Shown here: positions 1-32,555 of the stretch, piece by piece
How positions within the stretch are numbered: position 1 is the first letter of the stretch
Layout: the number at the start of each line of letters is the position of its first letter
Source of the DNA: Candidatus Pacearchaeota archaeon
Lineage (GTDB): Archaea; Nanobdellota; Nanobdellia; Pacearchaeales; GW2011-AR1
Assembly (NCBI GenBank): GCA_002686355.1
Contig: NZBV01000022.1
Coordinates: 1-32,555 of the forward strand
Direction of reading: 5' to 3'
DNA length: 32,555 bases
Notes under the pieces: model-generated
Told to the model about the DNA's origin: nothing
The model's input: the letters and a program-made list of their open reading frames with translations, nothing else
Database searches by the model: none
Position numbers and translations under genes: made by a program

Positions 1-1143
1 GTCTGTATTTTCACAATCTTTTTGACTTCCTTGAGAAGTACAATCTTGCCATTTATTGACTCTACATGCAGCTGTTTTAAATTCATTTACTTCATCTTGA
101 ATACAAACCTCTTGTCTGAAATCAGCGCAAGACTCAACACTCACCTCGTTGTCGTAACAGACCATTCTAAAGTATCTGCTTCCTGGCAAGTTGTCTTCCA
201 CTCCTTCCTGCCTTGCACACCATGTTTCTCCGTGCTCATAATTGTCTCCTGCGTACTCACAACTTAAATCCCTACAAATATTATCTCCATAAGTTGGTTT
301 TACCTTGTTTTGCCCTTTCTTGAAAGTTTTGCAAGTGCTTCCAAGATAATAATCACAATTCCCGCAAGTTGAAGAATCTGCATTTGAAGAATCATAACCA
401 CAACTCTCAAAATTGTTCTTGACTTTTGACCAATATTCTTTGTCATCTATTTTTCCAGAATCATAAATGTTTGCCAAGTTTCCGCAAGTGTCAATAAAAA
501 AAACTTCGTCCCTGCCTTCAACACAAGTTGTTTTCTTAGATGGTCCGCAATTAGTTCCTAATGTTTCAGCAGAGCATAAATAATCCTCGTGAAAAGAAGT
601 ATCCCCTGCCATCTCATTGCACTTTGCCTTTGAAATAAACAAGCAAGTCCTCTCAAATTCTTTTTCAAAAACACACGCACCCCTTGCTTTCGAAGTCGCT
701 GAAATAATACACTGGACTTCATTTGTAATATCTGTCCGATAATTTGTTTCCAAACCATAAATCGCAGACAATCTTTTACATCTTGTCTGAGTCACAAAAG
801 CAGCCTGGTCTCCAATCAAGCAACAACCCAATTGACATTGAGGAAGATCATCAGCATCCTCGTCATACCAAACACCAGTCTCATCCTCGCAGATTTTTTG
901 AGGTGTGTTATCCATACAAGTCCCTTCTGAACTATCAATGCAAGTCCCCAGTTTACAATATGCTGTTGCCTCGCACGACGTCGGCGCTTTTCTAAAACTC
1001 GCATCACAATTTCCTTCTGGCGCATTTTGACACCATGCTCCTGATGTTGTTTTTTCACAACAATACGATGTTTCTGCAGAAACAAAATTCCCAACTAACG
1101 AGAGAAACAAAATTCCCAAAAAGATTAATAATATTTTTTTCAT
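1..1143 (-). CDS. Giant cysteine-rich secreted/membrane protein, paralog 2 (N-terminal 381 codons only; the gene runs off the left edge)
   Basis: Absent from the ORF track because no stop lies inside the window. Reading the reverse complement from ATG 1143-1141 stays open for all 381 codons to position 1: MKKILLIFLGILFLSLVGNFVSAETSYCCEKTTSGAWCQNAPEGNCD... It has an N-terminal signal peptide. Cys spacing aligns with residues ~50-400 of the 1339-aa protein at 2008-6027 (CGNCDYYLGSTC vs CGNCNYFLGSRC; GACVFEKE vs GACVFENK; RMVCYDNEVSVESCADFRQEVCIQ vs RMCIEGEIKVEQCGDYRGQICIQ). Its ATG directly abuts the TAG of the upstream gene (1144-1146). Confidence 0.85.
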   Translation of the reverse strand, partial: MKKILLIFLGILFLSLVGNFVSAETSYCCEKTTSGAWCQNAPEGNCDASFRKAPTSCEATAYCKLGTCIDSSEGTCMDNTPQKICEDETGVWYDEDADDLPQCQLGCCLIGDQAAFVTQTRCKRLSAIYGLETNYRTDITNEVQCIISATSKARGACVFEKEFERTCLFISKAKCNEMAGDTSFHEDYLCSAETLGTNCGPSKKTTCVEGRDEVFFIDTCGNLANIYDSGKIDDKEYWSKVKNNFESCGYDSSNADSSTCGNCDYYLGSTCKTFKKGQNKVKPTYGDNICRDLSCEYAGDNYEHGETWCARQEGVEDNLPGSRYFRMVCYDNEVSVESCADFRQEVCIQDEVNEFKTAACRVNKWQDCTSQGSQKDCENTD

Positions 1144-1974
1144 CTAAACAACTCCTCCACCATAACCAGGAGGCCATGCAACACTCCTAGACGCAAACTG
1201 AAATTTATTTCCATTGTTCCTGTCTGTCAAAATATAAATCGTAGTCCCATCGCCCTGCTTTTTCTTTTCAACTTTCAAGTCATGATAATAATTCATGTAA
1301 ACAGTTGTCTCAGCGTCGCCATAGTTAGTCTCCCAATCCAAGATGCTATTTGCAATACTCACTAATTCATAAAGATTATTGTTAAACACGACCTCCAGAG
1401 GTTCATATATTGCTGCATCTTCTTTTTCAAGAGTAACTGAATTATTAAATCTTACAACAACTCTTTTTGGAAGCAATTCAACTTCAAAATCAGCATCTCC
1501 TGTTTCAAATCTATAACCCCTCCCCTGATAACTTGCCTTCATGTCTTCAAAACATTGCCTTGCTTTTATATTCACATTATTCTTGATTTCACTCTTAATA
1601 TGCTCCTTCAACATCGGTTGCTGAACAACACATGTCTTATAGTACTCGTTTGTATAACATAAATATTCAATCTTTTCATCTTTATACAGGATATAATGTT
1701 CTGGCTCAATGCTTCCTCCCTGGGATGATAGAATCTCCACGCTGTCTTCAATGTCATCTTCCAAGCATGTCTGAATATACAGCGACGGATTTTCAGGCCT
1801 AACCCCTAAACTTGATTTAATATTGGGATAAAACATGAAAATCAAAATCCCAAAAACTACAATCAGTATCCCTACAATAATGAAGATAGTTGTTTGTCCT
1901 CTTTCGTTCAAATGATTGTTTTGATTTGAACGAGCGAGAGGAAAAATTTTCAATTTTTTTTCACTCTTTTTCAT
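1144..1974 (-). CDS. Prepilin-like protein with putative class III signal peptide (paralog of 6003-6776)
   Basis: 276-aa ORF. The N-terminus ...NERGQTTIFIIVGILIVVFGILIFMF has a basic leader, then G|Q, then a hydrophobic helix, as in archaeal type IV pilin-like precursors. An in-frame TTG at 1911 would give the short leader MNERG, matching MKNRG of the paralog. Four Cys and blocks such as SSQGGSIEPE / LCYTNEYYKTCVVQQPML are conserved with the 261-aa paralog. Confidence 0.75.
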   Translation of the reverse strand: MKKSEKKLKIFPLARSNQNNHLNERGQTTIFIIVGILIVVFGILIFMFYPNIKSSLGVRPENPSLYIQTCLEDDIEDSVEILSSQGGSIEPEHYILYKDEKIEYLCYTNEYYKTCVVQQPMLKEHIKSEIKNNVNIKARQCFEDMKASYQGRGYRFETGDADFEVELLPKRVVVRFNNSVTLEKEDAAIYEPLEVVFNNNLYELVSIANSILDWETNYGDAETTVYMNYYHDLKVEKKKQGDGTTIYILTDRNNGNKFQFASRSVAWPPGYGGGVV

Positions 1975-2007
1975 GTTTAGTTTATGTTATTACGATTTAT
2001 AAATATT

Positions 2008-5000
2008 TCAATCAAATGATTTAACCTCAATGCTACAGCCATTCCCTTTGTTGCCCCAGATATCCCTGCACTGGATATGATATGTTTGTCCTGAAACTTT
2101 GCTTGCACTATGTTCTTTTGAAAATGCGGTTGTCATAGGAGAAGCATTGTCAATGTCAAAATTACACTTGTTAAAATCATAATAACATTCCGCTTCTTCA
2201 TCAGTCAAAATCTTTAGTTCATTGTTCTCATAATAAACTCTTGTGACAATTGGTGCAAAAGTGTCAAGATTTAGTACAAAATCAGTATTGGCATTTGCAA
2301 TATTACCTGCATCATCTTCACATTCAATAAAAAGAGTATACCCCCCAGACATCATTGAATCAAAGGATTGCTTATGATAATGAGAATAAGTATCAAAAAA
2401 CAAATTTGAAGTTCCATTTTCTGAAAATTTATAAAAACATACCGCCTCGCCATCTTTTGCTCCTCCAGAAGTACTTGCTTCTAATTCTACAGTAATAGGT
2501 TCAAACCCTCGGTTGATTTCTCCACTTGGAGAAACAGAAACAATTTCTAACTCACTTGTTGAGCTTTTTAATGTGAAAACAAAACTTTCTGAATGGGTGT
2601 TCGCATTTCTTATCTTTTTAATTGTATTCCCAACAACTAATCCCCCTTCTTTTATGATATTGTTTGTTAGCCAAGGCATACTTGATAATTGGATGTTAGT
2701 AGACACTGAACAATTATTTCCTGCCCCCATGCACCTTTTTATTATCCCAGAGGAAGGGTTTAATACATTTATTTCTGCTACCTTTTCTTGTTTTTCAGAA
2801 TTTTTTAATCTCCAGATACCATTTATCTTTTCTGTAGGATTTTTTACTAACCAAGTTAGATTTGTTATAGAATCTGTTATTAACCATTGCTCTCCCATAT
2901 CTGAAATATTAACTTCTTCTTCATTTCCCTCAGATTTTTTCTCAATCCAATTTATCCCAGTTACTACATCATCAATTAACCAAGGCTGATCTTTACACCG
3001 AATATAAAAATTATTTTCTTTTTTGTCCAAACCTGTTAATGTTGTATGACATTTCCATCCAAAATCAGTTGTTCGCAATAAATTTGTTTCACAGGCCATG
3101 TTTGTCCCCATATATCTATAGTCCCTGTCAATTGAATCAACTCTGCACTCTGCTGGCTCGTTTAAATAAACATCAAGATTTTTCTCAGTGTCCCCAAATG
3201 GAAGATAAGAACCCTGCTTTGGGGCTGTAGCCATAATAATCGGAGGAGTTAAGTCAGGCCCTTGATTAATGCAAAAATTAACAACATATTCATTTAAATT
3301 ATAGTTGCCGTGATAATCCTGGCACCGCACATACATGTTCATGTCAGAATACATCGCACTTAAATCTCCAATTGTATTGTAAGTATTAAGACTATCAACA
3401 CTCGGAGCTGAAAAAGCAAATGTATGATTCTCTGAAAACTTGTTTTGCCCAAGAGGATATTCTTTCATATCTTCATAATTATTTGTTCTTTCAAAACTAT
3501 ATTTGCACTGTGCATGCTCATCTGTATTCAAGGAAAATAAAACAGGCTTGAATTCTGTAATGCATTCTTTTCCAACCTCTTTTATCCTAATTTTGTTAGT
3601 GCCTTCTTGAATCAATGTAAGGTTAGGAAAAATTTCTCCTGGAGAAATTACAGGCGGTGTATTGTCATTTGGAATGCTCTCACAAATAGGATTCTCTTCA
3701 TCCTCATTTAATAATATACACGCTTTCCCAAGAGATTCACACCTGTATTCAGAACAAGGCTTTAAAATATCATCGTCGCACTTTTTACAATTGTCTCCCC
3801 CCAATGGCGCTTCCCACTGCATACATTCAAACTTAACAACAACTGTTTTTGTATCTCCCCATCCAATTATTTTGAAAACTATTGCCATTACTACTACAAC
3901 AATTACAGCCCAAATAACAGGGCCTAGAAGTGGGCCTAATTTACCCACTATTCCAAATGCTGCTAGATTTGAACCTTTAAATGCTGCATATGCAGCAACC
4001 CCTCCTGCAATCCCTCCTGCAATTGATAATGCCAATGCAGCATTACCTTGAATATCAAATGCTTTTGCAGCCAAACTCCCAACCATCATACCTATTGCAA
4101 CCCCTCCTGCAGCAGCACCAACAGAGCCCAATGTTGTGGCTGCAGCACCAGACATTTTCATTCCAAGAAGAGATGCTGTTTGGGTAGTTGTAGTCATACC
4201 GCCAATAGTGGATGTTATTGTTGAAGTAGCCATAATCATGTATAACCCCCCAATCAATGCCCCCACTCCAAAAGAAATCATCCCAAGCAACTTAACACCT
4301 TTAGCAAAATCATTTTCTTCAGCTCCAGCAACACCCCCATCTCTCCCCCCACTTCCTCCACCCATCTCTTCTAAAACCTGGGCAATACTTTTTGGTTTTG
4401 CAAATTGTCCTTCAACTGGTTCTGAATATTTTTTATAATCTTGCCAATCAATTCCAGGAGCATTCTGAACTTCTGAATTTTCTGTTCCATCTCCAATATA
4501 ATTTACATAACTACCACAATCTCCCAAACCAATACACAAGTCACTCATCTGCTCTGAAAATTCACTGCTTTCACATTCACAATTCTGTTCACAATTCCAG
4601 CTCCCTTTCCAATCTTTTACATAAAGAACTTCGCATGTTTGACTTGCCATCCCGCACACATTTGGAGATTCTAGAGCTTCATCTCCTGTCAAGTAAGAAC
4701 CTTTGGGGTATTTCCCGACGCAAATATCAAATTGAAATTGGTCAGTAATCCTAATTTCTTTCCAGACACAATATTCATTTCCCTGACAAGCAGCTGCCTT
4801 GGGGTTCTCTTGCAGTGAATTATAATTGAGACATATATTTGCTTCATTAATCACACATGCAGCCATTGTGAAGTTCTTTCCTGTCCTATTGTTCCCCATT
4901 TCCGATTGAATACAAATCTGTCCTCTGTAATCCCCACACTGTTCAACTTTTATTTCTCCCTCAATACACATTCTCTTCCAGTGTCGGCTTCCAACAGTAT

Positions 5001-6003
5001 CTTTTCCGTCGCCAATAAAAGAATCGTAAACACACCAACTTTCCCCATTTACTCTTTCCCTTCCTTCAGAATCAACACAATTTAAATTTTCACAGATAAA
5101 ATCCCCATCTTTGATAGAACCCCCTGTTATTTTAAGATTTGCCAGAATATTTGTTTCAGCACACCTGCTTCCTAAAAAATAATTACAATTTCCACAATCT
5201 TGAGAATCTGCATTTGAAGAACTTGCACCACAACTGTCTTCTTTTCTCAAAACTTCCCCCTCATTCCACGACGCATCTTTGTCAGATGAATAAATATTTT
5301 CCTTATTTCCGCAACTATCAAACCAGTAAATTTCGGCTTTTCTTTCAAGGCACCCAGTTGAATTTTGTTTTTCACAAGTTGTGTCCAAACTTTTTTTAGA
5401 ACATAAACTATTTTCTGAAAAATCTCCTCCTAACCTCCCACACCCACTTTCTGTTGTAAACTTGCAAACTTTATTTTCAAAAACACACGCTCCTTGTGAC
5501 TGGACTGCTGCAAGTGCAAGACACTCATATTCTGTTTCCAAATCTCTGAAGTCTTTTTCAAACCCAAATACCAAAGAAAGCTGTTCACATCTTTTGTCGG
5601 TAACAAACTGGATTTCATCTCCTAAAACACAACATCCTTTTTGGCATTCAAAGATATTACAATTTTCATCTCCCTGCCAAACCCCCAAATCATCTTCACA
5701 TTTCCCTTTTGGAGATTTAGTAGTGCATAAGCCCTCTTTTTCATCAACACAACAACCAATTTTACAATCTACCGATGTCTCACACTTTGTCTGTTGAAGC
5801 GCCTTAGCACAATTATCATAATCAGAAAGAACATTCTGGCAAATTGCTCCGTCATTAGTTTTAGGACAGCATGAAAACGCTTGGGCAGAAACACTTGGAA
5901 TCAAATCTAATTGATTCAATTGATAACTATTTGCAAAAAGCATAGTTGCCAACAAGAAAATTTGGAATACTGCTATGAACAATAAAATATTTTTGTTTTT
6001 CAT
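2008..6003 (-). CDS. Giant (about 1330 aa) cysteine-rich surface protein with a signal peptide, Cys-rich ectodomain, glycine-zipper multi-TM core and a C-terminal beta-rich repeat ectodomain
   Basis: Uninterrupted 1339-codon ORF (track 2008-6027). The start is more likely ATG 6003-6001 (MKNKNILLFIAVFQIFLLATMLFANS, a signal-peptide-like N-terminus), which overlaps the TAA of the upstream gene as TAATG. The central segment LLGMISFGVGALIGGLYMIM...GAAAGGVAIGMMVGSLAA...LSIAGGIAGGVAAYAAF...PVIWAVIVVVVMAIVFKIIGW has about 4 hydrophobic Gly/Ala-rich helices. There are many Cys and N-x-S/T sequons on both sides of it. Confidence 0.9.
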   Translation of the reverse strand: MKNKNILLFIAVFQIFLLATMLFANSYQLNQLDLIPSVSAQAFSCCPKTNDGAICQNVLSDYDNCAKALQQTKCETSVDCKIGCCVDEKEGLCTTKSPKGKCEDDLGVWQGDENCNIFECQKGCCVLGDEIQFVTDKRCEQLSLVFGFEKDFRDLETEYECLALAAVQSQGACVFENKVCKFTTESGCGRLGGDFSENSLCSKKSLDTTCEKQNSTGCLERKAEIYWFDSCGNKENIYSSDKDASWNEGEVLRKEDSCGASSSNADSQDCGNCNYFLGSRCAETNILANLKITGGSIKDGDFICENLNCVDSEGRERVNGESWCVYDSFIGDGKDTVGSRHWKRMCIEGEIKVEQCGDYRGQICIQSEMGNNRTGKNFTMAACVINEANICLNYNSLQENPKAAACQGNEYCVWKEIRITDQFQFDICVGKYPKGSYLTGDEALESPNVCGMASQTCEVLYVKDWKGSWNCEQNCECESSEFSEQMSDLCIGLGDCGSYVNYIGDGTENSEVQNAPGIDWQDYKKYSEPVEGQFAKPKSIAQVLEEMGGGSGGRDGGVAGAEENDFAKGVKLLGMISFGVGALIGGLYMIMATSTITSTIGGMTTTTQTASLLGMKMSGAAATTLGSVGAAAGGVAIGMMVGSLAAKAFDIQGNAALALSIAGGIAGGVAAYAAFKGSNLAAFGIVGKLGPLLGPVIWAVIVVVVMAIVFKIIGWGDTKTVVVKFECMQWEAPLGGDNCKKCDDDILKPCSEYRCESLGKACILLNEDEENPICESIPNDNTPPVISPGEIFPNLTLIQEGTNKIRIKEVGKECITEFKPVLFSLNTDEHAQCKYSFERTNNYEDMKEYPLGQNKFSENHTFAFSAPSVDSLNTYNTIGDLSAMYSDMNMYVRCQDYHGNYNLNEYVVNFCINQGPDLTPPIIMATAPKQGSYLPFGDTEKNLDVYLNEPAECRVDSIDRDYRYMGTNMACETNLLRTTDFGWKCHTTLTGLDKKENNFYIRCKDQPWLIDDVVTGINWIEKKSEGNEEEVNISDMGEQWLITDSITNLTWLVKNPTEKINGIWRLKNSEKQEKVAEINVLNPSSGIIKRCMGAGNNCSVSTNIQLSSMPWLTNNIIKEGGLVVGNTIKKIRNANTHSESFVFTLKSSTSELEIVSVSPSGEINRGFEPITVELEASTSGGAKDGEAVCFYKFSENGTSNLFFDTYSHYHKQSFDSMMSGGYTLFIECEDDAGNIANANTDFVLNLDTFAPIVTRVYYENNELKILTDEEAECYYDFNKCNFDIDNASPMTTAFSKEHSASKVSGQTYHIQCRDIWGNKGNGCSIEVKSFD

Positions 6004-6776
6004 TACATACCAGCTGGCATCACACACCCCCTTACAGCGAATCTAAAACTCTCTCCACTTTTTCTGTGTTTTAATGTATAGATTGTTTTTGAGTCTCCGG
6101 TTTTAAACTTGTCAAGTTCAAATTCGGGATTAAGCAACATAAGACCCATTTGTTCAAAATGACAATATTTTGCTTCCTGGCTGACAATTTCTTGTGCAAC
6201 AACAGCCAGATTATAAAACATCGTCGGAATCCTGACTTCAAAATTTTTTTGTTTAGAAGTTTCTCCTGTTTTTGTAAGAATAATCTTTCCGTAAATATTC
6301 ACCAATATTTTTTTTGGAATCAATTCAATTCCAAATCCTTCATAAGAGGAATTAACAACATAATCTTGTTTTTCTAAATTTGACATTAAATCATCAAAAC
6401 AATTTTCAACATCTTCTAAAATATAGTTTTTTATTTCATCTTTTAGATGCCGAATTAACATTGGCTCTTGGTTCACGCAGGGAATGTAATTATTTTCAGT
6501 ATAGCAAAGATATGAAATGTTTTGATGTTTCTCCTTTTCAAATTTAAATCCAAAACTAAATTCTGGTTCAATATACCCCCCTTGAGGAGACATAATTGCA
6601 ATGGCTTCTTTTACTTTTCCCGCAATGCAAGATTCAAAAAATATGTTTGGATTTGTTTCTTTCCCAAAATCTAATTGGGGAATTAATTTCCCCCTGTAAA
6701 AGAATAATAGTACGATAATCACAATTAGGATTACTCCTGCAATTATAAATATGTTCATCTGTCCTCGATTTTTCAT
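6003..6776 (-). CDS. Prepilin-like protein with putative class III signal peptide (paralog of 1144-1974)
   Basis: ORF track 6003-6788. The start is more likely ATG 6776-6774, giving MKNRG|QMNIFIIAGVILIVIIVLLFF, and it overlaps the TGA of the upstream wHTH gene as ATGA. It is homologous along its length to the 276-aa protein (SPQGGYIEPE, LCYTENNYIPCVNQEPML, F.F..R motifs). Confidence 0.8.
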   Translation of the reverse strand: MKNRGQMNIFIIAGVILIVIIVLLFFYRGKLIPQLDFGKETNPNIFFESCIAGKVKEAIAIMSPQGGYIEPEFSFGFKFEKEKHQNISYLCYTENNYIPCVNQEPMLIRHLKDEIKNYILEDVENCFDDLMSNLEKQDYVVNSSYEGFGIELIPKKILVNIYGKIILTKTGETSKQKNFEVRIPTMFYNLAVVAQEIVSQEAKYCHFEQMGLMLLNPEFELDKFKTGDSKTIYTLKHRKSGESFRFAVRGCVMPAGM

Positions 6777-6958
6777 TTTAATACCCATAAATTAACACCT
6801 TGTTTTTTAATTTTTTGAACCTTACCATCCACGACTAATTCAAGAAGATGCTTATCAGCAGTATTCCATGAAACCTTAAGATGCTTCGCAATTTCCGAGC
6901 TAGTTACAACCTTTTCTTTTTTCAGAAGCCGTAATATCTTTTTACTATGAGATTTCAT
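6773..6958 (-). CDS. Small winged-helix (wHTH) DNA-binding protein, putative transcription regulator
   Basis: The track ORF 6773-7042 would overlap PCNA. The internal ATG at 6958 gives the 61-aa product MKSHSKKILRLLKKEKVVTSSEIAKHLKVSWNTADKHLLELVVDGKVQKIKKQGVNLWVLK. This matches the H1-H2-H3-wing pattern of small archaeal wHTH proteins. The stop overlaps the next start (ATGA). Confidence 0.65.
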   Translation of the reverse strand: MKSHSKKILRLLKKEKVVTSSEIAKHLKVSWNTADKHLLELVVDGKVQKIKKQGVNLWVLK

Positions 6959-6992
6959 AATAATATTCCTATTAGTACTATAAGGAAGATAC

Positions 6993-7001
6993 ATATATAA
7001 A
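6993..7001 (-). promoter_or_regulatory. Candidate TATA box (TTTATATAT on the minus strand) for the wHTH and surface-module operon
   Basis: An AT-rich TATA-like octamer/nonamer lies 34 nt upstream of ATG 6958, just downstream of the PCNA stop (7008). Confidence 0.35.
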
Positions 7002-7007
7002 TGTTTT

Positions 7008-7733
7008 CTAATCTTCAGTTTCAACTCTCGGAGCAAGAACAAAACTTAATTCCATCCCCTCTGTCCTGAAATCCATTCGTAGAGGATGCTCATTCGCAAA
7101 ATTCATGACAACTCTATCTGCTATTTTTGCACCTTTAATGAATTTTGACAAATATTCTAGGCTATACCTTGCCTTACAATCTTCAGCATTTATCTCTGCC
7201 TCATCTCCTGAGAATTCAGAACGTGCAGAATTAATTCCCTTTGCTTCAATTATGAATTTTCCTTCTTCGATGATAAAAGAACATGCATCAGCCACAACAG
7301 TACAATCCTCAATTGAATCGACTAAATCACTTGAATTCATCTCCACTTTTGAACTAAAATCAAGGTTTGGAAGTTCCTTGTCCTCGCTGCTAATCTCAAT
7401 CAAGTTCAGTTTGAATGTTCTCTTTATCCGGTCATAAATCTGAATGTTCAATAAATTCTCTTGTTTCTCTAAAATAATTGAACTTTTTGTCCCGCTTCTT
7501 TTTAAAATCTTCTTCAAATCATCTAGATTAACCCCCAAAACTTCATCACTGGTTTCAAATTGAGAGAATGCTCTTTTTGGAAGACGAAATCCAACCATCG
7601 TAACATTCGCGGGATCAATCGCAACAATGCTCATCCCCGAATCATTAATCTTTATCCTAACTTCTGTCACAAGCTCGGCTAAAATATCAATCACCTTTGA
7701 TAACTGCGCAGGATTTTCAAGTTTAACCAACAT
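7008..7733 (-). CDS. pcn: DNA polymerase sliding clamp (PCNA)
   Basis: The 241-aa product has typical archaeal PCNA length and sequence pattern (MLVKLENPAQLSKVIDILAELVTEVRIKINDSGMSIVAIDPANV...LEYLSKFIKGAKIADRVVMNFANEHPLRMDF...FVLAPRVE). Confidence 0.95.
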   Translation of the reverse strand: MLVKLENPAQLSKVIDILAELVTEVRIKINDSGMSIVAIDPANVTMVGFRLPKRAFSQFETSDEVLGVNLDDLKKILKRSGTKSSIILEKQENLLNIQIYDRIKRTFKLNLIEISSEDKELPNLDFSSKVEMNSSDLVDSIEDCTVVADACSFIIEEGKFIIEAKGINSARSEFSGDEAEINAEDCKARYSLEYLSKFIKGAKIADRVVMNFANEHPLRMDFRTEGMELSFVLAPRVETED

Positions 7734-7972
7734 AACCTAAAAAGAAAATTACTCTTTAAATTAATTGTTATAATTAAGTATAGGATTTATTTAAACTATT
7801 GTTCTAAACATTTTAACGCAAAATCATAAATGTCCCAACAGGGTACATACCCAACAGTTTCTTCAACAGGCTCCATCTCACCATTCATAAATCACTAAAG
7901 ATTTCCAAGTTTTTAAATTTAAAGTTTTTAAACCACAATAAACAATTTAAACTTCTTCCGATTCTCTTAAAT

Positions 7973-9505
7973 ATGCCAGAAAATTCCCCCTCAATCAAAG
8001 AACAACGAATTAGAAAAATCACGCATTTGTATTACTCGCGAAAAGACGTGCAAAAAGCAATGTTTGAGTTTTCACAAAATCGGGAAATTTCGCCACAATA
8101 TTTCGAAGGTTTTGGAAAAAGACCAGATTCTTTTCAATACCCAAATGACATTTTTGAACTTGTAAAAAAAGGAGCAACTTCATTCCATTGTTCAGAAGAA
8201 TTATGGGACAACCCTCTAAACATAATAACAGGCATGACAGAAGAACAAGCAAATGAATTGCGAATCGGCTGGGACTTGCTAATAGATGTTGATTGCAAGT
8301 GGTTTGATTACAGCAAACTCGCAGCACAGGCAATAATAAAAGTCCTTGAAAATCATCAGATAAAAAACATAGGAATAAAATTTTCTGGCTCAAAAGGATG
8401 GCACATTTTAATCCCATGGAAATCTTTTCCAAAAGAAATTGGTAATGAGCAAACTAAAGACTTGTTCCCAGAACTGCCAAGGAAAATTGTAGATTACATT
8501 CGATTTAAAACAGAAGAAGAACTCACGAAAAATCTCCCGGCGGATTTTGAAGAACAGTTTAAGAATGTTAAAATAAAAAAAGGAATAAAATGTAACCAGT
8601 GCAAGGAGATTGCAAATGAATTTATTCTTACAGATTTTTTTTGCGAGGATTGCGGAATTGGTGAGCACAGAAAACTCGCGCCAGAAGACAAGACAGAATT
8701 CAAATGCCCAAACTGTAGACAAAATTTCGAGGTAAAAAATTCAATAGATATTTACGAATGCAACAGATGTAACATCGACTCGGGAAAAAACCAGAACAAT
8801 TTTTCCCAAACAATCGAGACAGATATTTTCGAAGTTATGGGTCTTGACTTGCTTCTTGTCTCTCCCCGTCACTTATTCCGGATGCCCTATTCTCTTCATG
8901 AAAAAACAGCATTGGCAAGCATGGTCTTGAACAAAGACGAGGTTTTAGATTTTGAACTAAAAGATGCAGACTCTATGAGCATTCAGATAAAAAATTTCAT
9001 GCCAGATTCAGAAGAAGGAGAAGCAAAAGAACTTGTTATGCAGGCAGTGGATTGGGATAGGGAAAATAAAATTTTTCGCGGTGAGTCAGAAGAAAAAGTC
9101 ACAGGCAAATACGCAGAATTCAAGCCAATAAAACTTGATAGAATTTTAGAAGAAAACTTTCCCCCTTGCGTAAAAAGAATATTAAACGGACTTGCTGATG
9201 GAAGAAAAAGAACTTTGTTTGTCCTGATAAATTTATTTCGTTCTGTTGGAATGGACAAGGAAGAACTTGAAAAAAAAATCAACGAGTGGAACACAAAAAA
9301 CGAGGTTCCTCTAAAAAAAGGTTATATCATCTCCCAACTTTTATGGAGTTATAAACGAAAACCAATTATGCCTCAAAACTGCAGAACTTTTTACCAGGAT
9401 ATCGGCATTTGCACCCCTGATGAATTTTGTCCGAAAATAAAAAATCCAGTGAATTATGTTGTGAGGAAGAGTTTTGTTGGAAAGAAAAAAGAGAGAAGGA
9501 AATGA
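7973..9505 (+). CDS. Archaeo-eukaryotic primase with the catalytic PriS-like domain fused to a PriL-CTD-like Fe-S domain
   Basis: AEP motifs are DLLIDVD (motif I), SGSKGWHILIP (motif II) and FRMPYSLHEKT (motif III). The insert has four CxxC pairs (CNQC, CEDC, CPNC, CNRC). The C-terminal region FPPCVKRILNGLADGRKRTLFVLINLF...NCRTFYQDIGICTPDEFC resembles the 4-Cys PriL C-terminal domain. Confidence 0.85.
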   Translation: MPENSPSIKEQRIRKITHLYYSRKDVQKAMFEFSQNREISPQYFEGFGKRPDSFQYPNDIFELVKKGATSFHCSEELWDNPLNIITGMTEEQANELRIGWDLLIDVDCKWFDYSKLAAQAIIKVLENHQIKNIGIKFSGSKGWHILIPWKSFPKEIGNEQTKDLFPELPRKIVDYIRFKTEEELTKNLPADFEEQFKNVKIKKGIKCNQCKEIANEFILTDFFCEDCGIGEHRKLAPEDKTEFKCPNCRQNFEVKNSIDIYECNRCNIDSGKNQNNFSQTIETDIFEVMGLDLLLVSPRHLFRMPYSLHEKTALASMVLNKDEVLDFELKDADSMSIQIKNFMPDSEEGEAKELVMQAVDWDRENKIFRGESEEKVTGKYAEFKPIKLDRILEENFPPCVKRILNGLADGRKRTLFVLINLFRSVGMDKEELEKKINEWNTKNEVPLKKGYIISQLLWSYKRKPIMPQNCRTFYQDIGICTPDEFCPKIKNPVNYVVRKSFVGKKKERRK

Positions 9506-9803
9506 CTTATCAAATCATTCCATACATTTATTTAATTAATGAAAAACTCTCTTAACAACTTCGTCAAGCGAAAAACTTGGTAGAGTCAGTAAGGCTTATA
9601 CAGTTTTGATTCTATGGGGCATTAAGGAAAATGACAAAACAAATATCACGAGGACAATTTTTGAAAACTGGAGGAACTTGGTTATAAAGGTGGGGCTATG
9701 GGAAAAACCTCTATTTTGAAGTCTTATAATCCTAAGGGAGATTTAATATCATAGGGGATTATTAAAACAACAAAACAATATCCAAAATTTTTCTTTAATA
9801 ATA

Positions 9804-9812
9804 TTTATAAAA
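9804..9812 (+). promoter_or_regulatory. Candidate TATA box (TTTATAAAA) for a leaderless or short-leader transcript of 9834-11651
   Basis: The TATA-like element ends 21 nt before the ATG at 9834. No Shine-Dalgarno-like purine run lies in between. Confidence 0.4.
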
Positions 9813-9833
9813 CCTCTTAACCTATTATTTCTT

Positions 9834-11651
9834 ATGAAAAGAGGAGCGGTATTTGGCTTATTATTTATTTTGTTAGTTACATCTTTTGCTTTTGCAGAAA
9901 ACAATGAAACAAATACAACAGAAGAAACAACAACCTCAGACGATACTTCTTCAGAAGACCTTTCTCAGATTGACAAAGCCTACAAGTGTCTTGAAGACAA
10001 GGTAAAGGACGAATGTTCAACTTCGCTTGTTGATAATATTTTCACCCTGCTTGCAATTAAAGAATGTGGCGGAAAAGTTAAAGATAAATCAAACAATGAC
10101 AAATGCTGGCCAGAAAATGATTGTGATATAAAGATAACTGCTCAGGCAATGTTGGCACTTGACAAGGCGGGCTACTCAACTTCAAAAGCAAAAGATTGGC
10201 TGCTCGATCAAAACAACACGCCTGATGACCTCTATTGGTATCTTGAAATAGAAAGCTCTAAAGAGACAATATGCACAATTGAATATGATTCAAGAGATTA
10301 CATAGTAAACATTGGGACAGACAAAAAAATAAGTTCTTCTGCAGGAGGTTGTCTTAGTTTGTCTAGCGGAGATTACTGGCTGAGAATTTCCCCCTCTTGT
10401 TATGATAAGGAGTTTAAAGTCTCCTGCGACGAATCTTTTTTAACGACATTACTATTCAAGAAACAGACCTCTCCTACAATCCATGTTTCAGAGGATACCT
10501 CTTCTGCTTCTGCAGAGGGCACGACAAAAGAACAAGTCCTCTCCCTTTGTTTCACAGAAGGTAACACCTGTGATTATGAAGGAAGCTTGTGGGCTACACT
10601 GGTTTTAGACACCCTCGGTTATGATGTTTCTGCATTCATTCCTTATCTGATTACAATGGCTGATGAAAATGGAAAATTCCTTCCAGAAGCATTTTTGTAT
10701 GCACTGACTGACTATACTGACTTCAGGTCTGATTTATTATTAAAGCAAAAAGTAAAATACTGGGATGAATCAGGAGACAAGTTCTCTGATACTGCGCTTG
10801 CGCTTTACCCTTTTATCTACGAGGACTTAACAGAAAAAGACAATTCAAAAGAATGGTTGCTGGAGATTCAAGATGATGATGGTTGCTGGGATAGTGGAAG
10901 GATAAAGAGCACTGCTTTTGTCTTGGCTTCAATCTGGCCAAGAGGGGGTTATACATCTGATTCAGGAAGAACAACAGGAGGCGATTGCGAGAATTCTGGT
11001 TATTATTGTATGTCGGGTATAGAGTGCAAAGGAAATATTCTCAAAGATTATGAATGCTCAGGTGTTGCAAAATGCTGTGACCAGCCTACTACTCTAGAAT
11101 TATGCGAAGACCAAGGAGGACAAATATGTGCTTCAAATAAACTTTGCTCAGGGGGAACAACAATTAGTTCTGCTGATGCAACTGAAGGAGCTACTTGTTG
11201 TATTGGTGGAAGATGTCAGGAACCGGAAGTAACAATAGACGACTGTGAGTCTTATGGAGGAGTATGTAGGCTTTCTGATTGTGAAGGAGATGAAGAAAAA
11301 TCAGTCACTTATTCCTGTGATTATGAAGACACTTGTTGTCTAAAAAAAAGCGATGAAGGAAGTTTGTGGTGGATTTGGTTATTACTGATTTTAACAATTC
11401 TCGCGGTTGTTGCAATAGTCTTTAGAGCCCGTTTGGGATTTTATTATAAAAAGATAAAATCAAGATTTGGAAAAGGAAAAGGTCCAAAAGCCCCTCCTTC
11501 AGCATTCCCTCCAGGCCCAAGAGGTCCAGTAGGACCAAGAAGAATTCTGCCTCCATCATCTCGCAGATATCCTGTAAGGAGAAGACCTCCTGCAAAAAGA
11601 TCAGGAGAAATCGACGAAGTTCTTAAGAAGCTGAAAGATATGGGAAAATAG
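9834..11651 (+). CDS. Type I membrane surface protein with an alpha/alpha-toroid (prenyltransferase/terpene-cyclase-like) repeat ectodomain, three Cys-rich stalk modules, a TM helix and a Pro/Arg-rich cytoplasmic tail
   Basis: Signal peptide MKRGAVFGLLFILLVTSFAFA. Repeat signatures are ITAQAMLALDKAGYS..AKDWLLDQ, GSLWATLVLDTLGYD and EWLLEIQDDDGCWDSGRIKSTAFVLASIWP. Three C..C..C..CC modules follow. TM helix LWWIWLLLILTILAVVAIVF. Tail GPKAPPSAFPPGPRGPVGPRRILPPSSRRYPVRRRPPAKR. Confidence 0.8.
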   Translation: MKRGAVFGLLFILLVTSFAFAENNETNTTEETTTSDDTSSEDLSQIDKAYKCLEDKVKDECSTSLVDNIFTLLAIKECGGKVKDKSNNDKCWPENDCDIKITAQAMLALDKAGYSTSKAKDWLLDQNNTPDDLYWYLEIESSKETICTIEYDSRDYIVNIGTDKKISSSAGGCLSLSSGDYWLRISPSCYDKEFKVSCDESFLTTLLFKKQTSPTIHVSEDTSSASAEGTTKEQVLSLCFTEGNTCDYEGSLWATLVLDTLGYDVSAFIPYLITMADENGKFLPEAFLYALTDYTDFRSDLLLKQKVKYWDESGDKFSDTALALYPFIYEDLTEKDNSKEWLLEIQDDDGCWDSGRIKSTAFVLASIWPRGGYTSDSGRTTGGDCENSGYYCMSGIECKGNILKDYECSGVAKCCDQPTTLELCEDQGGQICASNKLCSGGTTISSADATEGATCCIGGRCQEPEVTIDDCESYGGVCRLSDCEGDEEKSVTYSCDYEDTCCLKKSDEGSLWWIWLLLILTILAVVAIVFRARLGFYYKKIKSRFGKGKGPKAPPSAFPPGPRGPVGPRRILPPSSRRYPVRRRPPAKRSGEIDEVLKKLKDMGK

Positions 11652-11909
11652 ATTCCAACAATCTTTATTAAGATTCTTTGATTGGTTCTTTAATGAAACA
11701 TTTAAAATTACTAGAAGAAACATTTATACAAGAAGAGACGAAATAAGGAGAAGTGGTATTCCTCCTGTGGAAACAACTTATAAATATACAAACAAATTGA
11801 TTCAGATTTAAGAGAAATAGCCCACTATAAAACAACAAGAAAATATGTTAAGAGCAGTTCTCGTTAACAGATTCATCAATCCTGAACACCAACGAGGTGA
11901 TTAATTAAA

Positions 11910-11917
11910 TTTATATA
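11910..11917 (+). promoter_or_regulatory. Candidate TATA box (TTTATATA) for a leaderless transcript of 11940-12971
   Basis: The TATA-like octamer ends 22 nt before the ATG at 11940. Confidence 0.4.
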
Positions 11918-11939
11918 ACCCTTTTTACTCAATCCAATT

Positions 11940-12971
11940 ATGAAACAATTAATAATATTCTCAATTTTTCTTTTTCTATTCCCTGTTGTTTCTTCAATTG
12001 AATTCACAATGAATCAAGAATTCCAGAAAGGAGAAACATTAATAGCAAAAGTTTCAGGCAACTTTATGGAGCCTATTCTTAAGGAAAATATTGGGTTTTT
12101 TAGGGGGCATGTTCGTGTGGCCATTGAGCCATTTGTGGCAAAAATCAATGAAGAATTTTACATTTATGCACACTTGCCAGAAAATTCAGATAATTATTCA
12201 ATTGTCATAACTGGAGTTAAATATTTTAAAGGAAGTAAGATTAGTGACACAAACCTGACAGAAGATTTCACAATCACAAATCAGACAGCGCAATTTTCAG
12301 TTGACAAAGGGTTTGTTGTTTCAGATGATGATTTCTATCTTGAAGTTCAAAACCTCCAGGATTTTGCAATAACGATTAATGTTGGTCAACAAACAATTTT
12401 AGGAGACACAGACGATTTTAGAGTAACAAATCCAGGAATATTAAAATCAGGAGATATTGAAAAAATAAATTTCGCAATTGGCGAATTAACAGAACCCACT
12501 TTGAAAACAATGGCTTTAACTTCAGGAGAATTTAGTTATGAGATTCTTGTGGATATATACGGGATAAGCAGAGAGGCAAAAGAAGTTGCAATGGAAGGCA
12601 AGGATTTCATTGACTTGGATGAACAAGAGAAAGAAATAATTGTTGTTGAGGAGGAATATGTCCCGACAACAACTGCTACCTGCGGAGAACTTAATGGAAC
12701 AATCTGTACTGAAGACCAAGAGTGCGATGAAGAAGTAGAATATACACCAGAGAAGGATAAGACGACTGGTAAGTGCTGTTTAGGAACCTGCACAGAAAAA
12801 CCAGAATCTTCAACAGGAGCAATAATCGGTTGGGGACTTGTGATTGTAATCATCGGATTTTTAATCTGGTTTTTAAAATTCAGATATCGGCCTGCAAAAA
12901 GAGAAATTAACCTGCTTGACATTGGCAAAGGCAAAAAACTAGAATCAAAAAAAGGCAGTACAAAATCATGA
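11940..12971 (+). CDS. Type I membrane surface protein with one Cys-rich juxtamembrane stalk module
   Basis: Signal peptide MKQLIIFSIFLFLFPVVSS, then a beta-rich ectodomain. The module TCGELNGTICTEDQECDEE...GKCCLGTCTEKPE matches the modules of the 605-aa protein. TM helix IIGWGLVIVIIGFLIWFL, followed by a short basic tail. Confidence 0.8.
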   Translation: MKQLIIFSIFLFLFPVVSSIEFTMNQEFQKGETLIAKVSGNFMEPILKENIGFFRGHVRVAIEPFVAKINEEFYIYAHLPENSDNYSIVITGVKYFKGSKISDTNLTEDFTITNQTAQFSVDKGFVVSDDDFYLEVQNLQDFAITINVGQQTILGDTDDFRVTNPGILKSGDIEKINFAIGELTEPTLKTMALTSGEFSYEILVDIYGISREAKEVAMEGKDFIDLDEQEKEIIVVEEEYVPTTTATCGELNGTICTEDQECDEEVEYTPEKDKTTGKCCLGTCTEKPESSTGAIIGWGLVIVIIGFLIWFLKFRYRPAKREINLLDIGKGKKLESKKGSTKS

Positions 12972-13160
12972 GAATTTAAGAAAAAGTTTAGTAAATAATG
13001 GTTATTCTTTGAAATTGCCTTCGGCAGATTTCTTCGCTAAAAAATTAATATAAATAATTATAATAAATCGGTGTTAGATGTCTCAATGGAGATTTAGTAT
13101 TAATCGTTTAAATTATGTGAAATAGGTTTTAATTGTGAGCAAAGAGAACCAATTATTATC

Positions 13161-13703
13161 TTATTTTTTTCCTCTAATTTTCTTTTTAACAACATTTTTT
13201 TTCTCAGGTTTTTTCTTTTTCTTTTCTTCTAAAATTTCTTGTAATTTTTCCTTTAACTGCTTGTTCTGGACCTGAAGAACCTTTGCAATCTCATCATAAC
13301 CATGCAGTCTTCTTGTCAGTTCATTAAGAATATCATTCCATCCGTTGTTTGTCAGTGCAATAAGTTCAGGATAAACAATTTCAATGTGAGCAGGCATATA
13401 CTTGAACATCAAAATAGCAAGATACAAAATCTCCTCAACCTCAACTTCTATCTCTGCAAAAGTCGTGTAAAACTGCTGGCTATCTTTGACAAGCATCGGC
13501 TCTTTTATCTTTTTCCCCTTAACCTGCACACCTTTTTCTTCTTTAAGCTGGTCGATAATCTTCTCCAGGGTCTCAATCAAATGCTCAGGTGGTTTTCCAA
13601 CCACATCTATAATCAGTACTGCCCTGATGTTCTTAGTCTCTTCTGGCATCTCTTCCACGCGGGTAGAAATCTTTGATTTGTTTTCTTTAGTCTGTAAACC
13701 CAT
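13161..13703 (-). CDS. Hypothetical protein with a C-terminal coiled-coil and Lys-rich tail
   Basis: 180-aa ORF with an alternative start at 13649 (MPEETKNIRAV...). I recognise no family. The tail is KEKLQEILEEKKKKKPEKKNVVKKKIRGKK. The long form overlaps the 3' end of the ComEA-like gene by 17 nt. Confidence 0.55.
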   Translation of the reverse strand: MGLQTKENKSKISTRVEEMPEETKNIRAVLIIDVVGKPPEHLIETLEKIIDQLKEEKGVQVKGKKIKEPMLVKDSQQFYTTFAEIEVEVEEILYLAILMFKYMPAHIEIVYPELIALTNNGWNDILNELTRRLHGYDEIAKVLQVQNKQLKEKLQEILEEKKKKKPEKKNVVKKKIRGKK

Positions 13704-14331
13704 TTTTATTTTTCTTTGCTTTTATCATGAACAAGACAATCAGCAAAAAACAAAACCCAATAAAGCCATATAAAGAATATTTGCCTTTGTCTAAAACTCC
13801 CTCAGTATCCTCGCTTTTTATAGTTTGTGCATTTAGGTTTATCACAGGTGCCTCAATCTCTTCTGTGGTTTGATAAGACTTTTCAGTTTGAGAATCATCA
13901 GAGCTATCCAGATAAACAGGTGTCTCTGTTTCCTGCTCATCATCTTCTTCTTCATCTTCCTCAACATGAGCCAAATCCTGCTCATCATCTTCTTCTTCAT
14001 CTTCCTCAACATGAGCCAAATCCTGCTCATCAGCTTCTTCTTCATTTTCCTCAACTTCCTCGTCCTCAACACAAGCCAAACCCTGCTCTTTTATATCAGC
14101 CAGTTTCACTTCACCGATTCCAGACACATCAATTAGTGAATCCAGATTTTCAAAAGGTCTTGCATTAACTATCTTCTCTGCAGTCACAGGCCCTACCCAG
14201 ATTATCTCATCGAGCTTTTCCTCTGAAGCAGAATTTATGTCAATCTGTTCATCAGAACAAAACGCAAAGACCAAGGGAACTCCTATTAATACAAAAAGAA
14301 ATATCAGGTTAACTTTGATTTTAGTAGTCAC
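13687..14331 (-). CDS. Secreted, C-terminally membrane-anchored ComEA-like helix-hairpin-helix DNA-binding protein with an acidic repeat linker
   Basis: Signal peptide MTTKIKVNLIFLFVLIGVPLVFAF. The HhH pair IDINSASEEKLDEIIWVGPVTAEKIVNARPFENLDSLIDVSGIGEVKLADIKEQG matches the ComEA C-terminal DNA-binding domain pattern. The acidic repeat is DEQDLAHVEEDEEED x2 plus a degenerate copy. C-terminal TM helix LYGFIGFCFLLIVLFMI followed by KAKKNK. Confidence 0.75.
   Translation of the reverse strand: MTTKIKVNLIFLFVLIGVPLVFAFCSDEQIDINSASEEKLDEIIWVGPVTAEKIVNARPFENLDSLIDVSGIGEVKLADIKEQGLACVEDEEVEENEEEADEQDLAHVEEDEEEDDEQDLAHVEEDEEEDDEQETETPVYLDSSDDSQTEKSYQTTEEIEAPVINLNAQTIKSEDTEGVLDKGKYSLYGFIGFCFLLIVLFMIKAKKNKNGFTD
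13931..14065. repeat. 45-bp tandem repeat with two identical copies and one degenerate copy, lying inside the ComEA-like CDS
   Basis: The unit cctgctcatcatcttcttcttcatcttcctcaacatgagccaaat is identical at 13931-13975 and 13976-14020. A diverged third copy starts at 14021. On the minus strand it encodes the 15-aa acidic unit. Confidence 0.9.
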
Positions 14332-14391
14332 TCTGTTCTCCTATAACATAATAAACAAAGGATTATATAAACTTAAAGTTTGTCGTAATCC

Positions 14392-14814
14392 TTACTCCCC
14401 TTCAAAATCAACATATTCCACATTCAGGCTTCTGCCTTGTTTTTTCCCTTTTGCAATCAATATCTTAAGAAAAATTTCCTTCTCTAACAACCATTTGCAC
14501 TTTGCCTTTTCTTCTTTGTCAAGCCAGCCATTTCTTTTGACTTCAATTCCAATAATCTCAAAACTCTTTTTTCCTCTCTTTTTAAATGCAATAAAATCAG
14601 GAAAACCTGTTCCAATTGACAATGCCCGAAGAAAGGGATTATATTTTCTTTTTGCAGGAATTAATTTGTCATTTTCAAAATCAATGTTATTCATCCATTT
14701 TGTCACAATCCAGCCCTGTGCCTTTAAATCAGTTCTGACTTTTAATTCAAAACGCGCTCCTGCAGCTCTTGCCTTTTTGCCTCTTTTAGAATTTGCTCTT
14801 TTTTTTGCATTCAT
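14392..14814 (-). CDS. PD-(D/E)xK nuclease, Hjc-like Holliday junction resolvase
   Basis: The 140-aa product has GARFELKVRTDLKAQGWIV (E), GFPDFIAF (D) and IIGIEVKRNGWLDKEE (E-x-K), in the order and spacing of archaeal Hjc. There is an insertion between the first two motifs. Confidence 0.6.
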   Translation of the reverse strand: MNAKKRANSKRGKKARAAGARFELKVRTDLKAQGWIVTKWMNNIDFENDKLIPAKRKYNPFLRALSIGTGFPDFIAFKKRGKKSFEIIGIEVKRNGWLDKEEKAKCKWLLEKEIFLKILIAKGKKQGRSLNVEYVDFEGE

Positions 14815-14942
14815 AAATTAATAAATATTAAGAAGTATATAAATTTACTTTTGTAATTTAAAATTAGTACTGCCCCACATCAGACCTCGTCATGCTGTTC
14901 CGCCAGGTTTTATTATCACATTGATAAGATTCTCAAGCGAGA

Positions 14943-15128
14943 CTAAATATCACGAGCATGCAATGTCCGCCTGTGATTTGCTTTTGCGCGCTCAATTCCT
15001 TTTGCTAAAATTTCCTCAACACTTTTTTCAAGAGCCATTCCAACTTCTTCTGCAACACTTGAGACAGCATTTTCTTTATCAAGTTCTTGAACTACTTTTT
15101 TTATGTTGCTTTTAACAATCAATACCAT
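14943..15128 (-). CDS. Small histone-fold-like protein (DUF1931 / archaeal histone-like)
   Basis: The 61-aa product is VKSNIKKVVQEL...AVSSVAEEVGMALEKSVEEILAKGIERAKANHRRTLHARDI. This gives a short alpha1, a long alpha2, and the RKT-x-x-x-x-D-like L2 signature (RRTLHARDI vs RKTIKAEDI in HMf-type histones). It ends right after L2. Confidence 0.55.
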   Translation of the reverse strand: MVLIVKSNIKKVVQELDKENAVSSVAEEVGMALEKSVEEILAKGIERAKANHRRTLHARDI

Positions 15129-15182
15129 AATTTAATTAATGAATTATTTATTTTAAATGTTTTTCTAATAAATTTTCTTTTA

Positions 15183-15767
15183 CTATTCCAACCCAATATC
15201 TTCTTTTATTTTTTTCAGTGCGTCAATTGAAATCTGAAAAAATTCATTAATGTCTAGTTCTGTTTCTTCAATTTTTCTTATTAAATCCCGATTACAGTTT
15301 GCTGCAAAACTTTTGTCCTTGAATTTTTTCTTCAAACCTTTGACTTCCATATCTGAAATCTTTTTTCCTCTCATCAGAGCATACGCATGAATAATTCCTG
15401 TCATTGTTTCTGCTGCAGCAAGAGCATGCTCAACTTTCTTTGATCTCTGTTTCTCCTTCAACATCAGAATTTCATTATAACCATAACCATGCGACTGCAC
15501 AACTTCGATAAACTCGTCATCAAAACCAGCTTCTCTTAAAATCTCTTCTGCCTTGATTGTATGTTCTGCCCAATTATCCCGTGTCAAAGCCCAATCAACA
15601 TCATGCAGCAAACCAAGCATCCCCCAATAATCAGTATCTTCCCCAAATTTCTCAGCTAACCCCCTCATAATTGCCTCTGATTCAAGATAATGATTCATAT
15701 CAGATTCTGTCTGGTCATATTTTTTAAGAAGTTCTAACGCTTGTTCGCGTGTGATTGGAAACATCAT
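15183..15767 (-). CDS. HD-domain phosphohydrolase
   Basis: The 194-aa product has H...HD metal-binding signatures (MNHYLESEAIMRGLAEKF...GLLHDVDW...VVQSHGY). Confidence 0.8.
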   Translation of the reverse strand: MMFPITREQALELLKKYDQTESDMNHYLESEAIMRGLAEKFGEDTDYWGMLGLLHDVDWALTRDNWAEHTIKAEEILREAGFDDEFIEVVQSHGYGYNEILMLKEKQRSKKVEHALAAAETMTGIIHAYALMRGKKISDMEVKGLKKKFKDKSFAANCNRDLIRKIEETELDINEFFQISIDALKKIKEDIGLE

Positions 15768-15801
15768 GGAATCATGATGGACAAAATCTATTTAAGGTTT
15801 T

Positions 15802-17244
15802 TTATTTCTCAGGCTTCATAAAAGGAAACATAATTACATCGCGTATCGACGGTTGGTTTGTAAAAAGCATGATAACTCTTTCAATTCCAACACCAACTCC
15901 ACAAGCAGGAGGCATGCCATGCTCAAGTGCAGCCACAAAATTCTTGTCTGTTCCCATTGCCTCAACATTTCCTTTTTTTCTTTCTTCTTCTTGCTCTTTA
16001 AAATGCTTTGCCTGAAGTCCAGGATCATTTAACTCAGAATATGCCCGACCTAATTCCATACCCCCAACAAATGGCTGAAAAACCTCTGCCTTTGTAGGAT
16101 CCTTTTTATTTGGTTTTGCCAACGGCGCGAGCTCAATTGGATAATCAATTAAAAAAGTCGGTTGAATCAACTTGTGCCTAAACAACTTCATCAACTCATC
16201 AGCAAGAATCGTCTTTGTAATCCCAGTTGGCTCAATGCCATGCTTTTTTGCAATCTTCTTTGCCTCAGCATCACTTTTAACACGGCTGATATCTTCATTG
16301 AGATTCTCCTTAATTGCCTTAAGAATTGGAACACGCCTCCACTTTGCCAGATTAATCTTATGTCCTTGATACTTAAAAATCAACTTACCAAACAACTTCT
16401 TAGCAATAGTTTTAATCAATTCTTCAAACAAATCCATTCCATCATTATAATCTGCATATGCTTGGTACCATTCAATCGTCATGTGCTCTGGATTATGTTG
16501 CCTGTCAACACCCTCGTTCCTAAACTTCTTTGTAATCTCATAAACATTCTCAAATCCCCCAACCTGTGCTTTCTTCAAAAATAATTCAGGCGCAATACTC
16601 AAATACACATCAGAATTGTAAGCATCGCAATGCGTCTTAAACGGCTTTGCCAACGCCCCCCCATAAATTGTCTGCAACAACGGCGTCTCAACTTCAACAA
16701 ACTTTTTCTTTTTCATAAACTCCCTCATCACTTCCAAAATAATTGCCCGCGTCTCAAAAATCTTCCTCACCTCAGAATTCATAATCAAATCCAAATACCT
16801 CTTCCTGTATCTTTCTTCCTTGTCTTTCAAACCATGAAACTTTTCAGGCAATGGCTTAATTGCTTTGCTCAACAGCTCTAACTTCTTCACCAAAATCGAA
16901 ACCTCCCCAGTCTTTGTCTTAATCACCTTCCCACTAATCCCAACAAAATCTCCTGTATCAACATATTTCTTAAAAAATTTCCTAACTTTCGTCGATGTTC
17001 CACCTTCTTGCAAAACAATTTGCATCCCCCCAGAGAAATCCTGCAAACTCGCAAACGAAATCCTCCCAAGTTCTCTCTTTGTCATCAATCTGCCAGCAGT
17101 CTTCACAGAACTCCCTAACTTCTTCAAACACTCAACAACATTCTGTTTTTTATCAAACTTATGGGGATATGGCTCAACCCTTAATTCTCGCAACTCTGTT
17201 ATCTTCCTCTTTCTTTCATTAATAATCTGTTTCTCACGACTCAT
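15802..17244 (-). CDS. lysS: Lysine--tRNA ligase, class II
   Basis: The 480-aa product has an N-terminal OB-fold anticodon-binding region and class II motifs (KKFRNEGVDRQHNPEHMTIEWYQAYADY; GVGVGIERVIMLF). Confidence 0.95.
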   Translation of the reverse strand: MSREKQIINERKRKITELRELRVEPYPHKFDKKQNVVECLKKLGSSVKTAGRLMTKRELGRISFASLQDFSGGMQIVLQEGGTSTKVRKFFKKYVDTGDFVGISGKVIKTKTGEVSILVKKLELLSKAIKPLPEKFHGLKDKEERYRKRYLDLIMNSEVRKIFETRAIILEVMREFMKKKKFVEVETPLLQTIYGGALAKPFKTHCDAYNSDVYLSIAPELFLKKAQVGGFENVYEITKKFRNEGVDRQHNPEHMTIEWYQAYADYNDGMDLFEELIKTIAKKLFGKLIFKYQGHKINLAKWRRVPILKAIKENLNEDISRVKSDAEAKKIAKKHGIEPTGITKTILADELMKLFRHKLIQPTFLIDYPIELAPLAKPNKKDPTKAEVFQPFVGGMELGRAYSELNDPGLQAKHFKEQEEERKKGNVEAMGTDKNFVAALEHGMPPACGVGVGIERVIMLFTNQPSIRDVIMFPFMKPEK

Positions 17245-17282
17245 ATTTTAGAAAAAGAAAAATAGTTTTTATATTTAATCGT

Positions 17283-17711
17283 TTACCCTTTTACAAATTT
17301 CTTTTTGTAAAACCCTCTTTTTGTCAGTTCTCTGTTCAGCAGCTCATCTGCAATTCTTTGATAATAATTTTCTCTTCGAACATACCTGTATCTTATTAAA
17401 TCAAAATTTTCCTGCAACTTCTGGACTTTTAAAAATAAAGGCAAAAGCCGTGGATTTTTTACTTTATATTTTCCAAACAACTGATTCACAACAAGCTCTG
17501 AATCTAAACAACATGTGATTTTCTTGCCAAATTTTGATGCCATTTCAAGGGCCTTAATAAGAGCCTCATATTCTGCAATATTATTTGTAATCTGCCTTCC
17601 TATAAATGCGCTATATTTAGTTAAAATTGTTTTATCTTTACGAACAAGAACTCCAATTGCACCTGGCCCTGGATTCCCACGGCATCCTCCATCAGAACTA
17701 GTGTAAATCAT
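17283..17711 (-). CDS. rnhA: Ribonuclease HI
   Basis: SDGGCRGNPGPGAIGVLV, NNIAEYEALIKALE and LDSELVVNQL form the D-E-D catalytic pattern of type 1 RNase H. The track ORF starts at 17759. The internal ATG at 17711 (MIYTSSDGG) fits family N-termini better. Confidence 0.85.
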   Translation of the reverse strand: MIYTSSDGGCRGNPGPGAIGVLVRKDKTILTKYSAFIGRQITNNIAEYEALIKALEMASKFGKKITCCLDSELVVNQLFGKYKVKNPRLLPLFLKVQKLQENFDLIRYRYVRRENYYQRIADELLNRELTKRGFYKKKFVKG

Positions 17712-17763
17712 GATTGATGAAAAAGACTGGGATTTAAATAGAATTATCTTAATCAACAAGTAA

Positions 17764-18039
17764 CTAAATATGCAACACCTTGAAATTACGAAAATCTTGA
17801 AAAGTTTCTAGCTTGATTTTGACATCACGAATCTGAGCGTGCCGCGGCCCTTTTTTACAAATTTCAATCATCTGATTAACCTTATCAGCATCTCCTTCAA
17901 GAAAAGCCTCAACTCTACCATCTTCAAGATTCCGCACAAAACCCCTGACATCCAACTTCTCTGCACTTTGTTTTACAAACAACCGAAAAAAAACTCCCTG
18001 GACTATCCCTGTAATATACAATCGCACTGATTTCTTCAT
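17764..18039 (-). CDS. acyP: Acylphosphatase
   Basis: The 91-aa product has the signatures V.GIVQGVFFR and RGFVRNLEDGRVEAFLEG. Confidence 0.9.
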   Translation of the reverse strand: MKKSVRLYITGIVQGVFFRLFVKQSAEKLDVRGFVRNLEDGRVEAFLEGDADKVNQMIEICKKGPRHAQIRDVKIKLETFQDFRNFKVLHI

Positions 18040-18281
18040 ATGAAAGGAAGATTATAGGGATTATTAAATATTTTTCCTTTTTATTTAGGAACACAATTAT
18101 CACATCCATCTCCAACATAAGTTTTCCAGTCATAAACTAGGTTGATTTCGTATCTTCTTTTACATCCTTTATCATTTAGGTCTTTTGTTCTGTATTCTTT
18201 CCTATTGTAGGGGATGTTATTATCCTCTCTTCTGGTTTCATCTAAAATTAGAATAAAATACCTATTTTTAAGCTTGTTGAT

Positions 18282-18863
18282 TTAGATACCTCTTCTATCT
18301 AATTCATTATTCACAACAGCAAAAACCTGTGAGGCAAAATAAGTTTTAGAGCCAACAGAAACAGGGATTGCGGTTTGTTTTAATCTTTTCATTTCCTTTT
18401 TAGGCAAACCTTCATGGTCGCCAATCACAAAAACACAATTCTCCCCTATCTCTACCTCTCTTAAATCTTCCCCTCTTTTATTCAGGATAAAAATCTGATT
18501 TCCCTGCTCTTCAAGCTCCTCTACAACTCTCAAAAAACTCTTTTTCTCAACAAAACATCCCGGAAGAACTTCTCTTTTCTCTCCCTCTTTATATTTATAC
18601 AGCAGCTTTTGAATAACTTTTGCAACGTCTTTTTTGCTTATTGGAGTATCTTCTTTGACTTGAATCTCAATGTGCTTTGGAGGATCAGGCATTCCATAAA
18701 AAATAAAATGAAATTTCACATCTTTGCGAAAGTTATGGCTTAAAAAAATTCCCTGAATAAGAGAGTGGATTGCAATGTCCATCCTGCCGGCTTTCATCAA
18801 ATCTCCTGAAAGCGCCTTTCCACTTGTAACAGCCTTGCCTGAAAAATATATTAAATGTTTCAT
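18282..18863 (-). CDS. trmY: tRNA (pseudouridine54-N1)-methyltransferase TrmY (SPOUT)
   Basis: The 193-aa product has GRMDIAIHSLIQGIFLSHNFRKDVKFHFIFYGMPDPPKHIEI and CVFVIGDHEGL. These match the archaeal TrmY (Mj1640-type) pattern. The ATG overlaps the Cbf5 stop (ATGA at 18860-18863). Confidence 0.85.
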   Translation of the reverse strand: MKHLIYFSGKAVTSGKALSGDLMKAGRMDIAIHSLIQGIFLSHNFRKDVKFHFIFYGMPDPPKHIEIQVKEDTPISKKDVAKVIQKLLYKYKEGEKREVLPGCFVEKKSFLRVVEELEEQGNQIFILNKRGEDLREVEIGENCVFVIGDHEGLPKKEMKRLKQTAIPVSVGSKTYFASQVFAVVNNELDRRGI

Positions 18864-19723
18864 TTTTTAATCTCCTGCATAACAAATTCTGCTCTTGCAA
18901 ATATTTCTTCCTCGCTTGTTATTTTATACATCCCAACAAATCTCTTATCACAAAAGACACTAATCACTTCGCCTTTCTTAAACTTTCTTGTGCTGATAAC
19001 ATCTTCTTTGTAAATCGGCTTGCCTGTGAAAATCTGTTTTAAATTATCAGATTTGATTTGAACAACAGGGTAAACTTTTTTTATTATCTCTTCAGCAGGA
19101 ATTATGGTTTTATCTAGTTCATTATTTTCAATTGCTCTTTCAAAATCATACAAATTCAAAAATTCCTTATCATTCTCTGAAAAAATTCCAGCACGCGTTC
19201 GTCTTAATTCTAACATATGTGCTCCAATACCCAATTCTTTTCCTAAATCATCGATTAATTTTCTGATATAAGTCCCTCCTTCAACTTCTGCTCTAAATAA
19301 AATATTCTTTCCATCTTTTTCTAATAATTCAAATTTCTTAATTTCTCTTTCCCTCTCTTGCCTTTTTACTCTAGATTTAACAGGAGGAGTTTGCTTAATT
19401 TTTCCTAAAAACTTTTTCTTAATAACTTTTGCAATATCTTTTAATTCAACATCTTCATGAATTCTCATAACCCCAATATACTCTTTATCCTCCCCTAAAA
19501 AATAACCAGTAAGCTTGCACGCTCGATTCAATGCAATTGGCAAAACTCCTGTAACCATTGGGTCAAGTGTTCCAAAGTGCGAAGTTTTTCTTAAGTTTAG
19601 TTTTTTACGAACAAGATTTGAAATAGTAAAACTCGTAGGACCTGATGGTTTGTCTATGTTTAGAATTCCGAATTCTAGGAGTTCTAAGAGAGGTCTTTTT
19701 TCCTTAATTTTTTCAATGCTCAT
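18860..19723 (-). CDS. cbf5: tRNA/rRNA pseudouridine synthase Cbf5 (TruB family with a C-terminal PUA domain)
   Basis: GILNIDKPSGPTSFT and HFGTLDPMVTGVLPIAL (catalytic Asp). The PUA-like C-terminus is VISVFCDKRFVGMYKI. Confidence 0.9.
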   Translation of the reverse strand: MSIEKIKEKRPLLELLEFGILNIDKPSGPTSFTISNLVRKKLNLRKTSHFGTLDPMVTGVLPIALNRACKLTGYFLGEDKEYIGVMRIHEDVELKDIAKVIKKKFLGKIKQTPPVKSRVKRQEREREIKKFELLEKDGKNILFRAEVEGGTYIRKLIDDLGKELGIGAHMLELRRTRAGIFSENDKEFLNLYDFERAIENNELDKTIIPAEEIIKKVYPVVQIKSDNLKQIFTGKPIYKEDVISTRKFKKGEVISVFCDKRFVGMYKITSEEEIFARAEFVMQEIKK

Positions 19724-19872
19724 GAAAACTCAACTCTCTAAATCTTTATAAATTTTTAATTAATAGATTTTTTATGTGCGAGATAATAGGATATTGGAAT
19801 AATCAAAAATAATTATAGAATTGTTTTCTGTATTAATTATTTTTTATCAATTGCGAGGCAATGCAAAGCCAA

Positions 19873-20460
19873 TTATTTCTCCAGCGCCATTCTTTTCGGC
19901 TGTGTCTTCTGCTTAGCCTTCCCCCCAGTTTGAGTTTTCATTTGTTTTGCCTGTAATTTTTCTAGTTGCTTTGTTGCTTCTGCACCTGCCTTAACTTTTT
20001 CCTTCTCCTCTTCCTTTTCCTCTTCAGTCTTCTTCTCTCCTCCTGGTTTTCCTCTAACAGAATCCTGGACTTTCTCTTTAAGAGTTTTTTTCTTATTTAT
20101 TGCTTCTTTAGCTTTTGCTTCTATCTTCTCTTCTCTTAATTTCTTGAATTTTAACTTTGTAGGGAGTTCAGCAAGTTCCACCTGAATAATATCTCCTTCC
20201 TTCACAGCTTTAACTCTAATTTTCGCAGGAGGTTTTTTAATCCCCCTGAACCAGACGAACTCATTAAGATATTTGTCAATCTTAATTTTCTTCAAATCTC
20301 TGTCATAAATTTTCATATGCTTAACTAAAAAAACTTTAATCGTCTTCACAGCCCTGTTCGCTTTCTTGTACTTAGGAATCTTTTGAGTTTCCCTCCTAAG
20401 CGGGATAACATACTCTCTTTCAACTTTCTCTATTTTTGGTTTTGGTTTTTTAGTTGCCAT
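19873..20460 (-). CDS. rpl31e: Ribosomal protein L31e with a ~100-aa Lys/Glu-rich C-terminal extension
   Basis: The L31e core is EREYVIPLRR...RAVKTIKVFLVKHMK...VKIDKYLNEFVWFRGIKKPPAKIRVKA. It is followed by the low-complexity tail KFKKLREEKIEAKAKEAINKKK...EEEKEEEKEKVKAG... Confidence 0.9.
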   Translation of the reverse strand: MATKKPKPKIEKVEREYVIPLRRETQKIPKYKKANRAVKTIKVFLVKHMKIYDRDLKKIKIDKYLNEFVWFRGIKKPPAKIRVKAVKEGDIIQVELAELPTKLKFKKLREEKIEAKAKEAINKKKTLKEKVQDSVRGKPGGEKKTEEEKEEEKEKVKAGAEATKQLEKLQAKQMKTQTGGKAKQKTQPKRMALEK

Positions 20461-20462
20461 TT

Positions 20463-20759
20463 TTATCTTCTGTGTGTATTAGTCACAAGATAGTCTATCA
20501 AATTTTTTGATTTATCAATTCCCATCTTTTCTCCTCTTTCACTACCGCAAATATTTACTTCTCGCGCTTTACTTTCCTCTGTCTTACATACAATTAAAAT
20601 CATTAATCCATCGTAGACTTGAAAGATATGTTTGGTAGAAAGATAATCTCTGTCATTGATTATCGCTCCATGATATAACGCGTCCTGTTTATCAGATTTT
20701 AGATTTCTTTCCATAGTTTCAGTAGGTTTTTTTAATATAGATTTAATCATTTTATCCAA
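20463..20759 (-). CDS. Hypothetical protein embedded in the r-protein operon
   Basis: The 98-aa ORF exactly fills the L39e-L31e gap. It overlaps L39e by 8 nt, and its stop lies 2 nt before the L31e ATG. I recognise no family. Confidence 0.45.
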   Translation of the reverse strand: MDKMIKSILKKPTETMERNLKSDKQDALYHGAIINDRDYLSTKHIFQVYDGLMILIVCKTEESKAREVNICGSERGEKMGIDKSKNLIDYLVTNTHRR

Positions 20760-20955
20760 AGTGTGATTTCCTCTGCTTTCGCGGTTTCACATGTAATTTA
20801 GTTCTTCTCCAACTTCTTCTATGATGTGTCATTGCCGACGGATGCACCCGCTTTCCAATCCCATACTTTTTTAGCACCGCCCACACAGGCGCCCACTTTG
20901 TTCTCCTGCCTGCTTTTGCAAGTTTTGATTTTTTTTGTTGATTTTTTATTCCCAT
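20752..20955 (-). CDS. rpl39e: Ribosomal protein L39e
   Basis: KSKLAKAGRRTKWAPVWAVLK...HHRRSWRRTKLHV is the typical L39e basic pattern. Confidence 0.85.
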   Translation of the reverse strand: MGIKNQQKKSKLAKAGRRTKWAPVWAVLKKYGIGKRVHPSAMTHHRRSWRRTKLHVKPRKQRKSHFG

Positions 20956-20956
20956 T

Positions 20957-21385
20957 TTATTTCACTGCCTCTATAAATTTTCTTCCTTTCTCAGTTAAAA
21001 TTCGTCCTGGCTTTTTTCTTCTTACACCCCTGACGGATTTTTGGATTTCAGTAAAACCAGCAGCATCTGCTTGTTGCAGAGCAACCCGGATTATTTTTCC
21101 TCCTGCTTTTTTGAATTTTTCTGGTTGCATTCCTCTGTTCTTCTTGCTCCCATACTTTGTTCTTAGCCTATTAACTCCTATAACTTTCCTCCGATATATC
21201 TGTCTTAGAATACTCGCAGCACGCTTATACCAAAAATCCTCCTCCCCAATCGGCCTCTCTTTTGCACTCCCTGATTTAACAAACCAAATCCATTCAGGCG
21301 CCTTGAACTCTGGAATTTTTTTCAAAGCTTCTGCTAATTTTAAATTAAACTCCTGAGCAGATAATTCATATACTGGATTTTCCAT
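20957..21385 (-). CDS. rps19e: Ribosomal protein S19e
   Basis: APEWIWFVKSGSAKERPIGEEDFWYKRAASILRQIY...GVNRLRTKYGSKKNRGMQPEKFKKAGGKIIRVALQQ. The start is probably MENPVY at 21385 (the track starts at 21400). Confidence 0.9.
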   Translation of the reverse strand: MENPVYELSAQEFNLKLAEALKKIPEFKAPEWIWFVKSGSAKERPIGEEDFWYKRAASILRQIYRRKVIGVNRLRTKYGSKKNRGMQPEKFKKAGGKIIRVALQQADAAGFTEIQKSVRGVRRKKPGRILTEKGRKFIEAVK

Positions 21386-21709
21386 GTTGCCACATCTCAC
21401 GATGTTAGATAGTCAGCGACTATTTAGCTAGGACTAAATGAAAATTATGATTTATAAGGTTTTGGTTAATAAAAAGCACGGCCTAATTCTTCAAAATCTT
21501 TTTTATCTCTCTCTTCCCTAGAAGTTATTGTTAAAAAAACATTTATGTTATGTATATTCCTCCCACTTCTCAAAAAACCTCTATATTGTCCCTCTTCGGA
21601 AGAGCCTTTAATCTTTCTTGATATTATTCCAATTTCCTTTATCTAATCGTAGTTCTCATACCCAATTCAAGAAAATCGTTTTGTATTAATCCCTATGCCC
21701 AAAAATATA

Positions 21710-21958
21710 TTATTTAGAACTATTTTTTCTCAGCTTCCTCAAAACAATAACATATCCAATAATCCTTGCAGAATAAGCCCTACCCAGTTTTTTTAACAAA
21801 CTATCCTTAATCTTTTTCAATTCATCTCTGTCCCTGCATGCACTCCTGAGAACTTTTATCCTGACAACCTTATTTTTTTTAAAATGATTCTCAATAGTTT
21901 TAATGAAATTTTCTGTTATTCTATTCTTACCAATCTGGCAGAAGATTATTTTTGCCAT
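21710..21958 (-). CDS. YhbY/CRM-domain RNA-binding protein
   Basis: The 82-aa product is QIGKNRITENFIKTIENHFKKNKVVRIKVL....IKDSLLKKLGRAYSARIIGYVIVLRK. This matches the CRS1/YhbY pattern (IGKNG.t...i..i...l..hELvKvkvl). Confidence 0.8.
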   Translation of the reverse strand: MAKIIFCQIGKNRITENFIKTIENHFKKNKVVRIKVLRSACRDRDELKKIKDSLLKKLGRAYSARIIGYVIVLRKLRKNSSK

Positions 21959-21962
21959 TTCC

Positions 21963-22340
21963 TTAAATAACCTCCCATCGTTTTAAAAACTCCTGAATGT
22001 CTTTTTTCTTAACTTTAATACTTTTTAATTTTTTAACTCCAAATGTTCCTATCTTCATTCCAGTATCTTTGTAAATGTCTTTTCCCTTAAATCGGTGGAC
22101 AACAATGTCTGATTTATTTTTCTTCCAGTCTTTGCTGTATGCAGCGCAAAAAATTGCAGCTTTTTTTAGGTCCTCCCTACACACTTTTCCCTTGATATTC
22201 ACAAACGGGCTGCCAGGAGCATCAGTGTGAAAAACCTCTTCTTCTTTTCTGGCCTGTTTAACCAACTCTTCATTATTCCTTGCATTTCTGCCTGCAAAAA
22301 TAATTGTTCCCCTGTCTGTTAAAATCTCACGAAATTTCAT
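21963..22340 (-). CDS. Stand-alone NFACT-R (DUF814) domain protein
   Basis: The 125-aa product has IIFAGRNARNNEELVKQARKEEEVFHTDAPGSPFV and SDIVVHRFKGKDIYKDTGMKIGTFGV. These match the NFACT-R/CCDC25-like pattern (G.n...Ne.l......d.wfH......S.hV; V.v.yt....v.K). Confidence 0.75.
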   Translation of the reverse strand: MKFREILTDRGTIIFAGRNARNNEELVKQARKEEEVFHTDAPGSPFVNIKGKVCREDLKKAAIFCAAYSKDWKKNKSDIVVHRFKGKDIYKDTGMKIGTFGVKKLKSIKVKKKDIQEFLKRWEVI

Positions 22341-22356
22341 AATCAGATAAACCTCC

Positions 22357-22815
22357 TTAATTTTTTAAATTATTCGTTAACCATGAATTAACAATTTTTA
22401 AACACATCTTTTGGTTTGACCATTTTAATTTTTTCAGGGCATCAGAAAAACTAACCCACTTGTAATCAGAATGTTCTTCTTTGCTCAATCGGATTTTTGA
22501 CATCTTAACTTCAACAGCATAAAGTTTATAACTCTGTCCAACAAAGCCTTTTTTGTCAGAGTATTTTTTATCATACTCATATTTCCCCTGTTTATTAAAT
22601 TTCTTTATCTCTAAAATTTTCAAACCTGTTTCTTCCTTAATCTCCCTCCCGATAGCCATTCTTTCTGTTTCATAAAATCTCCTTCCCCCCTTAGGAAATT
22701 CCCATCCTTTCCAGTGCAATTTTCTTTTTAGAATCGAGTACCTAACTCCTTGTTCAGTCTTTGCATATATCACAATAAAAAGCGCACGACGGTATTTCAT
22801 CTTAACACCATTCAT
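22357..22815 (-). CDS. Nudix hydrolase (Ap4A-hydrolase/Nudt2-like pattern)
   Basis: The Nudix box is GWEFPKGGRRFYETERMAIGREIKEETGL. The downstream YKLYAVEVKMSKIRLSKEEHSDYKWVSF resembles the YWLAEVK...LS.EH..Y.W segment of asymmetric Ap4A hydrolases. An alternative start lies at 22800. The long form overlaps the rbcL 3' end by 14 nt. Confidence 0.85.
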   Translation of the reverse strand: MNGVKMKYRRALFIVIYAKTEQGVRYSILKRKLHWKGWEFPKGGRRFYETERMAIGREIKEETGLKILEIKKFNKQGKYEYDKKYSDKKGFVGQSYKLYAVEVKMSKIRLSKEEHSDYKWVSFSDALKKLKWSNQKMCLKIVNSWLTNNLKN

Positions 22816-24058
22816 TTAATGCTTCTTCTAACTCAACATGTGTCCTTGCATACTCTTTCAAACTCTTTTTTTTCAACACAGCATCAACGGCTTGCCTCAT
22901 TGCAATTGCTCCTGCCTGTGTTCCAAACGGATGTCCGTGAATCCCTCCTCCTGCCTGAATAACTAAATCTTTTCCCAAATGTTTGATCAAGAAAGGGACG
23001 TGGCCGGGATGAAGCCCGCCCGACGACACAGGCATAACTGGTTTGATATTTCTCCAGTCTTGCGTTAACATCTTTTCTGTTTTCTTAACTTTCATTCTTG
23101 AGATATCTTCCTTGATTTCTCTTATGTCTTTTATTTTCCCTTCGAGTTTTCCAATGCCTGTTCCAATATGAATCTGGTCAACACCAATTAATCTCGCAAA
23201 GTCTGCAATAACTTTCATGCTCATTCCATGCTCGGGATTTCTGTCAAAAGCCGCATGCATTGCCCGATGCGCGTGAATTGCAAGTTTAAAATTAGCCTCA
23301 CGAAGAGTCTGAATAGCAGCCCAGCCAGAAGTTAGAATATCAACCATTATATATTTGCTCCCCATTTTCTCAGCCAGTTGTGCGCGTTTTAACATCTCTT
23401 TTGTCTCAGCAGTAGCATTAACCAAATAAACTTTTTTTTCTCCTGTTTCTTTCTCAGTTTTGTCGGCCATTTCCAAAGTCTTGGCTAATCTCTTTTCAAA
23501 AACATTAAATTTTTGCGATGCTAAATTTTCGTCATCTTTTACAATGTCACAACCCCCTTTCCATGATTCATAAGCAGACTCAGCATGATGCTTTGGGTTC
23601 AGCCCAAGTTTTGGTTTGATGATTGTACCAATAAACGGACGGTTCTTAACTTTCAACAGTCTTCTGACACCTTTAATTCCATACCTCGGGCCTTTGAATT
23701 TTCCCAAAATCTTTGTAGGAAAACTAATGTCTTCAAGTCTTATTGATTTAACAGCTTTCATACCAAAAATATTTCCGGCAATTGACGACAAGATATTTGG
23801 GATATTATCTTTTTCAAAAAGTTCCGAGGGATAGGCAATTTTTATCCAGCCATTTCTCTTTATTGAAAAAACTTTTGCTTTCAGTTTTTCAACATAATCC
23901 CTCTCTTTTATTTTTGTCCATGTTCCAACACTTGATTCAAGTGCAACAGTGTTTGCAGCTTTTTCAAGAGAAATGCGATTAGGAACAATTTTAAACAAAC
24001 AAACCAAATCATCCCGCGGTTTGTATTTTAAGTTTATGAAATCAAGCCTCTTTTTCAT
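22802..24058 (-). CDS. rbcL: Ribulose-1,5-bisphosphate carboxylase large subunit, form III (archaeal type)
   Basis: The 418-aa product has the catalytic motifs GTIIKPKLGL, GGCDIVKDDENL (carbamylated Lys plus metal ligands), IHAHRAMHAA, SSGGLHPG and GGGIHGHP. No small-subunit gene lies nearby. Confidence 0.95.
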   Translation of the reverse strand: MKKRLDFINLKYKPRDDLVCLFKIVPNRISLEKAANTVALESSVGTWTKIKERDYVEKLKAKVFSIKRNGWIKIAYPSELFEKDNIPNILSSIAGNIFGMKAVKSIRLEDISFPTKILGKFKGPRYGIKGVRRLLKVKNRPFIGTIIKPKLGLNPKHHAESAYESWKGGCDIVKDDENLASQKFNVFEKRLAKTLEMADKTEKETGEKKVYLVNATAETKEMLKRAQLAEKMGSKYIMVDILTSGWAAIQTLREANFKLAIHAHRAMHAAFDRNPEHGMSMKVIADFARLIGVDQIHIGTGIGKLEGKIKDIREIKEDISRMKVKKTEKMLTQDWRNIKPVMPVSSGGLHPGHVPFLIKHLGKDLVIQAGGGIHGHPFGTQAGAIAMRQAVDAVLKKKSLKEYARTHVELEEALNEWC

Positions 24059-24110
24059 AACAAGAATAAAAAAGTTTAGCTTATAAGTTTTTTCAAAAAA
24101 TTAAACAGAC

Positions 24111-24443
24111 TTAGTTATACCCTTTTGTGGTACTAATACATGTCTTTTGGCTTGAATGCACAACTCCTTTTTCATCAATATACCATGTTCTTCCGTTTGG
24201 GTTTTCCATAGGACCAAGAATTTCCCTAGCTGGTTTAGAATACATTTGTGTTAATTCTTCTACACCTGAAATTATCCCAAAAACTCTTTCCCAATTTTCT
24301 TCTCGAATATATCTATCAAATAAACTATTTAATTCTTTTACTGATTTATCATAGTCTTTGCTAGAGAGAGAACCCTTTTTTGTTTGAAGTTTTTTAATTT
24401 GTCTATCAATTTTTTTGAATTTTTCATCTAAACTTTTTGTCAT
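24111..24443 (-). CDS. Hypothetical protein
   Basis: 110-aa ORF with no recognisable motif. It has its own upstream AT-rich region. Confidence 0.45.
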   Translation of the reverse strand: MTKSLDEKFKKIDRQIKKLQTKKGSLSSKDYDKSVKELNSLFDRYIREENWERVFGIISGVEELTQMYSKPAREILGPMENPNGRTWYIDEKGVVHSSQKTCISTTKGYN

Positions 24444-24652
24444 AAAAATAATGGTAAGTTGAGATTTTTAAATCTTTCTCTTTTGTAATAACTATAGAAT
24501 AGTACTAATCTGATTCAAACAAGCAGGCAAGCCCCCACATTTTTTGTGATGAGCAATACATTCGCAACAAAATCCTTTTCTCTCGCAAGGACAATTACAC
24601 GGACAATTTTTTTAAGTTTTCAGATCTATTAGAGTAATCTTATTTGGGCATT

Positions 24653-26044
24653 TCAAACCAACCTCACTTTACTCCCCTCGCCAACATCCTCAACTGAAAA
24701 ACCTTTCTGTTTAATTTTCTTTCTCAAATTATCTGCTTGTGCCCAGTCTTTTTTCCGTCGGCAATTTTCCCTTTCTTTAACAAGTTTCTTAACATCTGCA
24801 GGAATTTTAATCTTATCCTCTTTATCTAAACCCAAACCAAACACCTTGTCAAATTCCAGGGCCAATCTATATTTTTCAGAATTATTCAACCTATCCTCTC
24901 TTAAAATTTCCCATAGATACGACAGCGCCCTGGGGGTGTTAAGATCATCATTAACAAATTCTGTAAATTGTTTTTTTGCCATCTCCAAATTTCTTTTATT
25001 TGTTTTGCCAGAACCATTCTTCAATTCAGAGAGAATATTCTTTAATCTTTTAAGAGAATTTTTTGCAGCATCTAAGTTTTTTAAATCAAATTCAATTATC
25101 TTTCGATAATGCGTTAGCAAACACAAATATCTAAAGTCCATCGGAGAATAACCTTTTTCTTCTAAGGTTTCTAGACGAACAATCTGCCCTGTTGATTTTG
25201 ACATTTTCTCTTTAAGTTTAAGATTAAGGAAATCATTGTGCAACCAATATTTTACCCATGGTTTTTTTCCAAAAGCTGTTTCTGATTGAGCAATTTCATT
25301 TATGTGGTGTGGATTCATATTATCTATCCCCCCCGTATGAATATCAAATTGTTTTCCAAGATTTTTTATAGCCATTGCAGAACACTCTAAATGCCAGCCG
25401 GGGAAACCAACTCCCCACGGTGAATCCCACTCCTGTTGCCTCTCTCCTGGTTTTTCTGAAAATTTCCATAAAGCAAAATCTGTTTTATTTTTCTTTTCTT
25501 TAACATCAATTCTCTTCCCTTCTTGCAAACCTTCTTTATCCAACATCACAAGTTTGCCATAATCTTTCAACTTAGAAGTATCAAAATAAATCCCATCAGA
25601 TGTCTCATATGTAAACCCCTTTTTCTCAAGAATCTTAAGAAGCCCAATCTGTTCCTTGATATATTCTGTCGCCCAAGCCCACTTGTCAGGCATCATCACA
25701 TTTAATTTTTCAAGATCTTTTTCAAAATCATTAAAATAATAATGAGTTATCTCCTTCGCTGTTTTGCCCTCTTTTTTTACCGCCTTTTCAATCTTATCCT
25801 CACCAGTATCTGCATCAGAAGTCAAATGCCCAACATCAGTCACATTAATTATATGTTTTACTTTATAATCATTAAACAACAAAGTTCTCACTAAAATATC
25901 TTCAAAAATATACCTTCTCATTCCTCCGATATGTTGGTACCAATAAACAGTAGGGCCACAGCCATAAATCCCAACATGACCTTTCTTAATCGGCTTGAAA
26001 ATTCCCTTTTTCCTTGTTAATGTGTTATAAAGTTTTAAGGTCAT
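24653..26044 (-). CDS. cysS: Cysteine--tRNA ligase
   Basis: The 463-aa product has a class I HIGH-type motif (CGPTVYWYQHIGGMRRY), KMSKS (KMSKSTG) and a C-terminal anticodon-binding region. Confidence 0.95.
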   Translation of the reverse strand: MTLKLYNTLTRKKGIFKPIKKGHVGIYGCGPTVYWYQHIGGMRRYIFEDILVRTLLFNDYKVKHIINVTDVGHLTSDADTGEDKIEKAVKKEGKTAKEITHYYFNDFEKDLEKLNVMMPDKWAWATEYIKEQIGLLKILEKKGFTYETSDGIYFDTSKLKDYGKLVMLDKEGLQEGKRIDVKEKKNKTDFALWKFSEKPGERQQEWDSPWGVGFPGWHLECSAMAIKNLGKQFDIHTGGIDNMNPHHINEIAQSETAFGKKPWVKYWLHNDFLNLKLKEKMSKSTGQIVRLETLEEKGYSPMDFRYLCLLTHYRKIIEFDLKNLDAAKNSLKRLKNILSELKNGSGKTNKRNLEMAKKQFTEFVNDDLNTPRALSYLWEILREDRLNNSEKYRLALEFDKVFGLGLDKEDKIKIPADVKKLVKERENCRRKKDWAQADNLRKKIKQKGFSVEDVGEGSKVRLV

Positions 26045-26081
26045 ATTTAATTCAGTAAAAAGAACTTTAAAAAATTAAGTT

Positions 26082-26639
26082 TTATTCACTCTTAATCGTA
26101 ACATAAACATCAATGCTAGAACCATAAAGTTGGGTTCCTTTTTCCATGTTTATTGAGTAAACTATTTTACAGGGAGGAGTTGTTTCAGGGATATCAAATT
26201 TAACAAAAATAGGATCATCCATGATACTTCCTGCAGGAATGACAATGTTGTTCCTTTTTTTGTTAAGGGCAATAAGATCCTCTGCTTTTGCTAATTGTAT
26301 GTTACAATTCGTTTCCTCTGCAGTTATATCATAAGAAAATTTGCCATCTTCATTTCCAACATTCCTAACTGACAGACCAAAACCTCTGTTCTCCTCCCCT
26401 TTTTTTATTTCAACTTCCCTTGTAGGAGGATAAATCACAATTTTTTTATTTTCATTTTCTGAGAATAATTTTTCTATCTCAGATTTTACCGCAGTATCAA
26501 TGCCTTCTATATTTTCAACAGAACTTTTGAAAATTGTTCGAATTAGAATCAGGCCCAAAACTAGAACAGTCATAAGAAGAACTATCGTAACAATTGTTCC
26601 CACACTCATCTCCATTGCTGCATGCTTGTTTTTTGCCAT
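26082..26639 (-). CDS. N-terminally anchored extracellular protein, possibly another class III signal peptide protein
   Basis: The 185-aa product starts MAKNKHAAMEMSVGTIVTIVLLMTVLVLGLILI, a short basic leader followed by a long hydrophobic helix, and continues into a beta-rich domain with 2 Cys. Confidence 0.55.
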   Translation of the reverse strand: MAKNKHAAMEMSVGTIVTIVLLMTVLVLGLILIRTIFKSSVENIEGIDTAVKSEIEKLFSENENKKIVIYPPTREVEIKKGEENRGFGLSVRNVGNEDGKFSYDITAEETNCNIQLAKAEDLIALNKKRNNIVIPAGSIMDDPIFVKFDIPETTPPCKIVYSINMEKGTQLYGSSIDVYVTIKSE

Positions 26640-26640
26640 C

Positions 26641-26937
26641 TTATCGAATTGGAAAATTTCCTAAATTGATTCCTTTTGTCGCGAAATAGTAAGTTATTGC
26701 TATTGACAAAATAAAGAAGATTATGCTTAGGATTATCCCAATCTTGCTTAACCTTTTTGCTTTTTTTGATAATGCATTCTCCTGTTTTCCACATTGGATG
26801 ATACCGATTATCCCAAAGACAATTCCCATAATTGGCTGAAAAAATGCCATAACAATGCTTATTATTCCAAAGACATAACCAATCATTCCAGAATCTTTTT
26901 TTACTCCTTCTCCCCCGCTTTTTTTATCCATATTCAA
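26641..26937 (-). CDS. Small membrane protein (2-3 TM helices)
   Basis: The 98-aa product has the hydrophobic segments IGYVFGIISIVMAFFQPIMGIVFGIIGII and IGIILSIIFFILSIAITYYFA. The stop lies 1 nt before the next gene's start. Confidence 0.6.
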   Translation of the reverse strand: MNMDKKSGGEGVKKDSGMIGYVFGIISIVMAFFQPIMGIVFGIIGIIQCGKQENALSKKAKRLSKIGIILSIIFFILSIAITYYFATKGINLGNFPIR

Positions 26938-27055
26938 ATTAACAAATTTGTTTTTATAAAGTTTTGCAAAATGGGGCCCGAGGTTTGGGGCTTTATTCCG
27001 TTCATCCTGCAGTCCGGACTTGCGTTAGAAACACGAACCAAGGTTTCCATTTAAA

Positions 27056-27127
27056 TGGGGACGCCGGGATTCGAACCCGGGACACCATGATCTTCAGTCA
27101 TGTGCTCTCCCACTGAGCTACGTCCCC
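27056..27127 (-). tRNA. tRNA-Phe (anticodon GAA), with CCA not encoded
   Basis: The reverse complement GGGGACGTAGCTCAGTGGGAGAGCACATGACTGAAGATCATGGTGTCCCGGGTTCGAATCCCGGCGTCCCCA folds as a 7/4/5/5 cloverleaf. The anticodon loop is CTGAAGA and the T-loop is TTCGAAT. Confidence 0.95.
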
Positions 27128-27151
27128 GATGGAGAATAGAATTATGAGAGT

Positions 27152-27159
27152 TTTTTAAA
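27152..27159 (-). promoter_or_regulatory. Candidate TATA box (TTTAAAAA on the minus strand) for tRNA-Phe
   Basis: The element ends 24 nt upstream of the mature tRNA 5' G (27127). Confidence 0.45.
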
Positions 27160-27317
27160 TGTTTAGAATTAATAAACCATATGATTTCCGTCGAGTGCTC
27201 GGGGAGAAATCGCTTCGCAGGAACAGGAAGGGAAGAAATGTGCGAGCGATTTCGCGAGAGAGGCTTATAACCAAGGCGAGTGAGAGCGAGATTTTAGGAA
27301 ACCTAAGCGGTTTCCTT

Positions 27318-27632
27318 CATAAGTCAGGAATAGGCCAGATTCTGTCGAACTTCGTAATCGAACAGTTCGTGTGGACATTCAACTTAGCGTCTCAAAGACT
27401 TGCACCAGTAAGGATGGCCGTTTCATCAAATCCAACAAATCAGGACTCCACGCATGTTTCATTGTTCATTGCTGGCTGTGCCGTTTCTGTTCCAGAGCCA
27501 TGCCTCGCGACATCCAGGTTTTCACTTGGTAACCTTTGATAGTGTCCGGACCTTCCTCAGAATTCGATATTGTTATATCTCAATATCTGCTCAATCAAGA
27601 GCCGAATTCCGAAGTCAACTACCTGACTTACA
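27318..27632 (-). ncRNA. rnpB: RNase P RNA, archaeal type A (ends approximate)
   Basis: The minus strand carries CR-I GAGGAAGGTCCGGAC (27546-27560), GGAACAGAAACGGCACAGCC, GATGAAACGGCC and CR-V ACAGAATCTGGCCTAT. The P1 helix is formed by TAAGTCAGG (27622-27630) and CCTGACTTA (27320-27328). GC content is locally elevated in an AT-rich genome. Confidence 0.85.
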
Positions 27633-27674
27633 AAAATGATTAATATTGAGGGTATTTAAGTCTTACTCTTCAGA

Positions 27675-28456
27675 TTTTGGTGAAACCATTATGAAGTAAG
27701 GCAACCATCTTATTTCAAGTAAAACAAGGTGGCTAAAATGAAAAAGAAATCTGAATTTAAAACTTTTCTGGTTTCAGCCAGAAAACTGATAAATAAATTT
27801 TCGAGATTCAGCGTCGAGGCTAGAAAATTTTAAAATTAAAGTCTGTACTAAATCACTCAACTCTTGCGAAAATTCACAAGAGAACAATGCAAAAATCCTT
27901 GGTGGATTTTTCGCAAAAAACCTATTAATGCATCTGTAATTGACTCCTATGGGTTATCATTATGCAAATATCTGAAATCGCCAAGATAAACGAAAATGTC
28001 GCTGGTATTCAAATGCAAGTATTGCGATTGATGCAGATTTGCTATGCATTCTTTCACAAAAAATAAGGCTGGGACCAAGAAATGATGATGTTGATTTTGG
28101 GACAGTTATGAAGGGGGTAAATGTGAATTTGTCGTTGCTGATAGAAGATATGATCCTAAAAGAATAGAAGATTTGATTTAAGAAATATGCGGGCTTATCA
28201 CATATTCTTAGGAGAAAGTTTTCAGAAATAACTTATGAAAAATTAGGAGTTGGATTAAAATTCGATGAAAAATTTATCATCAGTGAAGCAAGGTTGAAAC
28301 TATGTTTTCAGTCATCAAAAGAAAATACGAAAGTTTTGTTCTGAGCAAATCTTTTGAAACTCAGAAAAAAGAATTGTTGTTTAGAATGATTGTAGATAAT
28401 ATTAATGTTGATAGAAAAATAATCCTATCAACTTTGAGGTTATAGGGTTTCACCAA
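27675..28456 (+). mobile_element. Degraded IS5/IS4-like insertion sequence bounded by 12-bp terminal inverted repeats
   Basis: TTTGGTGAAACC at 27675-27686 and its exact complement GGTTTCACCAAA at 28445-28456. The interior holds only fragmented transposase frames. At about 780 bp it is shorter than intact IS5-type elements. Confidence 0.7.
27938..28444 (+). pseudogene. DDE transposase (IS5/IS4-like) pseudogene, broken by several frameshifts and stops
   Basis: The fragments lie in different frames. They are IDSYGLS (first D), IAIDADLLCILSQKIRLGPRNDDVDFGTVMKG, CEFVVADRRYDPKRIEDLI (second D) and SKVETMFSVIKRKYESFVLSKSFETQKKELLFRMIVDNI (E and the C-terminal signature). The last fragment stops at 28442-28444, directly abutting the right IR. 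Confidence 0.65.
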
Positions 28457-28520
28457 AGTCATTATTCAAAAATTTTAAAAACTCTAGAAACTTTTAATTA
28501 CTAATAAAAAAAAGGTAAGA

Positions 28521-29030
28521 ATGAGTTCTATTAAACAGCGAAGAGTTGCTAAGAAAAACATAAAAAAAGCACAGAAGAAATGGAAGTCAATGTCTTCTCG
28601 TCAGAGAGCTTTGGCTCAGCCACAGGGGCGTGCAAGAAAAAAACCAGGAACAACTGGAAAAGGAAAATTTTATCGAATTATTGTCCGCCCAAAATCAGAA
28701 TTTGTTTCTTTTAGAAACCAGGACATTGGAAAAAAAGGTCATTTACAAAGACTTGCAGGAAGAAGAAGTTCTGGAAGCTGGGCAACTCATTCATGGTTGA
28801 TTGCAAAAACAGATGCAGAAATGAAAAACAAAACTCTAATCGGAAAAACAAAAGATGCAAGGACTCTTTTATCCAAGTTAAGAACAAAACCAAAAAGAAT
28901 TCGCGGAGATATTTTTGAGGCAAAAGATAGAAAGAACATTCCTGAAAGTTCAAAGCCAACTTCTGCAATGAAAAAAGCACAAAGCAAAAATATTCTTAAG
29001 GCGATTGCAGCAAGATGGAAAAAAAGATAA
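28521..29030 (+). CDS. Highly basic hypothetical protein
   Basis: The 169-aa product is very Lys/Arg-rich with a central block GKFYRIIVRPKSEFVSFRNQDIGKKGHLQRLAGRRSSGSWATHSWLIAK. I cannot name a family with confidence. Confidence 0.55.
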   Translation: MSSIKQRRVAKKNIKKAQKKWKSMSSRQRALAQPQGRARKKPGTTGKGKFYRIIVRPKSEFVSFRNQDIGKKGHLQRLAGRRSSGSWATHSWLIAKTDAEMKNKTLIGKTKDARTLLSKLRTKPKRIRGDIFEAKDRKNIPESSKPTSAMKKAQSKNILKAIAARWKKR

Positions 29031-29147
29031 ATCCAAAGGCCCTGATTTTTTCTTTATTAATAGTTTATGTAGCTGCATTTGCAGGAGTTTTGAACTGGAT
29101 GATTGCTTTTTAGAAAACCTTAAAAACAAAATTTTTCTCCAATTGTT

Positions 29148-29696
29148 ATGAAAAAGAAACATTTAATTTCTCCTCCAAAAGCAATTCACCTGGATAATCC
29201 TGTAAGGGGTTTTATTCAAAATCCTCAGAGAATACTAAAAAATTATGTCCAGAAAGGGATGGTTGTTCTTGACATTGGTTGTGGCCCTGGTTGGTTTTCA
29301 TATGGTATGGCTAAATTAGTTGGCCCGAAAGGAAAAGTAATTGCAGCAGACACACAACAGAAAATGCTCGACAAGTTAAAGAATAAGATTAAAGGACTCG
29401 AAGCAGAAAAAATTATCCACACTCATAAATCTGAAAAAAATAAATTTGACCTGAACGAGAAATTTGATTTTATACTTGTATTTTATGTTATGCATGAAGT
29501 GGAAAACAAAAAAGGTTTTATCAAGGGATTAAAACGCCTGATGAAGAAAGATACAAAGGTGTTAGTTACAGAGCCTTTGTTCCATGTTTCAAAAAATGAT
29601 TTTGAAAAAACTTTAGCAATGGCAGAAGAAGCAGGATTTAAAATTCTGTCCAGACCAAAAATTACTCTAAGCAGGGTTGCGCTATTATCCCGTTAA
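29148..29696 (+). CDS. Class I SAM-dependent methyltransferase
   Basis: Motif I is VVLDIGCGPGWF, the post-I acidic residue is in VIAADTQ, and motif IV-like is FDFILVFYVMHE. Confidence 0.85.
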   Translation: MKKKHLISPPKAIHLDNPVRGFIQNPQRILKNYVQKGMVVLDIGCGPGWFSYGMAKLVGPKGKVIAADTQQKMLDKLKNKIKGLEAEKIIHTHKSEKNKFDLNEKFDFILVFYVMHEVENKKGFIKGLKRLMKKDTKVLVTEPLFHVSKNDFEKTLAMAEEAGFKILSRPKITLSRVALLSR

Positions 29697-29723
29697 TTTT
29701 AAAAACAATTTTCTTTTTGTAAA

Positions 29724-30086
29724 ATGATGGATGTTCAAATCTGGCTTTTAATTCTAGTCGCAGTAATGATTGTAATCCTTGCTGTATTGGCAATTTTCAC
29801 AACTCGTAGAAGAAAGAGACCAATAGACTATTGCAGTTTTTTCATAATGGGGGTTATCTGGTTCGCAGTAGGAATACTTTTTAAGAATTATATACTTTTT
29901 ACAGTTGGCTTAATCTTCACAATCGTTGGTTTAGTCCATAAAAAAAACTGGAAAAAGAACAGATTGCGCTGGTCTGATTTAGATAAAAAAGAAAAAAAAT
30001 GGAGGATTATTCTAATGATTGCTCTTGGAGGGATATTACTTATAGGCGCTCTTGCTTTATTCTTGGTTAGTAAAAGAATAATCTGA
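29724..30086 (+). CDS. Small integral membrane protein (about 4 TM helices)
   Basis: The 120-aa product has the hydrophobic segments IWLLILVAVMIVILAVLAIF, FFIMGVIWFAVGILF, ILFTVGLIFTIVGLV and IILMIALGGILLIGALALFLV. Confidence 0.65.
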   Translation: MMDVQIWLLILVAVMIVILAVLAIFTTRRRKRPIDYCSFFIMGVIWFAVGILFKNYILFTVGLIFTIVGLVHKKNWKKNRLRWSDLDKKEKKWRIILMIALGGILLIGALALFLVSKRII

Positions 30087-30968
30087 TTGCTCTGGCTGAA
30101 CATTTCCCTGAGGTGTTGCTTCAGATGTTTCTTGAATTTGTTTTTTGTTTCTCAATTTTTTAAAAATAGAAATCCCCAAAATTATGATTCCTCCCGCAAT
30201 AATAATAATTAAGAGGATAATCATTACTCTTCCAAATAAAGAACTATCTTTCTTTTGTTCTGGTTTTTTAACATTTAGCTCATTTTTTGAGAAAGTTTCA
30301 TTCTCAATGACTCTTGTCTCATTTGTCTCTGTTATATTAGAAGTTGTCTCATTTTTTGAAACACTTTCGGCAATCTCTATAAACTCTGCATTCTCATCCT
30401 CGCATTTTTTCACAATAATTATTGCATTTGTATCAGAGGCAGAAAATAACTCCAGGAGATAGTCTACATCATCTACAGATTCAATCTTTGTCGGGGAAGT
30501 ATTGTCAAGGAGCACTTCTTTGTTCCCAATAAGCCCTTCTATTGTTGCTGTTCCAGGATAAGTTCCTTGTGCAGAAGTTAAAAATAATTTACGGTTGTTT
30601 ATATCAAGAATCTCCAGAAGTTCTGCTTTTCCTGAATCACTACCCACTTTTATTCTAATTAAGTTTGAGGTTAGATTGAGGAGTTCTATAGTATCTGCCC
30701 CGCTTTTCATTTCAACCTCGGTAGAATTGCTTGTGTCTGTTAAGGTAAATTTCACGGTATCTATAAGCAGTTTCACAGAATACTTTTCCAGTGTAGCAAT
30801 CTCATCTGAATAAGTCAAGCCTATCCCTAATCCCTTTATAGAAGTCCTGCCATTAAGACTAATCTCTTTTTGATCTTCTTCAGCTAAACCAACAGAGCAG
30901 TTATATCCTGCAGAAATAAAATTAGTTAATAAAAAAAATATAATTACAAATAACCCTCCTTTTTTCAT
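30057..30968 (-). CDS. Type I membrane surface protein rich in N-glycosylation sequons
   Basis: Signal peptide MKKGGLFVIIFFLLTNFISA, then a beta-rich ectodomain with multiple N-x-S/T sequons (NCS, NST, NLT, NTS, NET, NIT). TM helix VMIILLIIIIAGGIIILGISIF, followed by a polar tail. Confidence 0.75.
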   Translation of the reverse strand: MKKGGLFVIIFFLLTNFISAGYNCSVGLAEEDQKEISLNGRTSIKGLGIGLTYSDEIATLEKYSVKLLIDTVKFTLTDTSNSTEVEMKSGADTIELLNLTSNLIRIKVGSDSGKAELLEILDINNRKLFLTSAQGTYPGTATIEGLIGNKEVLLDNTSPTKIESVDDVDYLLELFSASDTNAIIIVKKCEDENAEFIEIAESVSKNETTSNITETNETRVIENETFSKNELNVKKPEQKKDSSLFGRVMIILLIIIIAGGIIILGISIFKKLRNKKQIQETSEATPQGNVQPEQSDYSFTNQE

Positions 30969-31217
30969 AGGGCGATGAATGATGAGAAGGTTATAAAATT
31001 AACTATAAGAAGTCACCGATAACTTAAGATGCTTTTATCATGTATCTATTCAAGGATTCTTCTTAAAGATCCATTGATAGAGATTTCCCCGATTTTTTCC
31101 GCTATCTCCAATCCTCGTACCTTCTGCATCTTTTACCATATGCTTTTTAAGAATTTGCATATTAAAAAATATAAAGATAAAACAAAAAATTAAAAAATAA
31201 AAACAAAACTTTTTTTA

Positions 31218-31511
31218 TTAGAACCTTTTTTGGTTGAAATCCCTTCGTGGTCTTGGTCTGTCTGTTGAATCCATTGGCTTTGCTTCATTCACTTTCAATG
31301 GTCTGCCTTCTACATCTTTTCCATCCATTTCAGCAATTGCTTTTTTTGCACTTTCATCATCTTTGAAAGTTACAAATCCAAATCCCTTTGAACGACCAGA
31401 ATACTTATCTGAAATCACACTGGCTTCTTCAATCTCTCCAAAAGGTGCGAAAAGTTCCTTTAGATTTTCAAATCCAACACTAAAAGGTAGATTACCTACA
31501 TAAATTTTCAT
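31218..31511 (-). CDS. RRM (RNP-type) RNA-binding protein
   Basis: RNP-2 is KIYVGNL and RNP-1 is KGFGFVTF. The product is 97 aa with a short basic tail, the same architecture as bacterial/cyanobacterial Rbp proteins. Confidence 0.9.
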   Translation of the reverse strand: MKIYVGNLPFSVGFENLKELFAPFGEIEEASVISDKYSGRSKGFGFVTFKDDESAKKAIAEMDGKDVEGRPLKVNEAKPMDSTDRPRPRRDFNQKRF

Positions 31512-31624
31512 ATTCTTTCCTCCTTACATTTCTATCCATTTGTCTACCATCAGAATCAGCTCGAATCTTCTTACTTATCTAACAGCTATCTAATCAAAAT
31601 AATAAGGGTTTTAAAGCTTTGTGT

Positions 31625-31882
31625 TTAAAGCTTACCCCCTTTATTTAACCAATCAACGAGTTCTCTTCCATCCCTTTTAGTCTCCCTAATCTTACGCATT
31701 TGTTCTTCTATTCTTTCTCCTCTCTCCTCTATATAACATCTAATATCCCCATTATTTTCCTTTGGATCTTTAAAATATATTTTTATTTTATTTCCAATAA
31801 CTCTTGCTTCATAAATAACAACCGATTCTCCTGCGCTGGGAGGCACTTTAATTGCTCCATAGGCTTCTATCTTTTTATCCAT
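31625..31882 (-). CDS. Hypothetical protein
   Basis: 85-aa ORF with no recognisable motif. Confidence 0.45.
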   Translation of the reverse strand: MDKKIEAYGAIKVPPSAGESVVIYEARVIGNKIKIYFKDPKENNGDIRCYIEERGERIEEQMRKIRETKRDGRELVDWLNKGGKL

Positions 31883-32237
31883 AACTCTGATTACAGTTAC
31901 TTGTTTTTATAGATTATTATCCCCCGAAATATACAATAGAAACTTGAATGTTTATCCCCTGACAACTTAACCACCCATAACATCCTTCATTTTACTTAAT
32001 CATTTCTTCCAGTTAGATTAATACAAAAAGATATAGTCAATAAATATTTTTGTTTAAAAAGAAAAATAAACAAAATAAGCAATAGAACAATCCCTTAATC
32101 TTAATTTTCTCAACACTAACGATCAACTCTCAAAACTTTTTCTCATCTTAACAATTTTTTTCAGTGAAAAACTTGACAAAGTTAGTTTTGAGCGAATCAA
32201 TCACGCGAAGTACCAAATTAAAATCCCTTTAAATTCT

Positions 32238-32555
32238 CAAGAGTGAAACTTTTAGTAGTTCTATGCTGAAATTCTCGAGCGAACTCTTGAATCTTACACA
32301 AGAACTCTATCAACGTCGTCTTCTTCGACGGTATTAGTTATCTCGTTTTGCGGATGGCTTCGAGCTTAGATGCATTCAGCTCTTATCCATATAGTGCGTG
32401 GCTATGCAGCCTGCCAATGACAACTGCTCACTAGAGGCACCCAAGTTCCGTTCCTCTCGTACTAGAAACTTGTTCCACTCAGACAACAACACACCTAGTA
32501 GATATCATACAAACTGTCTCGCGACGTTCTTAACCCAGCTAACGATCCCTTTTAA
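32238..32555 (-). rRNA. rrl: 23S rRNA, 3'-terminal ~320 nt (the gene continues beyond the right edge; the 3' end is approximate)
   Basis: The reverse complement contains GGGTTAAGAACGTCGCGAGACAGTTTG, the sarcin-ricin loop AGTACGAGAGGAAC, GCTGAATGCATCTAAGC and GACGACGTTGATAG. These lie in the order found in domain VI of 23S rRNA. Confidence 0.9.

Follow-up and report, generated by a model that had tools for sequence, protein, structure and literature searches.

A conserved operon of small pilin-like and giant cysteine-rich proteins, probably of the cell envelope, in Pacearchaeota and Woesearchaeota

The window analysed here is a stretch of 32,555 nucleotides from Candidatus Pacearchaeota archaeon (contig NZBV01000022.1, assembly GCA_002686355.1). 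At its left end the minus strand carries, in the direction of reading, a winged-helix (wHTH) gene, a first small and a first giant gene (small1, giant1), a second small gene (small2) and the truncated ORF of a second giant (giant2_N), as read from the sequence and its ORFs. The features are as follows.

6994-7001, minus strand: TATA-box-like element TTTATATA, in the 49-nt spacer from the PCNA stop codon to the wHTH start codon
6773-6958, minus strand: wHTH gene, 61 aa; its stop codon overlaps the small1 start (ATGA)
6003-6776, minus strand: small1, 257 aa, N-terminus MKNRG|QMNIFIIAGV; predicted bitopic protein with MKNRG|Q and a 22-residue hydrophobic helix, then an extracytoplasmic alpha/beta domain with six conserved Cys
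2008-6003, minus strand: giant1, 1331 aa
5884-6003, minus strand: predicted giant1 signal sequence (hydropathy), hydrophobic residues 6-24, conserved V-S-A at 38-40
4369-5883, minus strand: Cys-rich head of giant1, about aa 41-545, 45 conserved Cys, GCC-type repeats at aa 45, 84 and 124
3838-4368, minus strand: Gly/Ala-rich predicted membrane region of giant1, about aa 546-722, about four hydrophobic helices with GxxxG-type motifs
2011-3837, minus strand: C-terminal part of giant1 with 21 conserved Cys: a 7-Cys knot near the membrane, then about four Ig-like beta-sandwich domains
2620-2958, minus strand: 113-aa insertion in giant1 (aa 1016-1128), between Ig-like domains, holding both non-conserved Cys
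1975-2007, minus strand: 33-nt spacer between modules 1 and 2, holding TTTATAAA (about 1997-2004)
1144-1974, minus strand: small2, 276 aa, a small1 paralog, N-terminus ...NERG|QTTIFIIVG, four conserved Cys
1-1143, minus strand: giant2_N, truncated ORF, first 381 of 484 aa; predicted secreted Cys-rich head, paralog of the giant1 head

Successive genes are closely joined. The wHTH gene and small1 overlap in ATGA (6773-6776), small1 and giant1 in TAATG (6001-6005), and the TAG of small2 is directly followed by the ATG of giant2_N (1141-1146). A preliminary description of this DNA had listed the gene set and the four junctions, and all of its coordinates were recovered from the sequence. The paralogy that it proposed is also borne out, with 33% identity between small1 and small2 (E 9e-50) and 37% between giant1 and the truncated ORF (E 3e-72). 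Its second giant protein stands in part: the truncated ORF is indeed a giant1 paralog, but no single giant is encoded here, the head and the membrane/stalk portion being separate genes. On the contigs of locus L084, which come from the same organism and are identical in sequence, giant2_N is complete with 484 aa, and a separate membrane/stalk gene (giant2_C) begins 3 nt past it, outside the window edge. Because this split is seen on L084, module 2 consists of three genes rather than two. The full operon extends over about 10 kb.

Candidate promoter elements can be read at two places. The PCNA stop codon lies at 7008-7010 and the wHTH ATG at 6958-6956, and TTTATATA, about 40 nt upstream of this ATG, may be the promoter. 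TTTATAAA, with its centre 26 nt upstream of the small2 ATG, could act as an internal promoter giving a leaderless small2 transcript. The 61-aa protein matches the Pfam profiles HTH_11 (27.5 bits, cut-off 25) and HTH_24 (24.2 bits, cut-off 21.9), and with matches above curated thresholds it is, as far as profiles tell, a winged-helix regulator. To call it a dedicated regulator of the module, as had been done, is an overstatement, since only 15 of 65 related loci have a wHTH gene in the interval from PCNA to small1; in the others small1 directly follows PCNA.

Both protein families are large, with at least 597 giant homologs and at least 566 clusters of small homologs (50% identity, E<=1e-30). 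Named matches belong to Nanoarchaeota, Pacearchaeota, Woesearchaeota or Nanoarchaeia or are called only 'archaeon', and the same is true of all but one genome locus. The order PCNA-[wHTH]-small1-giant1-small2-giant2N-giant2C is found in 79 genome loci, as far as their contigs extend, with a fixed position beside PCNA and primase. Since the families are large and syntenic, the gene cluster is far beyond chance. Two traits of the locus are conserved in related genomes: a giant gene adjoins the small gene in all 79 genome loci whose contig runs beyond the latter, and the tight coupling of stop and start is kept, small1-giant1 junctions lying between -4 and +1 nt in 50 of 81 cases and within 14 nt in 66. 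Relatives usually have four more pilin-like genes just downstream, and among the 19 loci whose sequence extends far enough, 14 have a pilin-like gene after module 2. Moreover, an S-layer gene with an S_layer_C domain lies downstream of the operon in loci L002 and L004.

Median identity to the window is 57% for small2, 56% for giant2_N, 47% for small1 and 40-44% for giant1, compared with 66% for PCNA, and wherever a third module is present in the loci mapped, it is of type 1. The small1/small2 and giant1/giant2 groups have the same order in all mapped loci, which dates the duplication to before the radiation of Pacearchaeota and Woesearchaeota. The earlier picture of a duplicated and diverging module is hence right about the duplication, but no recent event is involved. 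The cluster is an ancient conserved operon, probably inherited vertically, of DPANN archaea of the Pacearchaeota/Woesearchaeota type.

The N-termini of the small proteins follow the class III signal peptide pattern, MKNRG|QMNIFIIAGVILIVIIVLLFF in small1 and ...NERG|QTTIFIIVGILIVVFGILIF in small2, and within the window a FlaFind-like pattern matches only these two proteins. The class III form with Gln at +1, already noticed in both, is nearly invariant as [KR]-[GAS]-Q plus hydrophobic helix in 80 small1 and 56 small2 orthologs, and the consensus K-[KR]-G-Q-V-T-I-F-I-I is kept in both families. The four downstream pilin-like families have [KR]G(Q/F/Y) and a hydrophobic helix. In small2 a TTG lies five codons before Gly-Gln, and initiation there would leave a short leader of typical length. 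These N-termini suggest that the small proteins may be cleaved by a prepilin peptidase of the A24 family (PibD/FlaK/EppA). Four shared Cys had been noted as well, and they are C50, C91, C100 and C126. C205 and C251 are additional in small1 and covary, both being present in 62, neither in 6 and a single one in 0 of 68 sequences.

The prepilin-like reading is not supported by the predicted fold. In the AF2 model of small1 (pLDDT 91) a helix of residues 4-29 and a low-confidence linker (30-39) precede an alpha/beta domain built of units of a helix plus 2-3 strands. Compared with the PDB by Foldseek, this model gave a best match of E 4e-3 with TM <0.2 and no pilin among the matches, and it has no recognisable pilin fold. 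Neither small1 nor small2 matched pilin or class III models of Pfam and NCBIfam (e.g. Pfam Class_IIIsignal, archaeal Pilin_N and TIGR arch_flag_Nterm) at E<=1, and the four downstream pilin-like proteins had no match to such models in Pfam.

Searches with the small proteins and the giants against Pfam, NCBIfam, PDB profiles and Foldseek found only generic Ig-like domains, all in the C-terminal half of the giant. The opinion that the two proteins belong to no characterised family is therefore upheld for both of them save for these Ig-like domains. S-layer family models (e.g. S_layer_C and S_layer_N) did not match the giants. The family consensus '...IGxVSA' lies just ahead of the first CC motif, and signal cleavage in giant1 is predicted at the V-S-A region. 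The head is modelled by AF2 with high confidence in homolog P0003, and 44 paralogous heads matched no Pfam family. The membrane region of giant1 has 17% Gly and 17% Ala. This region is the least conserved part of the giants, and (G/A/S)xxxGxxx(G/A/S) motifs occur in 46 of 46 membrane regions examined. In P0003 helices were placed at 549-562, 598-620, 626-649 and 665-688 by AF2 with low confidence, and hydropathy together with these helices gives a provisional number and topology of membrane spans.

For the C-terminal half of the homolog model, the top Foldseek matches were all tandem Ig, FN3, cadherin or adhesin chains, with E down to 2e-12. Big_13 scored 28.4 bits (cut-off 27) in the paralog giant2_C of L002 and 14.2 bits, below cut-off, in giant1. 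Ig-like repeats of the kind known from bacterial and archaeal surface proteins are therefore present in the C-terminal half only. The 113-aa insertion is private to the giant1 of this organism, its columns being gapped in at least 85% of the other 94 aligned homologs. giant1 has 68 Cys, and an alignment of 95 homologs keeps 66 of them in at least 85% of the sequences. The number of conserved Cys is odd in each part (45 or 43 in the head, 21 in the stalk), which is compatible with one disulfide joining both parts. That head and stalk are partners is also suggested by their fusion in giant1 and in 2 giant2 genes, while at least 34 loci, including that of this organism, have them as separate genes.

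Genes for pilus machinery were sought around the operon. No prepilin peptidase, secretion ATPase or platform gene was found in the fetched loci (<=10 kb on each side), and no candidate prepilin peptidase within the window. FlaI/PilB-type ATPases and FlaJ/TadC platform proteins were absent from the Pfam-annotated neighbourhoods of L001-L004 and L084-L087, and no ORF with a FlaI-type Walker A was found in 83 loci. DUF4350, MoxR and vWA proteins together were described as a 'putative novel secretion system' (Makarova et al. 2015, PMC5898192); arCOG01314 (DUF4350), MoxR ATPase and vWA are absent from the window and the annotated neighbourhoods.

We give an about even chance to the reading that the operon encodes a membrane-anchored and disulfide-stabilised surface complex, for which a fixed spike or attachment role is the most likely one. 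The window would hold the first part of a cell-envelope operon, in which each module pairs a small bitopic protein (class III pattern, Gln at +1) with a giant. The giant would consist of a Sec signal sequence, a novel Cys-rich head, a Gly/Ala-rich helix hairpin or double hairpin and a stalk of about four Ig domains, with head and stalk both facing outward, in one chain in module 1 and in two chains in module 2 of this organism. Translational coupling of small and giant genes suggests a 1:1 complex, and the four downstream pilin-like proteins of relatives are probably part of the same assembly. The resulting spike or attachment structure may project through the envelope. Its conserved core would come from module 2; module 1, which evolves faster and is re-duplicated in some genomes, would supply the unit that faces outward. 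An extracytoplasmic location is supported by the signal sequences, the 66 conserved Cys of giant1, the covariation of C205 and C251 and the adhesin-kind run of Ig-like domains.

Studies of these lineages form the background to this reading. He et al. (preprint, 10.1101/2020.05.14.094862) found Pacearchaeota enriched on the >2.5 um filter fraction, which was taken as strong host attachment. The 51 families common to Pacearchaeota and Woesearchaeota are mostly without predicted function, and for many lineage-specific DPANN families a membrane-bound or extracellular location is predicted (PMC8204110). In archaeal type IV pilus loci, several minor pilins are often accompanied by large Cys-rich proteins of adhesin-like or S-layer-like type (PMC4858521). 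Against this reading stand the absence of prepilin peptidase, secretion ATPase and platform genes from the fetched loci, the missing matches to pilin and class III models, and an AF2 fold of the small protein with no pilin match. The giants are also well conserved (40-60% identity, 66 Cys), which is unusual for host-specific adhesins and would be explained at least equally well by a housekeeping role in the envelope.

Such a role is the content of the next reading, a possible though doubtful one, in which the operon provides a constitutive anchor or spacer between S-layer and membrane with no direct part in host contact. The near-universal occurrence and near-housekeeping conservation of the genes (medians of 56-57% for module 2 versus 63-66% for primase and PCNA), the nearly invariant Cys framework, the fixed locus beside PCNA and primase and the S_layer_C gene after the operon in two loci agree with it. 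An Ig-like stalk with a membrane anchor would also resemble the stalk-type S-layer anchors, such as SlaB of Sulfolobus. However, the giants match no S-layer family model, the faster and sometimes re-duplicated module 1 and the private insertion of giant1 suit an exposed, ligand-facing part, and the pilin-type N-termini of six proteins are left unexplained.

These N-termini are taken at face value if the operon is an accessory set of a type IV filament, with six minor pilins, a machine encoded elsewhere and the giants at the base or tip of a pilus or pseudopilus. We regard this as unlikely. The [KR]G|Q-type N-termini in six adjacent genes argue for it, and Gln at +1 was reportedly found by Szabo et al. 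in 2007 in EppA-processed pilins of Methanococcus. Parallels can be drawn to the Pseudomonas minor pilins with PilY1 and to the Methanococcus Epd cluster. In addition, a preprint (10.64898/2026.04.22.720090) that finds type IV filaments in some DPANN and Nanoarchaeota reports an Epd-like 'system 1', rich in pilins and accessory proteins, in DPANN, and five or more minor pilins, together with large adhesins, are common in archaeal pilus loci (PMC4858521). On the other hand, ATPase, platform and peptidase are absent from the fetched surroundings of the operon, and there is no evident candidate for a major pilin. Moreover, giant1 owns membrane helices and would be unable to ride on a filament, and the helix of the small protein is parted by a low-confidence linker from a domain with no pilin-like match.

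The missing matches to pilin and class III models and the lack of a peptidase gene in the fetched loci count in favour of plain signal-anchored proteins, in which Gly-Gln would be structural at the membrane interface, with no cleavage and no pilin biology. One preprint reporting DPANN genomes without type IV pilus components points the same way. This reading is likewise improbable: a basic-small-Gln-hydrophobic helix kept in six families and >100 sequences is hard to explain for simple anchors.

A bolder composition of the same parts, which we rate as decidedly unlikely, would be an envelope-spanning organelle for host contact and transfer, so far unrecognised and defining for the lineage, with a short pseudopilus-like stem of six pilin-like subunits and the disulfide-locked head, Ig stalk and Gly-zipper pore of two giants; through it these metabolically minimal cells would hold on to hosts and take up material. 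It would be a new apparatus of cell-cell interaction, its main parts being unrelated to known pili, secretion systems and fusogens. Still less probable, with only a slight chance in our view, is a conduit or fusion machine, in which Gly-zipper helices form a pore that, with a pseudopilus, bridges to the host for uptake of lipid, nucleotides or DNA. Gly-zipper motifs in every membrane region examined and the minimal metabolism of Pacearchaeota, which must import most building blocks, would suit it, and a pseudopilus with a channel would follow the logic of the bacterial competence system. Nevertheless, comparisons with Pfam, NCBIfam and the PDB (Foldseek) gave no homology to channel, fusogen or competence proteins, and the suggestion of a channel in the preliminary description finds no direct support; the membrane region is, furthermore, the least conserved and modelled with low confidence, and GxxxG is common in ordinary helix packing. 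Cargo of an integrated virus or mobile element is hardly credible, for although the tail and fibre proteins of phages are similar in fold to large Ig-domain proteins, no small-protein relative occurs in 2.9 million viral contigs, the chromosomal place between housekeeping genes is fixed in 79 genomes, GC (0.359) agrees with that of the rest of the window (0.347), and integrase and capsid genes are absent from the window.

Few uncultured archaea are as widespread as Pacearchaeota and Woesearchaeota, which have minimal metabolism and a lifestyle thought to be host-attached, and for which no host-contact molecule is known. The operon most likely builds an uncharacterised cell-surface structure, and it is a concrete, testable candidate for the surface structure used by these cells. 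The Cys-rich head and the small partner have no relatives of known structure or function, and the small protein and the head domain can serve as markers for locating and imaging the structure. If the N-termini are processed by a peptidase, they would be another archaeal case, beside the bindosome, of class III peptides on probably non-filament proteins, in a lineage that some authors report to be without pilus systems. Should it turn out to encode no more than an envelope scaffold of the ordinary kind, the operon would remain a core part of the DPANN cell wall that has so far gone unannotated.

Several known systems resemble parts of this locus. The fimU-pilVWXY1E cluster of Pseudomonas aeruginosa encodes minor pilins and PilY1, an adhesin of about 1160 aa. 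Here too, four to six small pilin-like proteins appear co-encoded with Sec-signal, adhesin-like proteins of >1000 aa; the giants are, however, not known to resemble PilY1 in sequence or fold, having neither its vWA domain nor its beta-propeller, and PilY1 is not known to have membrane helices. In the Sulfolobus bindosome, PibD processes the class III signal peptides of sugar-binding proteins. The shared feature would be such a peptide on surface proteins that stay near the membrane and form no filament, whereas the bindosome consists of solute-binding proteins of ABC transporters with the Bas assembly system, neither of which is present here. The C-terminal beta-sandwich string of giant1 is like that of tandem Ig adhesins (the 4P99 ice-binding adhesin, the grappling hook GhpA 9FLW, cadherins; Foldseek E 2e-12 to 1e-7), but the likeness is generic, with 8-12% identity, and covers the stalk only, saying nothing on head, membrane region or small partner.

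Module 98 of Castelle et al. (2021, PMC8204110), a set of 51 families that are common among Pacearchaeota and Woesearchaeota and for the most part lacking in other lineages, has the same phyletic pattern; the operon is not described there, and the present families may belong to this module. The closest archaeal type IV loci are the Epd or 'system 1' loci of Methanococcus maripaludis and the Thermoproteales clades 4B/4E (Makarova et al. 2016, PMC4858521). Unlike these, the present operon is without ATPase, platform, peptidase, recognisable major pilin and any match to pilin models, and in its giant the anchor consists of internal Gly/Ala-rich helices, while the head has no known relative. Like them, it combines adjacent genes of class III type, here with Gln at +1, and large proteins, secreted or membrane-bound, with Ig-like domains and many conserved Cys, with an S-layer gene nearby.

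Every gene of the preliminary description, read on the minus strand from 7001 to 1, was recovered in the window, and so were the junctions it had named (ATGA, TAATG, the 33-nt gap, and TAG followed by ATG). The genes form two modules, each with a small protein (small1, small2) and a giant protein (giant1, giant2), and a winged-helix gene (wHTH) lies 5' of small1.

Features of the operon and its surroundings in the window
7973-9505, plus strand: primase, divergent from PCNA
9834-11651, plus strand: 605-aa ORF, Sec signal, no Pfam match
11940-12971, plus strand: 343-aa ORF, Sec signal, no Pfam match
7008-7733, minus strand: PCNA, upstream of wHTH
6994-7001, minus strand: TTTATATA element between PCNA stop and wHTH start
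6773-6958, minus strand: wHTH, 61 aa, above Pfam thresholds for HTH_11 and HTH_24
6773-6776, minus strand: wHTH/small1 junction, ATGA
6003-6776, minus strand: small1, ORF of 257 aa
6001-6005, minus strand: small1/giant1 junction, TAATG
2008-6003, minus strand: giant1, ORF of 1331 aa
2620-2958, minus strand: 113-aa insertion between Ig-like domains of giant1 (aa 1016-1128), from alignment
1975-2007, minus strand: 33-nt spacer between giant1 and small2
1997-2004, minus strand: TTTATAAA within this spacer, its centre 26 nt 5' of the small2 start codon
1144-1974, minus strand: small2, ORF of 276 aa
1141-1146, minus strand: junction of small2 and the edge ORF, TAG and ATG without a gap
1-1143, minus strand: ORF of 381 aa cut by the window edge (giant2_N, the Cys-rich head gene)

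Small1 and small2 are 33% identical (E 9e-50), and the edge ORF shares 37% identity with residues 1-400 of giant1 (E 3e-72). A spacing of 26 nt is expected for the TATA box of a leaderless transcript, hence module 2 may own a separate promoter at TTTATAAA. The remainder of the window is archaeal housekeeping sequence of about 35% GC, with primase, two aminoacyl-tRNA synthetases, L31e, S19e, form III RuBisCO and a TruB-family pseudouridine synthase (Cbf5-like), and the window holds no pilus machinery.

Other features of the window
31218-31511, minus strand: 97-aa protein, strong match to the RRM_1 RNA-recognition motif (E 7e-25)
26082-26937 (pair), minus strand: 185-aa membrane protein starting MAKNKHAAMEMSVGTIVTIVLLM..., with a hydrophobic N-terminal helix and no family match, and an adjoining 98-aa membrane protein that weakly resembles DUF4190
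22357-24058, minus strand: form III RuBisCO (418 aa), overlapping a NUDIX hydrolase gene

The RRM_1 domain type is uncommon in archaea. The overlap of RuBisCO and NUDIX genes is consistent with a metabolism that scavenges nucleotides, as described for Pacearchaeota (PMC8204110).

ORFs were called in all loci of relatives and labelled by BLASTP against the window proteins. PCNA, small1, giant1, small2 and giant2 follow one another in a fixed order on one strand, and the opposite strand carries primase and the genes of two secreted proteins (about 430 and 610 aa). PCNA, divergent primase and the two Sec-signal proteins (7008-12971 in the window) are kept with the operon in most of 79 genomes. 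Since the order of small1 and small2 types and of giant1 and giant2 heads is invariant in the mapped loci, the tandem duplication is ancient; the paralogous pairs of the proposed duplicated module are real, but they do not come from a local event. A third module was found in six loci (L025, L033, L054, L057, L067, L081), and it is of type 1 every time. The adjacency and coupling of small and giant genes likewise extend to relatives, with junctions of 14 nt or less in 66 of 81 cases and of -4 to +1 nt in 50 of 81. The wHTH gene, which had been taken as a dedicated regulator, was found at its place between small1 and PCNA in just 15 of the 65 loci. In most of them small1 starts no more than about 100 nt past the PCNA stop, so that this replication gene may be co-transcribed with the surface operon.

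Four more small genes (about 160, 310, 176 and 160 aa) lie downstream in relatives, and the N-termini of their products are [KR]G(Q/F/Y) followed by hydrophobic residues, without a Pfam match for any of the four. The first follows module 2 in 14 of the 19 loci with enough sequence.

Downstream pilin-like genes in two loci of relatives
L002, 18184-20652: four pilin-like genes after module 2
L004, 16904-19315: four pilin-like genes after module 2

In both loci a divergent HVO_A0114-family HTH gene and, behind it, an S-layer (S_layer_C) gene close the cluster.

Locus L084, from the same organism as the window, carries the window small2 exactly and matches the giant2_N stretch residue for residue.

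The second giant in this locus
L084, 10832-13459: giant2, split into a secreted head of 484 aa and, 3 nt after its stop codon, a membrane/stalk gene

Module 2 of the window organism therefore consists of three genes. The second giant paralog, seen earlier as an ORF cut by the window edge, is real, but it ends at 484 aa and its stalk is encoded by a separate gene (giant2_C), whose product has a signal/anchor of its own and a long linker, and also Gly-rich helices and a conserved 'CxPWQAPTGG...C' knot. Giant2 is split in at least 34 loci, with head genes of about 480-650 aa and membrane/stalk genes of about 630-1000 aa, and fused in two.

The small proteins had been called prepilin-like, which stands for the N-terminus. 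In an alignment of 68 sequences the N-terminal consensus is K-x-G-Q-V-T-I-F-I-I, with Gln at least 90% conserved, and six Cys are conserved; the same N-terminal motif occurs in 80 small1 and 56 small2 orthologs from genomes. By its sequence, this N-terminus is a predicted class III signal. Gln at +1 is a feature of EppA-processed pilins in Methanococcus. Within the window, a FlaFind-like pattern was matched by small1 and small2 only. The 185-aa protein starting MAKNKHAAMEMSVGTIVTIVLLM... is vaguely pilin-like in look, and the pattern failed on it. The N-terminal motif was the single mark of pilin-family membership; neither curated pilin models nor neighbouring machinery placed the small proteins or their locus among pilins. 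C205 and C251 are both present in 62 sequences and both absent in 6, a disulfide signature that argues for an extracytoplasmic domain. In the AF2 model built with the 68-sequence alignment (pLDDT 91, pTM 0.80), a linker of low confidence connects a membrane helix (4-29) to an alpha/beta domain composed of three helix-plus-sheet units. Foldseek of this model against PDB gave no match (best E 4e-3, TM <0.2), profiles from both the small and the giant alignment, run against PDB sequences, gave none below E 0.2, and Pfam and NCBIfam returned no family for small or giant proteins. As modelled, a pilin-like N-terminus is joined to a body that is no recognisable pilin. From the secondary-structure pattern alone, one might guess at a relation of the small protein to the 'double PepSY-like' DPANN family (Makarova et al.).

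Hydropathy and Cys mapping, a 95-sequence alignment and an AF2 model of the homolog P0003 (1200 aa, 63% identical, a stand-in for the longer giant1; pLDDT 81) all agree on the layout of giant1. A signal sequence, with conserved V-S-A immediately before the first Cys pair, precedes the head, which spans about 500 residues, holds 45 conserved Cys and is a high-confidence part of the P0003 model. Gly/Ala-rich hydrophobic helices with GxxxG-type motifs follow (about 180-215 residues, poorly conserved and of low AF2 confidence), then a small 7-Cys knot after this membrane region, and an all-beta C-terminal half with 14 further conserved Cys. Hydropathy counts of membrane spans across the family were too noisy to be of use. 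Head and stalk (the Ig-like C-terminal part) are both rich in conserved Cys and the head lies behind a signal sequence; we therefore infer that both probably face outward, with an even number of membrane crossings. Conserved Cys counts are odd, 45 or 43 in the head and 21 in the stalk (alignments A2, A3 and giant2_C), which hints at one head-stalk disulfide, also between separate chains, or else at an unpaired, reactive Cys in both parts. The 113-aa insertion is missing from 85% or more of 94 homologs, the closest among them, and contains both of the only two non-conserved Cys of giant1.

As previously supposed, the giant has no characterised family: Pfam, NCBIfam, PDB profile and Foldseek searches gave only generic Ig-like domains. 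Foldseek of the whole model against PDB and viral models (BFVD) found tandem Ig/FN3/cadherin-type chains alone (E down to 2e-12), generic tandems which mask any match of the head domain. One paralog passed the Big_13 threshold, marginally, and Pfam gave no family for the head in 44 head-domain paralogs. CoV_NSP4_N hits on the head (19 of 44 paralogs, best E 3e-4) cover a short Cys-rich stretch and were taken as chance. A multihaem or metal-cluster protein was rejected, as CxxCH is absent and CxxC occurs just twice in giant1.

The giant family has at least 597 homologs in a collection of 5.8 billion proteins; the full-length ones listed are typically 1150-1400 aa and contain no Pfam domains. 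Their records read 'hypothetical' except for two evident misannotations, P0056 ('GRP family sugar transporter') and P0115 ('cytochrome c oxidase subunit IV'), both of which almost certainly arose as errors of annotation; the Gly/Ala-rich membrane region may be their cause. Giant homologs with an organism name come from Nanoarchaeota, Pacearchaeota or just 'archaeon'. For the small protein there are 128 word-indexed homologs, and an exhaustive profile search found 566 clusters (50% identity) at E<=1e-30 and 2155 at E<=1e-10. When one genome was scanned for each species, 112 relatives came up and 79 of the loci were retained, with records labelled Pacearchaeota, Woesearchaeota, Nanoarchaeota, Nanoarchaeia or 'archaeon', except one short Iainarchaeum-labelled contig. 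The closest genome is a Pacearchaeota MAG (small1 68% identical), and identical proteins are found on contigs from marine (Tara Oceans) assemblies. Viral or mobile origin was rejected from GC, synteny and the lack of small-protein relatives in 2.9 million viral contigs. Castelle et al. (PMC8204110) reported 51 families, most of them without a known function, common to Pacearchaeota and Woesearchaeota, and the operon has the same phyletic pattern.

Rates were compared as median identities to the window proteins.

Median identity to the window proteins, 47 loci
PCNA: 66%
Primase: 63%
Small2: 57%
Giant2 head: 56%
Small1: 47%
Giant1 stalk: 44%
Giant1 head: 40%

Module 2 is conserved to a degree close to that of the replication proteins, and module 1 evolves faster. 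In addition, module 1 is the one that was re-duplicated, and giant1 of the window organism bears its private 113-aa insertion.

Taken together, these sequence data speak for a core set of co-translated proteins that is old, faces outward and is stabilised by disulfides. Its small members carry prepilin-type N-termini, and its large members combine a membrane-anchored stalk architecture with a novel head. We prefer to see in it a fixed complex on the surface that would serve attachment, in which module 2 would be the conserved core and module 1 the variable outer unit. The main rival is a housekeeping envelope or S-layer scaffold, which would fit both the strong conservation and the S-layer gene nearby; the way module 1 behaves and the N-termini of pilin type speak instead for attachment. 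A set of accessory proteins for a true pilus is less probable: FlaI-type Walker A and polytopic GxGD proteins were both absent from the 83 loci examined, so the neighbourhood offers neither pilus machinery nor a prepilin peptidase, and giant1 could not leave the membrane. For DPANN, a type IV filament 'system 1' has been reported (preprint 10.64898/2026.04.22.720090), and pilus components have been stated to be missing (preprint 10.1101/2020.05.14.094862). The channel apparatus suggested at first, or a fusion role, would be the most exciting of these readings, but nothing specific speaks for it and we consider it improbable.

Our literature search found no paper that describes this operon, and its head domain and small globular domain are without known relatives. 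In the logic of its gene arrangement, the minor-pilin/PilY1 operon of Pseudomonas comes close to it. No common components could be demonstrated with the MoxR/vWA 'novel secretion system' and DPANN dark-matter families of Makarova et al. The nearest described systems are archaeal type IV filament loci, which contain several minor pilins and large Cys-rich adhesin-like or S-layer-like proteins (PMC4858521). Hence we rate the present operon as a pilin-associated surface protein cluster that differs from those described.

Follow-up and report, generated by a model that had tools for sequence, protein, structure and literature searches.

The hydrophobic stretch in the middle of a very large protein encoded by this archaeon is, in the reading that we modestly favor, a hinge, embedded in the membrane, of a surface protein conserved among DPANN archaea, with a glycine-zipper hairpin of helices at its center; the insertion of this hinge into the membrane, the number of crossings, the extracellular location of the C-terminal domain, and any oligomerization are points that we infer. 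The protein, here called the giant, is encoded in a stretch of DNA of 32,555 nucleotides (contig NZBV01000022.1), the whole of which is referred to as the window. Its parts and its neighbors lie as follows.

6003 to 6788, minus strand: partner gene upstream of the giant, 261 aa; NRGQ and a hydrophobic helix at the N-terminus; stop codon overlapping the ATG of the giant
2008 to 6027, minus strand: giant gene, 1339 aa from a GTG; member of an unannotated DPANN family
5929 to 5988, minus strand: TM0, N-terminal hydrophobic helix, aa 14-33; signal anchor or signal peptide; AF2 helix with pLDDT 69-82
4393 to 5895, minus strand: Cys-rich N-terminal ectodomain (N-domain), aa 45-545; 46 Cys; pLDDT approximately 90
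4297 to 4392, minus strand: acidic Gly-rich flexible linker, aa 546-577, which includes GGGSGGRDGGVAGAEE; pLDDT <50
4228 to 4296, minus strand: H1, weakly hydrophobic Gly-rich helix, aa 578-600; conserved G582, G586, G589
4141 to 4227, minus strand: L12, Thr/Ser/Gly/Ala-rich variable loop, aa 601-629
4060 to 4140, minus strand: H2, first glycine-zipper hairpin arm, aa 630-656; G642 (0.58), G646 (0.91), G650 (0.77), A654
4045 to 4059, minus strand: short H2-H3 loop, aa 657-661; family consensus LAKxFG(L/I)xGDAA
3964 to 4044, minus strand: H3, second hairpin arm, aa 662-688; G671 (0.84), G675 (0.89), position 679 (G in 0.60)
3865 to 3936, minus strand: H4, strongly hydrophobic aliphatic helix, aa 698-721; Hessa sum -2.0; no zipper
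3847 to 3864, minus strand: GWG(K/D)TK junction, aa 722-727; G722 0.97, G724 0.98; runs straight into the first C-domain beta-strand
2011 to 3852, minus strand: C-terminal domain (C-domain), aa 726-1339; a small 8-Cys subdomain, then a chain of Ig-like beta-sandwiches
1144 to 1974, minus strand: second pilin-like partner, 276 aa; 33% identical to the first
1 to 1143, minus strand: B-N, an N-domain-only paralogue cut by the window edge; cleavable Sec signal

The core (3855-4375, minus strand) corresponds to residues 551-725 of the open reading frame at 2008-6027. An earlier note on this DNA had described it as made almost entirely of Gly, Ala, Thr, Ile, and Val, and the stretch is real: the peptides quoted there are all present, the five residues account for 61% of the core versus 29% of the rest of the giant (G alone for 20.6% and A for 16.6% of the core), and the stretch is kept in nearly all orthologues. 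The core contains no Cys, with 46 upstream of it and 23 downstream. Kyte-Doolittle peaks are found at approximately 580-600, 640-660, 668-688, and 705-725, and AlphaFold2 (AF2), with which the giant was modelled as two overlapping pieces, places helices at 574-598, 630-656, 662-688, and 698-721. AF2 confidence is moderate for H2 to H4 (pLDDT 52-84), approximately 30 for H1, and low at residues 556-573 and 601-629, and H4 runs rigidly into a strand with pLDDT >90. No confident four-helix bundle was obtained with AF2 in the core, a result that counts against the anchor model. By prediction, H4 is the sole certain transmembrane segment of the core; it alone has a negative Hessa sum throughout the family, and H1 is weakly hydrophobic in most homologues. 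A 12-nt tandem repeat (3995-4023), yielding (GGIA)n, encodes part of H3, and a second 12-nt repeat lies at 4334-4369.

The earlier note had staked its proposal on the core being neither absent nor unconserved among orthologues, and this is what we found: the core is kept in 107 of the 109 homologues that have both flanking motifs, with a median length of 218 aa. Across 112 sequences, Gly residues at i+4 spacing in H2 and H3 are 58-92% conserved, far above neighboring positions, and H2, H3, and H4 contain stretches of 17-21 residues almost free of charged or polar ones; at family positions 639-654, in H2, the frequency of such residues is 0.08 or less. The giant departs from its family in having D658 in the H2-H3 loop, where 88% of homologues have G (G658 and G661 being the family positions), and it has A at position 679. 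When the glycine-zipper motif is defined as [GAS]xxxGxxxG or GxxxGxxx[GST] and its expectation is taken from within-segment shuffles, the giant has motifs starting at 585, 638, 642, and 668, in H1, H2, and H3 and not in H4. Among the 112 homologues, the observed and expected numbers are 64 and 32 in H1, 88 and 36 in H2, and 74 and 45 in H3, and overall the motif is approximately twice as frequent as in shuffles; H4, with 5 observed and 10 expected, shows no enrichment. The i+4 conservation and the enrichment over shuffles support a module of hydrophobic helices whose zipper is real and conserved, and the earlier note's statement that the helices are full of GxxxG spacing is correct for H1, H2, and H3 and wrong for H4, which has no zipper motif.

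H2-loop-H3 of one homologue aligns with positions 2-41 of the 43 in the Pfam model PF05433, the Glycine zipper 2TM domain (22.9 bits, E = 8e-5) and that of the second-best homologue scores 21.4 bits (E = 2e-4), both below the gathering threshold of 24.2. A homologue hairpin matches Gly-zipper_YMGG at E = 9e-5, and two of 33 full-length homologues match the PF05433/Gly-zipper clan at E of approximately 0.005. This giant's own core segment gave no Pfam glycine-zipper match even at E ≤ 10, and its layout is of the PF05433 type, the helices at 630-656 and 662-688 being joined by a 5-residue loop in the AF2 model and GxxxG repeats occurring in both. PF05433 (Rick_17kDa_Anti; SlyB, YfgH, OsmB), to which the families Gly-zipper_YMGG and Gly-zipper_Omp are related, shares with the giant's hairpin two helices of approximately 20 residues, a short loop, and GxxxG repeats. 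Hairpins of the SlyB type sit in the membrane and pack laterally into rings (bioRxiv 10.64898/2025.12.22.696046). The known members of PF05433 are, however, small bacterial outer-membrane lipoproteins, whereas the giant is archaeal, approximately 1300 aa long, and carries its hairpin internally between two large domains; unlike in those members, the hairpin has a further, weak helix on one side and a strong aliphatic one on the other.

Both domains next to the core very probably lie outside the cell, and an even number of crossings is therefore to be expected. We base this on the Sec-type N-termini, on paralogues that join N- and C-domains without a core, on composition of the exported type, on the Ig-like folds, and on the 21 Cys of the C-domain that are invariant across the family. 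Full-length core-less paralogues occur in several lineages, the two domains being joined without a hydrophobic segment (the best junction segments have Hessa sums of +5 to +9.6), and those with Sec signals keep basic residues ahead of the first C-domain strand. The composition log-odds per residue (exported-like) is +0.055 for the C-domain and +0.064 for the N-domain and is negative in 13 of the 14 cytoplasmic proteins of the window; K makes up 6.7% of the C-domain versus 13.4% of the cytoplasmic proteins. Each of the Ig-like sandwiches has a C...H...CxD..GN signature, and in PDB and BFVD Foldseek matched the C-half to nothing beyond tandem Ig/FN3 folds of a generic kind; the N-domain, searched as N-half plus core, gave no PDB fold match at E ≤ 1e-3. 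The earlier note had placed both flanks outside, with an even helix count, on the grounds that they are rich in Cys and in sequons. The topology is supported by the other evidence given above and the Cys richness holds, but the sequon richness does not: in this giant the N-domain contains 3 sequons and the C-domain 7, and family-wide the observed-to-expected ratios are 0.37 (depleted) and 0.98, respectively. Since the certainly exported N-domain is depleted, we dropped sequon enrichment as a marker of localization. An analysis of Cys co-loss was uninformative because all 21 C-domain Cys are invariant.

Simple hydropathy gives four peaks in 49 of the 112 core sequences and three in 42; a further 12 have five and 9 have two. 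For the loops that a four-helix model makes cytoplasmic, K+R is 0.94, and neither even-crossing model is favored; the highest K+R, 2.59 over 15 aa, is found right after H4, and values are low for L12 and for L34. Positive-inside counting pointed to an odd topology, a result that we set aside: the basic patch after H4 is retained in core-less, fully exported paralogues and so is not a topogenic signal.

A three-crossing arrangement would leave H1 outside, make H2 and H3 a transmembrane hairpin and H4 a stop-transfer anchor, and put the C-domain in the cytoplasm, where its Cys, His, and Asp would form zinc sets; the protein would then connect a receptor domain outside the cell with a scaffold inside it. 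Such an arrangement would accommodate an H1 that is weak and unplaced by AF2, the K+R peak just past H4 with low values in L12 and L34, a Thr/Ser-rich L12 that looks extracellular, sequons depleted in the N-domain and neutral in the C-domain, and the occurrence of Cys, His, and Asp in sets of approximately four per C-domain subdomain. It would also suit the split paralogue B-C, which has an N-terminal anchor plus three helices, H1 being absent; at face value this is an odd count after the anchor and counts against the even-crossing model. The similarity between the giant's core and that of B-C is not significant by hhalign (E = 0.11), so the two are equated by position only. We nevertheless consider three crossings unlikely, given that core-less paralogues with Sec signals hold both domains in one unbroken soluble chain and keep the basic residues before the strand, that the composition of the C-domain is of the exported type, and that tandem Ig-like rods are typical of surface proteins. 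The paralogue neighboring the giant, in which the earlier note expected an equivalent region, is instead an orthologue of a secreted form that ends before the core: B-N is 70% identical to a complete secreted orthologue of 489 aa that has no hydrophobic core.

In the hinge that we favor, the novel Cys-rich N-terminal ectodomain would lie outside the cell, tethered by the flexible acidic linker, and the C-terminal stalk of Ig-like sandwiches, starting four residues past the last helix, would lie outside as well. Between them, the weak Gly-rich H1, the 2TM-type zipper hairpin H2-loop-H3, and the aliphatic anchor H4 would let the chain dip into its own cell's membrane and back, in two or four crossings, with both large domains remaining outside. 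The small-residue zipper would allow the core helices to pack tightly against each other, and they may also pack on the N-terminal helix or on helices of the co-encoded pilin-like partners. Because a zipper lets helices pack tightly, we suggest that the module could serve for anchoring and packing, possibly with lateral assembly, in a surface complex encoded by a pilin operon.

Anchoring with helix packing is a more economical reading than a pore or fusion role. The earlier note had raised the latter, and in its full form the zipper helices of several copies would build a pore or a membrane-permeabilizing or fusion-like element used on a host cell. Glycine zippers are indeed known in channel-forming and membrane-translocating proteins, such as Tde1, an effector of the T6SS (PMC10240207), and an LXG toxin of the T7SS (PMC12955049), and rings are built by lipoproteins with a 2TM glycine zipper (bioRxiv 10.64898/2025.12.22.696046). 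The giant's zipper is ordered and conserved, and the family of the giant is restricted to episymbiont-type archaea. The (G,A,S)xxxGxxxG motif of VacA, MscS, Abeta, Tde1, and LXG-T2 is shared with H1 to H3, and in those proteins it drives tight helix packing and sometimes membrane permeabilization (PMC10240207, PMC12955049, PMC3178497). The giant has no fold similarity to any of them, however, and a pore cannot be diagnosed from the motif alone. Foldseek searches of PDB and BFVD found no channel, toxin, or fusogen fold, the helices have no conserved polar or charged face that could line a pore, and paralogues drop the core yet keep both ectodomains; since they dispense with it, the core behaves as an optional anchor and not as the functional center. 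We find the pore or fusion idea unsupported and quite unlikely. Weak Foldseek matches to the small three-helix membrane proteins Vtc1 and TIM22 were ignored, at a probability of approximately 0.1.

The order pilin-like gene, giant, pilin-like gene, split giant was found in all 79 loci examined (of 395 found), and related loci have four further pilin-like genes downstream. Judged from its sequence, the N-terminus of the upstream partner resembles the class III (type IV pilin) signals of archaea. The N-termini of the two small partner genes here, NRGQMNIFIIAG and ERGQTTIFIIVG, both have the class III features ([K/R]-G, Q/A, and a hydrophobic helix of approximately 20 residues), and a class III-type consensus, K-[RK]-G-Q-V-T-I-F-I-I-I-A-I, is anchored in 91 of 141 partner homologues. 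The family motif of TM0, QIFLL..A.SY, resembles the N-terminal helix of B-C. One could imagine from this that the core helices reside only transiently in the membrane and, like pilin N-terminal helices, are extracted and packed with pilin-like helices at the center of a complex at the tip or base of a filament: the giant gene has neighbors with class III signals of the KRGQ type on both sides and is translationally coupled to them, related loci carry the four further pilin-like genes, and the N-terminal helices of the giant and B-C are alike. We hold this to be improbable. The window contains no filament ATPase, platform protein, or prepilin peptidase that we could see, the pilin models of Pfam and NCBIfam miss the small proteins, and we know of no precedent for an internal four-helix segment in type IV filament subunits.

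The arrangement of the locus has parallels elsewhere. In bacterial clusters of minor pilins with a large adhesin (fimU-pilVWXY1E type) and in the archaeal type IV filament subsystem 4A/B with a PilY-like adhesin, small class III-type proteins are encoded beside very large surface proteins, as here (for archaeal TFF loci with adhesins, bioRxiv 10.64898/2026.04.22.720090). We found no homology to PilY1 or to known pilins, and, unlike those clusters, the giant has its own internal membrane module and no assembly ATPase or platform gene adjacent to it.

That the core is a flexible spacer of low complexity, lacking both a defined structure and a role in the membrane, as its Gly/Ala/Thr richness, the 12-nt repeats at 3995-4023 and 4334-4369, and the low pLDDT at 556-573 and 601-629 might suggest, is hardly credible in view of the position-specific Gly conservation in helical register and near absence of charged or polar residues over 17-21 residues (112 sequences), the Hessa sum of -2.0 for H4, and the near-threshold matches to Pfam 2TM glycine-zipper models.

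Pacearchaeota and Woesearchaeota are abundant, uncultured, and thought to be host dependent. Relatives of the giant gave 597 database matches and 395 loci in species-level genomes; nearly all of the 79 loci examined belong to Nanoarchaeota, Pacearchaeota, or Woesearchaeota. Pfam, NCBIfam, and PDB sequence searches with the whole protein and with a 33-sequence profile gave nothing usable, and literature searches found no description of the family. This work defines one of the most conserved surface loci of Pacearchaeota and Woesearchaeota, a locus without annotation, together with an N-domain fold that has no solved relative. The zipper module is a concrete handle for work on topology and oligomerization, and the naturally fused, split, and core-less versions form a comparative series on what membrane anchoring contributes. 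The narrow finding is more modest: in a new protein family, a helix-packing motif of a known type serves as an anchor within the chain. It is a long shot that the giant, the split paralogue (its N-module secreted, its C-module anchored in the membrane), and the pilin-like proteins constitute a DPANN-specific envelope machine, in which zipper hairpins of several subunits would form a lateral ring or conduit at host contact, a new organelle for attachment or for transfer between cells. Like the giant, the SPEARE proteins of Nanohaloarchaeota come from host-dependent archaea, are very large and specific to their lineage, and are predicted to lie at the surface. They belong to a different phylum, and the giant differs from them in its central membrane module and conserved pilin-like operon; unlike in SPEARE proteins, domain searches detected no protease, restriction-enzyme, or laminin-type domains in it.

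A single record, P0119, lacks even H4; it was set aside as an apparent artefact of the gene model, since two stretches are deleted within it, both with short repeats at their borders. The likelier start of the giant is Met9, an ATG at 6003 that gives 1331 aa, since the stop of the upstream gene overlaps there (TAATG). No RNA sequencing run carried the locus. In contigs of four marine metagenome runs, from four different studies, its DNA is matched with zero differences, and the locus is thus not an assembly artefact.

The core is set apart from the rest of the giant by its composition: Gly makes up 20.6% and Ala 16.6% of it, Gly, Ala, Thr, Ile and Val together account for 61% of its residues versus 29% of the rest, and it contains none of the protein's Cys residues, 46 of which lie upstream and 23 downstream. 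Four hydropathy peaks fall within the core and one at the N-terminus of the protein, and each peptide quoted in the earlier note is present in the translation.

Genes and features of the locus
2008-6027, minus strand: giant ORF, containing the core
3855-4375, minus strand: core segment, residues 551-725 of the ORF translation
3995-4023: 12-nt tandem repeat, 2.4 copies, encoding the (GGIA)n part of H3
4334-4369: 12-nt tandem repeat, 2.9 copies, encoding a Gly-rich linker
Upstream of the giant, minus strand: small partner gene, 261 aa
Downstream of the giant, minus strand: second small gene, 276 aa, 33% identical to the first
Minus strand, cut by the window edge: second Cys-rich gene, 35% identical to the giant's N-domain

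The giant probably starts at Met9, whose ATG is overlapped by the TAA of the upstream gene (as TAATG). Four marine metagenome runs, each from a different study, have contigs that match this DNA with no differences, which rules out an assembly artefact as its source. GC content is raised at the core (0.41 versus about 0.34), reflecting Gly and Ala codons, and the i+4 glycine spacing in H3, the third of the four core helices (H1-H4), is generated by the four-codon repeat at 3995-4023. Two plus-strand ORFs lie antisense to the core (3662-4051, 129 aa; 4136-4438, 100 aa); because protein conservation sits on the minus strand, the Gly and Ala codon bias most likely accounts for them. The GDCGSYVNY region, 4475-4528, is all that a 5.4-kb contig from one marine run matches (54 nt with four differences); there the motif presumably recurs in a related strain or paralogue.

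The core, on whose persistence in orthologues the earlier note made its reading depend, is kept at 170-282 residues (median 218) in 107 of the 109 homologues that have both flanking motifs, GDCG...NY before it and F.C.PWQAP after it. In a dedicated alignment of 112 cores, overall identity is low and the glycines are sharply conserved in helical register; charged or polar residues occur there at frequencies of 0.08 or less across positions 639-654, 666-680 and 705-718. The formal glycine-zipper motif occurs in H1-H3 at about twice its frequency in within-segment shuffles, a comparison that is descriptive and carries no probability since the sequences are related. H4 has no zipper and no such enrichment; the GxxxG spacing proposed for all four helices holds for the first three.

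Core helices in the AF2 model of residues 9-760, with conserved positions (frequency) in the 112-core alignment
H1, 574-598, pLDDT about 30: G582 (0.78), G586 (0.95), G589 (0.88)
H2, 630-656, pLDDT within the 52-84 range of H2-H4: G642 (0.58), G646 (0.91), G650 (0.77), A654 (G/A/S 0.84)
H2-H3 loop: G658 (0.88), G661 (0.92)
H3, 662-688, same pLDDT range: G671 (0.84), G675 (0.89), 679 (G in 0.60; A in the window)
H4, 698-721, same pLDDT range: G722 (0.97) and G724 (0.98) at its end

Two overlapping AF2 models built from 60-sequence alignments, of residues 140-1339 and 9-760 (mean pLDDT 73.8 and 78.3), give both ectodomains with confidence (pLDDT about 85-95). The model of residues 9-760 gives the N-terminal helix a pLDDT of 69-82 and leaves the linker 556-573 and the Thr-rich loop disordered; a strand with pLDDT above 90 begins four residues past H4. 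The predictions support a core composed of a helix-loop-helix and a third helix; of the four-helix bundle first envisaged, H2, H3 and H4 are recovered, and neither H1 nor the bundle is modelled confidently. Foldseek searches with the C-half returned only generic tandem Ig/FN3 matches (titin, GhpA, alpha2-macroglobulin, phage tail proteins); the N-half plus core, although modelled with high confidence, matched nothing in PDB at E<=1e-3, and the same holds for the fold of the Cys-rich N-domain (4393-5895, minus strand; pLDDT about 90). Each Ig-like repeat of the C-domain (2011-3852, minus strand) bears an invariant C...H...C-x-D..GN signature, repeats 2 and 4 have additional Cys pairs, and a small subdomain before the repeats holds 8 Cys, CxxC and CxxxxC among them; these residues may form disulfides or zinc sites. 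Among 112 homologues, only the window giant has an insertion of about 100 aa in this domain (2617-2928, minus strand; aa 1034-1137), which has pLDDT below 50 and holds C1099 and C1106, a private Cys pair, along with 3 of the 10 sequons. The flanks had been called sequon-rich; family-wide, N-X-S/T sequons are strongly depleted in the N-domain (observed/expected 0.37) and neutral in the C-domain (0.98).

The giant belongs to a conserved, translationally coupled operon (window 1-6788, minus strand; related loci L001-L079) that encodes a pilin-like protein (about 257 aa), the giant, a second pilin-like protein, B-N (a secreted N-module) and often B-C (a membrane-anchored C-module), with PCNA frequently just upstream. 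The small partner precedes the giant in 79/79 related loci, and the pattern is repeated in most; in the window the second small gene and the second Cys-rich gene abut, TAG being followed directly by ATG. The small proteins begin K-[RK]-G-Q-V-T-I-F-I-I, which is the pattern of archaeal class III signals (pilin or archaellin); curated pilin models in Pfam and NCBIfam did not match them. The locus of the closest relative has four additional such genes downstream. The second Cys-rich gene is no second giant, its counterparts in related loci being B-N genes of about 490-540 aa. These have a cleavable Sec signal and stop just past the GDCG..NY motif without a hydrophobic segment. The window's gene is 70% identical to a 489-aa B-N, so the equivalent region that the earlier note hoped to compare does not exist there, and the comparison must use B-C. 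That separate gene (670-930 aa) encodes an N-terminal anchor followed by a variable region, then three hydrophobic helices and finally the homologous C-domain. The giant's N-terminal helix (QIFLL..A.SY) is similar to the B-C anchor, and many giants keep a B-N signal relic, IKQIGxVSA, ahead of the first CC motif; these likenesses would fit a history in which two modules were joined or split precisely at this hinge. Other full-length paralogues have a polar or amphipathic linker in place of the core and no transmembrane segment (L078:9569-12949, L051:3940-7167, L011:9625-13311, L015:10964-14797, L029:11287-15126 and L080:10001-13840), and at L067:10204-14109 the B type occurs in fused form.

Both domains very probably lie outside the cell, as first proposed, and an even number of crossings is therefore required. 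In several lineages, full-length N+C proteins have Sec-type N-termini and no hydrophobic junction segment (best junction 19-mer Hessa sums of +9.6, +9.2 and +5.6 in L078, L051 and L011, and of +5 to +7 in the type of homologue P0086, found on at least 24 contigs), so their N- and C-domains share one outside compartment. None of the 21 conserved Cys of the C-domain varies across 112 sequences, Ig-like sandwiches make the C-half a rod, and the C-domain resembles exported proteins in composition: by exported-versus-cytoplasmic log-odds trained on window proteins with Cys ignored, it scores +0.055 per residue, the N-domain +0.064 and B-N +0.073, and 13/14 cytoplasmic proteins are negative. Two arrangements remain: four crossings by H1-H4, which fit an intact H2-H3 hairpin and a certain H4, and two crossings, by H2 and H4, with H3 lying at the cytoplasmic face, which fit B-C with its short, Lys-containing third helix. 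An odd count with a cytoplasmic C-domain is hinted at by the Hessa sums (negative for H4 alone, H1 being weak), by basic residues that cluster just past H4 and are scarce in the loops a four-helix model would make cytoplasmic, and by the anchor and three helices of B-C, but the paralogues, composition, Ig-like rod and invariant Cys all speak against it, and the basic patch is a domain feature and not a topogenic signal, because core-less paralogues, too, have basic residues ahead of the C-domain's first strand.

Read most economically, the core is a module for membrane anchoring and helix packing. It behaves as an anchor, since paralogues dispense with it and keep both ectodomains. No result favours the pore or fusion element suggested earlier; that dispensability weighs against it, as do Foldseek searches that found no known pore-former or fusogen fold and the lack of a conserved polar face on the helices in the 112-core alignment. 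Individual scans of homologues gave sub-threshold Big_13, Big_3_3 and Y_Y_Y and, in a few, the Glycine zipper 2TM domain. When the H2-loop-H3 hairpin alone was scanned in ten homologues, PF05433 was matched over model positions 2-41/43 (22.9 and 21.4 bits, E=8e-5 and 2e-4), below its 24.2-bit threshold, and Gly-zipper_YMGG at E=9e-5; the window's own segment gave no Pfam glycine-zipper match. Judged by these near-threshold scores, the hairpin is best described as related, at the borderline, to the 2TM glycine-zipper domain found in SlyB/YfgH-type lipoproteins, whose hairpins are membrane-seated and pack into rings (bioRxiv 10.64898/2025.12.22.696046). Because glycine zippers occur in such lipoproteins and in membrane-active toxins (PMC10240207, PMC12955049), lateral assembly of the zipper helices is possible by analogy. 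We suggest that the core, as part of a pilin-associated complex, would keep two parts of the protein at the surface, a novel Cys-rich head and an Ig-like stalk. The motif type is already known; what is new is that it serves as a hinge inside a protein, between two ectodomains, in a DPANN family that is widely conserved and unannotated, and also the series of fused, split and core-less paralogues. No surprising mechanism is demonstrated, but the finding offers a solid lead to those who study DPANN surfaces.

Whole-protein searches with the giant against Pfam, NCBIfam and PDB sequences gave no match, and literature searches found no description of its family. Database relatives number 597 at E<=1e-3, the closest at 60-65% identity; the best 120 of the 597 are 1013-1520 aa long and without Pfam domains, those named being mostly hypothetical proteins of Nanoarchaeota or Pacearchaeota. 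Among genomes scanned at one per species, 395 related loci turned up, and the 79 distinct loci kept for comparison come nearly all from Pacearchaeota, Woesearchaeota or Nanoarchaeota. The housekeeping neighbours (PCNA, a fused PriS-PriL primase, aminoacyl-tRNA synthetases, RuBisCO and others) identify the window as an archaeal chromosome of DPANN type. The 510-aa ORF at 7973-9505 (plus strand) matches the small and large primase subunits weakly and is the PriS-PriL fusion, a form known in Nanoarchaeota-type genomes. The RuBisCO large-subunit homologue (22802-24058, minus strand; E=4e-91), in a genome of otherwise reduced metabolism, is presumably form III, the enzyme of a nucleotide salvage pathway. 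Two unannotated ORFs have weak, sub-threshold matches, 11940-12971 (plus strand) to a P2X receptor ectodomain (E=0.0016) and 30057-30968 (minus strand) to a CD1107-like mobile-element protein (E=2e-4). In one related locus, two small Lys-rich ORFs between cassette genes (L023:10559-10924, 121 aa; L023:12670-13014, 114 aa) have sequences that look like those of HEPN/DUF86-type toxin components.
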